From the NCBI GenBank assembly GCA_963832225.1, contig CAWHTI010000013.1, forward strand, positions 8,136 to 72,135: a DNA stretch of 64,000 bases. Direction: 5' to 3'. This document shows positions 1 through 64,000 of this stretch, one piece after another. The position numbers and the translations under genes are program-made. How positions within the stretch are numbered: the first letter of the stretch is position 1; each line of letters starts with the position of its first letter. Origin of the DNA: an uncultured Actinomycetes bacterium (GTDB lineage: Bacteria > Actinomycetota > UBA4738 > HRBIN12). Under the pieces are notes generated by a model. The model searched no databases and was not told where the DNA came from. It worked only from the letters and a program-made list of their open reading frames with translations.

Positions 1-553
1 GCCACGCCGACCGGCGCCACACCTCGCGGGTCCTCGGGTTCACCGGGAGGCCGGTCACGTACGAGCTGTTGAGCGGAGCGACGCCCAGCACGTCCAGGAA
101 GCAGCCGTCGTAGCCGCTCTCCTGCAGGTACCGGCGGCAGCGGTCGGCGACGGCCTCGCGCCACCCGGGCTCGGCCGGGTTCATCAGGTAGTTGCCCCAG
201 CCGCGAGACTTCACCTTGTTGCCCGCGCGGTCGCGGAGGTACCAGCTGTTGGGAAAGGCGGATCCCTCTCCGACCTGCGCCATCGTCCCGTTGAGATACA
301 CCAGGAGCACCAAGCCGGGGTTGGCGGCCTTCATCTCGGCGACGTGGTCGGCGTAAGTGCCCTTCAGCGCGGCGATCACGTCGAAGTGTCGCGCCTGCGA
401 AACGGCGCGCTCCCGCGACGGGTTCGTGGTGCCGGCCATGAAGTCCGCGGCCCACACGGGCATGCCGTCCTCGGCGAGGGCGGGGCCGCCGGCGAGTCCG
501 ACGAGCCCGGCAGCGAGGGACGCCACGAGCGTGAGAGCCAGGATTCTGCGCAT
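1..553 (-). CDS. Secreted putative glycoside hydrolase (GHL15/GH114-like TIM barrel), truncated by window edge; not in ORF track
   Basis: Hand translation from ATG 553: MRRILALTLVASLAAGLVGLAGGPALA (signal peptide)...MKAANP..VYLNGT..WYLRDRAGNK..YLMNP..GYDGCFLDVLG; clear paralog of 3166-4542 and 7400-8616. Confidence 0.75.
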   Translation of the reverse strand, partial: MRRILALTLVASLAAGLVGLAGGPALAEDGMPVWAADFMAGTTNPSRERAVSQARHFDVIAALKGTYADHVAEMKAANPGLVLLVYLNGTMAQVGEGSAFPNSWYLRDRAGNKVKSRGWGNYLMNPAEPGWREAVADRCRRYLQESGYDGCFLDVLGVAPLNSSYVTGLPVNPRTREVWRRSAW

Positions 554-687
554 ACGTGCCCATCGACCGGGCACCCGAGATGCTTTAGTCCGAAATGACT
601 AGCCTTGCCGCACAGGGCATACCGAAGATCGAGTAGGCCGCCCCGGCCGGTCCCGGCCGGATCTGGGTCTGGTCCGGCCGGCCTCGC

Positions 688-2877
688 TCAGGGAGACGGC
701 CAGCCGTGGAGGAGCCCCCCGCCGTTCGTGGCGGCGTACAGCTCCCCGTTCGGCGAGACCTCCAGGTCGTAGACGAACCCAGCGGCCCCGTTCCAGACCG
801 GATCGCTCACCCGCGAGAACGTCGCGCCACGGTCCGTGGATCGATAGAGACCGGCGGCGCCGCCCTGGGCCACGGCCGTCACGAACAGGGCCCCCGACGG
901 GGCGACGGCGATCGCGCCCGGGCGCGGGAACGACCCGATCTCCACGGCCACGAGGTTGCCGGCCAGATCGCCGGTGTCCGCGTGGTCGATCCGGAACAGG
1001 GCCTGGTTCCCGACCGAGACGTACAACCGGTCCGGCACCCGCGGGTCGTACGCCAGGAAGCCGGTGAGCTGCGATCCGGAGCGGCGTGTCCAGACCTGGC
1101 TCCACGTCTTGCCGTTGTCCGGGGAGCGCCAGATGCCCGAGTCGTGGTCGAACAGGTACACGAACGGTCCCGGCGGCCAGATCAACGATGCCGCGTGCGT
1201 GCCCTGGAAGCCCTGCATCGACGCGGTGTCGACGTGCGTCCACGCGCTCCCCGCCTTCCGCCAGATGCCGTCGCCCTCGGTGGCCACGATCAGTACGCGC
1301 TGGGTCCCGATCTGCCGCACGCCGATCGCGAGCGGCCGCACGCCGTTCGCGACCGTGGAGAGGCCCTCGTCGGTCCAGCCTCCGCTCATCGTGGCCGCCG
1401 CGGAGTAGACCTCGCCGCCGACGTTGCCCTCGGCCGAGCCGGTCCCCAGGAACACCCGGGGCGCGGGGCCCGCGAGGACCTCGACGTCGAACGCGGTGGC
1501 GCCGCCGCCCGGCCGGCGCTGGGCCACCGTGTCGCCGCCGTCGGTCGAGGTGAGGTGGACCCAGTCCGCCATCGCCGCGTACACGCGCTGGGGATCGGCG
1601 TGATCGAAGGCCACGCCGCGGACGATGCTCACGCCCAGACCGTCGACCGCCGGGTACCAGTCCGTTCCGCCGTCGGTCGCCCGCCAGATCCCCGAGCGGC
1701 CGGCCAGGAACACACGGCGGCGGAGGCACTCCCCCGCCGGCGGAGCCACGGGGTCCAGCGCGATCGAGGCGGGCGCGTAGAAGGAGCCGCCCGGGATCAG
1801 GGTCGGCCGGTACAGCCACCAGTGCTGGCCGCCCGAGCCTCCGATCTCATCGTGCATCCGGGCCGCATCCGCGACCAGCGACGTCCAGGTCACGCCGCCG
1901 TCCGTCGACCGGAGCACGCCGCTCGTGCCGCCGCGATCGCCGCCCGCGTAGAGCACGGTCCGCCCGCAGGCCCGGTAGCCCTCGATCGACATCCACGCCG
2001 GTCCCGACGGCACCGTGACGCCGCCGATCCTGGTCCAGGTCGCCCCCCCGGTCGTGCTGCGGTAGATGCCCGCCGTCCCGGCGGCGACGAACAGGCTCGA
2101 CCCGACGAACAGCAGCTCCTCCGGCCTCGCCGGAGCGGTGGGCAGTTTCACGAACGTTCCCGTGTCGGCGGCGTCCACGGTCTTGTAGATGCCCTCGCCG
2201 TAGGCGGCCACGTAGAGCACGTCGGGGTCGGCCGGATCGATGGCGATCCCGCGCAGGAACCGTCCCGAGGCGCCCAGAGGCGTCCAGGTGTGCCCGTGGT
2301 CGGCCGAGCGGTACACGCCCTGTTCGAACGTGGCGGCGTAGACGAGGTCCCGTCCCGGATCGAACGCGAAGAGGTGCCCGGTCGACCGCGGATGCTTCGG
2401 CGGGAGGGTCGGCCAGCCGTCGTTGTTGCCGCCGGAGAACTGCGGCACGGTGGAACGGAGCTCCCACGTGAGTCCGCCGTTCGAGGAGACCAGCACGCCA
2501 CCGTTGCGCCCCTCGTCGCCGACGGCCGCGTAGACCTCGCCGGGCACGGAGGGTGAGAACGCGACCGAGGCGACCTTGAGCTGGTCGATCCCCGTGACGC
2601 CGGTGTTCACCTGGGTCCAGGTGGCCCCGAAGTCCGTGGAGCGGTGCAGGCCGGACACGTCACCGCCCGCGATCATCAACCCCGACCCCGCGGGATCGGC
2701 CGCGATGACGTTCACGAAGCCGCCTCCCTCGATGCCGCTCTGGCGGAACCCGGTCGCCGCCGGGGCGGGGAGCGAGGACGCCAGCGTGGAGCTCACGACC
2801 AGGCACAGCACCGCGACCACGGCGCGCGGGCGGCGCGAACGGCGGGCGGCGGCGGAGGTCGTCGTCGGTGTGTGCAT
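688..2877 (-). CDS. Secreted BNR/Asp-box repeat beta-propeller (GH74/VPS10/YCF48-like)
   Basis: Many RSTDxGxTW Asp-box repeats; hydrophobic signal segment ending PAPAA; start set at ATG 2877 (track ORF extends to 3129). Confidence 0.8.
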   Translation of the reverse strand: MHTPTTTSAAARRSRRPRAVVAVLCLVVSSTLASSLPAPAATGFRQSGIEGGGFVNVIAADPAGSGLMIAGGDVSGLHRSTDFGATWTQVNTGVTGIDQLKVASVAFSPSVPGEVYAAVGDEGRNGGVLVSSNGGLTWELRSTVPQFSGGNNDGWPTLPPKHPRSTGHLFAFDPGRDLVYAATFEQGVYRSADHGHTWTPLGASGRFLRGIAIDPADPDVLYVAAYGEGIYKTVDAADTGTFVKLPTAPARPEELLFVGSSLFVAAGTAGIYRSTTGGATWTRIGGVTVPSGPAWMSIEGYRACGRTVLYAGGDRGGTSGVLRSTDGGVTWTSLVADAARMHDEIGGSGGQHWWLYRPTLIPGGSFYAPASIALDPVAPPAGECLRRRVFLAGRSGIWRATDGGTDWYPAVDGLGVSIVRGVAFDHADPQRVYAAMADWVHLTSTDGGDTVAQRRPGGGATAFDVEVLAGPAPRVFLGTGSAEGNVGGEVYSAAATMSGGWTDEGLSTVANGVRPLAIGVRQIGTQRVLIVATEGDGIWRKAGSAWTHVDTASMQGFQGTHAASLIWPPGPFVYLFDHDSGIWRSPDNGKTWSQVWTRRSGSQLTGFLAYDPRVPDRLYVSVGNQALFRIDHADTGDLAGNLVAVEIGSFPRPGAIAVAPSGALFVTAVAQGGAAGLYRSTDRGATFSRVSDPVWNGAAGFVYDLEVSPNGELYAATNGGGLLHGWPSP

Positions 2878-3000
2878 GGTCGAGGGGGACCGCGAGCTCG
2901 CGGACCATCCACGGTAGCGGGTGCCCGGGCGCCGGCACAACCTCCTGCGGCTAGGCCGAATGGCTGCATCTCGGCCGATCAGGGCCTGGACTCCCCGGAC

Positions 3001-3036
3001 GATGCGCCAACGGATGCGCCAGAGGATGCGCCAGAC
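3001..3036. repeat. 3 x 12-bp direct repeat GATGCGCCA(A/G)nn
   Basis: gatgcgccaacg gatgcgccagag gatgcgccagac, upstream of the BNR gene. Confidence 0.8.
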
Positions 3037-3097
3037 GGTGGCCGGAGACGACGAACGGGGGCCGGCCGGCCCCCGTGTCGTCGCGCGTTCCCCCCGA

Positions 3098-3155
3098 GTG
3101 CTCAAGGAGCGAAGGGATAGCCCCCCCAACGGCTCAAGCAGCTAAGCGATAGCCC
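3098..3155 (-). repeat. Two copies of 26-bp REP-like element (period 32)
   Basis: Reverse complements GGGCTATCCCTTCGCTCCTTGAGCAC and GGGCTATCGCTTAGCTGCTTGAGCCG match the fourth 8757-8881 unit at 24/26 and 23/26. Confidence 0.8.
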
Positions 3156-3165
3156 CCCAAAGGGC

Positions 3166-4542
3166 TCAGCGCCGGGTCAGGATCTGCCCCGTGTGCGGCG
3201 CCAGCGTCACCGACGTGACCAAGGTGCCGCCGAGGTTGCGGTAGGGCTCGGAGAGCGCCACCGTCGCCGATGAGGTCGTCGGGTTCACCAGGACCAGCCC
3301 GTTGGAGAAGACCCGCCGGTACACGGCACCCGCCTTGCTGTAGGGACCCGACGGCGTACCGATGGGCACGTCCCAGTACGGACTCGGCGTGGAATGCAGG
3401 TGATCGGAGCGGAAGGTGAAGAAGGCCTTGCCGGGTGCGTAGCCGAGCAGGAAGGTCGCCAGCGCGTACCGGTGCCACGTGTCGATCTGCGCCGCGGTCG
3501 CCGTGCTCCAGACCTTCGTGGTGACCACGATCCTCGATCCCCGCGCGACCGCGTCGGCCACCATGTCGACGTCCTTCTTCCACGTGACCTCGTTGCGATA
3601 GAAGTTCACCGCCGAACGAGGCTCGCGCACGAACACCTCGGCCATCGCCGTGCCGACGCCGTCCAGGAGCCGCTCGCGGGGCGCCGCCGGATCGAAGTAC
3701 GGGACGCCGAAGCCCAGGCCGTTGGCCATGATCGGCCGCGGCGCGATGGCGGCCCGGACGCTCGCGCCGATCGCCGACGTCGCCTCCATCCAGTCGTGCT
3801 GGGTCCACACCGCGCCGGTGCGCGGATCGATCGGGAGCCCGGTCACCGACGACGGGTTCAGGCCCGAGGTTCCCAGCACGTCCAGGAAGCAGCCGTCGTA
3901 GCCGCTGTAGGTGAGGCGGTAGCGGCAGACCGAGGTGACCTCGGAGATCCACGCCGGGTTGCGCGGATCCATGAGCCACGTGTTGAACCCGTTCGCCATG
4001 ATCTTGTTGCCGCCCCGGTCTCGCGCGTACCACGACTCGGGGTACTGCGACGAGGACTTGGTGCTCGAGAACGTGCCGTTCACGTACACGTTCAGTTCGA
4101 GGTCCGGGTTGGCCGCCTTCATCTGCGCCACCCAGGGCTTGTACGTGGCGAGGTGCGCCACGATGATGTCGAAGTTCTGCGCCTGGCGGAGCGCCAGCGA
4201 CTGCGTCGCCTGATACGAAGTGACCCCCGTTCCGTTGGCCATGAACTCGGGCGCCCACGTGGTGATCCCCTCCGTCGATACGGGTGGCGCCGGCGTCGAG
4301 GTCGGCGACGGCGACTCCGATGGGCTCGGGGAGTCGGTCGGCGTCGGCGTCGGCGTCGGCGTGTCGGTCGGCGTGGGGGTCGGTGTATCGGTGGGCGTCG
4401 GCGACGGGTCCACCACGACCGGCTCCTCCTTGCGCCGGTGGCCGCGCTTCCCAGCGGTCGCGGGCGCGACGGAGACGACGAAGATGCTCAGGGCAACGAC
4501 TGCGATCAAGCTCATCCGGAACCGCCGGCGGGTTCTGTCCAT
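3166..4542 (-). CDS. Secreted putative glycoside hydrolase (GHL15/GH114-like) with Pro/Thr/Ser linker
   Basis: Signal peptide, PTPTDTPTPT linker, YDGCFLDVLG and AMAEVF motifs. Confidence 0.75.
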   Translation of the reverse strand: MDRTRRRFRMSLIAVVALSIFVVSVAPATAGKRGHRRKEEPVVVDPSPTPTDTPTPTPTDTPTPTPTPTDSPSPSESPSPTSTPAPPVSTEGITTWAPEFMANGTGVTSYQATQSLALRQAQNFDIIVAHLATYKPWVAQMKAANPDLELNVYVNGTFSSTKSSSQYPESWYARDRGGNKIMANGFNTWLMDPRNPAWISEVTSVCRYRLTYSGYDGCFLDVLGTSGLNPSSVTGLPIDPRTGAVWTQHDWMEATSAIGASVRAAIAPRPIMANGLGFGVPYFDPAAPRERLLDGVGTAMAEVFVREPRSAVNFYRNEVTWKKDVDMVADAVARGSRIVVTTKVWSTATAAQIDTWHRYALATFLLGYAPGKAFFTFRSDHLHSTPSPYWDVPIGTPSGPYSKAGAVYRRVFSNGLVLVNPTTSSATVALSEPYRNLGGTLVTSVTLAPHTGQILTRR

Positions 4543-4774
4543 CGTGGGACCTCCTGACTCCTACCTCGCATCAGGTATCGGGTGATGGGGGTTAGTCCTC
4601 GATAGGGGGGTCGGGTGATTCGTTCGGGACCATTCGACGTACGAAGGTCGGAGGAGACCCCAAAGACATCCCCACCGCCCCCCGCCCCCGCGACGCCCGG
4701 GAGACCGTTGCCCTTCCAGCGTGCCCAGAAGTCCCTTGCGCACGGTCCGGGGGCGTTGTCATCATGGGCAATCC

Positions 4775-6133
4775 ATGGGAGCGCAGGGTGCCGGCGGTCG
4801 GCCGCCGAAGCGAGGTGCGGCCCGGCCGCTCACCAGGAGGAGCTTCCTGGCGGGCTCGGCCGCCGTCGTGGGCATCCCGGCCGTGCTTGCCCGCCCGGCC
4901 GAGTTCGCCCACCCACCCAGGCCCCGGACGACCTCGCCCCTCCCCGACCACGCGGCCGTCACGATCGACGCCGGTGGGCTCCTGGCGGCGATCCGAACCA
5001 CCGGGCCCTCCGAGGCCATGCTCAGGGCGTGGCCGACCGCGCACCCCTCGGCGGTCCAGGAGTCGCTGTGGTACCCGACGAACGCGGCGCAGGTCGTCAA
5101 GATCCCGCTCGCCACCGCGGGAACGGCGGGCGCTGCATGGTCATGGCAGTGTCTGGTCCGCGACCCCTTCGTCCCGGACGCGCCGCCGATCGCCGACGCC
5201 GTGCGGACGATCCCTGCCAGGCCGGCCGCCGCGATGCCCTCGTCGTTCACGTTCGCGTTCGGCTGCTGTACGACGCGGAACCTCGGGAGGTCCTTCGTCG
5301 TCGTGCGGGACTCGCAGCCGCAGTTCTTCGCGATGCTCGGTGATTTCGGCTACCCCGACAGATCCTCGGGGATCGCGCCGGTGGCGCAGAACTACGGCGG
5401 CTACGCCCGCGCCTTCTCCGACGTGCTGCGCCATCATCGGATGGCGTCGATCCTGCGGTCGATGCCCTTCTTCCCGATGCTCGACGACCATGACTACGGC
5501 CGGGACAACTGCAATCGGACCACGATCAAGCCCTTCGCCGGCCAGGCCTTCGCGGACCTCATGCCGGGCGGCGCCTTCCCCGCGCCGAACTACCGCTCGT
5601 GGTCGGTGGGAGACGCGGACTTCTTCCTCACCGACAACCGGCGTTGGAAGGATCCGGACCTCGGTCCCTACGCGAACGGCCGATACATGAGCGTGCTGGG
5701 ATCGGTGCAGCGGAGCTGGCTGCTCCAGTCGCTCGCCGCCTCCACCGCCAGGGTGAAGTTCGTGTTCATCCCGATGACGATGGCGTGGTACTGGTCCCGT
5801 GCCGAGGCCTCCGAGGTCCGCTCGTACATCGAGGACCACGTGAGCGGGACGGTGATCTTCCTGTCCGGGGACAAGCACGCCGGGGCGTTCGCCCGCTACA
5901 GCCCGAGGGTCTGGGAGTTCCTGGCCGCGCCGCTGTACAACTCGACCAAGCACACGACTCCGGCCCGCTCCTCCGCCGTGATCTGGACCGAGAACGGCAC
6001 GGGCAGCGCCCTGTCGAACGTCGTGGGGCTGGTGGACGTGGACACGCTGGTCGCCGGGGCCTGCACCCTCCGGCTCGTCCGCGAGGACGGCGCGGAGCTG
6101 CATCGGGAGGTCGTCCGGCTCCCGGTCCCCTAG
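4775..6133 (+). CDS. PhoD-like alkaline phosphatase D family metallophosphoesterase, Tat-exported
   Basis: TRRSFLAG twin-arginine motif; LGDFGY, LDDHDYG, LTDNRRWK, LGSVQRSWL, LSGDKH motifs. Confidence 0.8.
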   Translation: MGAQGAGGRPPKRGAARPLTRRSFLAGSAAVVGIPAVLARPAEFAHPPRPRTTSPLPDHAAVTIDAGGLLAAIRTTGPSEAMLRAWPTAHPSAVQESLWYPTNAAQVVKIPLATAGTAGAAWSWQCLVRDPFVPDAPPIADAVRTIPARPAAAMPSSFTFAFGCCTTRNLGRSFVVVRDSQPQFFAMLGDFGYPDRSSGIAPVAQNYGGYARAFSDVLRHHRMASILRSMPFFPMLDDHDYGRDNCNRTTIKPFAGQAFADLMPGGAFPAPNYRSWSVGDADFFLTDNRRWKDPDLGPYANGRYMSVLGSVQRSWLLQSLAASTARVKFVFIPMTMAWYWSRAEASEVRSYIEDHVSGTVIFLSGDKHAGAFARYSPRVWEFLAAPLYNSTKHTTPARSSAVIWTENGTGSALSNVVGLVDVDTLVAGACTLRLVREDGAELHREVVRLPVP

Positions 6134-6161
6134 CGCCGCGCCCGCCGACTGCGGGGCGCGC

Positions 6162-7365
6162 TCACGGACATCCCGCCGACGTGTCGGCCACATCGCTCAG
6201 GCACCGGTCCCAGCCGCCGCCACCGTGGACCTCGTCGTGGCCCGTGCGGCCATCGTGGGCCTGGATCCAGTCATCGCCGACTCCCCCGCGGACCTCGTCG
6301 TCGCCGCGACCGGCGAAGAGGCGGTCGTCACCGTCCCCACCCAGGATCACGTCGTTGCCGCCCATCCCGCGCAGGACGTCGCCGCCGCCGAGGCCGCACA
6401 TGACGTCCGCCCCGCCGGTCCCACGGAGCACATCGGGGCCCGACGTGCCCTCGACCGTGCATGCCGGTCCGGCCGGGGCCGGTCGACCAGTCCGGGTCCG
6501 AGTCGACCGCTGGCGACGACGTGATGTTCACCGCGCCGGACCCGTCGGCCTGCATGATCCACACGTCCGAGGAGCCGGCGCGGTCGCTGCTGAAGGCGAT
6601 CCGATCCCCGTCCGGCGACCACGCCGGCGTGGAGTCGTCCGCGGGGTCCTGCGAGACGTTGCGGAGGGATCCGCCGTCCGGTCGCATCGCGTAGATCTCG
6701 CCGTCGCCGTCACGATCGGTCGTGAACGCGATCTCCGTCCCCGCCGGTGACCAGTCCGGATCGAACTCGTTCGACCCGGCGCTCGCGGTGAGGTTCGTCT
6801 GCCTCGAGCCGTCGCTCGCCATCGCGTAGACGTCCGAGCCCCCGCTCAGCCGGGTGAACGCGATGCTGCCGCCGTCCGGTGACCACGTGGGATCGAAGTC
6901 GTTCGCATCGGAATTCGACAGGTTGATCTGGTTCGAGCCGTCGGCATCCATGACGTAGATCTGCGCGCGCCCGTCCCGCTCGGACGTGAACGCGACCCTG
7001 GCGCCGTCCGGCGACCACGCCGGGCCGTAGTCGAAGCCCGGATCGTCGGTGAGGTTCGTCTGCGCGTCTCCGTCGGCGTCCATCACGAAGATCTCGGGGG
7101 CGCCGGTCCTGCTGGACGTGAAGGCGATCCTGGCGCCGTCCGGTGAGAAGGCCGGGGATTCGTCGAACCCGGGCGCGGAGGTTCGCCGCGTCGCCGGAGC
7201 TCCGGGCGCCGCATCGCTCGTGTAGATGTCCGGGCCGCCGTCACGGTTGCTGGTGAACGCGATCAACGTGCGGGATCCGCCCGGCGGCCCCGCGATCGCC
7301 GCGGCAGGAACGGCGGCGGCCGTGGCGAGGATCGAAGTGACGGCGACGAGCGATCGAAGCTTCAT
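6162..7365 (-). CDS. Secreted TolB-like PD40 propeller fused to C-terminal RTX/hemolysin-type Ca-binding repeats (frameshift ~6470)
   Basis: Repeated PAWSPDGxRIAF units; the frame continues as ACTVEGTSGPDVLRGTGGADVMCGLGGGD... GGxGxD repeats. Confidence 0.8.
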
Positions 7366-7399
7366 AGTGTCCTTCCACTGGGGGTGATGCGACGGAGGG

Positions 7400-8616
7400 T
7401 CAGGCATCCCTCAGGATCTGCGCGGTGTGCGGAGGGAGCCCGAGCTTCGAGCCGGCCCTGCGCGTCGCCCCGCCGAGGTCCACGTACCGGGAGCCCAGCG
7501 TGAGCGAGTGGCGCCTGGTGGTGGGGTTCACCACGACCTTGCCGTTCGTGAAGTCCCGGACGTAGAGGCCACTGGCCCTGCGGCGGTAGCCTCCGACCGG
7601 CGTGCCGAGCCGCACGTCCCACCACGGCGACGGCGAGGACAGTTGCCGGTTGTCGCGGAACGTGAAGTAGGCGTGTCCCGGCTTGTAGCCCAGCAGGAAG
7701 GACCCGAGGGCGTAGCGATGCCACCGGGCGACCTGGGCGTGCGTGGCGGAGCTCCACACCTTGGTCACGGCGAGGACGATGCTCCCCTGGCTGCGGTTCG
7801 CCGCGTCGATCAGCGAGTTGACGTCCTGCCGCCATGCGGTCTCACCCTTGTAGTAAGTGGTCCGCCACCGGGCGGCGCGCATGAACGCCTCCATCATGCC
7901 GGCGGTGCATCCGTCGAGGAGGCGTTCGGTGGGGCCCTCGTTGTTCATGTACCCCGGGCCGTCCACGAGGCCGTTGAGGAGCGTGGGCCGCGGCGCCATG
8001 GCGGCCTCGACCCTGGACGCGATGACCTTCGTCGCCTCCAGCCACTGCCGCCGGGTGTACGCCCGGTGCGTCGCCGGGTTCCTCGGCAGGGCGGTGAGCG
8101 AGTCGGCGTTCACGCCGGTGGGGCCGAGGGAGTCCAGGAAGCAGCCGTGGTAGTGGCTGGCGGACAGCTTGGTCCTGCAGGTGGACAGCACCGAGCTCTG
8201 CCAGCCGCTGCTCTTCGGGTTCATGAGGAAGGTCCCGAACTCCCTGGACCGGATCCGGCTGCCGGAGGCGCTGTGCGCGTACCAGCTGGACGGGAGGTGC
8301 GACTGGCTCGAGAACATGCCCTGGACGTACACGAACAGCCGCACGTTCGGGTTCGCCCGCACCATGGCCTGGACGTGGTCGTCGTAGGTCGTCGAGTGGG
8401 CGATGATGAGATCGAACTCGCGCGCTTGTCCCAGGGCGCGTCTGCGTCCGGGGTCCCAGGCGGTATGGCCGCTGCCCTTCTTCATCCAGTCGGGTGCCCA
8501 GACGGCGACGCCGGCGCCGGGCTTCGGGAGAGCGGAGGCGAGGTCGAGGGGGACAGGCTGAGGAGCGCCGCGGCGACGAGCACGCCGGCGGTCGCGATCC
8601 GGAACAGGTTCCGCAT
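7400..8616 (-). CDS. Secreted putative glycoside hydrolase (GHL15/GH114-like), third paralog (frameshift ~8500-8540)
   Basis: Signal peptide MRNLFRIATAGVLVAAALL in an adjacent frame; YHGCFLDSLG and GMMEAF motifs. Confidence 0.7.
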
Positions 8617-8756
8617 GTTCGGGGGCCTCTCGGGTGGACAGGGGGAAGAGGCCCCGCTGAAGCTACCGGCCGGCCTCCGCCGGAACAAGTATTGACCCAC
8701 GCCGCCCGAGCGTGTAATGCGCCGGGGCCGAGCAGCAGCTCCGTGGCCCGCTCCCT

Positions 8757-8881
8757 GGGCTATCGCTTCGCCACGTGAGCCCCCTCCCTGGGCTATCGCT
8801 TCGCTACGTGAGCCCGCTCCCTGGGCTATCGCTTCGCTACGTGAGCCCTCCCCCTGGGCTATCGCTTCGCTCCTTGAGCCC
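8757..8881 (+). repeat. 4 x 33-bp tandem array of 26-bp REP-like unit GGGCTATCGCTTCGCTACGTGAGCCC
   Basis: Units start at 8757, 8790, 8823 and 8856, with 7-bp C/T-rich linkers; terminal GGGCT/AGCCC inverted repeat. Confidence 0.9.
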
Positions 8882-8919
8882 GGGCGTCGCCGGCGCGGCC
8901 CGTGTGGTTTCCTTGGCCC

Positions 8920-9943
8920 ATGGATGCCTCGGAGCGCCCGGTCACGGTCCTGTACATCGCCGGCGCCGGGCGCAGCGGGAGCACGATCATCGACAACATC
9001 CTGGGCCAGGTCGACGGGATGGCCTCCGTCGGAGAGCTGCGCTTCCTATGGGAACGCGGCATCCTCGAGCAGCGGCTCTGTGGATGCGGGCGACCGTTCC
9101 TGGAGTGCCCCACGTGGAGCGCGATCCTGCTGGAGGCCTTCCCCGACACGGACCTGCCCGCGCTCGCCCGGCGCATGGTCGACCTGCAGCAGGCCGGGAT
9201 CCGAGCGCGCCGACTTCCGCAGGTGATCCGGCGGAGCTCCCGCGATCAGTTGCAGCGCACCATGTCCGAGTACCTCGGCAATCTGTCTCGACTCTACGCC
9301 GTCACCGCCGCCCACCTGGGCGGCGGCGTGGTGGTGGACTCGTCCAAGCTGCCCGCGTACGGCGCGATGCTCGAGATGCTTCCGGGCGTCGACGTGCGCG
9401 TGGTGCACCTCATCCGCGACCCTCGCGCCACCGCCTACTCGTGGCTGCGGAAGAAGGCGCTGACCGACCGCGCGGGGACGGCGTTCATGCAGCAACAGGG
9501 TCCGGTCAAGGCCTCCGGCGCTCTGGGACCTGTGGAACCTCGCGGCCGAGCTGCTCTGGCGCCGATCCTCGCGGTACCTGCGGGTCCACTACGAGTCGTT
9601 CGTGCAGGAGCCGCGCGCCGTCGTGGAGCGGATCCTCGCCCACGCCGGCCTCGCCGGCGCTGCGACGCCGTTCGTCTCGGAGCGGGAGGTGGAGCTGACC
9701 CCGAACCACACGGTGGCGGGCAATCCCAGCAGGTTCTCGACGGGACGCGTCGCGATCCGCGCCGACGACGAGTGGGCCACGGCCATGCGCCGGTGGGACC
9801 GGCTCCGCGTGACCGTGGTGACCTGGCCGCTGCTGCTCAGGTACGGCTATCCGGTACCCCCGGCGCCGTCGCCGGCTCCGCCTGCGCCTCGAGCAGCGGA
9901 TCGACCCCGCGATGACCGGGGCCCCGGCGGAACGACCGGGTGA
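8920..9943 (+). CDS. Sulfotransferase (frameshift ~9520)
   Basis: IAGAGRSGST PAPS 5'-phosphosulfate loop, VDSSK, HLIRDPRATAYS, then RVHYESFVQEP in the second frame. Confidence 0.85.
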
Positions 9944-11483
9944 GATCCGCGAACTCGCCGCCTCCGATCATCCTGAGCGTGAGCGCGAACGCCGCCAGGC
10001 CCGCCGATGCGACGGCAACGGTGAGACCCAGGAGGAGCCAGCGACCGTGCGGATCCCCGAGGTCCAGCGCCGCGTAGCCCGCCACGAGGACGGCGGCCAT
10101 CACCGCGGTCGCAACGACGAGCCGAGCGACGAACGCACGCATGCCGTCGAGGTGGATGTCCAGATCGTGACGCATCCGGTACCAGGCGTGCGCGACGTTC
10201 ACGTACTGGGCCAGGGAGTAGGCCGCCGCGACGCCGATGATGCCGTCGGCATCGCCTCGTCCGAACGGCAGGACGAGCAGGGGCACGAGCGCGAGGTTCG
10301 CCACCACCCCGTAGACCGTGTTCCGCAACGGGACCCGTGTGTCCTTCCGGGCGAAGAACGGCGCCAGCATGGCGCGCTGCCACGCGGATCCCACGATGCT
10401 GGCGGCGTAGACCGCCAACGCGAGTCCCAGGAGGGACGCCTCTTCGCGCGAGAGGTTGCCTCGATTGAAGAGTGCGATCGTTGCGGGGACCGCGAGCACC
10501 GCCATCAGCGCCGTCAACGGCACCGAGATGGCCAGCATGATCCGCACACCCAGGCGGGTCGTCGCCCGGAACGACTCGCGATCCTGCCGGCGGCTCTCGT
10601 CCGTCAGGCGCGGGAGGATCGCCACCATCACGGACCGGAACAGGACGGAGCCGCCGATCGCCGAGATCAATCGGTAGCCGTAGGCCAGCAGCGTCAGCGC
10701 CCCCGCCGGCAGGAAGGACACGAGCGCCCGCTCTCCCACACGAGCGAGCGGGTTCAGACCCGCCCCCGCGAGCGGTCGGAGCAGGAGCCGTCCCGCCCCC
10801 AGGACCTCCGCGTCGCGGACGGCGAGGGTGACCCGAGGCCGGAAGCCGCGGACGACGGACATGACCAGCATGAAGACCGCCTGCGCCGCCGCCCCCGCGA
10901 CGTACGCCCAGGCGACGGCCGACAGTGAGGTCCCCCATCCGACCACGACCCCGATCGCGACGCCGTTCATCACCACGTTCATGAACGCCGGCGCGAAGAA
11001 CGAGTAGGTGGCGTTGAGCAGCGCGCGGAGCACCTCGGCGACGGCGACCATCGGCACGATCAGGAACATCACCCGTGTGAGCGACGTGGCGAGGTTCACC
11101 TTCTCGGCCGAGAAGGCGGGCGAGACGACCCGCATCAACGGCCACGCGATCGACGCCGCCAGCGCCGCCAGCAGCGCACCCCCCACCAATGCCGCGCACA
11201 CCAGGATCGAGCACAACCGCCAGGTTTCGTCCCTCCCCTTCTGGCTCAGCCAGGTGGTGATGGTGGGAACCAGCGCCTGGTTCGCGCCGACCATGAGGAT
11301 CGCGACCATGCCGAGTGGGATCAGCGCGGCCTGCACGAACGCGTCGGTCCGTCCGGTGGCCCCGAAACGCTTCACCACCACGATGTCGAGCAACAGGCCC
11401 GACCCGATGGCGAGCGCCGCCGCGATCGAGGTCAGCCCCGACTGGCGCACGACGTCGCGGCCGCGTTCCTCTCGAGTGCTCAC
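9837..11483 (-). CDS. murJ: MurJ/MviN-family (MOP superfamily) lipid-linked glycan flippase
   Basis: Many TM segments; FGATGRTDAF, AVAEVLRALLNA, FARKDTRVP motifs typical of MviN. Confidence 0.85.
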   Translation of the reverse strand: MSTREERGRDVVRQSGLTSIAAALAIGSGLLLDIVVVKRFGATGRTDAFVQAALIPLGMVAILMVGANQALVPTITTWLSQKGRDETWRLCSILVCAALVGGALLAALAASIAWPLMRVVSPAFSAEKVNLATSLTRVMFLIVPMVAVAEVLRALLNATYSFFAPAFMNVVMNGVAIGVVVGWGTSLSAVAWAYVAGAAAQAVFMLVMSVVRGFRPRVTLAVRDAEVLGAGRLLLRPLAGAGLNPLARVGERALVSFLPAGALTLLAYGYRLISAIGGSVLFRSVMVAILPRLTDESRRQDRESFRATTRLGVRIMLAISVPLTALMAVLAVPATIALFNRGNLSREEASLLGLALAVYAASIVGSAWQRAMLAPFFARKDTRVPLRNTVYGVVANLALVPLLVLPFGRGDADGIIGVAAAYSLAQYVNVAHAWYRMRHDLDIHLDGMRAFVARLVVATAVMAAVLVAGYAALDLGDPHGRWLLLGLTVAVASAGLAAFALTLRMIGGGEFADLTRSFRRGPGHRGVDPLLEAQAEPATAPGVPDSRT

Positions 11484-11522
11484 CGGGTCATCCTCGCATC
11501 GCCGACGGGCCGGCGGACGTCA

Positions 11523-12872
11523 TCAGTCGTTCGGGTTGCCCCTGCCCCAGGCCTGGGCCACGGTCGCCGGGTCCGTCACGACCACGTCGGCGGGGATCTG
11601 CTGCAACGCCCACAGGAAATCGTCGTAGCAGTACAGCTCCGAGTTGCTGACCCAGTGCAGAGCGGGGTCGGCGCTCGTGCAGTCCCAGCTGAAGGTCGGA
11701 GGAGGTCTGCGCGCCTCGCACGAACCGGTACATCTGGACGACCGACCACTGACCCGGCGCCGGCGTCATCAGCGATGCCAGGCTCTCGCGGGACCGGTAG
11801 TGATGGTTCGCGCCGGTGTCGTCGAGGGAGTAGCACCACGCGTCCACCGCGTTGCATGCGCCGCCGTTCACGGAGAACGTCCGTTGGAACCAGGGCTCGA
11901 CCATCTGCCCCAGCGCGTTGAACCGGTAATAGTCGTAGGCCCGCCCGTAGGCGAAGCACGTGGAGACGACCGAGCTCTGGATCGCGGTCGTCCTGCGGTT
12001 GTTCGGATAGGCGAACATCCCCCACCCGCTCGCGTGCCCATGGGCCTCCAGCGAGGACAGCGATCCGCAGCTCTCCTCGAGCTGCTCCTCCGGCGCGAGT
12101 TGCGTCATGTCCCGGTAGCCCGCCCCCGCGCTGACGAACGTCCACCCGTGCGTGTCACGCAGATCCGCGATCTGCTCCCAGGTCGCCATCAGCCCGTAGG
12201 TCATGCACGCGGGGACCTCGGTCTCGCTGGCGCGGTCGATCACGACGTTGCCGGTGCCCGCGAGCGTCCGGCCCGAGGTGGCGCCGAGCTCCGTCATGTC
12301 CTGTGCGACCCGCCCGAGCGGGATGGCGTCCTCCATGGGCTCACACCTGCGTGCCGTGATCCATTGCGCTCGGCCGAACGCCAACGTGAGGTACCGGGTC
12401 TCGGCGGCCGGTGACACCACCACCCGGCGGGTGGCGTGCGATCCGTCGTAGGCGTCGTTGCCGTCCCGGGCCTGCGCGTGGAGCACGTACGCGCCCGTCA
12501 CCCCACCCGGCCAGCGCCAGGTCCACGCCGTGGTCGCACGTCCCGGCCGCGTGAGCGTCGCGGAGTACCACCGGACCGCCCCCCACGTGCCGTTCCCGTG
12601 CCACCAGAAGCGGGTGACGGGGTCCTGCACCGCCACCCGGACCTGGGCGACCCCGAGATCGTCGGTGGCCGCCCCGGTGAACACGACCTCGCTGCCGGGC
12701 AGGTACGCCGCGCCGAAGACCGGCGAGCTCACCGCGGTCTCGGGCGGGGCGTTGCCCGCCAGGGCGGGCTGCGCGACCGCGAGCGGGACCGCCGACCCGC
12801 AGACCAGCCCACAGCCAGGGCGGTCACCAGGGCGGCGGGGACGCGCCACCGCCGGCCGAGCGTGGACAGCAT
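11523..12872 (-). CDS. Secreted Ig-like domain plus CE4/NodB polysaccharide-deacetylase-like domain (frameshifts ~12810 and ~11700)
   Basis: Signal peptide; APPET..FTGAATDDLGV Ig module; TWEQIADLRDTHGWTFVS..EEQLEESCGS..FAYPN resembles a NodB fold; the C-terminus continues as SWDCTSADPALHWVSNSELYCYDDF. Confidence 0.65.
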
Positions 12873-12874
12873 GG

Positions 12875-14866
12875 TCACGGGGTCTCGACGAGCTCCATGA
12901 CCTTGTTGTCCCAGACGACGGAGACTAGATCTCGCCGCCGGCACCGAACGCCACCTCGAACGGCGCGTCCATGGATCCGATGCCCGGCGTGGTCTGGTCG
13001 GCGTACGCGATCAGGTCGCCGCCTGCGACATCTGCACGATCCGATCACGGCCGGTGTCGGCGACCCAGATCGTCCCGTCCGGCGCCACCGTGACGCCCCA
13101 CGGCGACTTGAAGCCGAGGCCCAGGCCGTTCGCGGTCGAGTACGTCGTCCAGTTCCCCGTGCTCGGGTTGCGCTTCTGGATCCGGTTGTTCTGCGTGTCG
13201 GCGACCCAGATCGTCCCGTCCGGGGCGACGTCGATGCCGGTCGGGACCGAGAACTGGCCCGCCGCGGAGCCCTTGGAGCCGTAGGAGGCCATGAACGAGC
13301 CCTTGCCGCTGGCGAGGATGTTGAACCGCTGGATCCTGCCGTTGCCCGAGTCGGCGACCAGCAGCGTCGGGTCCCGGGTCGTCGGGATCGAACGTGACGC
13401 CGTGGGGGAAGGTGAACTTCCCGGTGGCCGTGCCCCGAAAGCCCCACCGGTTCACGTAGTTGCCGTTGGCGTCGAAGATCTCGATCTCGTGGCTCTCACG
13501 GTTCGCCAGGTACACGTTGCCGTTGGCGGGGTTCACGGTCGCGTCCCAGGCGAAGTTGATCGAGCCGGGCTCGGTCTTGGTCCCGCGCTGCCCCCACTTC
13601 GTCAGGTACGTGCCGTTCGTGTCGAACTTCTCGAGCCGCTGGTTCCACCAATCCACGACGTAGATCGCGCCGCTAGTTCGGCGTCCCGACCATGTCGTTG
13701 ATGGCGATGCCACGGGGCGAGTTGAAGCCCGGCGCTCCGGCCGCGACGGCCGAACAGGAACCGTTGGAACGACGACGCTGGGCGGGCTGGTCGACGAGGC
13801 GTAGTCGACCGAGTACTCCTTCAGGCCATAGTCCCACTCATCGGCGACGACGACGGTGCCGTCGTCCGTGACCGAGAGCCCGCGGGCGTCGGTCAGGTAC
13901 TTGTTGTCCTGCGGGGTCCCGGTGTTGCCGAACTGGCCCAGGTAGGTGCCGCCGGAGTTGAAGACCTGGACGCGATGGTTGCCGTCATCGCTGACGTAGA
14001 CGTGTCCCTCGTCATCGATGTCGATGCCACGGATGTCGCCCTCGAACTGACCGTTGCCACTGCCCTCGCCGCCGAACCTGAAAGCTCGGCGCCGCTCTGG
14101 TCGAAGACGACGATCATGCCGTCGCGGGCGCTGACGACGTACACGTTGTGCGTGTCGGGATGGACCGCCATTTGGCGGGGTGCGATCAGATGCCCCTGCC
14201 CGAACTGCGAGATGAACGTCCCGGTCGTGGTGAACTTCTGCACGCGCGAGCCGTCGGTGGTGTAGACGACCTCCGTGTCGGCGCCCCGCCGATGCCCCGG
14301 CCGATCCCCACCGTGATGCCGTAGACCTGGAGAACTGCCCGGCCGCCGTCCCGGTGGTTCCCCAGGTCTTGACTGGGACGGTAGTCGACGGGTCGGCGAG
14401 AAGACCTGCACGCGGTTGGTCGGCGTGTCCGCGACGTAGACGTTGCCCGCGGAGTCGACCGAGATGGCCCGAGCGGCGGCGAGCTGGCCGTGCGCCCGGC
14501 CCATGATGTCCGCCCACCGAGTCCACGATGGTCCCGGTGGCCGATCGACCTTGAACACGCGTAGCGACCCGGGTCGACCACGAAGTAGGCGTCGCCGAAG
14601 TCGACGACGTCGACCGGGTACATGTCGGAGACCGCTGCGCCGGCCAGCAGCCCGACGTAGGCGATCGAGGCGGATGCGGCGGCGCCGGCGGGCGGCGCGG
14701 CGCCGAGCGACGACACCCCTGCCAAGACGGTGACCAAGAGGGCGGCGGCCCAGTTCCTGGGCCGCCGGGCCGCGTTGGGGGAGGGGGTCGATCGCATCTG
14801 TGTCCTGTCCCTTCTCATGTTCTGGCTCATGTTCTGGCTCAGGTTCTGGCTCATCTCTGGCCTCAC
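12875..14866 (-). CDS. Secreted NHL-repeat beta-propeller protein, heavily frameshifted (possible pseudogene)
   Basis: NHL units (ISVDSAGNVYVADTPTNRVQVF, GIDIDDEGHVYVSDDGNHRVQVF, GIDVAPDGTIWVADTQNNRIQ) spread over five ORF-track fragments in different frames. Confidence 0.7.
14815..14865. repeat. 4 x 12-bp tandem repeat TCATGTTCTGGC at a gene junction
   Basis: Units at 14815, 14827, 14839 and 14851; on the minus strand they encode MSQN repeats and in-frame TGA stops of the upstream gene. Confidence 0.85.
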
Positions 14867-16758
14867 GTCGTGTACTCGTAGACCAGGATCCGGTCGTTGT
14901 AGGTGTCGCTCACGTAGATCCGTCCGTCGGGCCCGACCGCCACCTGTTCGGGCTTGCTCATCTGCTCAGGATCGTGGCATAGGTGAGGTTCCAGTCGATC
15001 GGGTCCAGCACCATCAGCGCGGTTGTTGATCGAGTCCGCCACGAACGTCCGGCCGAACGCGTCGCGGGCCACGCCGCTCGGCTTCTTGAAGCCCACGCGC
15101 GAACGCAGCCACGTGACGTCGCCCGCGTCGTCGGGATGGCTGGGAGCGACCAGCTCGACGATGCGATTGTTGTTCGTGTCCGCCACCAGCACGTGCGTGG
15201 GGTCGGCCGGATCGAAGGAGATGCCCCGGGGTTGCAGGAACTGGCCGGTACCCGAGCCCTTCTCCCCGTAGATCAGGATCAGCGCCCGCGTGGCCGCGTC
15301 GTAGACCTTGATGCGGTTGTTCTTCGTGTCGGCCACCCAGACCGTCCCGTCCGATCCGCGGATCGCGAGGGCGTGCGGCCAGTTGAACTTGTCGGTCGAG
15401 GTGGTGGTCGCCGGCAGCTTGGCCACGAACGAGCAGTCGCCGGAGAGGATCTGCAGCTGGCTCTGCTTCGTGTCCGCGATCCAGATCCGATTCGTGGCCG
15501 GGTCGACGGCGACCCCGCGAGGCCAGTTGAACGCGCCGTTCTCCCATCCCCGCTTCCCGCAGGCGGGCGGGATCAGGGCGCCGGTCTCCGGGTCGAAGCG
15601 CACCACCCGTTGATTCACCGAATCCATCGCCAGCAGCTCGCCGGCGTTGTCGAAGGCGAGCTGCCGCACCTCGTTGAAGACCGAGGTGTCGGTGAACGGC
15701 GGCTGGGTCGGAACCGCGGGGATCGAGCCCTGGAAGTCGTACGCGCCGCCCGGATCGCCGTGCAGGCCCGTGACGTCGATCCGCTCGATCGAGTAGCCCC
15801 ACAGGTCGGCTCCCCACAGATCGCCGTCGGGACCGACCGCCACCCGCCGCAGGGCGCTGAACGTGCCGGTCTGCGAGTAGTCGTAGTTGCCGGCGGTCCC
15901 GAACTTGTCGACGAAGACGCCGTTCTTCGTGAAGACCTGGATGCGGTCGTTGTTCGAGTCCGCCACGTAGACCCGCTCCGCGCCGTCCTGCGGGTCCACG
16001 GCGATCCGGACGCCGTAGGGATTCTTGAACTGACCCTCGGCCGTGCCCTTGGTCCCCCACTTCGTGAGGCAGTCCCCGTTCGGATCCAGCTTCAGGACAT
16101 CGTTCTTCAGGTAGTTCGCCACGTAGATGTTGCCGTCGGAGTCGGCGTCGGCGTCGCGGACGTTCGAGAAGATGCACTGCCCGGTGCTGCCGACGGACAG
16201 GAGCTGCGCGGTCAGCGCCGCGTTGTAGACCCGCACCTTCAACCTGAGGCCGTCGGCGATGTAGACGCGATCCTGCCCGTGCACGGCCGACACCGACAGC
16301 CCGATCGGTGAGCCCACGGTGTCGCCCACCGGGCCCTTCCAGAAGGTGTTCCAGCTGCCGTCGCTGTTCAGCTTGACGATGCGGGAGTTCCCGGTGTCGG
16401 CCACGTAGATCGCGCCGTTCGAGCCGACCCCGACGTCACGCGGGTCGTTGAACTTCGAGACGCCGGTGCCGTAGCCGCCGACCTCCCAGATCAGCTGCCC
16501 GGTCGCAGGGTCGAACTTCTTGATCCGGTGGTTGCCGGTGTCGGCCACCACGAGGGTGTTGTCGATCGTCGAGTACTCCAGGCCCGAGGGGTACATGGGG
16601 GCGTGTCCCGGTCCGCCGATCGTCTGGACCAGGCTGGGTGGCGTGCCGGTGTCGGCCTTCGGAGGCGCCGCGGAGGCCGGGGGCGTCATCGCGAGCGCCG
16701 CGGCGGCGCTCAGCGCGGCCGCCGACACCGTCCTCCACCTCGATCGGACCTTCGTCAT
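14863..16758 (-). CDS. Secreted NHL-repeat beta-propeller protein
   Basis: Signal peptide ending ASA-APP; about 12 NHL repeats (FxxPxGVAV..YVADTxNxRI). Confidence 0.85.
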   Translation of the reverse strand: MTKVRSRWRTVSAAALSAAAALAMTPPASAAPPKADTGTPPSLVQTIGGPGHAPMYPSGLEYSTIDNTLVVADTGNHRIKKFDPATGQLIWEVGGYGTGVSKFNDPRDVGVGSNGAIYVADTGNSRIVKLNSDGSWNTFWKGPVGDTVGSPIGLSVSAVHGQDRVYIADGLRLKVRVYNAALTAQLLSVGSTGQCIFSNVRDADADSDGNIYVANYLKNDVLKLDPNGDCLTKWGTKGTAEGQFKNPYGVRIAVDPQDGAERVYVADSNNDRIQVFTKNGVFVDKFGTAGNYDYSQTGTFSALRRVAVGPDGDLWGADLWGYSIERIDVTGLHGDPGGAYDFQGSIPAVPTQPPFTDTSVFNEVRQLAFDNAGELLAMDSVNQRVVRFDPETGALIPPACGKRGWENGAFNWPRGVAVDPATNRIWIADTKQSQLQILSGDCSFVAKLPATTTSTDKFNWPHALAIRGSDGTVWVADTKNNRIKVYDAATRALILIYGEKGSGTGQFLQPRGISFDPADPTHVLVADTNNNRIVELVAPSHPDDAGDVTWLRSRVGFKKPSGVARDAFGRTFVADSINNRADGAGPDRLEPHLCHDPEQMSKPEQVAVGPDGRIYVSDTYNDRILVYEYTT

Positions 16759-16767
16759 CTCGCTCCC

Positions 16768-18792
16768 CTACGCCGACAGGATGAACTGCTGGATCCGCTC
16801 GTTGCGCTGCTCGCAGGTCCACAGCCGGCCGTCGAACGGACTGACATCGAGGCCCTGCACCTGCTGGAACTTCCCCAGCTTCGGCGTGGAGCCGCCGTTG
16901 AACGCCTCCACGAACGAGTCCGTCGCCGTGTTCCAGACCTTGAGCTTGTTGTTGCCGGTGTCCGCCACGATCAGCCGGGAACCCACGACCTCGAGGTCGA
17001 ACGGACCGTTGAACTGGGGATCGGCTGCGCCGCGCGAGCCGTACGTCTCGATCCACGTGAACGTCTTCGCCGTCGTGTCGACCGCGTAGTGCTTGACCAC
17101 GTCCTGGTTCGACTCCGCGACCCACACGCTCCCGTCGGGGCCGCCCGTCGGGTCGTACGCGATACCGCGGACGTACGTCATCTGGCCGCTCTGCACGACC
17201 GTCCCCTTCGGGTAGGGCGACGTGAACAGCCAGTCGCAGTCGGCGTCGAACGCCTTGATCAGCCCGTTGCGGGTGTCGGTGACGTAGACCGTCCCGTCAG
17301 GGGCGACGTCGATGCCGTGCGGGTTCCGCATGAGCTGGCCGACGTCCCCGAGGCCTCCGGCCTTGCACTCGAAGACGCCGTCGTTGGAGAACCGTTTGAT
17401 CGCGTGGTTGTCGGTGTCCGCGATCCATACCGACTGGTCCACGGGCGAGACCGCCAGCATGCGCGGGTAGTTGAAGGAGTAGTCGGTCCGGCCGCGGCTC
17501 CCCCACTGCGTGACGAAGTTCCCGGCGGCGTCGTACTTGAGGATCCGCTGGTTGTACGTGTCGGTCACGAATCGGTTGCCGTCGGCGTCGATCGCGACCC
17601 CGCGGGGCCCGTTGAATCCCGTGGTCGGCGGCGGCGCGTAGCTGCCCGGCACGGTGGGGATCGCGAACCGGAACTGGCCCGTGACCCCGTCGAACACCTG
17701 GAACCGGAAGTTGGGCATGTCGCCCACCCAGATGCGGTGGAACTCGTCGACGGTGAGCTCACGGCCGCCGTCGGAGAACTGTCCGGGACCGGGGTGGTCG
17801 GGGTCAGGCGCGGGGACGCCGATGGCTCGGATGAAGTTGCCGTTGGTGTCGAACTTCCGGACCTTGTTGCCGGCGGCGTCCACCACGTAGACGGCCGCGC
17901 CCGTCGGGCTCTCCGGATCGTCGTCGTCGATCGCGAGGCCGCGCAGATCACCCTTGAACTGACCGGGCAGGGTCCCCGCCCGGCCGAACGTGAACAGCTG
18001 CTGGCACCCCCCTGCGAGCGGGTTGGAGCCGTAGACGTCGATCTCCTTGTTGTTGGTGTCGGTGACGTACAGACGATCGTCGTTGATCGAGTCCGTTCCG
18101 TCGGGCCCGTACCACCACGCCATGCCGTGCGGCTGCTTCCACTTGCACGTGCCGTTGGTGTGGCCGGGCACGTCGGTGCCGAACGCTCCGAACCGCCCGA
18201 CTTCGGTGGCCACCTTCGTCACCGGATCGACGTTGACGACCGCGATCCTGTTCGCCCATGTGTCGTTGACGTACACCTGTCCGTCCGAGCGAACGGCGAC
18301 GCGAGACGGATAGAGGTACTTGTTGAGTCCCGTCCCCTGTGACCCCCACTCCATGATGTAGTTCCCGTCCTGGTCGTACATGTCGAGCGTGTAGCGGTCC
18401 GTGTCCGCCATGTAGATGTATCCCTCGACCGGATCGACCCCGATGCCGTACGGCGCCTGGTGCTGCCCCGGCTGGAAGCCCTGGTTCTGGATGAACGTGG
18501 GATCGACCGAGGCGACGGAGCCGTCGGGGTTGAGGGTCGCCCGCTGGATGCGGTAGTTCCAGTAGTCGCCCATCAGGACGCTGCCGTCGGGCATCGTGGC
18601 GGCGCCCCAGCCGTACATCTGGGCGTGCCCGGGCCGGTCCTTCCAGTTGGCCGGGTAGATGCCGTTCGAGACCGGCGTGAAGATCGAGGCGGCCCGCGCC
18701 GGTGTGGCGGCCCCCACCAGCACGACGAGGGCGAGCAACGCCGAGGCGCCCGCCGCCAGGGCGCGGTTCACTGCGGATGTCCTCACGTGCAT
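16768..18792 (-). CDS. Secreted NHL-repeat beta-propeller protein
   Basis: Signal peptide ending PARA-AS; multiple NHL repeats; start set at ATG 18792. Confidence 0.85.
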   Translation of the reverse strand: MHVRTSAVNRALAAGASALLALVVLVGAATPARAASIFTPVSNGIYPANWKDRPGHAQMYGWGAATMPDGSVLMGDYWNYRIQRATLNPDGSVASVDPTFIQNQGFQPGQHQAPYGIGVDPVEGYIYMADTDRYTLDMYDQDGNYIMEWGSQGTGLNKYLYPSRVAVRSDGQVYVNDTWANRIAVVNVDPVTKVATEVGRFGAFGTDVPGHTNGTCKWKQPHGMAWWYGPDGTDSINDDRLYVTDTNNKEIDVYGSNPLAGGCQQLFTFGRAGTLPGQFKGDLRGLAIDDDDPESPTGAAVYVVDAAGNKVRKFDTNGNFIRAIGVPAPDPDHPGPGQFSDGGRELTVDEFHRIWVGDMPNFRFQVFDGVTGQFRFAIPTVPGSYAPPPTTGFNGPRGVAIDADGNRFVTDTYNQRILKYDAAGNFVTQWGSRGRTDYSFNYPRMLAVSPVDQSVWIADTDNHAIKRFSNDGVFECKAGGLGDVGQLMRNPHGIDVAPDGTVYVTDTRNGLIKAFDADCDWLFTSPYPKGTVVQSGQMTYVRGIAYDPTGGPDGSVWVAESNQDVVKHYAVDTTAKTFTWIETYGSRGAADPQFNGPFDLEVVGSRLIVADTGNNKLKVWNTATDSFVEAFNGGSTPKLGKFQQVQGLDVSPFDGRLWTCEQRNERIQQFILSA

Positions 18793-18886
18793 GGATCGCT
18801 CCTCGTGGGTCGGTTCTGTCGGAAGGAAACATCCATTCGACCAGATGGACGCGTGATCCGCCACCCCCCGAAGGTCTCGGGACCGC

Positions 18887-21088
18887 TCAGAAACATGTCA
18901 GGTCGCCCGGATCGCGGATGCAGAACCGCTGGACCTGGGCGCGGGTCTGATCGATCTCCCCGCTCAGGTCCTCCGCCCAAGCTGCCACGAAGTACGAGTG
19001 GGGGTGGTCGTAGGTCGGGAACGTGTAGCTCCACGTGGTGGACGCCTGACCCGGATCGTCCAGGACGGCCTCGAGCTTGCGGTAGGTCGGGCTCCAGTCG
19101 GAGACCTCCCCGCCCTGTGCCGGGCAGCCGCCGGCCCCGCAGAAGTACTCGCCGTGCTCGCGGTTCTTCACGTACAGGAAGACCCGCTCGATCCCGCGGT
19201 TGGAGCCCGACGTGTCGGTGGCCGTCCCCGTGATCGTCACGGGGAAGGACTGGCGGGATCCGCCCGGGAACGTGAAGATCTGCTTGAACGTCGGCACGGA
19301 GATCGTCGTCTCCGGCGGGTTCCCGGAGCTCGAGACCGTGAAGTCCGCCTGCGCCACGCTGACGTCGTGCTGGCCGTCGGCGTCGATCGCCTCCGCCTGG
19401 GCGAAGTAGACGCCGCCCTGCGGCGGGAGCGGGACCGAGTACGTCCACGCGGTGGAGCCCGAACCCGGGTCGTCCAGCACCGCCTCGTTCTGCTGGAACA
19501 CCGACGACCAGCTCTGTGACGCCCCGTCCCACCACTTCGTCGAGTTGCGATCCTTGATCGCCACGAACACCTTCCGGACGCCGACGTCGTCGGAGGCCGA
19601 GCCGGCCAGGCTCAGGGACCCACCCGGGTTCGGCAGCGTCGAGCCGTCCGCGGGCTCCCTGAGGGTCGTCTGCGGCGGAGCGCTGGGCGCGCCGCCCCCA
19701 AGCCCGAAGGCGTAGAGGAAGGCGTCCGAGGAGGCGATGTAGACGCGCCCGGCCGACACGACGGGCGAGCCGTAGATGAAGCCGTCGGTCCGGTACGACC
19801 ACAGGTCGTTGCCGGTCTGCAGATCGAACGCGTACACCGTTCCGGCGAGGTCTCCCACGAACAGCACTCGCCGCTTCGCGGGCCCCGTCACGGCCGGCGA
19901 CGAGATGACCTCCATGGTGGAGATCCCCGCGCTCTGCTCCGTCTTCCAGATCTTGGCGCCCGTGGTGGCGTTCAGCGCGTACACGCCGGCGCCGTAGCCG
20001 ATGAATAGCTTGTTGCCCAGCAGCGAGGCGGTGGACCGGGTGGCCCCGCCGGCGCCCGGGCTGTCGTCGCGGATCGAGAACTGCCAGATCAGGTTGCCGG
20101 TCTTCAGGTTGATGGCGTACACGATGCGGTTCTTGCCGGCCACGTAGGCGACGCCGTTGGCGAACCCGTTCACCCCGGGAGCGGAGAGCGTGGGACCGGC
20201 GCCCACGTCGTTGTCCAGGGTGAAGGTCTGGGTCTCGTACCGCCAGATGCGCGCACCCGTCACCGCGTCCAGGCCGTAGACGGCGTTGTCGGGGCTGGAG
20301 CCGCCGACCGCGATGATGGCGCGACCGTCGCCGTCGGTCCCGAACGCCGGCGGCGACCACGATCCGGCGGCGGTCTCCGATCCGGGCGGGTCGCCGAAGC
20401 CGTCGAAGCTCCAGGACTCGGTGCAGTTGGTGAAGGAGTCGTTCGGGTCGACGCCGTGCACCGCCCAGATGTGACCGCCGTCGTCCGTGCCGGTGAGGCC
20501 GTTGTCGCCGAAGTAGACCGTCCGGCCCTGGGGACCGGCGCCGTCGGGGTCGACCACCACCGGCGAGGCGGCGATCGCGCCGCCGGTGAAGAACGTGCAC
20601 TGCAGCGCGCCCGTGGTCGCGTTCAGGGCGTACAGCTTGTAGTCGCTGGCTCCGAAGTAGACCGTGCCCTTGTAGACCGCGGGCGAGCTCTGCAGGTGCG
20701 CGGGCACCTTGTAGTACCAGAGGCGATCGCCGGTCGCCGCGTCGTACGCGGCGAACGTGCCGTCCTGGTTCGCGACGTAGACCAGCACCTTGTTGCGCGC
20801 GGCGTTGTACACCACGGCCGGCGACGTGAAGGCGGGCGATCCCGTGTTCGCCTGCCAGCGGAGCCCCAGGTCCGAGGCGTTCCCCGCGGTGATCGTGGTC
20901 TCGGTCGAGACGCCCTTGTGAGCGGGGTCGCGATGGAACATGGGCCAATCGACCTGACCGGCCGGACGCGCCGCGGCGGCGGGTGGCGCCGCGCCGGCAA
21001 CGACGACGAGACCCGCGATCAGCAGACCCGAAAGAGACAGGCGGACGGGCCGTGCGCGGCGGCGGGAACGGGGCTGCGGGCCGTTCAT
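18887..21088 (-). CDS. Secreted PQQ-type beta-propeller (BamB-like) with two C-terminal Ig-like domains
   Basis: DWPMFHRD, SSPAV, ALNATTGAxxW Trp-docking repeats; two PPxTT..GxAxD Ig modules. Confidence 0.8.
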   Translation of the reverse strand: MNGPQPRSRRRARPVRLSLSGLLIAGLVVVAGAAPPAAAARPAGQVDWPMFHRDPAHKGVSTETTITAGNASDLGLRWQANTGSPAFTSPAVVYNAARNKVLVYVANQDGTFAAYDAATGDRLWYYKVPAHLQSSPAVYKGTVYFGASDYKLYALNATTGALQCTFFTGGAIAASPVVVDPDGAGPQGRTVYFGDNGLTGTDDGGHIWAVHGVDPNDSFTNCTESWSFDGFGDPPGSETAAGSWSPPAFGTDGDGRAIIAVGGSSPDNAVYGLDAVTGARIWRYETQTFTLDNDVGAGPTLSAPGVNGFANGVAYVAGKNRIVYAINLKTGNLIWQFSIRDDSPGAGGATRSTASLLGNKLFIGYGAGVYALNATTGAKIWKTEQSAGISTMEVISSPAVTGPAKRRVLFVGDLAGTVYAFDLQTGNDLWSYRTDGFIYGSPVVSAGRVYIASSDAFLYAFGLGGGAPSAPPQTTLREPADGSTLPNPGGSLSLAGSASDDVGVRKVFVAIKDRNSTKWWDGASQSWSSVFQQNEAVLDDPGSGSTAWTYSVPLPPQGGVYFAQAEAIDADGQHDVSVAQADFTVSSSGNPPETTISVPTFKQIFTFPGGSRQSFPVTITGTATDTSGSNRGIERVFLYVKNREHGEYFCGAGGCPAQGGEVSDWSPTYRKLEAVLDDPGQASTTWSYTFPTYDHPHSYFVAAWAEDLSGEIDQTRAQVQRFCIRDPGDLTCF

Positions 21089-22020
21089 CCCTGGACACCC
21101 CGCCGGGAACCCGGAGGACCCTGCTCCGTCGCCTGCAGGTAGCCGTGCCGCTCCAGCGCCGGGGCAAGGGATGCCTCCAGCATCGCGACGTCATGGATCC
21201 CCAGGTCGCGCCGGTACGCATCGCGCCGCCCGGCGTCGAACCGGTAGCGGCGGAACCCCTGCTCGAACGCCGGCGTCCACGCGAGGCCCAGGTGGTCCAG
21301 TATCGCCCGCATGTGCTCGCGGGGCTCGGCGACGAAGTCCTCGTACCGGACCTCCAACCATCGGGCTTCGGGCACCAGCGCGCGGGCGGCCTCGAATGCG
21401 TCCATCAGCAGCTTCCACTCGAGCCCGGCGAGCACGGCGAACGAGCGACCGGACTCCTCCCACTCGCGCGCGTACGTCTCGGGCAATGGACCCCAGCCCC
21501 AGTGATCCGGGCCTCGGTAGCCCTGCCACCACGGCATCTGCAGGAACGAGTTGGCCACGGCGCGGCCGTCGCGCACCACGTTGATGAAGCGGGCCTCGGG
21601 AAAGATGCGCTGCACGAAGCCGGAGCGGGGCCAGCCGGTGAACTTGTGCAGGAAGAGCGGTCGGCCCTGGGCGGCGGCGCGCGTCTCGAAGAACGACCGG
21701 AAGCGACGCTCCAGCCACGGCGTGACGTCCTCGGCCAGGAGGTCGCGCAGCGGCGCGGAGATGGCCGGGGAGACCTCGCGATCGAGCGCCCGGTAGGCCT
21801 CGGACGGGGCGAAGCGGAGGCGTCCCTTCGTGGTGAACCGTTCCGGCACCCGCCGGTAGATGTCGTTGTTGAGGCGGCTCGGGAGTGCCGTGCGTGCCAG
21901 GCGGTCCTCGAGGTTGGACACGAACCCAACGTCCGGGTGCCGCGCGATGATCTCGTGCACCAGCGTGGAGCCGCACCGGCCGGTGCCCAGGACGAAGGCG
22001 AACTCAGCGTTCGAGCGCAT
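21085..22020 (-). CDS. Sulfotransferase
   Basis: VLGTGRCGST, HKFTG, NVVRDGRAVANS, EVRYEDFV motifs. Confidence 0.85.
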   Translation of the reverse strand: MRSNAEFAFVLGTGRCGSTLVHEIIARHPDVGFVSNLEDRLARTALPSRLNNDIYRRVPERFTTKGRLRFAPSEAYRALDREVSPAISAPLRDLLAEDVTPWLERRFRSFFETRAAAQGRPLFLHKFTGWPRSGFVQRIFPEARFINVVRDGRAVANSFLQMPWWQGYRGPDHWGWGPLPETYAREWEESGRSFAVLAGLEWKLLMDAFEAARALVPEARWLEVRYEDFVAEPREHMRAILDHLGLAWTPAFEQGFRRYRFDAGRRDAYRRDLGIHDVAMLEASLAPALERHGYLQATEQGPPGSRRGVQG

Positions 22021-22966
22021 AGCCGTGCTTCCTCAGCTCGTCGGATTGGATCTCGGTGATGGTACGGACGACGTCGTCGTCCAGCCTGGTCCGCCAGGCC
22101 TCGTTGCGGTCGGGGAAGCCGAGCGAGCGCACGGAGCGGTCCCAGGACCGGCTGGGCGCGAGGCCGGCGAAGTCCGCGAGCCGTTGGAGCGTGGGCACCG
22201 GCGCATCCAGGAACGACTCGTAGCTCAGCTCGAGGACCTGTCCGGGGGGAACCTGCGCGAGACCGGACTCCACCGCGCCCAGCTCTTCCACCCAGTTGCG
22301 AGCGCACATCGCCCACGGGTCCCTGCCCTCGGCCGCCCACCTCCCCGGCGTGTCCCCGTACCACCACACGATCGAGTCCGCCCACCAGTTCACCCTCGAC
22401 AGGGACAGCGCGACCGCGCGACCGTCGCGGACGAGCGAGATGAACCGGGCGTCGGGGAACGCTCGCAGGAGCAGCGGAATCCGCCGGTTGTTGGCTATCC
22501 GCTTGTTCACGAAGACCGGCGCGCCCGCCGCACGTCGGACCGCATCGATGGCCGTGCGCAGGTTCGCGGCCGCGAGATCGAGGGCCTCCGGCGTGAGCCT
22601 GTCGAACTGCGGAATGCCGGCGGCGGCGTAGACGGGCTCGCCCTCGTGCGGCATCGGGAAGAGCCGGTCGCGGATCGCGCGAGGTCGACCGTACACGTAC
22701 GCGTTGCTGCCGTCGGCTCCGAACCAGACCCGGCGGCGCGCGTGCGGCGCGTGCGGCGTGACACGGTTCAGGACGGCCGCCGGGGTCGCCGCGGGAACCC
22801 GGGCGAGCCAGTTGGAGATCCACGCCGACTCCGGGTGCATGCAGAGCAGCTTGTAGAGCATGCTCGTCCCCGACCGAGCCGGCCCGACCAGGAAGACCGG
22901 GGGCGGCGTGGGCGAACGATGGACGGCGTCGGGACGGGTCCGCTCACGGACCTGCACACGCACCAA
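22004..22966 (-). CDS. Sulfotransferase
   Basis: LVGPARSGTS, VNKRI, LVRDGRAVALS, LSYESFL motifs. Confidence 0.85.
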   Translation of the reverse strand: MVRVQVRERTRPDAVHRSPTPPPVFLVGPARSGTSMLYKLLCMHPESAWISNWLARVPAATPAAVLNRVTPHAPHARRRVWFGADGSNAYVYGRPRAIRDRLFPMPHEGEPVYAAAGIPQFDRLTPEALDLAAANLRTAIDAVRRAAGAPVFVNKRIANNRRIPLLLRAFPDARFISLVRDGRAVALSLSRVNWWADSIVWWYGDTPGRWAAEGRDPWAMCARNWVEELGAVESGLAQVPPGQVLELSYESFLDAPVPTLQRLADFAGLAPSRSWDRSVRSLGFPDRNEAWRTRLDDDVVRTITEIQSDELRKHGYALER

Positions 22967-22967
22967 C

Positions 22968-23760
22968 TCAGTACGCCCCGCGGCCGGAGAACACGGCGGC
23001 GACCGTGCGCGCCAGCAGGCGGGCGTCGAGGCGGAGGGACCAGGTCTCGATGTAGGCGATGTCCATGTCGACCCAGGTCTCGAAGTCGACGTCGGACCGA
23101 CCGCTCACCTGCCAGATGCAGGTGACGCCGGGCTTGACCTCGAGCCGACGCTGCTCGCGCGGGCCGTAGTGCAGGAACTCCTCCGGCAGCGGCGGACGTG
23201 GTCCCACCACGCTCATGTCGCCGCGCAGCACGTTCCACAGCTGGGGCAGCTCGTCGATGGACCAGCGGCGCAGCAGCCGGCCGACGCCCGTGACGCGCGG
23301 ATCGTCGCGGATCTTGAACACCGGACCGGAGTCGTGGATGTTCAGGTGCCCGTGATGTCCGCGGGTGCCGTGCGCCCCGTGGACCATCGAACGGAACTTC
23401 ATCATGCGGAACGGCCGGCCGCCCCGGCCGACCCGCTCGGAGACGTAGAACACCGGCCCGGGCGACGAGACCTTCACGGCAACCGCGGCCGAGAACAACA
23501 GCGGCGACAGCAGGAGGAGCCCCGTCAGGCTGCCGACGATGTCCACCGCGCGCTTGCAGGCCATCTGCCACCGGCGGGCCGCGAGCAGACCCCGGCGGGC
23601 GCGAACGACGTGCCAGCTTGCGCTCGCGGAGATCGATCACGGCGTCGGCGTGGCTGAGGTCGACGATCGCCTCGAACGCCTGGGGGTCCAGGCGTACCTC
23701 CGGGTCCATCTGGGCGACGTCCTTTCGCTCGGGGGCAGCTGCCGCCGTGGCGGGTTGCAT
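22968..23760 (-). CDS. Priming sugar (phosphoglycosyl) transferase, Bac_transf/WcaJ C-terminal type (frameshift ~23600; start 23760 or 23709)
   Basis: KRAVDI, KFRSM, DDPRVTGVGRLLRRWSIDELPQLWNVLRGDMSVVGPRP, KPGVT, W SLRLD motifs. Confidence 0.9.
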
Positions 23761-23993
23761 CCATCGGCCGGGCCGTCCCACTCGGCGCCCGGAGAACGGG
23801 GCGCGACCATCTGCGCTCGAACGCCTCCCCCGACCGGCGTGATCCCTGCCGGTGGAGCGGAGGCTTCCAGACCTAGGGGGGGTACGGCTCGCACGCTCAT
23901 TGTGAGGCTACACGGGGACGGTAATCTTCCCCCATTCTGAGGGAATCTAGCTAGGCCGTCGTTCCTAGGCAGTATGCCGTAGCAGCGTCTGGT

Positions 23994-24986
23994 CTACCCG
24001 GCCTGGCCGGACGTACGCCTGGCGCCGGGCTCGACCGGCAGGCCGGCCTCGCGACGGATGCGGTCCAGCGGCGAGGGACGCAGGAACTCCATCAGGATGA
24101 TCACGCCGATGGCGAGCAGGAGACCGAAGGCGCCGGCGAAGAGCACCCGCCGCACGATGAAGGTGAGCCGGCTGGTGGGGCGGGCAGGGCTGGCCTCGAT
24201 CCGGTCGTTCTCCTCCGCCTGCCGCACGATGCCCTGGGACTGGAAGAGCTCGTTGCTCATGAACCGCCGCGCCGCGATCGCGTCGTCCAGCTTGGCCTGC
24301 GCCGACTGGTACTGGTCCTGACGTTCTGTGAACTGTGTGGTCAGCTCGTCGAGCTTCCGCTGCGCCGCCGCCTCCTGCGGCGTTCCCTGGGCCGCACCCA
24401 GCTCATCCAGCGCGTTCGTCAGGCGCCGCTCGGCGGTCGCCTCGAACAGGTTGAAGTTGACGATCCTCGTTTCCTGGGCGGCGGCCAGCCACTGCTCCTC
24501 AGCCGCCTGGTAGGCCTCGTCGGCGGCGTCGTACTGCGCCTGGATGACGTCGAGCTGGATCTGGGCGATCTGCGTCAGCGCGAGGCTCGACGCGGTCTGC
24601 GCGACCTCGCCGGCGCGCTCCGCGTTCGTCCCCGTGTACGTGACCTCGACGACGCCGCTCGTCCCCTCGCGCCTGGTGGCGATGCCGGCGCCGATCGCGC
24701 TCTTGGGCTCGCCGGTGGCCTCGAACGTCGCCTGGGCCACGCTGTCGGAGGTGATGGCGCCCTCGAAGTCCGCGACGAACTGCGAGACGGCGCTGGACAG
24801 CGGCCCGCTCGTCTCCTGATCGGGCAGGATCACGGTGGCCGTCGCCCGGTAGGTCTGCGGCTCCAGGATCGCGAGGACCCCGGCGATGAGCATGGCCGCC
24901 ACCGGGATCACGATGAGCAGGCTCAGCCTGCGGCCCATGACGCGGGTCCAGTCTCGAATCTCGACGCCGTTGGGCTTCACGTGCAC
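23994..24986 (-). CDS. Wzz/Wzc-N-like polysaccharide co-polymerase / chain-length regulator
   Basis: N-terminal TM, PQTYRATATVIL motif, coiled-coil periplasmic region, Pro-rich stretch before a C-terminal TM. Confidence 0.75.
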   Translation of the reverse strand: MHVKPNGVEIRDWTRVMGRRLSLLIVIPVAAMLIAGVLAILEPQTYRATATVILPDQETSGPLSSAVSQFVADFEGAITSDSVAQATFEATGEPKSAIGAGIATRREGTSGVVEVTYTGTNAERAGEVAQTASSLALTQIAQIQLDVIQAQYDAADEAYQAAEEQWLAAAQETRIVNFNLFEATAERRLTNALDELGAAQGTPQEAAAQRKLDELTTQFTERQDQYQSAQAKLDDAIAARRFMSNELFQSQGIVRQAEENDRIEASPARPTSRLTFIVRRVLFAGAFGLLLAIGVIILMEFLRPSPLDRIRREAGLPVEPGARRTSGQAG

Positions 24987-25209
24987 GCTGGGACCTCGCT
25001 GATCCGTTCGAGGGGGGATGCCTCATGGTACCTGGGCCGGTTCGCTCCACGCATCCTCCCGACCGGCGGCATGTGTGGCCTTCCTGTGGCCTAGGTCCGG
25101 CGCCGCCATCTCCGACCGCGCGGAGGATGCGGGCGGGCGCGGCGACTCCGTACGCTGCGGGACGGATCGGCCGACCCCCATTGCACCCTCTGAAGCCCTC
25201 GACCCCCGA

Positions 25210-25242
25210 AACCCCCCAGGAACCCCCCAGGAACCCCCCAGG
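25210..25242 (+). repeat. 3 x 11-bp tandem repeat AACCCCCCAGG abutting the RBS of the RTX gene
   Basis: Units at 25210, 25221 and 25232; the last runs into AGGAGGA upstream of ATG 25254. Confidence 0.85.
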
Positions 25243-25253
25243 AGGACACCCCG

Positions 25254-25907
25254 ATGACGTTGAAGCGCCTCGTCCCCGCGAGCCTCGTCGCCGCCATGGC
25301 GATCGCCGGCTTCGCCACCGGTTCCGCCACGGCCGATGCCGGCTCCATGGAACGCCGTCCGCAGGCCTGCACGATCGAGGGCACGTCCGGCGACGACATC
25401 CTCACCGGCACCCCGGGCGCCGACGTGATCTGCGGAGGGCGCGGCAACGACACGATCCACGCGGAGAACGGCAACGACATCGTCTACGGCGGCCGGGGCA
25501 ACGACGTGATCTTCGGTGGCAAGGGCGAGGATCGCCTCTACGGCAACGGGAACGACGACACCCTGACGGGCGACGAGGGCCCGGACGCCTTGGTGGGCAA
25601 GCGCGGCAACGATACGCTTCGCGGGAGCACCGGCGCCGACACCCTGAAGGGCGGCGGCGGCAACGACTTCGCGCGCGGCGGCGACCAGGCCGACATGATC
25701 GACGGCGGCAAGGGTGACGACGACCTCGCGGGCAGCGGCGACAACGACGTGATGACGGGCGGCGCGGGAGCGGACATGATCGCGGGATGGGCGGGCGACG
25801 ACACGCTGCACGGCACCGACGCCGTCGAGGCCAACGACCAGCTCAAGGGCTCGGGCGGGACCGACACCTGCGACGCGGACGCAGGCGACACCGTCACGGG
25901 TTGCTGA
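25254..25907 (+). CDS. Secreted RTX/hemolysin-type calcium-binding repeat protein
   Basis: Signal peptide; over 10 GGxGxDxL nonapeptides; Cys-containing N- and C-caps. Confidence 0.9.
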   Translation: MTLKRLVPASLVAAMAIAGFATGSATADAGSMERRPQACTIEGTSGDDILTGTPGADVICGGRGNDTIHAENGNDIVYGGRGNDVIFGGKGEDRLYGNGNDDTLTGDEGPDALVGKRGNDTLRGSTGADTLKGGGGNDFARGGDQADMIDGGKGDDDLAGSGDNDVMTGGAGADMIAGWAGDDTLHGTDAVEANDQLKGSGGTDTCDADAGDTVTGC

Positions 25908-25922
25908 GTCCGTAGGAGGCGC

Positions 25923-26825
25923 GTGACGGGGGTCGTCTTCGGCTACGAGGTCGGTTCCCCGCTGGCTTCGACCTACCTGCGGGCCGGACGCGGCGACCCG
26001 ATCGCGATCGACGAGGTCGACCCGGGGCCGGAGCCCGACGTCGAGCCCGTCCTCGAGTGGCGGCCGCGCCCCGACACCCCGTTCCAGGCGCGGCTCCACG
26101 GGGACCCGGACAGGTACGGCGTGTGGATCGACGGGATGGGCGGTTTCGGCGTCGAGCCGGACGTCCCCCGCATCACGGTGCCGCCCTCCGCCGACACGGT
26201 TCGGCGCGAGGAGCGGCTCTGGGGCGTCCCGGCCGCACTGTGCTTCTCGCGCCGGGGCGACCTGCCGCTGCACGCCGCGGCGATCGACGTCGGGGGCCGA
26301 GCGCTCGTGTTCTGCGGGCCCGGCCGGTTCGGCAAGACCACGCTCGCGACGGCGTTCCTGCGGGCCGGGCACCGGGTGCTCTCGGAGGACCTCGTCTGTG
26401 TGCGTCAGACCGAGGGCGGGCCGGCGGTGCTTCCCGGCCCGGCGATGCTCCGGGTTCGGCCGGATGTCGCGGAACGCCTCGGGCCGATCCACGGCACCCG
26501 GGTGGTGCTGCTCGACGGGGAGCGCGTGCACCTGGCGATGGAGGACGGTCTGCGAGGCAGCGGCGACCCGGTGCCGCTCGCCGGCATCATCATCCTGAAG
26601 CGCGGCCTCCCCGAGATCACGCTCTACCGGGTCGAGCCCGAGCGATTCCTGCCCGAGCTCTTCTCGGTGAGCTTCAACCTGCCGTCGGACATCGAGCGCG
26701 CCCGGTCCTTCGGTGGCGTGGTCGACCTGGCCGGCTCGACGCCCCTGTGGCTCCTGGATCGTCCGCTGGAGTTCGCTACGCTTGACGAGGTGCTCGACAC
26801 GGTGACCGGCACATGTCTGTCATGA
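25923..26825 (+). CDS. HPr kinase-like serine kinase (lasso peptide kinase type)
   Basis: LPLHAAAI, Walker A GPGRFGKTT, LSEDL motifs; operon with B2 and nucleotidyltransferase. Confidence 0.8.
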   Translation: MTGVVFGYEVGSPLASTYLRAGRGDPIAIDEVDPGPEPDVEPVLEWRPRPDTPFQARLHGDPDRYGVWIDGMGGFGVEPDVPRITVPPSADTVRREERLWGVPAALCFSRRGDLPLHAAAIDVGGRALVFCGPGRFGKTTLATAFLRAGHRVLSEDLVCVRQTEGGPAVLPGPAMLRVRPDVAERLGPIHGTRVVLLDGERVHLAMEDGLRGSGDPVPLAGIIILKRGLPEITLYRVEPERFLPELFSVSFNLPSDIERARSFGGVVDLAGSTPLWLLDRPLEFATLDEVLDTVTGTCLS

Positions 26826-27226
26826 CCCGCGACCGGGTCTCCGTGATGCACAAGGTCGGGCTGGTGCTGCGCACATGGTTCTGGTTCGCGACCGCCTGGA
26901 CCCGTCTGCGACGCCGGCCGATCCCGGTCGTGGTCGCGGGACTGGCCGTCATGGATCGGCCCGCAGCTCGGCCGGTGGCTCCTCGCCGGCTCGGCCGGAT
27001 CGTGGCACGCTCGCTGTCGGTCGGACCCTTCCGCGTCCGGTGCCTGTTCACGTCGATCGTCCTGTTCCGGCTGCTCCGAGCCCAGGGCGACGAGGCGCAG
27101 CTCGTGATCGGCCTCCCGCTCGAACCCCGGGACAAGGACGCCCACGCGTGGGTCGAGCTCGCGGGCCGAGACGTCGGGCCGCCGCCGGGTCGCGGGCGGC
27201 ACGTCGAGCTCGCGAGGTACGGGTGA
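26813..27226 (+). CDS. Lasso peptide biosynthesis B2 protein (leader peptidase, transglutaminase-like)
   Basis: RCLFTS (catalytic Cys), LVIG, DAHAWVE (His) motifs; 137 aa. Confidence 0.9.
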   Translation: MSVMTRDRVSVMHKVGLVLRTWFWFATAWTRLRRRPIPVVVAGLAVMDRPAARPVAPRRLGRIVARSLSVGPFRVRCLFTSIVLFRLLRAQGDEAQLVIGLPLEPRDKDAHAWVELAGRDVGPPPGRGRHVELARYG

Positions 27227-28392
27227 ACGCCGACCCGGTCATCGCGGCGGCACTCGTGGCCTCGGCGCGCGAGCACGACGACCCGCCGGCCGAGGTCCAG
27301 CGGGCGGTCGACCTCGACCGCGTCGAGGCGCTGCTGCGGCTCGCGAAGTTCCACCGGATGATCCCGTTCGTGCACCGGGATCTCCGCAGACTCGAGGGCG
27401 TGGACGGCCGGACGATGCAGATGCTCGATCGCTACGAGGTGACGCAGACGGCGAACCAGATGCGGATCGTCACCGATCTGGCGGGCCTGGCGGAGACGCT
27501 CGCGCCGCTGGACGTGCCCTGGTTGACGTTCAAGGGGCCGGTCGCGGCGCAGCTCCTCTACGACCGGCCGGAGCTCCGGACCTATCGCGATCTCGACGTG
27601 CTCGTGCCGCGGGCCGACTTCACGCGCACCCTGTCGTTCCTCCGCGGGACCGGCCTGGAGGTGCTCGACCGCAACTGGACGCTGATCAGCCGCGAGCAGC
27701 GGGGGCAGCTACACCTCACCCTCCCCCTCGGCACGGTCGCCGACATCCATTGGCATCTGCTGAACCGCGGGGTGGTGCGGCACGCCTTCGACGTGGACAC
27801 GGATGGGCTGCTGCGACGGGCCCGGACCGTGACGGTGAGCGGGGTCGCGGCCGGCACGCTGTCGCCGGCCGACACCCTGGTGCACCTGGCCCTGCACGCC
27901 GCGCTCGCCGGCGGCGATCGATTGATCTGGTTGAAGGACATCGAGCGGTCCCTCGCGGTGGAGGAGCCGGACTGGGAGGAGGTCGTCGAACGAGCGCTGT
28001 CGTGGCGATCGGGGGCCGCCACCGCGGTGATGCTGCGACGCGCCTCGGAGGTCCTGGGGGCCGGGATCCCCCTGTGGGTACTGCGCGACCTCGACCCCTC
28101 GGGCGTCCGGCGCCGCGTGACGGAGGCCTTCGACCGGCGGTGGCCGGCCGGCGCCGCGACCGGCGAGCTGACGCCGGCCGCGCTGTGGCCCCAGGTGGTT
28201 CGCGACGGACGGCTCGCCACGATCGGGTCCGTCCTCCAGCGCTCGGTCCGCCGTCCGGCCGGCGCGCTCCGACAGCTGCTCGGCGAGCCGGGCGGCGGCG
28301 GCCGCGACCACGAGCCCGCGGCGGTGCTCCATCCCTCCGGCGGGGACGGCATGCGCGACCGGTACCTCCGAGAGGTGGACGACGGCGCCTGA
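27223..28392 (+). CDS. Nucleotidyltransferase family protein (NTP_transf_5 type, lasso-associated)
   Basis: GTG start overlapping the B2 stop; LTFKGP, RTYRDLDVLV, DIHWHL, LIWLKD motifs. Confidence 0.85.
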   Translation: MNADPVIAAALVASAREHDDPPAEVQRAVDLDRVEALLRLAKFHRMIPFVHRDLRRLEGVDGRTMQMLDRYEVTQTANQMRIVTDLAGLAETLAPLDVPWLTFKGPVAAQLLYDRPELRTYRDLDVLVPRADFTRTLSFLRGTGLEVLDRNWTLISREQRGQLHLTLPLGTVADIHWHLLNRGVVRHAFDVDTDGLLRRARTVTVSGVAAGTLSPADTLVHLALHAALAGGDRLIWLKDIERSLAVEEPDWEEVVERALSWRSGAATAVMLRRASEVLGAGIPLWVLRDLDPSGVRRRVTEAFDRRWPAGAATGELTPAALWPQVVRDGRLATIGSVLQRSVRRPAGALRQLLGEPGGGGRDHEPAAVLHPSGGDGMRDRYLREVDDGA

Positions 28393-28413
28393 AGCTGCCC
28401 GGCACCCGGTCTT

Positions 28414-29349
28414 TCAGATCTCGGCCCGGTACGCCGCGGCCAGCCGATCCTCCAGATCGGTACAGAGCTCGCGGACCCGGGCGTCGATCGGCAACGGCGG
28501 GCGGCTCCCGGCGGCTCGGCGATCGATGTGCTCCGCCAGTTCGGGCCGGTACGGGAAGCCCAGGAACGCGCAGACGCGTCCGATCGCCGCCTCCGGGTCC
28601 TCCACGGTCGCCTCGTAGGACGCGAGCACGACGTCGGTGCGGGCGTCCAGGCCGAGGTCGAAGAACAGCTGGTTGCGCAGCCACCAGAACAACGCCGCCC
28701 CCGACTCCGCCGACATCGCGCCCAGGTCGAAGGTGGCGATCAGCTCGAGGCGCGCCGCCGACAGGCCGCCCGCCTGCCAGATGCCGGTGTCGCCCGCCGC
28801 GATGCGACGTAGCGCCTGGAGGTTGCTGTCGCCGAACTTCGTCGTCGACGACCGCACCCTGCCGTCCACGCCGCGATAGGCCCAGATCGCGCGGGCCGGG
28901 CTCGGCGTGGCGATCCCGTCCAGGAGATCGGCGGTCCGGTGCGAGTCGATCAGCGGCTTGAACAGCACGTAGCGATGTCCGCTGCGCTCCACGAGCGCGC
29001 GGATCACGTCGTCCGGTCGCAGCTGGAACCGGTCGAAGGCCGCGCGGTCGTTCTCGTTGCGCACCTCGAACTCGGGCGATCGTTCCAGGCCGCGCACGAG
29101 CATGTTGGTCCCGGATCGCTGCACGCCCACCACGAATACGGGGACGGCGTCCGGCGCCACGTCGTGGCTGCGACGCCACCGACGCTTGGCGAGCGCGAGC
29201 GGGATCCGTTGCAGCGGATCGAGCTGATCCTCCTCGATCAGACGTCCGATGCCCTGCTCCCGGGCCCACCGGACGTGACGGCCCACGCGCCGCCGCAGCC
29301 GGGCAGAGCCGGACTCGGGCGGTGTCGCGACCGGCCCGTTCGCTCCCAC
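28414..29349 (-). CDS. Sulfotransferase-domain protein directly downstream of the RRE gene
   Basis: VVGVQRSGTNML PAPS loop, FKPL, WAYRGVDGRVRS, LASYE motifs. Confidence 0.75.
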   Translation of the reverse strand: MGANGPVATPPESGSARLRRRVGRHVRWAREQGIGRLIEEDQLDPLQRIPLALAKRRWRRSHDVAPDAVPVFVVGVQRSGTNMLVRGLERSPEFEVRNENDRAAFDRFQLRPDDVIRALVERSGHRYVLFKPLIDSHRTADLLDGIATPSPARAIWAYRGVDGRVRSSTTKFGDSNLQALRRIAAGDTGIWQAGGLSAARLELIATFDLGAMSAESGAALFWWLRNQLFFDLGLDARTDVVLASYEATVEDPEAAIGRVCAFLGFPYRPELAEHIDRRAAGSRPPLPIDARVRELCTDLEDRLAAAYRAEI

Positions 29350-29357
29350 CCCGACGC

Positions 29358-29651
29358 TCAGACCTGCGCGCTCTGCAGCTCGACCAGCTGCCGTTCGCTC
29401 AACTCGGCCAGGAACGACTCCACGTCGCCCTCGAGGTCGGACGGTGGGTCGTCGAGGCGGTCGCGGAGCGCGGACACCAGATCGCCGAAGGCGATGTCGG
29501 ACTCGCTCAACTCCCAGATCGCGGCGCCCACCTCGTTCACGCCGTGGTACTGCGTGCTGTCCAGGTGCAGCAGCACACCGCCCGAGCCCTCCGCCAGCCG
29601 TCGGAACACGGCCCGGGGGTTGCGGTGCACCATCGTGGTCGGATCGATCAT
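29358..29651 (-). CDS. PqqD-family RiPP recognition element (lasso B1)
   Basis: MIDP..VFRRLAEGSGGVLLHLDSTQYHGVNEVGAAIWELS..DVESFLAELSERQLV, 97 aa; C-terminal part of track ORF 29358-30716. Confidence 0.9.
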   Translation of the reverse strand: MIDPTTMVHRNPRAVFRRLAEGSGGVLLHLDSTQYHGVNEVGAAIWELSESDIAFGDLVSALRDRLDDPPSDLEGDVESFLAELSERQLVELQSAQV

Positions 29652-29671
29652 CCGTGGCTCCTCTCGTCGGC

Positions 29672-30523
29672 TCAGTACAGACCCAGCGTTCCGCGCCGTC
29701 GCTCGCGCTCCAGCGCCCGGCGGAAGGCGAAGATCCCCACCGCGAGCGAGACCACGGCGTAGGGCAGCAGGATCCCCACCCGGGGGATCGTCTCCGCCCA
29801 CCCCGCGTCCCCCAGCAACGCCTCCCGGGCGGCGGTCAGCGCGATCGTCACGGGACTGTACGAGAAGACCACCTCCGCCCAGTGGGGGAAGACGTTGGTC
29901 GGGAAGTACGTCCCCGAGCCGATCGTGATGAACGTGGTCGCGATCCCGATGACGCCCGTGCCTCGCTTGAACGTGAGGGTCCACGCCGCCGCCAGCACGC
30001 CGAGCCCCCACACGAACGGGATGAATGCGAGCAGGACCAGCATCGTCGGGCCGAGGCCCGACCATTGGAAGCTGGTGCCGAAGACGACCGTGGTGAGCCC
30101 CAGGAAGATGAAGGTCCGCACGGGCACGTACACGAGGTCGTACACCACCGAGCCCATCTGGATCGTGGTGTAGGCGGTAGGCGTCAGCAGGAGCGACTCG
30201 AGCGTCCCCTGCAGCTGCTCCTGCCGGATCACCGAGTACACGCGCCCGAGTCCCACCGCCATGAACGAGCTGATAGCGATGCCGATCGCCACGAACTCCA
30301 TGTACGTCGGCCTGCTGCCGCCGAACTCCGGGATGGCGCCCGGCCTGACGATCAGGCCCACGAAGTTGAAGACGACGACCTGCACGATCATGGAGAGCCA
30401 ATCGGTGATGAACGACATCCGATAGCTCCAGGCGACCAGGAAGTCCCTGCGCAGGAACGCGGTCAGCTTCGAGACCTCGCCGCGGACGGCGCCGATCCGC
30501 CCGACGGGCGCCTCCGCGCTCAT
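29672..30523 (-). CDS. ABC-2 type exporter permease
   Basis: About 6 TM segments, EQLQGTLESLLLTP motif. Confidence 0.9.
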   Translation of the reverse strand: MSAEAPVGRIGAVRGEVSKLTAFLRRDFLVAWSYRMSFITDWLSMIVQVVVFNFVGLIVRPGAIPEFGGSRPTYMEFVAIGIAISSFMAVGLGRVYSVIRQEQLQGTLESLLLTPTAYTTIQMGSVVYDLVYVPVRTFIFLGLTTVVFGTSFQWSGLGPTMLVLLAFIPFVWGLGVLAAAWTLTFKRGTGVIGIATTFITIGSGTYFPTNVFPHWAEVVFSYSPVTIALTAAREALLGDAGWAETIPRVGILLPYAVVSLAVGIFAFRRALERERRRGTLGLY

Positions 30524-31512
30524 CGGGACCCCTCCGTGGTGAGGAACAGGAACGCCGCCTCGATCTCGGAGCGCTCCTCCCGGCAGGTGAGCACGGCGAG
30601 GCCGGCGGCGTCCAGCCCCGCGATCGCCGCTCCGAGCACCACGTCCTCGCGGAGCGCCACCAGGAAGTGCTGCCCGTCCGAGTCTCCGGACAGGGCCACC
30701 TCGCCGATGCCGGCAAGGGCGCCCCGGGCGCGGCCCAGGACGTCGCCGTCGCCCCGCAGATGCACCAGGTACCGGCGGGCGATCGTCACGGCCATGAGCT
30801 CGGGGACCGTGCCCTCGAACCGCACGGAGCCCTCGCGCAGGACCGACACGCGGTCGGCGAACCCGCGGATCTCGTCGATGCGCTGGGTCGCCCAGATCAC
30901 CGCCGTGCCGCGGGCCCGGGCCTGCGAGACCAGCTCCTGCACCCGGCGGGCGGCCTCCGGATCGAGGTCGTGCGTCGCCTCGTCCACGAACAGGATCGGC
31001 GGCTCCATCAGCAGGGCGCGCGCCACCGACAGGCGCTTCTGCATGCCGTGCGAGTAGGTCCCGATCGCCCGGCGGGCGGCATCCTCGAGGTCGACGTCGC
31101 GGAGCACCTGCCAGGCCCGGTCGGACGCCGCTCGCGCCGTCAGCCCGTGCATCCGGGCGAAGAACCGGAGGTTCTCCAGACCCGACAGGCGCATGTAGAA
31201 GGTCCGGTCGCCCGAGGGGACCAGACCGATCGCGCTGCGGGCGCGCCGCGACATCAGCTCGCCGGCGGACGACCCCAGCACGCGGACCTGGCCGGCGTCG
31301 GGGCCGGTGAGGCCCGTGAGGATCCGCACCAGCGTGGTCTTGCCCGCGCCGTTGGGCCCCAGCAGCGCGTGGATCTCACCGGGCATGACGGCCAGGGACA
31401 CGTCGCGGAGCGCCTGCTTGTCCCCGAAGCTCCGGGTGACGCCGAGGGCCTCGATCGCGGGCGTCGCGGTCGCGGACCCCCCGGTGGGACGGGCCGTGCC
31501 CACCACGGTCAC
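30520..31512 (-). CDS. ABC exporter ATP-binding subunit
   Basis: LLGPNGAGKTT, YSHGMQKRL, LFVDE; GTG start overlaps the cyclase stop. Confidence 0.9.
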   Translation of the reverse strand: MTVVGTARPTGGSATATPAIEALGVTRSFGDKQALRDVSLAVMPGEIHALLGPNGAGKTTLVRILTGLTGPDAGQVRVLGSSAGELMSRRARSAIGLVPSGDRTFYMRLSGLENLRFFARMHGLTARAASDRAWQVLRDVDLEDAARRAIGTYSHGMQKRLSVARALLMEPPILFVDEATHDLDPEAARRVQELVSQARARGTAVIWATQRIDEIRGFADRVSVLREGSVRFEGTVPELMAVTIARRYLVHLRGDGDVLGRARGALAGIGEVALSGDSDGQHFLVALREDVVLGAAIAGLDAAGLAVLTCREERSEIEAAFLFLTTEGSR

Positions 31513-33308
31513 GGTCCCTCCCACAGGTCCAGGAACGCGTGCACCATCGCCAGGTCCTTCGCCCAGATGTACTCGAACACGTTCATCTCCGCCCGGTCGA
31601 TCTGCTCGGCCAGCAGCCCGTAGTCGACGCCGGGCATCCGGAAGGAGCCCGACGCCGTCCACCGGCGCAGGTGGTCGTACTCGATGGCCGACTCGGCCGC
31701 CGCGTTGAAGACCGTCTTCTCGCGCCGGTCGAGGATCGGGTCCGGCACCCGCCCCCGAAGGAGCTCCCGTACCAGTCCCTTCGTCCGCACGTCCGGGAAC
31801 TTGACCTCGGCCGGCAGGCTCAGGAAGAACTCCCACACGTCCACGTCCGCCCACGGGTAGCGGGCGCGGACGCCGACCGTCTCCTGGACGACCTCGTTGG
31901 CCTCCGCGGCGAGCCCGGGTCCGACCAGGCCGCCGACCTGGGTCGCGCGCCACCGGCCGGCGGCCGAGCCGGTGCCCTCGACGGCACGCTCGTTCACCTT
32001 GGCGATGTCGATCCACGGCGGCACCCGCTGCCCGCGGCGAGGCGGGCGCCGCCGCAGGTACGCGGCGTAGAGCGACGCCGGCACGAAGGCGGCGCCGAGC
32101 TGGCGGGCGAGACCCGCGGCGGGGACGCCCTTGCCTCGCTGCATCCGCACGTGGCGGGCCAACGGGCCGAGGCGTCCGCGTCGCAGCAGGTGCGCGAGGA
32201 GATGACCGCGCATGTCGAAGACCAGCTCGGCCACGGCGCCGTTCATCACGCTGCGCAGACCCAGCTCCGCGGCGACGGCGTAGTGCCGTTCCGCGTCCGC
32301 GGGAGGAAACACCGGCACCGGCCCGTCGAACCGGTCCGCCCACTCGCGCAGCCGGTCGAGCTGCGGCGCATCACGTCGATACGTGTGCAGATCCATCCCG
32401 AGCCGGTCCACCACGATCTGGACCCAGGCCGATTCGTCGACGCTCGGGATGATCCGGATAGACGGCGGTCAGGGCCGGCATCGGCGTGCCGAAGCGTCGC
32501 TCGAATGCAGGCGCCGCGTAGGCGGCGATCGCCGGCGAGTCGATCCCGCCGGACAGCGAGACCGCGTCGGCGCCGGTCAGCATGCGGGCCGTGGCCGCGC
32601 CGAACACCTCGTCGAAGCGGTCCTGCAGCTCGTCGGCCGTGTAGCGCGCGGTCTCCAGGAGTCGCTCGGGGTGCCAGTACCGCCACGTGGCGCTCCCTGC
32701 CGCCTCGCCACGGATCGCCGTCCCCTTCGGCAGGCGGGTGACGCCGGCCAGGGCCGCCGGCGTCTGATCACCGTAGTTGCCGTAGAAGATGCGCTGCAGC
32801 ACGTCGAGGTCGGGCTCGCGCCGCAGGCCCGCGCCGGCCACGACCTGCTTGGCCTCGCTCGCCACCACCAGCGCTCCGGCCCCGTCGTGAAGGAACAGGG
32901 GCCGGTAGCCGATGTGATCGCGCGCGCACCACAGGCGGGCGCCGTCGGTCACCGCGACCGCGAACACACCTCGCATCCGGGCGAACGCCCGCTCCCCGTC
33001 GGCCCGGAACAGGGCCGCCACGACGCCGGCCGGCTCCGCGGACGAGAGCGTGACCCCCGCCCGCTTCAGCTCGCGGACGAGCTCCTCCAGGTTGTCGAGC
33101 CGGCCGGTGAAGGCCGCCGAGCAGGTCGCCCTCGTGCGAAAGCGAGGACTCCGGGAGGTCGTCGGTGGCGGTCACGCCCAGGGCGCAGGCGCCGCGGACG
33201 AGCGTGCCCCGCACCGGTCCCCGATGCGGGGCCGCCACGCAGCGCGCGCTCGACCGTGGCGACGTCCGGGCGCTGCCGGCGGGCGAGCAGCGCGGCGAGG
33301 GAACCCAT
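31509..33308 (-). CDS. Lasso peptide cyclase (asparagine synthetase-like isopeptide-bond-forming enzyme); three single-base insertions (~33235, ~33115, ~32435)
   Basis: Reconstructed: MGSLAA (no N-terminal Cys), FTGRLDNL, ARDHIGYRPL, SLSGGIDS ATP motif, RYPWAD, KGLVRELL. Confidence 0.85.
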
Positions 33309-33354
33309 GGGAAGGAGTGTAGGGAGGTCGCGCAGACGGACCCGGGAGACACGA

Positions 33355-33383
33355 AACCGCCCGGCCGTGTGGGCCGGGCGGTT
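33355..33383 (-). terminator. Stem-loop between precursor and cyclase (terminator/attenuator or mRNA stabiliser)
   Basis: 12-bp perfect stem AACCGCCCGGCC / GGCCGGGCGGTT with 5-nt loop; only a short T run on the minus strand. Confidence 0.65.
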
Positions 33384-33413
33384 CGAGGTTCGGTTTCGGT
33401 GCTCTTCCGGGCC

Positions 33414-33556
33414 CTACGAGCCGGCCGGGTGCGAGTACTCGAGGAAGTTGTCGGTCTCGTAGTCGGTGAAGTCGCTCTTGTCACCGGCGCCGGGGTTGTC
33501 GAACGTGTGACCCGCGATCGAGCCGAAGTCCTTCACTGTGGCTTCTCGTACTTCAT
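33414..33556 (-). CDS. Lasso peptide precursor, 47 aa after restoring one base: MKYEKPTVKDFGSIAGHTF-DNPGAGDKSDFTDYETDNFLEYSHPAGS
   Basis: AGGAGG RBS before ATG 33556; 143 bp to TAG (1 short of 144); leader matches YxxPx(L/V)xxxGxxxxxT; immediately upstream of the cyclase. Confidence 0.85.
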
Positions 33557-33599
33557 GCGTCCTCCTCGGGGGTCGGAGCGGGGGTGGCTATGTCAGGGG

Positions 33600-33629
33600 A
33601 CACTAGTTCCCGCAGGCGGCCCATGTCAA
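33600..33629 (-). promoter_or_regulatory. Sigma70/HrdB-type promoter for the precursor operon
   Basis: TTGACA (33629-33624), 18-bp spacer, TAGTGT (33605-33600), 43 bp upstream of the ATG. Confidence 0.7.
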
Positions 33630-33775
33630 ACGGTTCGAACGGGCATTCCGTGCCTGCAACGGCCCTAGGCCCAAGCGCCCCAGGCTGCCTCCGGAGGCCT
33701 CTCAGGCAGACCGGGGACGCCGGACGCCCGTGCCACCTTTGCCGAGGCCGGAGACCCGTCGGTAATGTGCGGGCC

Positions 33776-34485
33776 ATGCTGGACACGGACGCGCTCACGC
33801 CCTGGATCCAGCCGCAGCACCTCTCGGAGGACGCGCTCGCCGGCTACCGCGGGTCCATGGCGGCCCACCCCGCACGGATGGTCGTCCTGCACGACGTCAT
33901 GGCGGCGGCGCCGGTCGAACGCCTGGCCGGCTTCCTGGCGAGCGACGCCGAGTACACGATCGAGCACGGCCTCTACTCCCAGCACGACGGGGTCGAGTCG
34001 GCGACGTGGGAGGCGGCGCCCGTCGAGGACCGGTTCTTCCGCTTCGGCAAGCTGAGCGGACAGCGGCCGGAGGCGATGCTCTCCGACAACAGCCTGACGT
34101 ACCTCCAGTGGCGCACGTTCGTCACGGAGCCTCCGTTCCGGGCGTTCTTCGAGTCCGTGAGCGGGGTTGGAGCTCGGCGCCAGCGACGACTTCGGCTGCC
34201 ACGAGTTCCGGGTGGGCGACTTCCTCCTTGCGCACGACGATGCCAATCGCGACCGGCGGGTGGCCCTGGTGATGTACCTCACGCCCTCGTGGCGGCCGGA
34301 GTTCGGCGGGGCGCTGGCGATGAGGCAGCCGACGGCATCGGTCGACCGGGTCGAGGCGTCGTTCAACACGATGGTCGTCTTCGACACGCTGGCCGGCAGC
34401 AGCCACCACATCGAGCGGATCGAGGACGGGGCCGGCCGGACAGGCCCGCCGGACCTTCGGGGGCTGGTTCCCGAACCCATCGTGA
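33776..34485 (+). CDS. 2OG-Fe(II) oxygenase (prolyl-hydroxylase-like), frameshifts ~34165 and ~34445
   Basis: LAHDDA (HxD), VALVMYL, WRPEFGGAL, SHHIERI (distal His), RTFGGWF. Confidence 0.75.
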
Positions 34486-35575
34486 ACGAGGCCAAGAGCG
34501 AGGCCAAGAACGGGACCGGGAGCGACGCCGGCGTCGCGATCAGCGTGGTGATCCCCACGAGGAACCGAGCGCACCTCCTGGCCGACTGCCTGGCGTCGCT
34601 GGCCGCACAGGTGGCAGCCGTGCCGTTCGAGGTCATCGTCGTCGACAACGCGTCGACGGACGACACGCCGCGGTGGCGACGGCATGGACCGCCCGCGACG
34701 ACCGGTTCCGCCTCGTTCGCGAGGAGGTCCTGGGGCGGGCGGCGGCCCTCAACGCGGGGATGGCGGCCGCCCGCGGGGACCTGCTGCTCTTCACCGACGA
34801 CGACGTGTACGTGCAGCCCGGCTTCGTGGAGGCGTACCGGCGGTTCTTCGACGGCCACGCCGAGGGCCACGTGTTCGCGGGCGGGGCGATCCACTCGGTG
34901 CCCATGGACATCGAGTGGCCGTTCTGGTTCTCGGCGCGGGCGGCCCGGTCGTTGATCCTCGTGGACTGGGGGCCGCAGCGGGCGCTGATCCCCGGCGAGA
35001 CGGTGTGGGGCGGCAACACGGCCGCGCCGCGGCGGCTCTTCGACGCGCTGGGGACCTGGAACGAGGAGATGGGGGTGCGCGGGGACACCCGCCCGCCGAT
35101 CGAGCGCCCGGAGCTGAACGAGGACCTCGAGTTCGAGGAGCGGGTGCGGGCCGCGGGCGGCGAGATCTGGTTCGTCGCCGAGGCCGTGGTGAACCACCGC
35201 ACCACGCTCCCCGGCCCGCGGATCTGCCTCCGCAAGGGGTTCGGAACGGGACGCAACGACTACAACCGCGCGTTCCGGCCGGGGAAGCCGGACGACCGCG
35301 TCCGCGGTCCGCGGAACGTCCGGTCCTTGTCCGCGTGGTGCTCGGCGCTGCTCCGCTACCTGGTGTGGGCGCTGATCTTCCGGCTGCGCCCGGGCCGCAC
35401 CGCCTTCGACCGCGCGTGGTTCGCCGCATGGTCGAGCGGGTGGCGGATGGAGGATCTGCTCGCCGACGGCGTCCACGACGGCTTCGATCGCAGGATCCGC
35501 AGCGTCACGTGGGGGGCCACGCGGCGGGCGGCGCGCCTGGCGCCAGAGGAGCTGACGGAGGAGCTGACCGGATGA
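34482..35575 (+). CDS. Glycosyltransferase family 2 (frameshift ~34675)
   Basis: SVVIPTRNR, VVDNASTDDT, LFTDDDVYV, EDLEF motifs. Confidence 0.85.
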
Positions 35576-37020
35576 GCGAGGGCCGCGGGTCGCCCCCCGC
35601 GTGGCGGCCTCTCGACGCCCTCGCGCTGGCCGCCGTCACCCTCGCGGGCGGTCTGATCCGGCTGTGGCAGCTGAACGTGCCCGACCGCATCGTGTTCGAC
35701 GAGGCGTACTACGCCCACGACGCCTGCGTCTTCGTGCGGCCGGCGTCCGCCTGCGGCGGCATCGGCGAGGCCTTCTCCGAGGAGCACCCGTTGCTGGGCA
35801 AGTGGATCGTGGCGGCGGGGATCAAGCTGTTCGGCAACGAGCCGTTCGGCTGGCGGATCATGTCGGTCGTGGCGGGCACGGCCGCCATCGCGCTCCTGTT
35901 CGTACTCGCCCGGCGCCTCCTCCGTTCCAGGGTCGCGGCGACCCTGGCCGCCGGACTGCTCGCCGTCGACGGGATGCACGTCGTGCTGTCCAGGGTGGCG
36001 ATGCTCGACGTGTTCGTGACCACGTTCTCGCTCGCCACGGTGCTGTTCGTGGTGATCGACCGCGACCGCGAGCGGCGAGCGGACCGGAGACGCGAGCGGA
36101 CCGGTCGCGAGCGGATCGCGGATCGGCCGTGGCTCCTGGCGGCCGGGGTCGCCGGCGGCGCCGCGGTGGCGACGAAGTGGTCGGGCCTGCCCTTCCTGGC
36201 CATGTCGGCCATCCTGGTGCTGGTGTGGGACCGGCGGGCGCGCCGCACCGCGCCGGCGGCCGGCGGGACGTCCACTGCCCGCTGGGCCGGCCTCGGCGCG
36301 ATCGCGGTCGCCCTGATCCTGGTGCCGCTCGCTGTCTACGTGCTCTCCTATGCCGGACGCCTCGACGGACGGCTGCTCGCCCTGCCGTGGCAGCACGACT
36401 CGTGGGCCTGGGCGTTCGTCCGGCGCCAGGTGCGCATGCTGTCGTTCCACGCCGACCTGGCCGGCGCCTATCCGTACGAATCGCCCGCCTGGTCGTGGCC
36501 GATGTTGAAGCGGCCGGTGGTGTTCGCGTTCGAGGTCGAGGCCGGCCGATTCCGCGAGATCCTGGCGCTCGGCAACCCGGTGGTCTGGTGGGGAGGCGCG
36601 GCGGCGACGATCGCGTGCGCCGTCCGGTGGCTGCGGGCCCGGGGCGGTCCCGAGGGCGTCATCCTGGCCGGCGTCGCGGCGGGCTACCTGTGGTGGCTCC
36701 CGGTGACGTCCTCGCGCTCGTTCTCTTTCCTCTTCTATCTCACGCCGGCCGTGCCGTTCCTCTGCCTCGCCGTCGCCCGGGTGGCGCAGCGGACGTGGGG
36801 CTCGGTCGCGGGCCGGGCGGCGAGCGCGATCGTCGCGCTGGCAGCCGTCTGGGCGTTGGTCTTCTTCCTGCCGGTGCTGACCTTCCGGCCGCTCGATGGC
36901 GGAGACTGGGCGTCGCGGTTGTGGTTCACCGCGTGCCGTCCGGAGTCGGTGGTGGGGGATCCGCCGCGTCCCACGTCCTCGACCGTGACGGCGCCGCCCG
37001 AGGGCTGGTGCTGGATATGA
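35572..37020 (+). CDS. Protein O-mannosyltransferase-like (PMT/GT39) membrane glycosyltransferase
   Basis: VFDEAYY, EHPLLGKW, FGWR, SRVAMLDVF, TKWSG, YESPAWSWP, GNPVVWW motifs. Confidence 0.85.
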   Translation: MSEGRGSPPAWRPLDALALAAVTLAGGLIRLWQLNVPDRIVFDEAYYAHDACVFVRPASACGGIGEAFSEEHPLLGKWIVAAGIKLFGNEPFGWRIMSVVAGTAAIALLFVLARRLLRSRVAATLAAGLLAVDGMHVVLSRVAMLDVFVTTFSLATVLFVVIDRDRERRADRRRERTGRERIADRPWLLAAGVAGGAAVATKWSGLPFLAMSAILVLVWDRRARRTAPAAGGTSTARWAGLGAIAVALILVPLAVYVLSYAGRLDGRLLALPWQHDSWAWAFVRRQVRMLSFHADLAGAYPYESPAWSWPMLKRPVVFAFEVEAGRFREILALGNPVVWWGGAAATIACAVRWLRARGGPEGVILAGVAAGYLWWLPVTSSRSFSFLFYLTPAVPFLCLAVARVAQRTWGSVAGRAASAIVALAAVWALVFFLPVLTFRPLDGGDWASRLWFTACRPESVVGDPPRPTSSTVTAPPEGWCWI

Positions 37021-37718
37021 GGAGGGGGGATCGCGTGGCCGTGCTCTCACCGCACCTCGACGACGCGGTGCTCTCCCTGGGTGCGGCCATCGCGGCCTGG
37101 TCGCGCGCGGGGGCGGAGGTGCGCGTGGTGACCGTGCTCGCCGGACGGCCGGACTCCACGCTCCCTGCGGGCCCCTGGGACACCGAGACCGGCTTCGCGA
37201 CCGAGGGGGAGGCGACCCGGGCCCGTCGCCTCGAGGACCGCTCCGCCTGCGCGACCCTGGGCGCGGCACCCGTCTGGTTGGACCACGCGGACGAGCAGTA
37301 CGACCGTGGGGGCTCCGACGACGAGATCTGGCCGGAGATCCTCGAGGGCGTGGCCGGCGCCTCGACGGTCCTCGCCCCCGGCTTCCCGCTGTCACACCGG
37401 GATCACGCGTGGCTCGCGCTGATGACGCTGGCCCGGCGGGATCCGGCGTGGCGGGTGGGGCTGTACGTGGAGCAGCCCTACGCGATCGGCGCGGGACGCC
37501 CCCGGGATCATCGCGGACGGTTCGGGTTCGAGCCGGCGTTCGTTCCGATCCGCACCTCGTGGCGGCACCGGCGGGCGAAGCGCCGCGCGCTCGAGGCCTA
37601 CGGCTCGCAGCACGGACAGCTCGGATGGGTGGTCTCCGGGACCTGGGGCGACCTGCAGCGGCGGCTGGCCGCGCAGGAGCGTCGCCGCGGCGGAGAGATG
37701 GTGGCATGGGTGACCTGA
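37017..37718 (+). CDS. PIG-L family deacetylase
   Basis: SPHLDDAVLS, RRLED, SHRDH motifs. Confidence 0.85.
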   Translation: MRRGDRVAVLSPHLDDAVLSLGAAIAAWSRAGAEVRVVTVLAGRPDSTLPAGPWDTETGFATEGEATRARRLEDRSACATLGAAPVWLDHADEQYDRGGSDDEIWPEILEGVAGASTVLAPGFPLSHRDHAWLALMTLARRDPAWRVGLYVEQPYAIGAGRPRDHRGRFGFEPAFVPIRTSWRHRRAKRRALEAYGSQHGQLGWVVSGTWGDLQRRLAAQERRRGGEMVAWVT

Positions 37719-38473
37719 TCTCGAGGGGGGTCGCGCTGCTGCCCGCCGGGATCCGGCGACGGCTCCGGGCCGCGAACCACCGGTGGCTCGTCGCCGTCGG
37801 ACGTCGCCGGCGCTCCTCCGTCCGCACTCCGGACATGGGTGAGCTGCGGCGGACGGAGCCCTTCAGCCGCCGCTGGGGCAACGACCGGGGGCGGGCGGTG
37901 GACCGCTTCTACATCGAGCGGTTCCTGCGATCGCACGCCTCGGACATCCGCGGACGGACGCTGGAGGTCGCGAACCGCGCGTACACGGACCGGTTCGGGA
38001 CCGGCGTCGAGGTCGCCGACGTCCTGCACGTGGAGGAGGGCAATCCGATGGCCACGATCGTCGGGGATCTCGCCGACGAGACGACGCTGCCCGCGGACGC
38101 CTTCGACTGCTTCATCCTCACGCAGACCCTGCAGTCGATCTACGACGTCCGCACCGCCGTGCGCACCGTGCATCGGATCCTCGCGCCGGGAGGCGTGGTG
38201 CTCGCCTCCGTGCCGGGGATCAGCCAGATCGTGCACCCCGACTACGAGATGTGGGGCGACTACTGGCGCTTCACGGCCCACGCCATGGAGCGGCTGTTCT
38301 CCGAGGCCGGGTTCGCTTCCGGTGATCTCGAGGTGCGGGTCCACGGCAACGTCCTGGCGGCGACCGCGTTCCTGTACGGCCTGGCCTCGCGCGAGCTCAC
38401 CCCGCAGGAGCTCGACGTGGATGACGGCGACAACTATCAGCTCGTGATCACGGTCCGCGGCGTCAAGCGGTGA
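37706..38473 (+). CDS. Class I SAM-dependent methyltransferase (glycan-associated type)
   Basis: DRGRAVDRFYIERFL, FDCFILTQTL, ILAPGG, DYWRFT motifs. Confidence 0.8.
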   Translation: MGDLISRGVALLPAGIRRRLRAANHRWLVAVGRRRRSSVRTPDMGELRRTEPFSRRWGNDRGRAVDRFYIERFLRSHASDIRGRTLEVANRAYTDRFGTGVEVADVLHVEEGNPMATIVGDLADETTLPADAFDCFILTQTLQSIYDVRTAVRTVHRILAPGGVVLASVPGISQIVHPDYEMWGDYWRFTAHAMERLFSEAGFASGDLEVRVHGNVLAATAFLYGLASRELTPQELDVDDGDNYQLVITVRGVKR

Positions 38474-38494
38474 GCGCTTCGTAGACTCGGTGCG

Positions 38495-41400
38495 ATGCGC
38501 ACCTGTCCCTCCTGCGGCGAACGCAATCCGTCACGGGCGAAGTTCTGCCTGAACTGCGGATCCCCCCTGGACGTGGGCGTGTCCGGGTCCGAGGAGCGCA
38601 AGCTCGTCACCGTCCTGTTCTCCGATCTCGTGGGCTTCACCGAGCGATCCGACCGGGCGGATCCCGAGGACGTGAAGGCGATGCTGCGGGTCTTCCACGC
38701 CCGGTTGAAGGACGAGATCGAGCACTACGGCGGGACCGTCGACAAGTTCATCGGGGACGCCGTGCTGGGTGTGTTCGGCGCGCCGGCCAGTCACGAGGAC
38801 GATCCCGAGCGGGCCATCTTCGCCGCCCTGCGGATCCAGGAGGCGATGGACGAGCTGAACGAGCAGCGACCCGGCCTGGAGCTCGCCGCCCGCATCGGGA
38901 TCACCACCGGGGAGGCGGTGGTCTCGTTCGGCGCCGGCCCCCAGATCGGCGAGAGCCTCACCGGCGACGTCGTGAACACCGCGTCGAGGCTCCAGAACGT
39001 TGCTCCGCCCGGCGGCATCGTGGTGGGAGAGCCGACCTATCGGGCGGCCGCGCATCAATTCGTGTTCGAGGAGCTCGAGCCGGTCCAGGTGAAGGGCAAG
39101 GCGGAGGCGCTGCGGATCTGGCGCCCGCTCCGATCGCGGAGCCGCATCGGCCTGGACGTCCGCGAGCGGCCGCGCACCGTGTTCGTCGGGCGTGGCGAGG
39201 AGGCGGCCCGCCTGCGCTCGATGTACCGCAGCGCCGTGCCGAGCGACGGCGAAGGCTCCGTCCAGCTCGTCACGATCGTGGGCGAGCCCGGCGTGGGCAA
39301 GACCCGTCTGGTGCAGGAGTTCGCGGTCTTCGTCGAGGAGCTGCCCGACCTCGTGCGCTGGCGCGTGGGGCGCAGCCTGCCGTTCGGCGAGGGGGTGAGC
39401 TACTGGGCCCTCGGCGACGTGGTGAAGGGCGAGGCCGGGATCCTGGACTCCGACGCCCCCGAGATCACGGAGGCGAAGCTCCACACCGCGCTCTCGTCCG
39501 TGATCGCGAGCGGCGAGGAGCGCGAGTGGATCCACGCCATGCTCACGCCGCTGCTCGGCATCGCCGAGACCGGAACGTCCACCGCGCGGGACGAGCAGTT
39601 CACGGCGTGGCGGTCGTTCCTGGAAGCCATGGCGATGGAGAACCCGCTGGTGCTGATCTTCGAGGATCTGCACTGGGCCGACGACAACATGCTGGACTTC
39701 ATCGAGGACTTCGTGCGCCGCGCCACCGGCCCGATCCTGGTCGTCTGCACGGCGCGGCCCGAGCTGGTGGCCAGACGCCCGTCCTGGGGCGCCGGGGTGC
39801 GCAACACCCAGACCATCCAGCTGCCGCCGCTCACGGACTCCGAGACCACGATCCTGCTGTCGGCGCTGCTGGACCGCGCCGTGCTCCCCGTGGAGACGCA
39901 GGCGATGCTCCTGGAACGCTCGGGGGGCAACCCCCTGTACGCCGAGGAGTTCGTGCAGATGCTCGCGGACCGGGGGGTGATCGATCGCCGGACGGGCGAT
40001 CGGGCGTACGGCACCACGTCGAACGCGGCGATCCCGGTCCCGGAGTCGCTGCAGGCGCTGATCGGCGCGCGGCTGGATGCCCTCCCGGCGGCCGACAAGG
40101 CGCTGATGCACGACGCGGCCGTGATCGGCAAGGTGTTCTGGTCCGGCGCCCTGGCCTCGCTCGCCGGCCTCGGCGAGGACGAGATCGTGGAACGCCTCGA
40201 CGACGTCACCCGGCGCGAGCTGGTCCGCCCCTCGCGCACCTCCTCCGTGGAAGGGCAGGCCGAGTACACGTTCTGGCACGGGCTGGTCCGCGACGTGGCC
40301 TACGGCCAGATCCCGCGTGCGTCGCGTGGCGCGAAGCACCTCGCCGTGGCCGAGTGGCTGGAGGCGACCGCCGGCGACCGCGTCTCCGACGTGGCCGAGG
40401 AGCTCGCCCACCACTACGGCGAGGCGCTGCGCTTGGCCCGGAGCATCGGGACCGGCCATCCCCCGGCGCAGCTCGAGCGCCTCACCGCGGAGTCCGCGCG
40501 CTACCTCCTGCTCGCGGGCGAGCGCGCCCTGCGGTTCGACGCCGCCAAGGCCGACGCGTATCACCGCCAGGCCCTCGAGCTGCTGCCCGCCGGCAGCTCC
40601 CTGCGCCCGCGGGTCCTGCGCCATGCCGCCGACACGGCGAGCATCCTCGGGCGGTTCGAGGAGTCCGAGCGACGATTCGCCGAGGCGATCGAGGGCTTCC
40701 GGTCCGCCGGCGACGATCTGGGCGCGGGCGAGGCCATGGGCATGCTGGCGCGGGCGAAGTCCAAGCGAGGCGACGTGGCCGGGGCGAAGCCGCTCTACGA
40801 GGAGGCGATCGAGCTGCTCGAAGCTCTGCCGCCCGGGCCCGAGCTCGCCCGCGTGTACAACCGCAAGGCGGGCCAGCTCCTCCTCGCCGGGGACTACGGC
40901 GCGTCGCGGAACTGGGCGGACAAGGCGCTCGACCTCGCGCGCGCGTCCGGGCTGGACGACGAGGTCGTGCGCGCGCTGCAGGAGCGCGGCGCGTCCCGCT
41001 GCGAGCTCGGCGAGGAGGCCGGCGGGTTCGAGGACCTGCGCGAGGCGCTGCGGCTCGGCCTCGCCGGGGGGATGGGCGAGGAGGTGGTGCTCACGTACGG
41101 CAACCTCGCCTACCAGCAGTGGTTCCGCGAGGGTCCCGCCACCGCGCTCGAGACGTGGGGGCAGATGGAGAGCTACTCCGAGCGACGCGGCTACCTCACG
41201 CACGCGATGTGGGCGAAGACCGGCCGGTGCGAATCGATGTTCGACCTCGGCGACTGGGACGAGGTCCTGGAGCTGGCGCAGCAGGTCGGCGACTGGGACG
41301 CGGAGCACGGCGAGTCCCAGGTCGGGACGTACGCCCGCTTCTTCCAGGCGTGGGTCCACGTCCGCCGGGGAGAGATGGAGCCGGCCGCGCGTCTGGCCCA

Positions 41401-41947
41401 GGAGCTGCTCCCCCGCGCGCAGCTGATCGAGTACGCCGAGTTCTACGCCCCCGCGCTGATGATCGCCGCGGAGATTGAACGCGCCCGGGGCGACCTCGCG
41501 GCGGCGTCGCGGCACGTGCACGAGTTCGCGGAGCTCACGGAGGACAACCCCGAGTACCGCGGCCTGTTCGTGCCGGTGGCCGTGCGGTTGCTGGTCGCCG
41601 TCGGCGACGTCGACGGGGCCGAGGGCCTGCTCCCTGACGCGTCCGAGATCCGGACGCGCCGCCACCGCCTCGCGTTCGACACGGCGCTGGCGGTGATCGC
41701 CGAGGCGCGTGGGGACGCCGGGGCCGCGGCCGCGTACCGCGAGGTCGCGTCGGCCTGGGGCGACTACGGGTTCCTGCTGGAGGAGGGGCTCACGCGGCTC
41801 GGCGAGGGGCGTTGCCTCGTCGCCGCGGGCGACCCCGGCGCCGGCGAGGTGCTGGCCGGGGCGCGGTCGGTGCTGTCGCGACTCGGGGCCCGGCCTCTGG
41901 TGGGAGAGGTCGACGCCCTCACCGGCGTCGCGGCCGCCGCGACCTGA
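38495..41947 (+). CDS. Zinc-ribbon / class III adenylate-guanylate cyclase / AAA ATPase / TPR protein
   Basis: CPSCG..CLNCG, VLFSDLVGFT, KFIGDAV, GDVVNTASR, GEPGVGKTRL, FEDLHWAD, TPR-like tail. Confidence 0.9.
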   Translation: MRTCPSCGERNPSRAKFCLNCGSPLDVGVSGSEERKLVTVLFSDLVGFTERSDRADPEDVKAMLRVFHARLKDEIEHYGGTVDKFIGDAVLGVFGAPASHEDDPERAIFAALRIQEAMDELNEQRPGLELAARIGITTGEAVVSFGAGPQIGESLTGDVVNTASRLQNVAPPGGIVVGEPTYRAAAHQFVFEELEPVQVKGKAEALRIWRPLRSRSRIGLDVRERPRTVFVGRGEEAARLRSMYRSAVPSDGEGSVQLVTIVGEPGVGKTRLVQEFAVFVEELPDLVRWRVGRSLPFGEGVSYWALGDVVKGEAGILDSDAPEITEAKLHTALSSVIASGEEREWIHAMLTPLLGIAETGTSTARDEQFTAWRSFLEAMAMENPLVLIFEDLHWADDNMLDFIEDFVRRATGPILVVCTARPELVARRPSWGAGVRNTQTIQLPPLTDSETTILLSALLDRAVLPVETQAMLLERSGGNPLYAEEFVQMLADRGVIDRRTGDRAYGTTSNAAIPVPESLQALIGARLDALPAADKALMHDAAVIGKVFWSGALASLAGLGEDEIVERLDDVTRRELVRPSRTSSVEGQAEYTFWHGLVRDVAYGQIPRASRGAKHLAVAEWLEATAGDRVSDVAEELAHHYGEALRLARSIGTGHPPAQLERLTAESARYLLLAGERALRFDAAKADAYHRQALELLPAGSSLRPRVLRHAADTASILGRFEESERRFAEAIEGFRSAGDDLGAGEAMGMLARAKSKRGDVAGAKPLYEEAIELLEALPPGPELARVYNRKAGQLLLAGDYGASRNWADKALDLARASGLDDEVVRALQERGASRCELGEEAGGFEDLREALRLGLAGGMGEEVVLTYGNLAYQQWFREGPATALETWGQMESYSERRGYLTHAMWAKTGRCESMFDLGDWDEVLELAQQVGDWDAEHGESQVGTYARFFQAWVHVRRGEMEPAARLAQELLPRAQLIEYAEFYAPALMIAAEIERARGDLAAASRHVHEFAELTEDNPEYRGLFVPVAVRLLVAVGDVDGAEGLLPDASEIRTRRHRLAFDTALAVIAEARGDAGAAAAYREVASAWGDYGFLLEEGLTRLGEGRCLVAAGDPGAGEVLAGARSVLSRLGARPLVGEVDALTGVAAAAT

Positions 41948-41981
41948 GCGCGCGGCCGAGGCCAAAGAACGCGGGGAGGGC

Positions 41982-42500
41982 TTACCCCGCCGAGCGCGGC
42001 GCCGAGAACGCCCGGAGATCCCGCAGGTGCGCCGAGATGTGATCGAACGGCGCCCCGTCGGTCCCCAGCACACCGCCGAGCAGGGCGCCGATCGGCCGGT
42101 CGGGCTCGCGCTCGTCGCGAGCCGCACGCTCCCACTCGCCGTCGTCGAAGTCCCGCAGGACCGCGACCAGCCGCCCGAGGACCTCGTCGAAGCGGGTCAG
42201 CTGCTCGTGCAGCGGCGTTCCGGACTTGCGGGCGACCTCGTCGGCGTTCAGCTCGTCGGTGCCGTCGACCGCGAACGTCGCCAGGATCGCGGGATCCTCG
42301 CCGGCCCGCCACTCCTCGACCGTGGCGAGCGCGATCTCCTCCCAGGTCGTGACGTGGCCGATGAGATCCATGGCCGACCACTCGCCACCGCCGATCGTGG
42401 CCGGCTCCTCGAGCTCCTCGGGCGAGATGCCGGCGAGCAGGGCATGCACCTGCCGGTGACCGCGGGCGAGCGTGTCGACGGCCTCCGCAGGGCTCAGCAT
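41982..42500 (-). CDS. DinB/maleylpyruvate-isomerase N-terminal-like four-helix protein
   Basis: GEWSAMDLIGHVTTWE and DHISAHLRDL motifs; C-terminal part of track ORF. Confidence 0.7.
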   Translation of the reverse strand: MLSPAEAVDTLARGHRQVHALLAGISPEELEEPATIGGGEWSAMDLIGHVTTWEEIALATVEEWRAGEDPAILATFAVDGTDELNADEVARKSGTPLHEQLTRFDEVLGRLVAVLRDFDDGEWERAARDEREPDRPIGALLGGVLGTDGAPFDHISAHLRDLRAFSAPRSAG

Positions 42501-42611
42501 CGCGCCGATGCTACCGAGCCGGCGGGCGCTCCGGAACCCCTTGTGGCATAGTCCCGCCGACCGGATCCGGCAGCCGGAACGCGACGGCGGAACGAAACCA
42601 GGAGGGACCGG

Positions 42612-43907
42612 ATGGCCCGAACGATCGCCTTCTTCCCCGAACCCGGAGCGTGGGGGCCCACCAACAACTGCGTCGCGATCGCCAACGTGCTCGCGGAGCG
42701 CGGCCACCGGGTGGTGTTCGTGGTGGACGAGTCGTTCGAGGGCGAGCTCGACAAGCGGGGATTCGAGGAGCGCCTCATGCGGATGGCGCCCCCCGAGGAG
42801 GACGCGGATCCCACGGCCGACCCGTGGGCCGAGTTCATCCGCGTCACGGCGCCCGAGTTCGCCAAGCCCACGATCGAGCAGATCGAGACCGTGACGAAGC
42901 CGATCTGGGAGGCGCTCGTGGCCGGCGAGCGCTTCTCGCACGACCGGCTCATGGAGATCTGGGACGACGTCGGGCCCGACGTCGTGTGCACGGACAACGT
43001 GACGGGGTACGCGGCCGTGGAGCTGGCGGGCGCGCCGTGGGTCCGCTTCGTCTCGGCGAACCCGCTCGAGATGCGCGACCCGGACCTGCCGCCCCCGCTG
43101 TCGGGGCTGCCGGTGCAGGACCGGAGCGAGTGGGACGCCTTCCGCGAGGAGTACCACCGCCAGCACCGGGACCTGCTGACCGAGCACAACGACTTCCGGA
43201 CGTCGGTCGGTGTGGCGCCGTGCCCGCCGGACGAGTTCAACACCGACTCGCCGTGGTGCAACATGTACCTCTTCCCCCGGATCGCGGACTACGACCGGTC
43301 GAGGCCGCTGGACCGCACGTGGCACCGGCTGAACTCCACGGTGCGCACGAGCGAGGCGGCGTTCGATGTGAACGAGCACGTGCCGGGCGACGGCAAGGTG
43401 GTCTATCTCTCGCTGGGCTCCCTCGGGTGCATGGACGTGGGTCTGATGCAGCGGCTGATCGACGCGATGGCCGAGACCGACCACCGGACGATCGTCTCCA
43501 TGGGGCCGCTGCAGGATCAGATGACGCTCGGCCCACGCATGTTCGGCGACCGGTTCCTTCCGCAGCCATCGATCTTGCCGCAGTGCGACCTGCTGATCAC
43601 CCACGGCGGCAACAACACGGTCTGCGAGGGGTTCCACTTCGGGTTGCCGATGATCGGGCTGCCGCTGTTCTGGGATCAGTACGACAACGCGCAGCGCCTG
43701 CGCGAGACCGGCTTCGGTGAACGCCTGCCGACGTACGGCTGGGAGCCGGCCGAGCTGATCGGCACGGTCGACCGGCTCCTGTCCGACGACGGGTTGCGGG
43801 CCCGGATGCGGACGAACGCCGAGGCGATCCGTTCCGACCCGGGCCACGTCCGCGGAGCGGACCTGATCGAGCGCGTCGCGGAGACCGGCGAGCCGGCGCC
43901 CGCGTAG
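42612..43907 (+). CDS. GT1 (UDP-glycosyltransferase / MGT-like) glycosyltransferase
   Basis: WGPTNN, LSLGSLG, FLPQPSILPQCDLLITHGGNNT..LPLFWDQYDNA (PSPG-like box). Confidence 0.85.
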   Translation: MARTIAFFPEPGAWGPTNNCVAIANVLAERGHRVVFVVDESFEGELDKRGFEERLMRMAPPEEDADPTADPWAEFIRVTAPEFAKPTIEQIETVTKPIWEALVAGERFSHDRLMEIWDDVGPDVVCTDNVTGYAAVELAGAPWVRFVSANPLEMRDPDLPPPLSGLPVQDRSEWDAFREEYHRQHRDLLTEHNDFRTSVGVAPCPPDEFNTDSPWCNMYLFPRIADYDRSRPLDRTWHRLNSTVRTSEAAFDVNEHVPGDGKVVYLSLGSLGCMDVGLMQRLIDAMAETDHRTIVSMGPLQDQMTLGPRMFGDRFLPQPSILPQCDLLITHGGNNTVCEGFHFGLPMIGLPLFWDQYDNAQRLRETGFGERLPTYGWEPAELIGTVDRLLSDDGLRARMRTNAEAIRSDPGHVRGADLIERVAETGEPAPA

Positions 43908-43932
43908 CGGGGGGTCGATCTATGATCGGCGG

Positions 43933-44418
43933 ATGCCGCTCACGCTGCGTCCGCTCGCGCCCGGCGATGCCCCCGCTTGCGACGGGATCGTCGCGAGCCT
44001 CCCCTACCATTTCGGGCTCGAGGAGGGCCGGCGCGACTGCGCGGCCGCCGTGCGATCGCAGCGCGGCATCGTCGCCGAGCGCGACGGAGCGGTCATCGGC
44101 TTCCTCACCGTGGAGCCGCGGTTCGACGACGCCGCCGAGATCACGTGGATGGCGGTCCGCGCGGACGAGCGGCGTGGCGGCGTCGGTCACGCGTTGATGG
44201 ATCGGCTGGTGGCCGATCTCGAGGGCGAGGGCCGCCGCGTGCTCCTGGTGCTGACGGTCTCGCCGAACGACCCGCCCGACGAGGTGGACGACGGGTACCA
44301 GGCCACGCGCGGGTTCTACGCGGCGAACGGCTTCGTCCTCGCGCGCGACTTCGCCGGGTACTGGGGCGACCACGACACCCCGGTGCTGATGGTGCGGGCG
44401 CTGCACCGACCGGGCTGA
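43933..44418 (+). CDS. GNAT acetyltransferase
   Basis: MAVRADERRGGVGHALM acetyl-CoA motif; TRGFYAANGF. Confidence 0.85.
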   Translation: MPLTLRPLAPGDAPACDGIVASLPYHFGLEEGRRDCAAAVRSQRGIVAERDGAVIGFLTVEPRFDDAAEITWMAVRADERRGGVGHALMDRLVADLEGEGRRVLLVLTVSPNDPPDEVDDGYQATRGFYAANGFVLARDFAGYWGDHDTPVLMVRALHRPG

Positions 44419-44429
44419 GCTGCCCAGGG

Positions 44430-44455
44430 GGGCTACCGCTTCGCTACGTGAGCCC
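44430..44455 (+). repeat. Single 26-bp REP-like element
   Basis: GGGCTACCGCTTCGCTACGTGAGCCC, 25/26 identical to the 8790 unit; just after the GNAT stop. Confidence 0.85.
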
Positions 44456-44589
44456 CAGGCAGGGCCCGCGACGCCGACCGGTCATGTCGGGCGGCGCCGG
44501 CGTCACCCGTTCGGGTCAAGTTTCCTCCCCCGTTCTGCCGATACCTCGTGCGTAGCCACGATCGCCGAGTACGAGGGGGAGACGACCGG

Positions 44590-46157
44590 ATGCCCGCACG
44601 GTCCACATCAGCGACGCCCACGCTGTCACGCCGCCAGATGTTGCGCACCACGGCGCTCGGCGCCGGCGTCGCCGTCGGCGGCACCGCGGTGTCGTCGCTG
44701 CTCGGCGCCGCGCCGGCACTCGCCGGCACCTCGCCGACCGACTTCGTCTCAGCCGACCTCGACCTGCACCTGCTGCGCCGCGCCACCTACGGCGCGACGC
44801 CGAACCTGCTGAGCCAGGTTCGCTCGGCGGGCCGCAACGCGTGGCTGGACCGGCAGCTCGCCCCGGCCTCGATCGACGACTCGTCCTGCGACGGGCTGAT
44901 CGCCGATCGCTATCCGCATCTGTCCTGGTCGATCGATCAGGCCTGGAACAACCTCGAGGGCGACTGGAGCCTGATGATGGAGCTCGGGTCAGGCGGCGAT
45001 CGCCCGCGCCGCCTGGAGCAAGCGGCAGCTGTTCGAGGTCATGGTGGACTTCTGGTCCAACCATCTCAACGTCACGAACCCGTTCGACGGCGGCTGGTGG
45101 TGCCGCCACGACTACGACAAGCGGGTGATCCGCAAGCACGCCCTCGGCCGCTACCACGACATGCTCGTGGCCTCCGCGACGCACCCGGCGATGATGCTGT
45201 ACCTCAACAACGCGGAGTCCACGAAGGACAACCCGAACGAGAACTACGGCCGGGAGCTCCTGGAGCTGCACACGGTCGGCGTGGACGGAGGCTACTCCGA
45301 GGAGGACATGCGCCAGTCCACGCTGGTGATGACGGGCTTCGGCATGGACTGGGACAACGGCCACTTCGTGTACGAGCCGTGGGCGCACTACACGGGCCCG
45401 GTGCAGGTCATGGGGTGGGACGCCGCGAACAACCGCGCGGGGAAGGGCTACGACGTCGGCCTGAGCTACCTCGCCTACCTCGCGCGTCACCCGTCGACGG
45501 CGCAGCGGATCGCCGCGAAGCTCTGCCAGCGGTTCGTGGCGGACGATCCGCCGCAGAGCCTGGTGGACAAGCTGGCGGCGACCTATCTGGCGCAGGACAC
45601 GGCGATCGTTCCGGTGCTGCGGAAGCTGTTCCGATCCCCCGAGTTCGCGGCCTCGCTCGGACGAGAAGATCCGCCGCCCGATGGAGGACACGGTCGCCAC
45701 GCTGCGGATCCTCGGCGTGAAGCCCGACGTCGACGGCACGAACGGGATCCAGGGCCTCTACTGGATGATCCAGGACCTGGCCCACGCGCCGATGGCGTGG
45801 TCCCCGCCGAACGGCTACCCGGACGAGGCCGACGCGTGGCGGTCGGCCGCGGGCACGCTCGGACGGTGGAACATGCACATGTCGATCGCAGCGCACTGGT
45901 GGCCCGACGACCTCGTGCGGCCGCCGCTGAAGGACCTGCTACCGGCCACCAATCCGAAGACCCACGGCGACCTCGCGGACGCGCTGTCCAAGCGGCTCGT
46001 GTTCCGCACGATGTCCTCGGCGCACCGCGACGCCGTGCTGGGCTTCCTGGGGAGGTCCGCGGGCGATCCCGTCAACCGCGACAGCGAGGCGCTGGGGTGG
46101 CGGCTGCCCTACCTGGTGGCCCTGATCCTCGACTCGCCCTACCACGAGGTCAGGTGA
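44590..46157 (+). CDS. DUF1800 family protein, Tat signal (frameshifts ~44990 and ~45660)
   Basis: SRRQML Tat motif, HLLRRATYG, FWSNHL, PAMMLYLNN, NENYGRELLELHTVG motifs. Confidence 0.85.
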
Positions 46158-47476
46158 TGAAGCACATGACGAAGCAGACCGTTCCCGCCGCTGCCGCAAC
46201 GAAGCCGTGCGGCTGCCCCGAATTGCAGAGCGCCATGTCGCGCCGCTCGTTCCTCAAGCGGACGGCCGGCGCCGGCCTCGTGGCCGGCATCGCGTCGCAG
46301 GGCATGTTCACGCGGATGGCGTTCGCCGGCGCGCCCTACGACGGCGACGTGCTGGTGATCCTGTCGCTGCGCGGCGGGATGGACGGGCTGAACGCGATCG
46401 TGCCGGTCGCCGATCCCGACTATCCGCTGTGGCGGCCGAACGTGGGCATCCCGGTGAACCACCCGGGGCTGTATCAGCTCGACTCGACGTTCGGGATGCA
46501 TCCGGCGATGGCGTCGTTGCAGCCGTTCTGGGAGAGCGGCGCATTCGGCGTCGTGCAGGCCGTGGGCATGGCCCAGCCGAACCGATCGCACTTCCAGGCG
46601 ATGGAGGAGATGGAGCGGGCCGCGCCCGGCACCTCCGTCCGCACCGGCTGGATCGACCGGGTGCTCGGTCTTCGCGACACGGGCACCGCGTTCCAGGGCG
46701 TGCAGATGGGCTCGAGCCTGGCGGCGTCGGCGTTCCTGGGGAACTCGCAGGAGCTGGCGATGTGGAGCGTGGACTCGTTCGGCCTGGACGCCGCCGGCGA
46801 CGACGAGAACGAGCGCGCCCGGTGGGACGGCGCCCTGCGCGCCCTGCACACGGGCGCGCCCGACGTCCTGGCGGCGCCGACCTCGACCACGCTGGACGCG
46901 CTGCAGACCACGGCGTCCCTGCGCGCGGCCGGGTACGTCCCGGAACACGGCGCCGTCTACCCGTCCGACTCGGGCCTGGGCGACGCCCTGCAGGACGTGG
47001 CGCGCCTGATCAAGGCCGACGTGGGCCTGCAGGTGGCGGCGATCGACTACGGCGACTGGGACATGCACTCGGACATGGGCACGGTCGACGGCGGATGGAT
47101 GGTGGATCACCTCACCGAGCTGTCCGGCGCGATGGCCGCGTTCGCCACCGACCTCGGCCCGGCCCTGACCGACGTGTCGCTCGTCTCGCTGACCGAGTTC
47201 GGCCGCCGCGTGGAGGAGAACGGCTCCGGTGGTGTCGACCACGGCTTCGGCCAGTCGGTGCTGATGCTCGGCGGCGGCCTCAAGGGCGGCCAGGTCCACG
47301 GTGAGTGGCCGGGTCTGGCGGAGGACGACCTGGTCGACGGCGATGTGGACGGCGTCAACGACTACCGGTGGGTGCTGGCCGAGGTGCTGGAGAAGCGCTG
47401 CCGCGCAAGCTCGGTGTCCACGATCTTCCCCGGTGTGGGCTCGGAGCGGCTCGGCCTGGCGAACGTCAAGCCGTAG
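46157..47476 (+). CDS. DUF1501 family protein, Tat signal
   Basis: MSRRSFLK, LRGGMDGL, RSHFQA, GDWDMH, TEFGRR, GVDHG motifs; ATGA overlap with DUF1800. Confidence 0.85.
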   Translation: MKHMTKQTVPAAAATKPCGCPELQSAMSRRSFLKRTAGAGLVAGIASQGMFTRMAFAGAPYDGDVLVILSLRGGMDGLNAIVPVADPDYPLWRPNVGIPVNHPGLYQLDSTFGMHPAMASLQPFWESGAFGVVQAVGMAQPNRSHFQAMEEMERAAPGTSVRTGWIDRVLGLRDTGTAFQGVQMGSSLAASAFLGNSQELAMWSVDSFGLDAAGDDENERARWDGALRALHTGAPDVLAAPTSTTLDALQTTASLRAAGYVPEHGAVYPSDSGLGDALQDVARLIKADVGLQVAAIDYGDWDMHSDMGTVDGGWMVDHLTELSGAMAAFATDLGPALTDVSLVSLTEFGRRVEENGSGGVDHGFGQSVLMLGGGLKGGQVHGEWPGLAEDDLVDGDVDGVNDYRWVLAEVLEKRCRASSVSTIFPGVGSERLGLANVKP

Positions 47477-47532
47477 CGACGGCGGAACCTCCCGTCGCGA
47501 CCGCCGGTCGATGCGGCATGATGTCGGGGCAT

Positions 47533-48261
47533 ATGCGCGTGTCCCCCCTGCTCCTCGCGCTGGTTCTGATCGGGTGCTCGGCTGCCCCACCGGCCGAGCC
47601 CCGTCTCCAGCCTGCGCCCTCGCCGCCGATCCCCGTGGAACGGGCGCAGCGCTCGCCGACCGCGATGGACGTCGCGTCGCCGCTGCCCCGCTGGGGGGTC
47701 GAGCGCATCGACGCCGAGCTGCGCGACCGGCTGGTGGGGCGCAACTGGCAGCCGGGGTGCCCGGTGGCGCTCGGCGACCTCCGTCTGGTGACGGTCCGCT
47801 ACCTCGGCTTCGACGGGCGAACGCACGCCGGGCCGCTCGTCCTCAACGCGCAGGTGGCCGACGACGTGCTCTGGGTGTTCCGGCGGCTGTTCCGCCACGA
47901 GTTCCCGATCAAGCGGGTGGCGCTCGCCAGGAAGTGGCATCCCGTCACCCGGCGTGACTGGTTCGACACGCGCAGCGTCACCGCCTCGTTCAACTGCCGT
48001 CCGGTCACCAACGGCACCAGCTATTCGGAGCACGCCTACGGCTGGGCGGTCGACATCAACCCGCTGCAGAATCCGTACGTGAACGCCGACGGGGTGCTGC
48101 GCAAGGCCGCCCGTGCGTTCGTGGATCGCACGCAGGACGTCCCGGGGATGATCCATCCTGGTGACGTCGTGGTGCGATCCTTCGCGCGGATCGGCTGGGA
48201 GTGGGGCGGCGACTGGCAGAGCCTGAAGGACTACCAGCACTTCTCGCTCACCGGTCGGTAG
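47533..48261 (+). CDS. M15 family peptidoglycan metallopeptidase, probable lipoprotein
   Basis: Lipobox LIGC; FNCR, SEHAYGWAVDINP, WGGDW..DYQHF. Confidence 0.85.
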   Translation: MRVSPLLLALVLIGCSAAPPAEPRLQPAPSPPIPVERAQRSPTAMDVASPLPRWGVERIDAELRDRLVGRNWQPGCPVALGDLRLVTVRYLGFDGRTHAGPLVLNAQVADDVLWVFRRLFRHEFPIKRVALARKWHPVTRRDWFDTRSVTASFNCRPVTNGTSYSEHAYGWAVDINPLQNPYVNADGVLRKAARAFVDRTQDVPGMIHPGDVVVRSFARIGWEWGGDWQSLKDYQHFSLTGR

Positions 48262-49027
48262 CCGGAGCGGGCCGGTCGGGCCCGCCCGCGACCACGAGCC
48301 GATGGCCGGCGTCGTACGCGTCGAGATCGAGGAGCTCCGCGTTCCGCCGTACCCACCGCCCGCTCTCGAGGTCCCGAGCGAGCGCTTCGAGCCCTCTGGA
48401 GACCGTCCGCTCGTCGAGGGCGGCGAAGATCGACATCCCCACCCGCACGCCCGGATCGAGATAGGCGTGCGGACGCTTCCAGAAGGCCGGTCCGAAGCCG
48501 TCCTCGCAGTCGGCCGGGGTGGGCAACGGTGAGACGCGACCTCCGCCGATCGCATCCGCGACCGCCTCGGGCGTGAGGAACCGATCCCGATCGACGTCGG
48601 CGATCTCCGGCAGGTAGTCCCGGACGAGCCACATCCGCGACCACACGTCGATGTCGGCGGTGAACACGACCACGCGCCCGCTCGCGACGCGACGGAGCTC
48701 CGCCAGCCCCCGAACGGGATCGCGCCAGTGGTGGACGGTGAGGACGGCCAACCCCGCCTCGAACGAGTCCTCCGCGAAGGGCAACGCCTGGGCGCTCCCC
48801 TGCACCACGGGCGCGGATCCGCGCGGTCGCTGCGAGATCATGGTCCAGGACGGCTCGACCGACACCACCCGGCGATCTCGAGGCTCGTACGACCCGGCGC
48901 CGGCTCCGACGTTCACGACCGTTCGGGCATCCCCGAGCGCCTCGAGGATCGCGGCGAGGTGGCGGGGATCGGTGCGCCGCGTGCGCGCGTAGCCGACCCC
49001 GATCTCGTCGTAGGTCTCCGAGGTCAT
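48248..49027 (-). CDS. Class I SAM-dependent methyltransferase
   Basis: VNVGAGAGSY, LPFAEDSF, TVHHW motifs. Confidence 0.85.
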   Translation of the reverse strand: MTSETYDEIGVGYARTRRTDPRHLAAILEALGDARTVVNVGAGAGSYEPRDRRVVSVEPSWTMISQRPRGSAPVVQGSAQALPFAEDSFEAGLAVLTVHHWRDPVRGLAELRRVASGRVVVFTADIDVWSRMWLVRDYLPEIADVDRDRFLTPEAVADAIGGGRVSPLPTPADCEDGFGPAFWKRPHAYLDPGVRVGMSIFAALDERTVSRGLEALARDLESGRWVRRNAELLDLDAYDAGHRLVVAGGPDRPAPATDR

Positions 49028-49130
49028 CCGAGGCGCCCTCCCCGACGAAACCCTACCGACCCGGAGGTCGGCCGGCGCCGGGGGTGGTCAGGTGGTCACC
49101 CCCGGCGCGTGGTCGCGAACGCGGATCGCC

Positions 49131-50048
49131 TCACCGCTTGGTGGGACAGGCGAGGTCGGCGATGCAGTCCATCAGCCAGCTGCGGACCACCGGGATGTCC
49201 ACGCGCTGGTAGCCACCGAGGTAGCGGCAGTTGTTCGTGTACCCGTAGCTGGTGTCCCCGACGACGAACCCGTCCTTGATGGTGGGCCCGCCGGAGTCCC
49301 CGAAGCAGGTGCCACCCTCGGCGCGTGGATCGTGCTCGTTGCCGTTCAGCTGGAGGATCTGATCGGTGAGCTTCTGCCCGATCTCGGTGGTGTACCGGCG
49401 AACGATGGGCTGACGCTGCGGGAGCGGCGTCTGCGGGCCCGACTCCGCGGGACGGACCTCGGTGCCGTAGCCGATCGCCAGGAACTCCGTGTGGTTCAAC
49501 CGGGGCTGCTCGTACCGATCGAGGTAGTTCCTGGGTGCCAGCGGCGTCGTCGGCAGGCCCGGAGCCTCGTCGAGGATCACCACGCCGGTGTCGTTCCAGT
49601 TCTTGATGTCGGTGAAGTCGCTGTATCCGGGGTGCGTCCGCGGGGTCCCCAGGAACCACGTCTGCTCTCCCTGGGAGAGATCGGCCTTCGTGTACCCGAT
49701 CTTCGAGATCGCGTCGTTGGGGCCTCGGTCGTCCGCGGCGCGCGGGATGTCGCGCTCGGACTCGGCCTCGGTGCGGGAGATCAGCGGGTCGAACGTCACG
49801 ATGACCTTGCCCACGTCCAGGAACGTGCAGTGCGCCGCGGTGAGCAGCACGCGCGGCGCGACGAGCGTCCCCGAGCAGCGGAAGCGGCCGTCGGGCTGGT
49901 AGAAGACCAGCATCCCCACGTTCGAGTAGCGATTCTCGGTGTCCTCGTGACCGCCGGTGATGGCGGGGGCCGGTCCAATCGAGGCGAGCAACGCTCCGAC
50001 GACGGCGGTGGCGACGACGGCGCCACGGATCGTTCGCGTGCGAGTCAT
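49131..50048 (-). CDS. Secreted trypsin-like (S1) serine protease
   Basis: CSGTL, LTAAHC, NDTGV, TCFGDSGGP catalytic triad motifs; signal peptide. Confidence 0.9.
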   Translation of the reverse strand: MTRTRTIRGAVVATAVVGALLASIGPAPAITGGHEDTENRYSNVGMLVFYQPDGRFRCSGTLVAPRVLLTAAHCTFLDVGKVIVTFDPLISRTEAESERDIPRAADDRGPNDAISKIGYTKADLSQGEQTWFLGTPRTHPGYSDFTDIKNWNDTGVVILDEAPGLPTTPLAPRNYLDRYEQPRLNHTEFLAIGYGTEVRPAESGPQTPLPQRQPIVRRYTTEIGQKLTDQILQLNGNEHDPRAEGGTCFGDSGGPTIKDGFVVGDTSYGYTNNCRYLGGYQRVDIPVVRSWLMDCIADLACPTKR

Positions 50049-50129
50049 GTCTACCTCCGAGGGGTGCGAGGGGTCCGAGAACGTGGGAGGGCTACCCGCT
50101 CCGTCTCGATCGTATCCCTGAGGACCCGA

Positions 50130-50336
50130 TCACGTGGGGGCGTCCCACTCCTTCACCTCGACCAGGCGCGACCCGTCGGCGATGAACTCCCGGGGTGGCC
50201 CCGACCGCTTGGGCTCGGGCCGGTCCATCAGCTGATCCCACAGCTTGCCGTGGTAGTAGCAGCGCCCGTCCTCACGTGGGTCGACGACCTCCCGCCCACA
50301 CTCGATACAGGTCGGCACGTCCGCGCGATCACGCAC
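50130..50336 (-). CDS. Small hypothetical protein with CxxC...CxxH (possible zinc finger)
   Basis: GTG start; PTCIECG...GRCYYHG; 68 aa; directly downstream of the tRNA. Confidence 0.45.
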   Translation of the reverse strand: MRDRADVPTCIECGREVVDPREDGRCYYHGKLWDQLMDRPEPKRSGPPREFIADGSRLVEVKEWDAPT

Positions 50337-50365
50337 GGTTCCAGTGTGCCAGTCCTTCGGCCAGG

Positions 50366-50451
50366 TGCCCGGGGTGGGATTCGAACCCACACGCTCCTCG
50401 CGGAGCAGGCGCTTTTAAGGCGCCGTCGTCTGCCAGTTCCGACACCCGGGC
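50366..50451 (-). tRNA. tRNA-Leu (anticodon UAA)
   Basis: GCCCGGG/CCCGGGC acceptor stem, GGCGC-CTTAAAA-GCGCC anticodon arm, long variable arm, GGTTCGAATCC T-loop; 86 nt, CCA not encoded. Confidence 0.95.
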
Positions 50452-50469
50452 GGGTGTTCGGCATCGACG

Positions 50470-51501
50470 CTACAGCAGGCCGAACTCCCACTGCTCGCGG
50501 AACCAGGCGACGGTGCGGCGCAGCCCGTCCTCGAACCCGTACTCGGGCGAGTAGCCCAGCACCCGCTCGGCCGCGTGGATCGCCGCATGGCTCTCGCGCA
50601 CGTCGCCCGCGCGCGAGGGCTCGTGCACGGGCGCGACCGGCTCCGCGCCGACCGCGTCCTGCACCGTCGCCAGGAGTTGATTGACGCTGTGGCGGTCGCC
50701 GCACGCCACGTTGAAGACCTGGCCCCACGCGTCGGGCGTGGAGTCCGCGGCCTGCAGGTTCGCCTGCACGACGTCGCCGACGTACGTGAAGTCCCGCGAC
50801 TGCTCCCCGTCGCCGTAGATCGTGGCGGCCACGCCCTCGAGCGCCGACGTCACGAACCGCGGCACCACCGCCGCGTACTCCGCCCGCGAGCTCTGGCGGG
50901 GCCCGAACACGTTGAAGTAGCGCAGCGCCACGGTCGGCAGCTCGTAGCTCTCCCAGAACGCCTGCAGGTACCGCTCGCCCGCCAGCTTCGAGACCCCGTA
51001 GGGACTGATGGGACGGCACGGCAGCCCCTCGTGCACGGGCATCTCCGGCGCGTTGCCGTAGACGCTCGACGACGAGGCGAACACCAGCCGCTGCACGCCG
51101 GCGTCCCGCGCCGCGAGCAGGACGTGCAACGTGCCGGTGACGTTGGCCTCGTTCGTTGCCGACGGGTCGGCGACGCTCCGGGCCACGCTCGGGATCGCCG
51201 CCTGGTGGAAGACCACCGCGCACCCCTGCGTGGCCGCGCGCACGGCCTCGAGGTCGCGCACATCCCCCTCCACGAACTCGAGGTCGCCGACCAGATCCTC
51301 GAGGTTCACCAGCCGGCCGGTGGACAGGTCGTCGAAGACGCGGACCCGCATCCCCTGGCGGAGCAGCGCGTGCGCGAGGTTCGAGCCGATGAAGCCGGCG
51401 CCGCCGGTGACGAGGCAGCGGTCCCCCCGGTGCAACCCGTTGCGGCCCATGATCTGCCGGTGGCCGGGCTCGACCGGGCCGTAGTGGGACGTTCGCCCCA
51501 T
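50470..51501 (-). CDS. NAD-dependent nucleotide-sugar epimerase (UDP-GlcNAc/Glc 4-epimerase, WbpP-like)
   Basis: VTGGAGFIGS, FHQAAIPSV, ASSSSVYG, YGVSK, LRYFNVFGP, SRDFTY. Confidence 0.9.
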   Translation of the reverse strand: MGRTSHYGPVEPGHRQIMGRNGLHRGDRCLVTGGAGFIGSNLAHALLRQGMRVRVFDDLSTGRLVNLEDLVGDLEFVEGDVRDLEAVRAATQGCAVVFHQAAIPSVARSVADPSATNEANVTGTLHVLLAARDAGVQRLVFASSSSVYGNAPEMPVHEGLPCRPISPYGVSKLAGERYLQAFWESYELPTVALRYFNVFGPRQSSRAEYAAVVPRFVTSALEGVAATIYGDGEQSRDFTYVGDVVQANLQAADSTPDAWGQVFNVACGDRHSVNQLLATVQDAVGAEPVAPVHEPSRAGDVRESHAAIHAAERVLGYSPEYGFEDGLRRTVAWFREQWEFGLL

Positions 51502-53472
51502 CTACGTCTGCGTCTCCGGACCCACCTGACCGGGGCCCACCGGCGCGGACTCCAGGAACTGGGCGAACATCTCCTCGCTCGGGCCTCCGGGTCCGGGGCG
51601 GTACGTGACGACCAGATCCTGCAGCAGGACGCGGATCCGAGCCTGGTCGCCGTGGCTCGCCGCCTCGGTCAGCTGCCCCACGGCGCGCTCGAGCGCGGAC
51701 GGATCCGGCTCGATCCCCAGGCGCGCCACGTAGATCTCGTCCACCTTCGTGTGATCCGTGCCCTCCTCCGCCATGAGGATCTCCTCGCGCAGCTTCTCCC
51801 CCGGGCGGATCCCCGTGAACTGGATCGGCACGTCGACGTCGGGCTCGAACCCCGAGAGTCGGATCAGCGCCTCGGCGAGGTCGACGATCCGCACCGGCTC
51901 GCCCATGTCCAGGACGAACACCTCGCCGCCGACGCCCAGCGACGCGGCCTTCAAGATCAGCCGGACGCTCTCGGGGACGGTCATGAAGTAGCGCTCCATG
52001 TCCGGATGCGTGACGGTGATCGGGCCGCCCTCGCGGATCTGCTCCTCGAGGATCGGCACCACGGAGCCGCGGGATCCCAGCACGTTGCCGAACCGCACGG
52101 CGAGGAACCGCGTGGCGCTCGTCTCGTTGAGCCGGCGCACCACCATCTCGGCCGCGCGCTTCGTGGCCCCCATCACGCTGGACGGGTTCACGGCCTTGTC
52201 GGTGCTGATCAGCACGAACGCCTCCGCGCCGCACTCGGCGGCGACCTCGGCCGCCACCCGCGTCCCCACGACGTTGGTGAGGACCGCCTCCTGCGGATGG
52301 GCCTCCATCATCGGCACGTGCTTGTAGGCAGCCGCGTGGAAGACCGCCTGCGGCCGATACGTCAGGCAGATCTGCCGCATGCGGTCGCGGTCGCGGACGT
52401 CGGCGATCTCGGCGAAGACCGGCACGACGGGGGCGAGCCGGCGCAGCTCGAGCTCCAGCGCGAACAGGTTCGACTCGTTCTGGTCCAGCACCACCATGCG
52501 TCCCGGGGAGAACGAGGCGATCTGCCGCGCCAGCTCCGAGCCGATCGACCCGGCGGCGCCGGTCACGAGCACCGTGCGGCCGAAGAGGAACTCGCTCACC
52601 GGTCGCATGTCGATGTCCACCGGCGCCCGGTTCAGCAGGTCCTCGACCTGCACGTCGCGGACGTTCGCCAGCCCGATGCGCCCCTGGAGCACGTCCGTCA
52701 TCGACGGCAGGATGCGGATCACCGGGGCGCCCGCCGTCCGCGCCGCGACGACGACCTGGCGCACCACGGCCCCGGCGGCGCCCGGCATGGCGACCAGGAC
52801 CTCGTCGATGCGCTCCTCCTCGATCGTCCGCGCCAGGAGCTCGCGGCCGCCCAGCACCCGGACGCCGTGGAGGAACGTCCCGGCCTTGTTCGGGTCGTCG
52901 TCGATCACGCCCACCACGCGGTATCCGCGGACCCGGTCGTTCAACATCTCGTAGATCAGACGCTCGCCGGTGCGGGCGCCGCCGACGACCAGCAGGCGCT
53001 TCTCGTCCGGGCGGCCGTGCATGGTCGAGACCTGCAGCAGCCGCTTCATCATCCGAACGCCGCCCACGCCGATCAGCGTCAGCACGAAGAACAGGATCAG
53101 GATCGAGCGCGGCAGGGGCGCGAACTCCGCGTTCGTGCCGGCCATGGTGTCGTGCAGCACGAACGTGAGCAGCCCCCACACGGCGGTGCCGACGAACGTC
53201 GCCGTGAAGACGTTGACGACGTCGCGCGCGCCCACGAATCGCCAGGTGATGTTGTAGAGGCGGAGCATCGAGTTGGTGAACACGATCGGTCCGACCGCCA
53301 GCAGGATGTAGATGGGGATGGACTGCCAGTACCGCTCCGGCACCCGGCCGTCGAACCGGAGCTCGAACGCCACCACCATCGCCACGACCACCACCACGAG
53401 GTCGGCCGCCACGAAGAACAGGATCCGCTTGGGCCCGGTGGGAGCGAGCCAGCGCCGCACGGTGACATTCAT
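51502..53472 (-). CDS. PglF/CapD/WbpM-like membrane UDP-HexNAc 4,6-dehydratase
   Basis: N-terminal TMs, VTGAAGSIGSEL, FHAAAYKHVP, ISTDKAVNP, RFGNVLGSRGSV, RYFMT; real start ATG 53472. Confidence 0.9.
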   Translation of the reverse strand: MNVTVRRWLAPTGPKRILFFVAADLVVVVVAMVVAFELRFDGRVPERYWQSIPIYILLAVGPIVFTNSMLRLYNITWRFVGARDVVNVFTATFVGTAVWGLLTFVLHDTMAGTNAEFAPLPRSILILFFVLTLIGVGGVRMMKRLLQVSTMHGRPDEKRLLVVGGARTGERLIYEMLNDRVRGYRVVGVIDDDPNKAGTFLHGVRVLGGRELLARTIEEERIDEVLVAMPGAAGAVVRQVVVAARTAGAPVIRILPSMTDVLQGRIGLANVRDVQVEDLLNRAPVDIDMRPVSEFLFGRTVLVTGAAGSIGSELARQIASFSPGRMVVLDQNESNLFALELELRRLAPVVPVFAEIADVRDRDRMRQICLTYRPQAVFHAAAYKHVPMMEAHPQEAVLTNVVGTRVAAEVAAECGAEAFVLISTDKAVNPSSVMGATKRAAEMVVRRLNETSATRFLAVRFGNVLGSRGSVVPILEEQIREGGPITVTHPDMERYFMTVPESVRLILKAASLGVGGEVFVLDMGEPVRIVDLAEALIRLSGFEPDVDVPIQFTGIRPGEKLREEILMAEEGTDHTKVDEIYVARLGIEPDPSALERAVGQLTEAASHGDQARIRVLLQDLVVTYRPGPGGPSEEMFAQFLESAPVGPGQVGPETQT

Positions 53473-54647
53473 CGGGCGAGCCCCTCCCGCAGCGACGAGA
53501 CCACACGGTCGACGTCGCCGAGCGGCATCGCGGCGTAGAACGGGACGATCAGGACGCTCGCGGCGGCCTCCTCGGTCGCGATGAGCGGCGCGGGCACCAT
53601 GTCGTCCCGCCCCGCGTACGGCGGTTGGCGGTGCACCGGCGGCTCGAAATACGCCTTGGACTCCACGCCGGATCGGTTGAGGTGCTCCACCAGCCGGTCG
53701 CGGTCGACGCCGGCCGCGCACCGGAGCGCCATCACGAACCACGCCGGATCCGCCCAGTCCGCGCGCTGCGGCGGGCGCAGCTCCTCCACGTCGGAGAGGG
53801 CCTCCGCGTACCGGTCGGCGAGCGCCGCGCGGCGGTGCAGGAGGTCCTCGACCCGGCGCATCTGCGCCACACCGACCGCGGCCTGCAACTCCGACATCCG
53901 GTAGTTGAAGCCGATGCGCGTGTGGTGCAGCCACGGATCGCCGGGCCGCCGCCCCTGATTGCGGAGGCTGCGGATCCGCTCGTCGAGGTCGGGGTCCGAC
54001 CCGATGACCATGCCGCCCTCTCCCGTGGAGATCTGCTTGTTCGGATAGAACGCGAAGACCGCCGCGTCCGCCCCGGCGCCCGCGTGTGCCCACGTGCCGT
54101 CGTCGCGCCGCCACCGAGATCCCAGCGCCTCGCACGCGTCGGCCACCACGGGGATCCCCCACGGCGCCGTGACCTCACGCAGCCGCTCGACGTGCACCGG
54201 GTGGCCGAACACGTCGACCGGCTCCACCGCGGCCACGCGCCGGTGCGTCACCGGGTCTCGCAGGGCGCCGTCGTCGCCCTCCTTGCACGAGTCGAGGTAG
54301 GTGCGGAGCGCGTCCAGCGAGAGCGTGAGCGTGCCGGGCTCGATGTCCAACAGCACGGGCTCGGCACCCTGATAGGTGATGGCGTTCGCCGATGCCACGA
54401 ACGTGAACGAGGTGGTGACCACGCAGTCGTCCGCGCCGACGCCGAGCGCCCGGAACGCCAGGTGCAGGCCGGCGGTGCCGCTGGAGGCCGCCGCCGCCCA
54501 GGGTGCGCCGGTGAATCCCGCGAGCAGGCGTTCGAACTCGAGCGTCTTGGGACCCATCGCCAGCCGTCCCGAGCGGAGGACCTCCAGGACCTCGGCCTCC
54601 TCGGCGGGACCGATGTCGGGGAGCGCGAGCGGGATGTCGTCGGGCAC
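53469..54647 (-). CDS. DegT/DnrJ/EryC1/StrS PLP-dependent sugar aminotransferase
   Basis: SSGTAGLHL, FTFVASAN, DACEA, AFYPNKQISTGEGG, GFNYRMSE; start GTG 54647. Confidence 0.9.
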   Translation of the reverse strand: MPDDIPLALPDIGPAEEAEVLEVLRSGRLAMGPKTLEFERLLAGFTGAPWAAAASSGTAGLHLAFRALGVGADDCVVTTSFTFVASANAITYQGAEPVLLDIEPGTLTLSLDALRTYLDSCKEGDDGALRDPVTHRRVAAVEPVDVFGHPVHVERLREVTAPWGIPVVADACEALGSRWRRDDGTWAHAGAGADAAVFAFYPNKQISTGEGGMVIGSDPDLDERIRSLRNQGRRPGDPWLHHTRIGFNYRMSELQAAVGVAQMRRVEDLLHRRAALADRYAEALSDVEELRPPQRADWADPAWFVMALRCAAGVDRDRLVEHLNRSGVESKAYFEPPVHRQPPYAGRDDMVPAPLIATEEAAASVLIVPFYAAMPLGDVDRVVSSLREGLAR

Positions 54648-54773
54648 GGGTGCGGGTGAGCTCCAGGCTCGGGGAAGGCCACAGGGTACCCCAGCGATCG
54701 AGCGAACCCGTTCAGGCGGTGAGGTCCAGTCGGGTCGGCGGAGCCGCTCGGGTCGGCGACGTAGGCTCCCGAG

Positions 54774-55607
54774 ATGCCCGTGCCCGTTGCGCCTCGCGTC
54801 GCCTTCCTGCTCCGGGGGGTCGCCGGGCTCGCCCTCGTCGCCGCGCTGACGTCGTGCGGGGGCGACGGCCGCGACGGGAGGCCGCAGGTGCCACGCGTCA
54901 GCGTCGATCCCCGGGGCTTCTATCTCTCGACGTCGTTCGAGCGGCCGGTCTGCGGCAACTACCACCACCCCGACGAGGGATGCGAGTTCGGCATCCAGGG
55001 CCCCGTGGAGACCGGCGAGTTCGGATGCCGCACCGGGCCGAGCTGCCTGGCGATCGGTCGCGGCGGCACGACCCACCAGGGCGCGCTGCGGCTGGTCCCC
55101 GTCGAGGACGGCCACGCCTTCGTCGGGTGCGCCTTCCGGGTGCCGGAGCTCCCGAGCGCGCAGAAGCCCTTCATCGAGCTGATGCAGCTCTCGCCGGGCG
55201 ACGGGACGCAGCCCCTCAACCCGATCGAGCTCCGGATGAACACCGCCGCCCGGACCCTCTCGCTCGGCGAGTTCCAGGGACCCGAGGAGGTGTCCACGAC
55301 GTGGCGGGCGCCGGTCGACGAGTGGTTCGCCGTCGTCGTGGAGATGGGCTACGGCGAGGACGTGACCACCCGGTTGTGGGTGTACGGATCCGATGACCGG
55401 GAGGTCGCCTCGCTGGAGGTGCTCCTGACCACGAGCGGCGGTCGCGGCAAGGCGAACCCACGGCAGAAGGTCGGCGGCGTGACGAACACGTTCGGCGACG
55501 TCACCACCTACGCCGATGACTGGTACATCGCGCGTGACCGATACGGCCCGCTGCACCTGGGCGCGGACGGCTCGCCGGTCGGGCAGCCGAGCGGCACCGG
55601 CGGCTGA
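54774..55607 (+). CDS. Hypothetical lipoprotein, beta-sandwich-like
   Basis: Lipobox LTSC; intact 277-aa ORF with good codon pattern; no family recognised. Confidence 0.55.
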   Translation: MPVPVAPRVAFLLRGVAGLALVAALTSCGGDGRDGRPQVPRVSVDPRGFYLSTSFERPVCGNYHHPDEGCEFGIQGPVETGEFGCRTGPSCLAIGRGGTTHQGALRLVPVEDGHAFVGCAFRVPELPSAQKPFIELMQLSPGDGTQPLNPIELRMNTAARTLSLGEFQGPEEVSTTWRAPVDEWFAVVVEMGYGEDVTTRLWVYGSDDREVASLEVLLTTSGGRGKANPRQKVGGVTNTFGDVTTYADDWYIARDRYGPLHLGADGSPVGQPSGTGG

Positions 55608-55617
55608 GCGGCGGCGG

Positions 55618-56943
55618 CTAGCGGACGGAGTAGACGTGCCACGCCCCCGGCACGCCCTTCAACACATGGGTGCCCCGGTCGTCGAAGTCGAGGCCGGATC
55701 CAGCCACGAGCTCCCGCACGGTGGACGACACGAAGACCTCGCGGGGGCCGGCGAGCGCCGAGATGCGTGCGCCGATGTGCACCGCGATGCCCTGCACGTC
55801 GCCGTCGGAGAGCTCGACTTCGCCGGTGTGCACGCCCGCGCGGATCTCGAGGCCCAGCCCTCGGACCTCGTCGCTCGCGGACCGGGCGCATTCGATCGCT
55901 CGGCGCGGCGAGTCGAACGTGGCGAGGAAGCCGTCGCCGGCGGTGTGCACCTCGCGTCCTCCGAACCGGGCGAGCGCGGCACGCAGCGCGCGGTGATGTC
56001 GCTCCAGCAGGTCCCGCCACTCCCGGTCGCCCAGCTCAGCCGCCCGTTCGGTGGAGCCGACGATGTCGGTGAAGAGCACCGTGGAGAGCACCCGGTCGTG
56101 ACGCGGCAGCGGGCGGGAGCCGGTGAGAAACCCCTCGATCTCGTCGGCGATCTCCTCGACGTCGTCGGCGAAGATCGCGGTCCCGCTGCCGGTGATCTCG
56201 GAGAGCGTGGCGTCCGGCAGCGCGGCGGCCAGGGCTCGCGTGCTCCGCAGCGGAAGGATCGCGTTGTCGGTGCGGTTCATCACCAGCACCGGCAGACGGA
56301 CCTCGGGCAGGCGATCGACGATGTCCCAGGTGAGCTGCTCCCGGATGAAGGACTCGATGGGGATCCCGCTCGACGCCGATCGGTTGTACCGGCGGAACCA
56401 CGAACGGAAGCCGGGCTCCTGCATCCTCGCCGGCGCCACGATCGACAGGTGCGCGTCCATGTCGATGTCGCGGGACGCGGCCGCCATCCGCTGGAGGACC
56501 TCGAACTCGACGCCGAAGTCGTCGTCGGGAGCGGGGAGCAGCCTCGGGGAGACCTCGAACGCGACGACCGATGCGACGCGGTCGGGATGGTCGGCGGCGA
56601 AAGCCAACGCCAGGATGCCCGCATCGGTGGTGCCGAAGAGCGTCGCCCGCGACGACTCCGTGGCATCCATCACCACCCGGAAGTCGTCGAGCTGCTCCTC
56701 GAACGTCGGGAGCACCGAGAGCCCGTCCGACATCCCCATGCCCCGGCGGTCGAACCGGATCAGACGCGTGAAGGTGGCGAGGCGCTCGTACAGCCGCCGG
56801 AGTTTCGGATCCTCCCAGGCGATCTCCAGGTGCGAGACCGTCCCGTGCATCATCACCAGGTCCACGTCGCCGTCGCCGAGGATCTGGAACGCGATGTGGA
56901 CGCCGTCCGGAGCGATCGCGTAGGCGGTCTCGGGCATCGTCAT
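55618..56943 (-). CDS. Alpha/beta-hydrolase fold fused to class III adenylate/guanylate cyclase (LipJ-like)
   Basis: FDRRGMGMSD, VLFTDIVGST, AGDGFLATF, GVHTGE, GIAVHIGAR. Confidence 0.85.
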   Translation of the reverse strand: MTMPETAYAIAPDGVHIAFQILGDGDVDLVMMHGTVSHLEIAWEDPKLRRLYERLATFTRLIRFDRRGMGMSDGLSVLPTFEEQLDDFRVVMDATESSRATLFGTTDAGILALAFAADHPDRVASVVAFEVSPRLLPAPDDDFGVEFEVLQRMAAASRDIDMDAHLSIVAPARMQEPGFRSWFRRYNRSASSGIPIESFIREQLTWDIVDRLPEVRLPVLVMNRTDNAILPLRSTRALAAALPDATLSEITGSGTAIFADDVEEIADEIEGFLTGSRPLPRHDRVLSTVLFTDIVGSTERAAELGDREWRDLLERHHRALRAALARFGGREVHTAGDGFLATFDSPRRAIECARSASDEVRGLGLEIRAGVHTGEVELSDGDVQGIAVHIGARISALAGPREVFVSSTVRELVAGSGLDFDDRGTHVLKGVPGAWHVYSVR

Positions 56944-58484
56944 GGTGAGGTGGCGGGAGGTCGCGTGTCGGTCGCGGGGTGGGGCGCGGTCGCCGGGTGG
57001 AGCGCGGTCGCCGGGTGGAGCGCGGTCGCCACCGCGGCCTGCGCCGTCGCGGGCGAACGGTCCTCACCCAGCGCGGCGAGCGCGTCGCGGGCGTGGGTCA
57101 CGATCGCGCCGGTGCCGGAGCCGAGGACCGGGGACGGTCGCATCGTGTCGATCACGTCGCATGCCAGGAGGACTTCGATCGACAGGATCTCCTCCAGGAG
57201 GTCCAGGGCCTGCGTCGTCGTCCGGACGGCCAGCGGGGCGTTCGTCGCGTGATCCTCGACGCCGATGTCGAGGGGCGGCACATCGAGGGTCGCCGGCGCG
57301 GCGGCCCGCTTCAGCTCGGCCACAGCCGCCGCCGCCGGGTACCGGAGCGTCACGCCGAAGAGCTCGGGGATCTCCGGGCCGGGCTCCGGCGGTCCGGCCG
57401 CGAAGAACGCGTCCCACAGGTGGCCCATCCGTCGCTCGCTGAGCTGGCCGACGTGCGCGAGGGCGACCCGGAGCTGATCGAACGCGATCGCCATCACGAC
57501 CGGGTGGAAGTTGCCGTTGTGGATCATCGCGTCGTGCTCGATCGAGACGAGGGGGTTGTCCCCACGCCCGTTGAGCTCGATGTGGACGGCGCGGGCAGCC
57601 GCGTCGATCGCCTCCCGCATCGCGCCGTGCACCTGGGGGATCACCCGGAACGACAGCGGGGCCTGTACGGAAGTGGCGATGCCTCCCCGGAGCAGATCGC
57701 CTCCGGCCAATGCCGCCGTCACCGCCGCGCAGGACTCGATCTGACCGGCGAACGGCTTCGCCTCCCCCACGATGGGCTCCACGACCGACGGGGCGCTGCG
57801 GGTCGCCTCGAGCGACAGCGCCGCGACCGCGTCGGCGAGCGGGGCGAGCCGGCGGGCCCGGTCCAATGTGATCGTCCCCTCGCCGATCGAGACCGCGTTC
57901 GACGACATGAACGTCAGCCCGTCCTTCGGCTCCAGGACGAGCGGCTCGATGCCGGCGCGAGCGAGGGCATCGCCGCCGGAGAGGATCTCGCCGGCCAGCT
58001 CCGCCCGGCCGGCGCCGAGCGCGACCTGGCCGATGGTCGCCAGCTGCCCGAGGTCGGCGGTGCCCACCGAGCCGCGCGAGGGCACGACGGGATGGACGCC
58101 GGCGTTCAACATGGCCAGCAGGACCTCTGCGACGGACGGACTCGCGCCGGATCCACCCCTGGCGATGCCGTTGAGCCGGGCCGCCATCGCCGCGCGCACC
58201 GCGGCCATCGGCAGGGGCGGCCCCGTCCCTCCCGCATGGGTCATGAGCAGCAACGTCTGCATGCTGCGCAGCTGGTCGGGGGGCAGGCGCGTGTCCTTCA
58301 TGTGCCCGACGCCCGTGTTCAACCCGTAGACCGGCTCGTCGCCGGCCAGCACGCGATCGATCACGGCCCGGCTCGCCGCGATCGTCGAGCGCGCCGTCTC
58401 GTCGAGCTCAACCGGACTGCCGGACGCGATGGCCAGCAGCTCGTCGAGAGCCAAGGGCCGGTCGGTGATCGTGACGACACCCAT
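56940..58484 (-). CDS. Histidine/aromatic ammonia-lyase family protein lacking the MIO-forming ASG motif
   Basis: VYGLNTGVG, GSVGTADL, PQVHG, GDNP, NGNFH, VEDH. Confidence 0.8.
   Translation of the reverse strand: MGVVTITDRPLALDELLAIASGSPVELDETARSTIAASRAVIDRVLAGDEPVYGLNTGVGHMKDTRLPPDQLRSMQTLLLMTHAGGTGPPLPMAAVRAAMAARLNGIARGGSGASPSVAEVLLAMLNAGVHPVVPSRGSVGTADLGQLATIGQVALGAGRAELAGEILSGGDALARAGIEPLVLEPKDGLTFMSSNAVSIGEGTITLDRARRLAPLADAVAALSLEATRSAPSVVEPIVGEAKPFAGQIESCAAVTAALAGGDLLRGGIATSVQAPLSFRVIPQVHGAMREAIDAAARAVHIELNGRGDNPLVSIEHDAMIHNGNFHPVVMAIAFDQLRVALAHVGQLSERRMGHLWDAFFAAGPPEPGPEIPELFGVTLRYPAAAAVAELKRAAAPATLDVPPLDIGVEDHATNAPLAVRTTTQALDLLEEILSIEVLLACDVIDTMRPSPVLGSGTGAIVTHARDALAALGEDRSPATAQAAVATALHPATALHPATAPHPATDTRPPATSP
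56977..57030. repeat. 3 x 18-bp coding repeat (ATALHP) in the lyase C-terminus
   Basis: gggtgg(g/a)gcgcggtcgcc x3. Confidence 0.8.
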
Positions 58485-58531
58485 CCAGCGTGCACGCTAT
58501 CCGAATCGTGCCCGCCCGGCGCCCCGGGGTA

Positions 58532-59239
58532 TCAGGTGAGCGGGTCGCGAGCCGCGGCGGCGGTGAACGGATCGCGAACCACGGCGGCGGTGAGCGAGGC
58601 GAGGGAGGGCACCACCGCGACGGCGCCCGCGGTCCGGAGCTCCTCCTCACCGAAGCCTCCGGTGAGGACGCCGATCACGGGGATGTCGAGCGGCTCGGCG
58701 GCCGCGCCGTCCCAGACGGAGTCACCGACCATGACGGCCGGTCCTCCACCGCCGACTTCGATGGCGGCCTGCAGGAGATCGGGCGCCGGCTTGGTGCGAT
58801 CGACGTCCGCGGCGCTGGTGGCGCCGACGGTGAGCGAGTCGGCGGACAACAGCTCCCGGTACCGCTCGAGCTCGTGCTCCTCCGCTGAGGACGCGAGGAC
58901 GACGCGGCGTCGCTGCTCGCGCAGTCGTCGCAGGAATGGGATCGCGTCGTCGAACGCAGTGACGACCGGGAGGTAGCGGTCGGCGTACATGCGCGAGTGC
59001 GTGTCTCGGATGCCCTCGCCGTCGCGGGCCTCCACATCGGGCCCCGCGACCGACCCGATCAGCTGGTCGCCGCCCATCCCGACGTGACGATGGATCCGCC
59101 AGGCCGGGATGTGATGTCCGTGGGCGGAGAACGCCTCGACCCACGCCAGCACGTGCTGGTAGTTCGAGTCGATCAATGTCCCGTCGACATCGAGGATCAC
59201 GAGTTCCGCACCGAGCAGCACGTCCGCGGCCTGCATCAC
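58532..59239 (-). CDS. HAD family hydrolase
   Basis: LDVDGTL, LASS, KPAPD, VGDSVWD motifs. Confidence 0.85.
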   Translation of the reverse strand: MMQAADVLLGAELVILDVDGTLIDSNYQHVLAWVEAFSAHGHHIPAWRIHRHVGMGGDQLIGSVAGPDVEARDGEGIRDTHSRMYADRYLPVVTAFDDAIPFLRRLREQRRRVVLASSAEEHELERYRELLSADSLTVGATSAADVDRTKPAPDLLQAAIEVGGGGPAVMVGDSVWDGAAAEPLDIPVIGVLTGGFGEEELRTAGAVAVVPSLASLTAAVVRDPFTAAAARDPLT

Positions 59240-59512
59240 GGCACCTCCTTGCAGGTGGATGTAGCCGGAGCGAGGGTCCTGGAAACCTCATCGACGCGGG
59301 CGCGGCTGGTCGATGACTCGATGTAGACCCGGGCCCCACTCCCCAGGCCCGGGTCCGAACCCGTCGAGCGCGCAGTCGAGTAGCCCGGCGTGCGGTTCCG
59401 GCGTGCGCCTCGCGAGATCTTTCCAACGAACTCGGTCCGAGTGTGCGGTGCGTCACAGCCCGAGCGGGTCGGGGTGCGGCAGGATGACGCACATGTTCGA
59501 GCTGAGGTCGGC

Positions 59513-60805
59513 ATGAGCGAGCTGCTGTCAGCCATCGATGCCCTGCGGGCCGAGGCGCTGCCCGAGCTGGCGGATGCCCGGATCGAGGCCGACCTCGCCG
59601 AGCTGCAGCGTGCGGTCGAGCTCCTGGAGGCCGAACGCCTGCGCAGACTGGCCGAGATCGACCGCCGAGGCCTCTACGCCCACGACGGTCACCTGTCGAC
59701 GGCGAGCTGGCTCGCCGCCACCCACCGGATGACCTGGGGCGCCGCTCGGACCTGCGTGCGGGTGGCCCGGGCGCTCGAGCAGATGCCCCGCACCCGTGCG
59801 GCACTGCAGGACGGGGAGATCTCTCTCGCAGCGGTGCGGATGCTGGTTGAGGCTCGCGCGATCCACCCGGAGTCCTTCGCCGAGGCCGAGCCCCTGCTGG
59901 TGGAGGCCGCCCGGATCCACCCGGTGGGTGAGCTGCGGCCGGGTGGTGGCCTGCTGGCAGGACCGGGTGGAGGCCGAGCAGGACCAGGGGGTGGATCCCC
60001 GCTCGGCACGTCGGCGCCTGCACGCCTCGGTAACGCTCGGCGGGATGGTGCGGGTGGACGGGGATCTGGATCCCCTCACCGGGGAGAGCCTGCTCACGGC
60101 CCTGGGAGCCGTGCTCGACGCGGAGGTCCGGGCCCCGGGTGCGGGCGGGATCACTGACGAGCGCACCCCCGCCCAGCGCCGGGCCGACGCCCTGGGGGAG
60201 GTCTGCCGGGGGTTCCTGGACCGGGGTGACCGACCCCTGGTGGCCGGAGAACGGCCCCACCTCACGGTGACGGTGCCGGTCGAGGTGCTCGCCGGCACTC
60301 CCCTGGCCGGGCTCGGACCCGGTGCCGGTGGCGGAACCGGAGCGGGAGCTGGAGCGGGAGCCGGAGCGGGAGTTGGTCACGGAGCGGGAACCGACCCCTT
60401 CGGGACGGCCGAGCTCGACCACGCGGGTCCGGTCCCGCCGGAGCTGGTCCGACAGCTCGCCTGCGACGCCTCGGTGATGCGGGTGGTGCTGGGTCCCCGC
60501 TCCGAGCCCCTGGACGTGGGCCGGCGCACCCCGGTGGTGCCCCCGGCGATCCGCCGGGCGGTGATCCTCAGAGACCGCCACTGCCGGTTCCCGGGCTGTG
60601 ATCGTCCCCCGGCGTGGTGTGAGTGTCACCACGTCGACCACTGGGCCACCGGTGGCCGCACGGTCCTGGGCAACCTCCTGCTGCTCTGCCGTCGCCATCA
60701 CGGCCTGGTGCACCGCCCGGTGGGTTCGGCCTGGCGATCGAGGACGGCGCCTTCGTCTTCCGACGCTCGGACGGATCGGTGCTGGCGGATCGTGGACCGC
60801 CGTGA
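59513..60805 (+). mobile_element. DUF222 + HNH endonuclease (13E12-like repeat family) gene, frameshifts ~59935 and ~60715
   Basis: QRRADAL, RQLACDA, LDVGRRT, RDRHCRFPGC..CECHHVDHW..GNLLLLCRRHH. Confidence 0.75.
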
Positions 60806-60820
60806 GGTGAGGCGGCGCGG

Positions 60821-60912
60821 GGCGGCACCGGATCGGGGCGGTGGGCGGCGCCGGATCGGGGCGGTGGGCGGCGAGTGGCGCCAGGCCGAGGCGGCGAGCG
60901 GCGCCAGGCCGA
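60821..60912 (+). repeat. 4 x 23-bp tandem array (A-A-B-B) downstream of the HNH gene
   Basis: GGCGGC(A/G)CCGGATCGGGGCGGTG x2 then GGCGGCGAG(T/C)GGCGCCAGGCCGA x2. Confidence 0.85.
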
Positions 60913-60951
60913 GGCGGCGCGCGCACCTGCCCGTGCCGCAACCGCGCGGCG

Positions 60952-62082
60952 CTACCTCAGCACGCGGTCGTAGACCGCTTCCAGGTCGCGCGTGGTGCGA
61001 TCGATGTCGTAGTCGCGCGCTCGGATGCGGGCGGCGTCGGCGAGCCGGGCGGCGAACGACGGGTCCGCCAGCAGCTGGTTGACGGCCGCGGCGAGCCCGG
61101 CGGCGTCGGCCGGCGGGACCAGCAGCGCCTGGTCGCCGTTCGAGAGCGTCTCGCGTGTGGAAGGGATGTCCGTCGCCACGATCGGGATCCCGACGGCCAT
61201 CGCTTCCAGCAGCGCGTTGCCCTGCCCCTCCCAGAGCGACGGGAACACGAACACGTCGGCGTTCGCGATCAGCGACGGGACGTCGTCTCGGACACCCAGG
61301 AAAGAGACACGGTCGCCGAGTGCCCGCCCCCGCTCCTGCAGGGCGGGCATCAGGTGACCGTCGCCAGCGAGCAGGAGCCGGGCATCCGGATGCTCGGAGA
61401 GGATCGCCGGCATCGCCTCGAGCGCGAACCGGTGCCCCTTCTGCTCGGCGAGGCGACCGACGCACAGCAGCGTCGGTGAACCCGCGTGCAGCGGCGGCGT
61501 GACGGGCCCCGCCGCCCGGGCGTGCAGCTCCTCGAGCTCCTGGCCGCGCAGCACGACGTCGATCCGCGACGCATCCCAGCCGGCGCCGCGGATCGGATCG
61601 GCGCGGACCGCCTCGGTGATCGCCACGAACCGGTCCACGAAGCGTCGCCCGGTCCACGCGTCCAGGCGGGCTAGCACGCGCGCCTTCCGCCCGACCCGGG
61701 CCGCGAGCTCCCGATCGCGGAACCCGCCCGTCTCCACGTTGGCGATGTGCGAGATCACCCGCACGCCCGCCAACCTGCCGGCGATCCGCCCGGTGATGGA
61801 GGCCCACAGCACCTGGGTGTGGATCGCGTCGAAGCGGCCCGTCCGCAGGAGGCGCCGGATCCGCGGGATCGCCAGGAGTGCTCCGGCGCCGGGACGGACC
61901 CCGATGCGGTGGACGCGGGCGCCCGCTGCCTCGAGGTCGGCCCGCAGCGGCGCCGGATCCCAGAGGTAGGCGACCTCGGCCTCCACCCTCGCCGGGTCGA
62001 GGTGCCGGACGGTGAGCGTCAGCCCGCGCTCCGCCCCGCCCGTGCCGAGCGAATCCACGAGATAGAGCACGCGATGGGCCAC
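60952..62082 (-). CDS. Glycosyltransferase family 4
   Basis: GGAER, VGRLAEQKGH, FLGVRDDV, SLWEGQGNALLEAMA. Confidence 0.9.
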   Translation of the reverse strand: MAHRVLYLVDSLGTGGAERGLTLTVRHLDPARVEAEVAYLWDPAPLRADLEAAGARVHRIGVRPGAGALLAIPRIRRLLRTGRFDAIHTQVLWASITGRIAGRLAGVRVISHIANVETGGFRDRELAARVGRKARVLARLDAWTGRRFVDRFVAITEAVRADPIRGAGWDASRIDVVLRGQELEELHARAAGPVTPPLHAGSPTLLCVGRLAEQKGHRFALEAMPAILSEHPDARLLLAGDGHLMPALQERGRALGDRVSFLGVRDDVPSLIANADVFVFPSLWEGQGNALLEAMAVGIPIVATDIPSTRETLSNGDQALLVPPADAAGLAAAVNQLLADPSFAARLADAARIRARDYDIDRTTRDLEAVYDRVLR

Positions 62083-62147
62083 GGCGGCGCGACTGTAGCA
62101 GCGGCTCCGGCTGCTAGCGTTCGGTCGATGAGCAGCGAGGGCGGTTC

Positions 62148-63065
62148 ATGAGCAGCGAGGCCGGTTCCGAGCCCTTCCCGTTCATCGTCGCGTGCGGTCG
62201 CTCGGGCACGACGCTCCTGCGAGCGATGCTCGAACGCGGCGGCGAGATCGCGATCCCGCCGGAGTCCTACTTCCCCGTCTCCCTTGCGCAGCGGCACACC
62301 GGCGGACCGTTCGAACCGCAGCTCTTCACCGCCGAGCTCCGCGCGAACCCCCGGTACCGCGAGTGGGGCGTGACCGCCCCGGACGTGTCCGGCGCCACCG
62401 ACTTCGCCGACGCCGTGCGCTGCGTGTTCGCGGCCTACGCGAGCGCCAAGGGCATGCCGCGCTACGGCGACAAGACGCCGCCGTTCGTCCTGCACATGGA
62501 TCTGCTCGCCGGCCTGTTCCCGGAGGCGCGGTTCGTGCACCTGATCCGGGACGCCCGCGACGTCTCGCGCTCCCTGGTCGGCACCTCGTTCGGCCCGAAC
62601 GGTATCGCGCGCGCCGCGGAGATCTGGACGCGGCGGGTCTCGCGCGGCCGCGCCTCGGGCGCGCGACTCGGCGGCGAACGCTACCTCGAGGTGCGGTACG
62701 AGTCGCTGGTGGCCCGCCCCGAGGCCGTCCTGCGGGACGTCTGCGCGCTCGCGGGGCTGCGGTTCTCCGACGAGATGCTGCGGCCGGAGTTGGGGACCAC
62801 CACGGTGCCGGACCGGGAGCTGGCCCACCACACGAACCTGGCGACGCCGCTCACCCCCGGCCTGCGCGACTGGCGTCGCGACATGCCCGACGCCGAGGTC
62901 GCGGTCGTGGAGGCCGTGGCGGGCGACCTGTTGACCGAGCTCGGCTACGATCGCCGGTACCCGCGCGTGCCCTCGGTCGCGCGCGGTCGCGCGGCGGTCT
63001 CGAGGGCGGGATCGGCGGTGCTCCGCACGACCCGGCGGACCGCGAGGCGGGTGACGAACCGGTGA
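62148..63065 (+). CDS. Sulfotransferase
   Basis: ACGRSGTTLL, YGDKTP, HLIRDARDVSRS, EVRYESLV. Confidence 0.9.
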   Translation: MSSEAGSEPFPFIVACGRSGTTLLRAMLERGGEIAIPPESYFPVSLAQRHTGGPFEPQLFTAELRANPRYREWGVTAPDVSGATDFADAVRCVFAAYASAKGMPRYGDKTPPFVLHMDLLAGLFPEARFVHLIRDARDVSRSLVGTSFGPNGIARAAEIWTRRVSRGRASGARLGGERYLEVRYESLVARPEAVLRDVCALAGLRFSDEMLRPELGTTTVPDRELAHHTNLATPLTPGLRDWRRDMPDAEVAVVEAVAGDLLTELGYDRRYPRVPSVARGRAAVSRAGSAVLRTTRRTARRVTNR

Positions 63066-63925
63066 CCGACGATCCGCCGCCGCTGTTCAGCGTGATCGTG
63101 CCCACGTACGGCCGGCCGGAGTACCTGCGGGACTGCGTGGCCTCGGTGCTGGATCAGTCGGTCGACGACATCGAGGTGATCGTCGTGGACGACGCATCCG
63201 AGCGGCCCATCGAGCTGCCGACGGAGGACACGCGGGTGCGGCTCCTCCGCCGCGAGACGAACGGCGGGCCCGCGGCGGCCCGCAACACCGGGATGGAGAT
63301 CGCGCGCGGGACCTACCTCGCCTTCTGCGACGACGACGATCTGTTCAGCCCGAACCGGCTGGCACTTGCGGTCGAGGGCCTCGAGCGCGCCCCGGTCGCA
63401 TGCTGCTTCAACCGCTACCTGGACATGCCGGCCGGACGCCCGGTCACGGTCGAGGGCGAGGTGCGCGACACGATCCTGGACGACATGGCGCCGCATCTGG
63501 GCCGCACCGCGCTCCGCCGGGAGCTCGCGCCCCGGTTCGACGAGCGCTTCGACGCGGCCGAGGACATCGAGTGGTGGCTGCGCCTCGCGGCGACCACGGG
63601 CGTGACGGTCACCACGGTCCCGCGCATCGGCTACCTCGTTCGGCGACACGAGGGCGAGCGCACGCGGACGGGACTCGCCAGTCGCGTGCGCTCCCGGGAG
63701 CTCCTGCTGCGCGAGCACGCCGACTACTTCGCCACGCACCGCCGGGCGCGGGCCTTCGCGTGGAGGCGCATCGGTCTGATGGCGACCGCCTACGGCGACC
63801 GCTCGCGAGCGCGTCGCGCGTTCGCGCGGTCGTTGCTCACGAAGCCCGAGCCGGCGACGGTCGGTCACCTGGCCCACGCGCTCGGGCGATCGACCCGCCG
63901 GATCGACGGGAGCAAAGTGTCGTGA
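63062..63925 (+). CDS. Glycosyltransferase family 2
   Basis: SVIVPTYGR, VVDDAS, NGGPAAARN, FCDDDD, AEDIEW. Confidence 0.9.
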   Translation: MTDDPPPLFSVIVPTYGRPEYLRDCVASVLDQSVDDIEVIVVDDASERPIELPTEDTRVRLLRRETNGGPAAARNTGMEIARGTYLAFCDDDDLFSPNRLALAVEGLERAPVACCFNRYLDMPAGRPVTVEGEVRDTILDDMAPHLGRTALRRELAPRFDERFDAAEDIEWWLRLAATTGVTVTTVPRIGYLVRRHEGERTRTGLASRVRSRELLLREHADYFATHRRARAFAWRRIGLMATAYGDRSRARRAFARSLLTKPEPATVGHLAHALGRSTRRIDGSKVS

Positions 63926-64000
63926 CCGGCGAGGACCGCACCACCGACGACCTCAGCGCGGCTGCTCGCGACGAGTACGACCGGATCGCAGAGGTCTACG
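63922..64000 (+). CDS. Start of a CDS cut by the window edge (possibly a methyltransferase)
   Basis: GTGA overlap with the GT2 stop; ..DEYDRIAEVY resembles methyltransferase N-termini. Confidence 0.35.
   Translation, partial: MTGEDRTTDDLSAAARDEYDRIAEVY

Follow-up and report, generated by a model that had tools for sequence, protein, structure and literature searches.

The defining feature of lasso peptides is a ring that links the N-terminus to an Asp or Glu at positions 7-9, and mining tools such as RODEO score candidates by this ring rule. Several described clusters also encode tailoring enzymes. The product of the pseudomycoidin cluster (psmCAKB1B2ND, Bacillus pseudomycoides) carries a phosphate and a hexose on a Ser (PMC6993621, PMC9266682), some clusters related to that of paeninodin (Paenibacillus dendritiformis) contain putative sulfotransferase and nucleotidyltransferase genes whose role is unknown (PMC8498205), and precedents for kinase, nucleotidyltransferase and sulfotransferase genes in lasso clusters are on record (PMC8498205; PMC4289311). 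The kinase of the bsf cluster of Bradymonas sediminis phosphorylates an internal Ser (Ser3) and not a C-terminal Ser (PMC10368454), and the Fe/2OG hydroxylase CanE of the canucin cluster tailors the linear lasso precursor (PMC9266682). The locus described here belongs to a large undescribed family of clusters from soil bacteria whose peptides break the usual ring rule.

The locus lies in a 64,000-nucleotide stretch of DNA (the window) from a 73%-complete MAG of 17 contigs. The lineage is of the class Actinomycetes, in agreement with the actinobacterial origin proposed in a sequence-only reading of the window. All genes named in that reading were recovered at their places by Pfam and NCBIfam profile searches, and the five domains it had suggested scanning for (Asn_synthase, Transglut_core3, PqqD, NTP_transf_5 and Hpr_kinase_C) were all matched in Pfam. 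They make up a complete lasso-type set of A, B1, B2, C and an ABC pair, extended by a kinase, an NTP_transf_5 enzyme and a sulfotransferase. Calling the cluster undescribed was also borne out, in that no account of it was found in the literature searched.

On the plus strand, a HprK-like peptide kinase of 300 aa is encoded at 25923-26825. Its profile scores are weak (Hpr_kinase_C, E 0.006, Pfam; TIGR04352 HprK_rel_A, E 4e-9 and 36 bits, under the NCBIfam cut-off of 200) and a sequence search against the PDB returned generic relatives only, namely HPr kinases with E 0.016. The His-Lys-Asp-Asp set expected of HPr-kinase-homologous peptide kinases is conserved (D113, H117, K138 and D156); D113, H117 and D156, along with the Walker A stretch GKTT (G137-K138-T139-T140), show at least 95% conservation among 27 relatives. 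A kinase gene was seen in all related loci long enough to reveal one. The lasso B2 leader peptidase (26813-27226, plus strand, about 134-137 aa) matched Transglut_core3 (E 7e-15, Pfam) and exceeded the cut-off of 33 for NF033537 lasso_biosyn_B2 with 46.9 bits (NCBIfam); C77 and H111 are conserved among relatives. The PsmN-like NTP_transf_5 nucleotidyltransferase (27223-28392, plus strand, 389 aa) matched the entire PF14907 profile (E 1.4e-39, 136.7 bits), and D123-L-D125, a D123-x-D125 pair, is conserved among its relatives; PsmN requires the corresponding Asp pair for activity (PMC6993621).

The remaining core genes are encoded on the minus strand. The PqqD-like B1 protein or RRE (29358-29651, 97 aa) was found with PqqD (E 2.3e-14, Pfam) and, under the cut-off, with lasso_PqqD_Bac (E 1e-9, NCBIfam); the intact RRE genes of two related loci, L054 and L055, likewise encode 97 aa. 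The ABC-2 permease (29672-30523, 283 aa; ABC2_membrane, E 3e-12, Pfam) aligns with that of L055 in one HSP with 82% identity. The DrrA-like ABC ATPase (30520-31512, about 330 aa; ABC_tran, E 4e-30, Pfam; drrA subfamily, E 2e-57, NCBIfam) has a GTG start that overlaps the stop of the gene for the Asn-synthetase-like macrolactam cyclase (31509-33308, 598 aa equivalent). In the cyclase, Asn_synthase and GATase_7 (Pfam) were matched on separate frame pieces, the motif SLSGGIDSP is kept, and comparison with PDB sequences gave generic relatives only. The intact G001 orthologue had the lasso cyclase NF033535 as top NCBIfam model (141 bits, far under the cut-off of 525). The kinase, the RRE and the cyclase are thus each under their NCBIfam family cut-off; the catalytic residues of the cluster enzymes are conserved across 20-27 relatives.

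The precursor gene (33414-33555, minus strand, 47 aa equivalent) has a GGAGG ribosome-binding site 4 nt 5' of its ATG and one frame change in codons 6-8. Read through this change, it encodes the leader MKYEKP.TVKDFGSIAGHTF followed by the core DNPGAGDKSDFTDYETDNFLEYSHPAGS. The leader matches Y(-17)xxP(-14)xL(-12)x3Gx5T(-2)x and is an exact fit to the lasso leader motif YxxPxL at -17 to -12, as defined in PMC10368454, with Thr at -2. In 27 aligned relatives P6, D10, G12, I14, T18 and F19 are invariant, and P0019 and L055, the latter with 92% identity, are intact relatives of 47 aa. The precursor matched none of the NCBIfam precursor models, and a literature search on its motifs gave nothing specific. 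Between precursor and cyclase lies a GC-rich hairpin (33340-33385, minus strand) with a 13-bp stem followed by UUUCGUGU; its free energy is -51.2 kcal/mol over 96 nt (z = -4.1). It was not called by a simple terminator scan and is a possible attenuator.

The cyclase gene is split into four frame pieces, with switches near 32445, 33122 and 33220, and the precursor gene into two. All four changes between 25923 and 33555 hit these two indispensable genes, whereas the seven other genes (25923-31512) have none and give single full-length matches, a distribution that would fit a decaying remnant in which real frameshifts in precursor and cyclase leave the strain without a peptide. Aligned to intact relatives, however, the pieces of both genes join up with no residue missing, those of the cyclase end to end with orthologues of 587-598 aa, and conserved motifs are intact. 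Furthermore, a frame switch without a stop occurs in 662 of the genome's 3040 coding segments, and infB, dnaK and an aminoacyl-tRNA synthetase gene are split; the switches are clustered (variance/mean 2.5; at least four in 9% of the 2.1-kb bins) and also affect the nearby GT2, oxygenase and Bac_transf genes. Relatives retain intact copies: a genome of the same genus has both precursor and cyclase intact, and L055, a short-read contig, carries the same locus unbroken and collinear with the window, with an intact 47-aa precursor, a 598-aa cyclase and proteins 74-88% identical. Since essential genes are broken alike and the relative L055 is intact, the breaks are most likely assembly indels, and the earlier caution to polish the assembly was justified. 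Decay is, in our view, highly improbable; the locus is likely to be a working biosynthetic cluster for a lasso-type RiPP.

A PAPS-type sulfotransferase of 311 aa (28414-29349, minus strand; Sulfotransfer_3/_1, Pfam) starts 8 bp past the stop of the RRE gene. Its relatives among PDB sequences were generic only, and a Foldseek search with the AF2 model (pLDDT 86) placed CurM ST, TPST1/2 and heparan 3-OST about equal with TM 0.4-0.5, which does not discriminate the substrate class. It is present in a single copy; the other sulfotransferases on the contig are only remotely related. The independent assembly L054 encodes a 95% identical protein on a contig that ends in the ABC ATPase, short of the cyclase. 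Homologues form 829 clusters and are frequently found near such lasso-type clusters, always amid glycan genes; two sampled homologues lie in glycan islands where no lasso gene is present within 10 kb. As members of the family are found in glycan islands both with lasso genes and without them, a peptide is only a putative substrate of the cluster enzyme. A literature search on sulfation or glycosylation of lasso peptides returned no specific result, and we know of no function of sulfotransferases in lasso clusters.

Divergent from the precursor, on the plus strand, five further genes follow. The first (33761-34485) encodes a prolyl-hydroxylase-like 2OG-Fe(II) oxygenase of 240 aa equivalent with two frame changes (2OG-FeII_Oxy_4/_3), 74% identical to the intact gene of L055. 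The second (34482-35566) encodes a GT2 glycosyltransferase (348 aa equivalent) whose frame changes once, near 34667; positions 1-40 of the Glycos_transf_2 profile match one frame piece and 43-114 the neighbouring one, and the identity to L055 is 79-88%. A fusion of the two proteins was ruled out, since the oxygenase C-terminus and stop codon lie in a third frame. They are followed by a PMT-family (GT-C) membrane glycosyltransferase (35572-37020; PMT, PMT_2, PMT_4TMC), a PIG-L/LmbE-family de-N-acetylase (37017-37718; PIG-L, E 2e-12) and a SAM-dependent methyltransferase of 255 aa (37706-38473), 78% identical to that of L055. GT2 and PMT genes had been taken as mere flanks in the sequence-only reading. 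This is probably not the case, as they travel with related clusters, L055 included. GT2 accompanies the oxygenase in L014, L030 and L045; the oxygenase/GT2/PIG-L/methyltransferase module lies between the core lasso genes in L014, where the methyltransferase gene is placed between those for PIG-L and GT2, and adjoins them in L030 and L045. In L023 and L029 a PMT homologue is immediately upstream of the precursor and GT87 and GT4 genes are present; tailoring and glycan genes stand in among the core genes in L014, L023 and L029. In the related locus L056 the lasso genes and the entire module are jointly missing. Because these five genes turn up again, differently arranged, within or next to related clusters, the cluster probably reaches to 38473. 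On the other side lie genes for Wzz (24018-24986), Bac_transf (22971-23721) and two further sulfotransferases (20956-22969). That such clusters are repeatedly found linked to genes for lipid-linked glycans lends some support to the suggested role at the cell surface.

The precursor family is unannotated and comprises at least 398 sequence clusters. Its cores share a Lys, an invariant Asp 8-10 residues later, however long the N-terminal part is, and a Glu-x-Ser whose Ser is at least 90% conserved. The core in the window carries D7 and a C-terminal Ser and, since kinase and NTP_transf_5 enzyme are a known tailoring pair, an ordinary paeninodin/pseudomycoidin-type lasso could be made, with a ring from the D1 alpha-amine to D7, phosphate and sugar on the C-terminal Ser, and the glycan genes, perhaps also the sulfotransferase, as unrelated neighbours, in line with its two homologues found apart from lasso genes. 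The family argues otherwise: Asp or Glu at positions 7-9 is found in only about 40% of the cores (9/31 and 50/118), position 7 is Thr in the subfamily QTPGxGTKS but Asp in its sister DNPGxGDKS, and the conserved Asp (about position 16-17) has no acidic residue ahead of it in 28 of 143 cores, among them that of L030, which has yet the full enzyme set. The canonical ring thus finds no family-wide support and the predicted D1-D7 ring is doubtful. Filing under the paeninodin type by the C-terminal Ser is likewise weak, since the last residue is Ser in only about 60% (S 72, P 27, A 8, G 5 and D 3 of 118 cores), whereas the internal Glu-x-Ser is nearly invariant. With tailoring genes interleaved in addition, an ordinary lasso is unlikely. 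Candidate for a family-wide acceptor could be core D17 (or E21) rather than D7. As the family does not conserve the canonical acceptor position, the product may be other than a classical lasso. Judged by Cys parity, the mature peptide retains the N-terminal part; a cleavage site directly ahead of a ring of 7-8 residues that ends with the conserved Glu was rejected, as there is no conserved -2 residue and the tail would be merely 5-8 residues. The often missing acceptor, the fixed Lys-Asp spacing and the retained N-terminal part make it conceivable that the family are not classical lassos at all, with a ring from the Lys side chain to the conserved Asp or an unusually large ring, in a peptide that bears phosphate, sugar and sulfate and is either joined to a lipid-linked sulfated surface glycan or co-produced with it, a possibility we put forward tentatively.

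For the preferred reading, a functional lasso-type cluster, we infer the order of steps, all substrates and the ring position from gene identities, catalytic motifs, synteny and co-occurrence. The PqqD-like RRE would bind the 47-aa precursor via the YxxPxV leader motif, the HprK-like kinase would phosphorylate a Ser on the still linear peptide, and the B2 cysteine protease would cut off the leader after Thr(-2)-Phe(-1). The cyclase would then adenylate an Asp or Glu side chain, leading to the macrolactam, and the phosphate would be decorated by the NTP_transf_5 enzyme, as by PsmN in pseudomycoidin. The oxygenase of the divergent module may hydroxylate the peptide, GT2 and the PMT-type GT-C enzyme may glycosylate it, with de-N-acetylation of the sugar by PIG-L and methylation, and the operon-encoded sulfotransferase may sulfate the peptide or its sugar before export through the DrrAB-type ABC-2 pair. 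Tailoring by kinase, nucleotidyltransferase and sulfotransferase is predicted, probably joined by hydroxylase and glycosyltransferase.

A large unannotated soil family with the full lasso enzyme set, most cores of which break the ring rule, would be missed or mis-predicted by tools such as RODEO for that reason. It is also linked time and again to kinase, glycosylation genes and sulfotransferase. The family bears on whether lasso cyclase homologues may form other ring types, on the role of the sulfotransferase and on a possible coupling of a ribosomal peptide to surface glycan assembly.

Compared to known systems, the pseudomycoidin cluster shares the lasso C, B1 and B2 proteins, the HprK-like kinase and the DxD-containing NTP_transf_5 enzyme, but is from Firmicutes, has a canonical core with a C-terminal Ser and lacks sulfotransferase, oxygenase, GT2, PMT and PIG-L genes; unlike it, the precursor family of the window has no conserved acceptor at positions 7-9. 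In the paeninodin cluster and its Firmicutes kin the kinase acts on the linear precursor, as proposed here, and the leader YxxPxLx3Gx5Tx is common to both, but the C-terminal Ser is strictly conserved there, compared to about 60% here; the kinase, RRE and cyclase of the window are under the family-model cut-offs, its exporter is an ABC-2 (DrrAB-type) pair and its cluster is tied to glycan genes. The bsf cluster (BsfA/B1/B2/C/D/K/N) has, like the window, an N gene and YxxPxL at -17 to -12, but differs by a canonical Gly1-Asp8 ring, Ile at -2 and the lack of sulfotransferase and glycosylation genes. The canucin cluster likewise encodes a 2OG-Fe(II) oxygenase; CanE hydroxylates the C-terminal Asp, whereas the oxygenase of the window resembles prolyl hydroxylases (Ofd1/P4H Pfam families) and has a GT2 glycosyltransferase as its partner.

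The window has a G+C content of ~71% and, therefore, reading frames were picked by third-position G+C and then checked against profile libraries. Profile searches revealed plus-strand genes encoding an HprK-like kinase (25923-26825), a B2 protease (26813-27226) and an NTP_transf_5 nucleotidyltransferase (27223-28392), which are convergent with a minus-strand block encoding a sulfotransferase (28414-29349), a PqqD-type RRE (29358-29651), an ABC-2 permease (29672-30523), an ABC ATPase (30520-31512) and an Asn-synthetase-like cyclase (31509-33308). The block also includes the precursor gene (33414-33555, minus strand), which has a GGAGG 4 nt upstream of its ATG; a 13-bp G+C-rich hairpin (z = -4.1) lies between it and the cyclase gene. 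To the left of the cluster are genes for Wzz, a Bac_transf priming transferase, two sulfotransferases and a PQQ/Ig beta-propeller protein, and GT2 and PMT genes lie to the right. All genes of the lasso-type cluster described in the sequence-only reading are present, the flanking Wzz, priming transferase, GT2 and PMT genes were found as described, and the assignment to the lasso type is judged right.

The cyclase gene is split over four frame pieces and the precursor gene over two, and further frame changes were found in the neighbouring oxygenase (two), GT2 (one) and Bac_transf (one) genes. The genome from which the window was taken (3.5 Mb, 17 contigs, marker-gene completeness of 73%) was segmented by G+C phase with a Viterbi procedure: 662 of 3040 coding segments (~22%) end without a stop and go on in another frame of the same strand, a lower bound given that the segmentation caught only one of the four precursor/cyclase breaks. 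Essential genes are broken too: infB (contig C4, 109000-110450) is in at least four pieces within ~1.1 kb, and dnaK (contig C3, 16123-17934) and an aminoacyl-tRNA synthetase gene (contig C1, 193450-198541) are also split. The switches are clustered (variance/mean of 2.5; at least four switches in 9% of 2.1-kb bins). Further, the cyclase and precursor pieces abut on intact orthologues with no residues lost, and the SGGIDS motif is kept. A genome of the same genus (G001) has an intact precursor and an intact cyclase of 587 aa, and a short-read contig from a relative (L055, k141) has the complete locus, with the gene order unchanged and proteins 74-88% identical. There, the lasso genes (precursor 47 aa, cyclase 598 aa) and their neighbours as far as oxygenase and GT2 on one side and Bac_transf on the other are all intact; only PIG-L was called as two short ORFs. 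Broken essential genes, clustered switches, clean joins, broken neighbours and intact relatives make real decay of precursor and cyclase very unlikely and, indirectly, point to assembly indels as the cause of the breaks. Since indels are frequent and clustered in this assembly, read support is needed before any of its genes is taken for a pseudogene.

Related loci were found by pattern scans in species genomes (17) and metagenomes (24), with Actinomycetota, Chloroflexota, Gemmatimonadota and a Steroidobacteraceae MAG as hosts. An RRE and an HprK-like kinase accompany the cyclase in every locus whose contig is long enough; B2 was found in most of these but was undetected in some (e.g. L016-L018, L033 and L037), and NTP_transf_5 is present in only a subset of the related loci. 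Conserved among the relatives are D113, H117, K138 and D156 of the kinase, C77 and H111 of B2 and D123-x-D125 of NTP_transf_5. A profile built from 27 precursors matched 398 protein clusters; among the 120 listed, there was no functional name and no Pfam domain. NCBIfam precursor models did not match the window's precursor, and a literature search found no paper mentioning these sequences. In many related clusters a protein of 430-520 aa, in which an N-terminal part weakly similar to NTP_transf_5 is fused with a HemK/MTS-type methyltransferase, adjoins the precursor or cyclase (L009 in G001, 10973-12541; L015, 7188-8474; L017, 4530-5840; L018, 457-1944; L019, 11072-12391; L028, 11033-12385); it is absent from the window. 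In one sub-lineage a Glu/Leu/Phe/Val dehydrogenase gene adjoins the kinase gene (L015, 13977-15035; L016, 4824-5876; L017, 11326-12417).

The leader, Y(-17)xxP(-14)x[ILV](-12)...G(-8)...T(-2)F(-1), fits the canonical lasso spacing exactly (PMC10368454), which places the predicted cleavage after HTF. The cores share a near-invariant Asp-x3-4-Glu-x-Ser close to the C-terminus, which corresponds to D17, E21 and S23 of the window's core. In 141 of 143 cores, a Lys stands 8-10 residues ahead of the conserved Asp, alike at core lengths of 26 to 46 aa. Classical lasso peptides need Asp or Glu at core position 7-9. Such a residue was found in just 9 of 31 cores and in 50 of 118, and in 28 of 143 distinct cores the conserved Asp at position ~16-17 is not preceded by any acidic residue; the L030 precursor is one of these, yet it lies in a complete cluster. 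The window's subfamily reads DNPGxGDKS, and the otherwise nearly identical sister subfamily QTPGxGTKS has Thr at position 7. The number of Cys after the Lys is odd in 15 of the 16 cores that have a single Cys ahead of the Lys and in none of the 124 cores without one (e.g. TRC...GECSC versus TRA...GEYSC). This covariation implies that disulfides would tie the N-terminal segment of the core to its tail and suggests that the mature peptide retains its N-terminal part. Cys covarying between the two parts were seen in L033/L035, L024/L026/L046, L039, L025 and L057 versus L058. With no conserved acceptor, a sister subfamily without D7 and an N-terminal part that is apparently kept, a D1-D7 ring is doubtful. 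Candidates are a lactam between the side chains of Lys and Asp, an ordinary 8-10-membered ring formed after a second cleavage behind the Lys, or a large ring closed between the alpha-amine and D17. Ser is the last residue in only ~60% of the cores but the internal Ser of E-x-S is almost invariant and, therefore, the kinase may act on the latter, by analogy to BsfK (PMC10368454).

Divergent from the precursor are genes encoding a prolyl-hydroxylase-like 2OG oxygenase (~33761-34485), a GT2 (34482-35566), a PMT-type GT-C (35572-37020), a PIG-L de-N-acetylase (37017-37718) and a methyltransferase (37706-38473). In L014, oxygenase, GT2, PIG-L and methyltransferase genes separate the cyclase gene from those for RRE, B2 and precursor; in L030 and L045, an oxygenase-GT2 pair adjoins the cluster; and in L023 and L029, the core genes are interspersed with genes for PMT, a GT87-like protein and a GT4. 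Neither the lasso genes nor the oxygenase/GT2/PMT block is present on a related 1.1-Mb contig (L056), as if they had been gained or lost together. Since homologues recur with related clusters and L056 is without both, we think, from gene neighbourhood, that the five genes belong to the pathway and that the cluster extends over 25923-38473. The methyltransferase gene is directly followed by an intact ORF of 1150 aa (38495-41947, plus strand), which by sequence impression has a putative adenylate/guanylate-cyclase domain ahead of a putative AAA ATPase and TPR-like repeats; it is absent at the corresponding place in G001 and L055.

The sulfotransferase gene at 28414-29349 starts 8 bp past the RRE stop and is single copy, the other sulfotransferases on the contig being only remotely related. 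Its homologues form 829 clusters. Lasso-type genes were found within 2-6 kb in five of seven sampled contexts (L054, L055, L057, L058 and L059) and were absent within 10 kb in the other two; glycan or NHL-propeller genes surround it in all seven. The predicted fold is that of a generic PAPS sulfotransferase and not diagnostic of the substrate, and the literature found on lasso clusters reports no function for sulfotransferases in them. In L056 an orthologue (10001-10930, 66% identical) has a GerE response regulator and Bac_transf as its immediate neighbours, one on each side. In at least eight further lineages, the cluster has priming transferases and other lipid-linked glycan genes, including Bac_transf, WecG, Wzx, Wzz-BY kinase and GHL15, no more than a few kb away. 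The window's contig carries every Sulfotransfer_3 paralogue that was detected in the genome (8932-9847, 20956-22969, 62175-64000 and, beyond the window, C13 78945-82991). Their neighbours are Wzx-like, Bac_transf and NHL/PQQ propeller genes, a setting that suggests a large sulfated-glycan island. Between the Wzz and kinase genes, a secreted 217-aa protein consisting nearly entirely of RTX calcium-binding repeats is encoded (25254-25907, plus strand; E 2.5e-61); this protein is kept in L054 and L055 and absent from G001.

In sum, the locus most resembles the pseudomycoidin and paeninodin systems, with all of the chemistry predicted from sequence. Unlike these, its core family is non-canonical and has no strict C-terminal Ser, the cluster probably adds a hydroxylase and glycosylation module, and the cluster type is recurrently linked to glycan assembly.

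Follow-up and report, generated by a model that had tools for sequence, protein, structure and literature searches.

The described systems closest to the locus reported here are the lasso peptide clusters of the paeninodin and pseudomycoidin type, in which a kinase phosphorylates a serine of the linear precursor and the phosphate is decorated with sugars by a nucleotidyltransferase (PMC8498205). Some of the paeninodin-type clusters also have a sulfotransferase, for which a role has been described (PMC8498205), and the paeninodin-like clusters of Bacilli are embedded in polysaccharide loci, with paeninodins described as restricted to Bacillota (PMC13381572). The BsfA/BsfK system of Bradymonas sediminis has the YxxPxL motif at positions -17 to -12 of the leader, an internal phosphoserine and a B1 protein that assists the kinase (PMC10368454). 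In the systems of the linear polyphosphorylated peptides (LPP) of Bacillota, the leader is of the YxxP type and the clusters encode a RiPP recognition element (RRE), an HprK-like kinase, a nucleotidyltransferase and an exporter (PMC13381572). Finally, the CanE protein of the canucin system is an Fe/2OG lasso peptide hydroxylase, as cited in PMC13381572 (reference 24 therein).

The window analysed here is a 64,000 nt stretch of contig CAWHTI010000013.1, from the metagenome-assembled genome (MAG) of an uncultured actinomycete (G000; 3.5 Mb, 17 contigs, 73% complete). We consider it very probable that it contains a lasso-type, kinase-tailored (paeninodin-like) RiPP cluster with the gene for a 47-residue precursor, and that the break in the reading frame of this gene is artefactual. 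The precursor gene is located at positions 33414–33556 on the minus strand, and directly downstream on the same strand is the gene for an Asn-synthetase-like macrolactam synthetase (lasso C protein, 31509–33309; Pfam GATase_7 and Asn_synthase), which is spread over several frames with indels near 33236, 33121 and 32445. The minus strand further encodes an ABC transporter ATPase (30520–31512; PF00005, E 1e-30), an ABC-2 type permease (29672–30523; PF01061), a PqqD-like RiPP recognition element (lasso B1, 29358–29654; PF05402, E 1e-14, with the NCBIfam lasso_PqqD model below cut-off) and, as the last gene of the precursor's operon, a sulfotransferase (28414–29349; PF13469 and PF00685), which is found likewise in the congeneric MAG G001 and in Gaiellales loci. 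Convergent to this operon, on the plus strand, are genes for an HPrK-related serine kinase with the Walker A sequence GPGRFGKTT (25923–26825; partial matches to TIGR04352, TIGR04355 and PF07475, below cut-offs), a transglutaminase-like leader peptidase (lasso B2, 26813–27226; PF13471, 55 bits and over the cut-off, with its Cys in RCL and its His in AHAW) and an NTP_transf_5 nucleotidyltransferase (27241–28392, start uncertain; PF14907, E 7e-40). A 2OG-Fe(II) oxygenase gene (33767–34485, plus strand; PF13661 and PF13640) is divergent from the precursor gene and is frame-broken, but intact with 238 aa in the short-read contig L080, and is followed by a family-2 glycosyltransferase gene (GT2, 34482–35575, plus strand; PF00535), which is frame-broken near 34666. 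The lasso context proposed in the sequence-only reading of this DNA was thus recovered, with the precursor adjoining a lasso-type cyclase and with B1, B2 and exporter genes in the cluster.

The scores of both the cyclase and the kinase were far below the curated lasso and HprK NCBIfam cut-offs, with the cyclase giving a partial match of 72 bits to the lasso cyclase model NF033535 (cut-off 525); the cyclase gene is intact in L080 and, with 596 aa, in L041, a Jatrophihabitans MAG locus with a precursor of the QTPG type. A PDB sequence search with the intact cyclase gave a single weak and uninformative match, to the hydroxyamidotransferase 7ylz (E 6e-4). In the flank of the cluster (33767–35575 and 36000–38500), the 2OG oxygenase and GT2 genes are joined by a methyltransferase gene, a deacetylase-like ORF and a large ORF resembling a membrane glycosyltransferase.

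The cluster shares with those of paeninodin (Paenibacillus dendritiformis) and pseudomycoidin (Bacillus pseudomycoides) the A and C genes, the split B1 and B2 genes, the ABC exporter, the HPrK-like kinase and the NTP_transf_5 nucleotidyltransferase. It also sits among glycan genes, its precursor also ends in Ser, and its core starts with x-x-P-G, as does that of paeninodin. It differs in its phyla, which are represented by Actinomycetota and Chloroflexota MAGs, in a leader that is two residues longer from Tyr to Thr, in a core with Asp as the predicted first residue, in the K...D-x-F-x-E-x-S signature of the family, in the lack of a conserved acceptor at core positions 7–9 in most relatives of the precursor, and in the additional 2OG oxygenase. 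The precursor resembles BsfA in having YxxPx[L/V] at the same positions and a possible internal phosphoserine (Ser42), whereas in BsfA position -2 is Ile, the first residue is Gly and the ring is closed at Asp8, as opposed to Thr at -2, Asp1 and an uncertain ring for the window peptide. The presence of the cyclase and B2 genes and the absence of an SpI-type peptidase separate the cluster from the LPP type. The likeness to canucin is one of gene context, as a 2OG-Fe(II) oxygenase gene (Pfam families 2OG-FeII_Oxy_3/4 and Ofd1_CTDD) adjoins an Asp-rich lasso precursor gene. The kind of cluster is known, and the new features are its phylogenetic context, a core that starts with Asp (or another unusual residue), and a signature of the family that is at odds with the textbook lasso ring. 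Lasso clusters with kinase, nucleotidyltransferase and sulfotransferase genes are so far known from Bacillota and some Proteobacteria, and the locus belongs to a counterpart of theirs in uncultured Actinomycetota from soil, which is large and undescribed.

The precursor gene is preceded by a Shine-Dalgarno sequence (GAGGAGG, 33561–33567, minus strand) located 4 nt 5′ of the ATG at 33556–33554, which is kept in all near-identical contigs and reads AAGGAGG in G001. As assembled, the frame continues with AAG TAC GAG AAG CCA CAG TGA and the product is MKYEKPQ, with the TGA stop codon at 33535–33533. A second frame is open from upstream across a GTG at 33536–33534 to the TAG at 33416–33414, and encodes (T)VKDFGSIAGHTFDNPGAGDKSDFTDYETDNFLEYSHPAGS. 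The 143 nt of the gene correspond to 48 codons minus one nucleotide, and one added base gives a 47-residue peptide, MKYEKP(T/A)VKDFGSIAGHTF-DNPGAGDKSDFTDYETDNFLEYSHPAGS. Based on the reading frame and on alignments with homologues, codons 1–6 (MKYEKP, which include the Y-x-x-P of the motif by which the leader is recognised) are at 33539–33556, the site of the missing base is between 33538 and 33539, and what remains of the gene (codon 7 without its first base, then VKDFGSIAGHTF, DNPGAGDKSDFTDYETDNFLEYSHPAGS and the stop codon) is at 33414–33538. The ribosome binding site and the split frame of 143 bp, from the ATG frame to the TAG, had been described accurately in the sequence-only reading, as confirmed by re-reading the minus strand, and its count of seven acidic residues in the core agrees with ours. 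Neither the repaired nor the unrepaired peptide matched an NCBIfam model at E ≤ 1.

Folding of the region between the precursor and cyclase genes predicted a G+C-rich hairpin of 13 bp, followed by UUUCG (33354–33384, minus strand), with a minimum free energy of -49.3 kcal/mol and a z-score of -4.7 for an 81 nt stretch. The hairpin is likely to be an attenuator or partial terminator, and a comparable hairpin is present downstream of the precursor gene in G001. A simple scan for terminators and promoters found nothing, with the hairpin not called as it has no long T run.

Intact forms of the gene were found at several levels of relatedness. At the syntenic place in the congeneric MAG (G001; CAWHGC010000002.1, isolate MFD00392.bin.2.365) there is a single ORF reading MRYEKPEVKDFGSIAGHTFDNPGVGDKSSDTTFETDPMYGEYSHPAAS, which is 77% identical to the repaired peptide over residues 1–47, and a search of a collection of 5.8 billion proteins with the repaired peptide gave 25 intact homologues of 47–50 aa, with E-values of 1e-11 to 1e-24. 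Exact-sequence look-up found the repaired peptide with Thr7 as a called gene on two contigs (P0029), and its Ala7 variant as a called gene on seven contigs (P0028), all nine being from short-read soil assemblies. The short-read soil contigs were 90–94% identical to the window DNA and had the extra base: where the window has AAG CCA-CAG TG, contigs L080 and L081 read AAG CCA ACT GTG, and contigs L075–L079 read AAG CCA GCA GTG. These matches show that the joined-frame peptide is not a chance reading, and the hidden precursor suggested in the sequence-only reading is a genuine RiPP precursor, with exact copies in public assemblies.

The same reading had placed the lost base as a third C in the CC run (assembled letters at 33541–33534: CCACAGTG). 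This repair was right in effect, but since the near-identical contigs read CCA ACT GTG or CCA GCA GTG, the lost base most likely opened codon 7 (between 33539 and 33538), and was either an A (Thr7, by contraction of AA to A) or a G (Ala7); with a lost A the peptide is identical to that of the earlier repair. The expectation that gene callers will miss the gene held for this contig, where the public annotation has only a truncated 40-aa ORF starting from the GTG at 33536 (P0030), but the intact homologues are routinely called, as hypothetical proteins. That the annotated 40-aa ORF (MKDFGS...) with its short leader is the true product is highly improbable: although it is the form called in the public record, it lacks a ribosome binding site of its own, with the strong one belonging to the ATG 20 nt upstream, and it lacks the Y-x-x-P motif, which is invariant in the family and required for RRE binding (PMC10368454, PMC13381572).

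We searched for frameshift events in the whole assembly, defined as abutting tblastn segments that change frame, using query ORFs filtered for a high GC3 and the lowest GC2. With the ORFs of G001, covering two contigs of this genome (C13, which is 206,454 nt long and holds the window, and C15), there were 42 events in 117 kb (3.6 per 10 kb), and with the ORFs of the closed genome G017, genome-wide, there were 10 events in 51 kb (1.95 per 10 kb), whereas the reverse control with G017 as target gave a single event in 43 kb (0.23 per 10 kb). G001, from the same genus, has 4.7 frame-breaking indels per 10 kb and is at least as noisy. The frameshifted genes found in the comparison with G017 included the conserved genes for an Mfd-like helicase and a MoxR-like ATPase, which served as yardstick because rpoB is absent from this incomplete MAG. 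Compared to L080, which is the closest intact contig, the window has about 10 single-base indels in 3.9 kb, located in the GT2 gene (34666), the 2OG oxygenase gene (34435, 34336, 34322 and 34161), the precursor gene (33539) and the cyclase gene (33236, 33121 and 32445), and all four genes are uninterrupted in L080. The G001 MAG comes from Microflora Danica, a long-read (nanopore) project, and by inference this assembly is of the same origin. Since a genome with a frameshift every 3–5 kb would not be viable, the breaks are, from this comparison between assemblies, best read as consensus errors, and the break in the precursor frame is almost certainly an error of this kind in an indel-rich long-read metagenome assembly, and neither a pseudogene nor a case of programmed frameshifting.

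A real deletion, in a population with a decaying lasso cluster and a dead precursor, cyclase and oxygenase, could account for several cluster genes being broken together, but is improbable: the frameshift density is equal on C13 and C15 (versus G001) and also on C17 and C2 (with the G017 ORFs), conserved genes such as that for the Mfd-like helicase are affected too, the rate is about 8-fold that of the closed relative with the same scoring, and insertions and deletions are both present in a sequence that is otherwise 93–94% identical to the intact contigs. The strong ribosome binding site and ATG, with a stop after seven codons while the other frame is open, are also what might be expected if the frame change were decoded by programmed ribosomal frameshifting or transcriptional slippage. 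The probability of such decoding is close to nil, as the frame change is present in no homologue (more than 60 relatives were examined, all with single ORFs) and the site is not kept as a slippery sequence, and the intact near-identical alleles effectively refute it. The consensus-error reading has consequences for the rest of the genome, as short or odd ORFs, split genes and seeming pseudogenes of this MAG are suspect on the same grounds, and in indel-rich long-read MAGs gene callers truncate or lose short RiPP precursors and their enzymes. Other frame-break sites in the window are at 6477, 9518, 9669, 12928–13918, 23222, 26070, 44987, 45663 and 62125. Two of these (44987 and 45663) divide over three frames a Tat-signal, DUF1800-like secreted protein (44443–46154, plus strand), which is up to 92% identical to its G001 orthologue.

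The frameshift itself is ordinary, and the value of the locus is in the precursor family. The leader residues Y3, P6, V8, G12 and T18 fit the lasso spacing YxxPxLxxxGxxxxxTx, and with residue 20 as +1 the Tyr is at -17, the Pro at -14, the Val at -12 and the Thr at -2. The YxxPxVxxxGxxxxxT motif with Thr at -2 pointed out in the sequence-only reading matches the rule for lasso leaders, in which YxxPxL spans -17 to -12 and Thr occupies -2 (PMC10368454). From this spacing between Tyr(-17) and Thr(-2), cleavage by B2 should be between F19 and D20, giving a predicted core that starts at Asp. The first residue of most characterised lasso peptides is Gly, Ala, Ser or Cys, so the predicted Asp at +1 departs from the usual small residue, but lasso peptides starting at Leu1 or Trp1 are known, which makes Asp1 atypical without disqualifying it. 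In the peptide's own clade, three close relatives have Asn at +1 where the others have Asp, and Asp7, the only acidic residue at core positions 7–9 of the repaired peptide, is invariant. The D1-D7 ring put forward for this core is thus permitted by the sequence, but its acceptor is kept neither in the sister clade nor in most of the family, and we regard a canonical ring from the Asp1 alpha-amine to Asp7 (Asp20–Asp26 of the precursor) as possible but rather doubtful.

A profile search of 1.84 billion representative sequences gave 278 proteins at E ≤ 1e-3. At 50% identity the family amounts to at least 278 clusters; most come from soil Actinomycetota, others from Chloroflexota. The leader xYExPx[VI]xDFGSIAxHT[FY] is shared by 37 genome loci, from Actinomycetota (Acidimicrobiia, Gaiellales, Thermoleophilia and Jatrophihabitans) and Chloroflexota. 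Cyclase, B1, B2, kinase and ABC genes accompany the precursor gene in most of these loci, with the HPrK-related kinase adjoining it in 30 of the 37. The positions conserved in the family are Lys27, Asp36, Glu40 and Ser42, of which Glu40, Ser42 and Asp36 are invariant or nearly so in the C-terminal half, and acidic residues at the canonical core positions 7, 8 and 9 have frequencies of only 0.17, 0.03 and 0.07 (about 27% together) in 136 representatives at 50% identity, which leaves the D1-D7 ring unproven. A single cleavage site that would give a 7–9 ring throughout the family was also sought by hand, but of the sites after HTF, after Lys and after Lys-Asp none fits all sub-families.

As the canonical acceptor at core positions 7–9 is absent in most members, the product may not be a textbook lasso peptide. 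An alternative in which the gene is real but the macrolactam is formed on the family-invariant Asp36 or Glu40, with the alpha-amine of Ser28 or the epsilon-amine of Lys27 as donor, has in our estimate a probability approaching one half. Next to the low frequency of acidic residues at positions 7–9, this alternative would account for the sister clade (HTF|QTPGxGTKS...D...E.S, 62–65% identical), which has no acidic residues other than the counterparts of Asp36 and Glu40 and which keeps B1, B2, the kinase and an intact cyclase of 596 aa. It would also fit the presence of a Lys located 6–13 residues (mode 8–9) ahead of Asp36 in each of the 162 members that carry the C-terminal motif, and the co-occurrence of a single Cys between this Lys and Asp36 with a Cys directly after E-x-S (counts 34/19/1/82, Fisher p 3e-17, kinship ignored), which is suggestive of a ring-to-tail disulfide if the segment from Lys to Asp is the ring. 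One option of this type is a new N-terminus at Ser28, with a nine-residue ring SDFTDYETD and the tail NFLEYSHPAGS. This option is disfavoured by the Cys at core position 3, which pairs with the Cys of an E-C-S sequence (28/1/4/103, Fisher p 1e-23, kinship ignored) and implies that the segment after HTF is retained in the product. In addition, the fixed spacing from Tyr(-17) to Thr(-2) and the invariant HT[FY] favour a B2 cut between F19 and D20, and a cut after Lys would leave the recognition motif at a variable distance. A Lys nucleophile, as needed with Lys27 as donor, is without known precedent for lasso cyclases. Both Cys statistics disregard phylogenetic relatedness and are no more than suggestive, and Asp7 is invariant in the clade of the window peptide itself. 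The probability left by the canonical and the Asp36/Glu40 ring falls to something other than either.

For the family as a whole, we tentatively propose that the lasso machinery is used for a non-canonical macrolactam on Asp36 or Glu40, with the side chain of Lys27 or an unpredicted N-terminus as donor. The segment after HTF would then be an N-terminal arm, tied to the tail by a disulfide in some branches, and the Ser of E-x-S would be phosphorylated. This proposal is less likely to be right than wrong, but if it is true, the product would represent a new, lasso-related class of topology. Instead of the textbook ring acceptor, the family conserves Lys...Asp-x-Phe-x-Glu-x-Ser and paired Cys residues, and its lasso cyclase homologues may make a different ring. 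The representatives P0047–P0193 are split by four Cys patterns: none, one Cys in the Lys to Asp segment and one after E-x-S, core position 3 with E-C-S, and C-x3-C within the Lys to Asp segment. These patterns suggest different disulfide staples on one scaffold.

In the pathway that we infer for the cluster, as to the ring and every enzymatic step, the PqqD-like B1 protein would bind the Y-x-x-P-x-V leader, the transglutaminase-like B2 protein would cleave after Thr18-Phe19, and the Asn-synthetase-like enzyme would adenylate an Asp or Glu side chain for macrolactam closure. The HPrK-like kinase would phosphorylate a conserved Ser, for which Ser42 in the invariant E-x-S and the Ser at the C-terminus are the candidates. 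The C-terminal Ser is present here and in 49 of 113 representatives, whereas the invariant Ser, also throughout the cyclase-bearing family, is Ser42. The nucleotidyltransferase, sulfotransferase and 2OG oxygenase may attach further groups, and the ABC-2 pump would export the product.

Contig L075 (ENA ERZ27311206 k141_2775055, 46 kb) has the intact precursor and 2OG oxygenase genes, but the cyclase gene is not next to them. Its likeness to the window stops about 130 nt beyond the precursor stop codon, and the precursor gene is followed by a 64-aa C-terminal fragment of gyrB, carbonic anhydrase, gyrA and other genes. Either the contig is chimeric, or its strain is without the remaining cluster. 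In the MAG of Actinomycetota bacterium SMAG_U11902, identical copies of the precursor are located on two contigs (L038 and L039), with the cyclase, ABC, B1, B2 and kinase genes on one and the nucleotidyltransferase and sulfotransferase genes on the other. Either the precursor gene is duplicated, or the assembly was broken at a repeat.

Finally, a branch from Acidimicrobiia and other Actinomycetota MAGs (L062–L065, L071 and L073, with the precursor at about position 10001 in each) lacks both the cyclase and B2 genes; its precursors carry HTY in place of HTF, and their short cores contain G-G-S-G. Of the cluster-type genes, these precursors have only those for a PqqD protein and an HPrK-like kinase beside them, while leuS and a gene for an MsbA-like ABC exporter are in the vicinity, and the branch seems analogous to the LPP systems. 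Judged from this co-occurrence, the conserved Ser appears to track the kinase, while Lys27, Asp36 and Glu40 appear to track the cyclase and B2.
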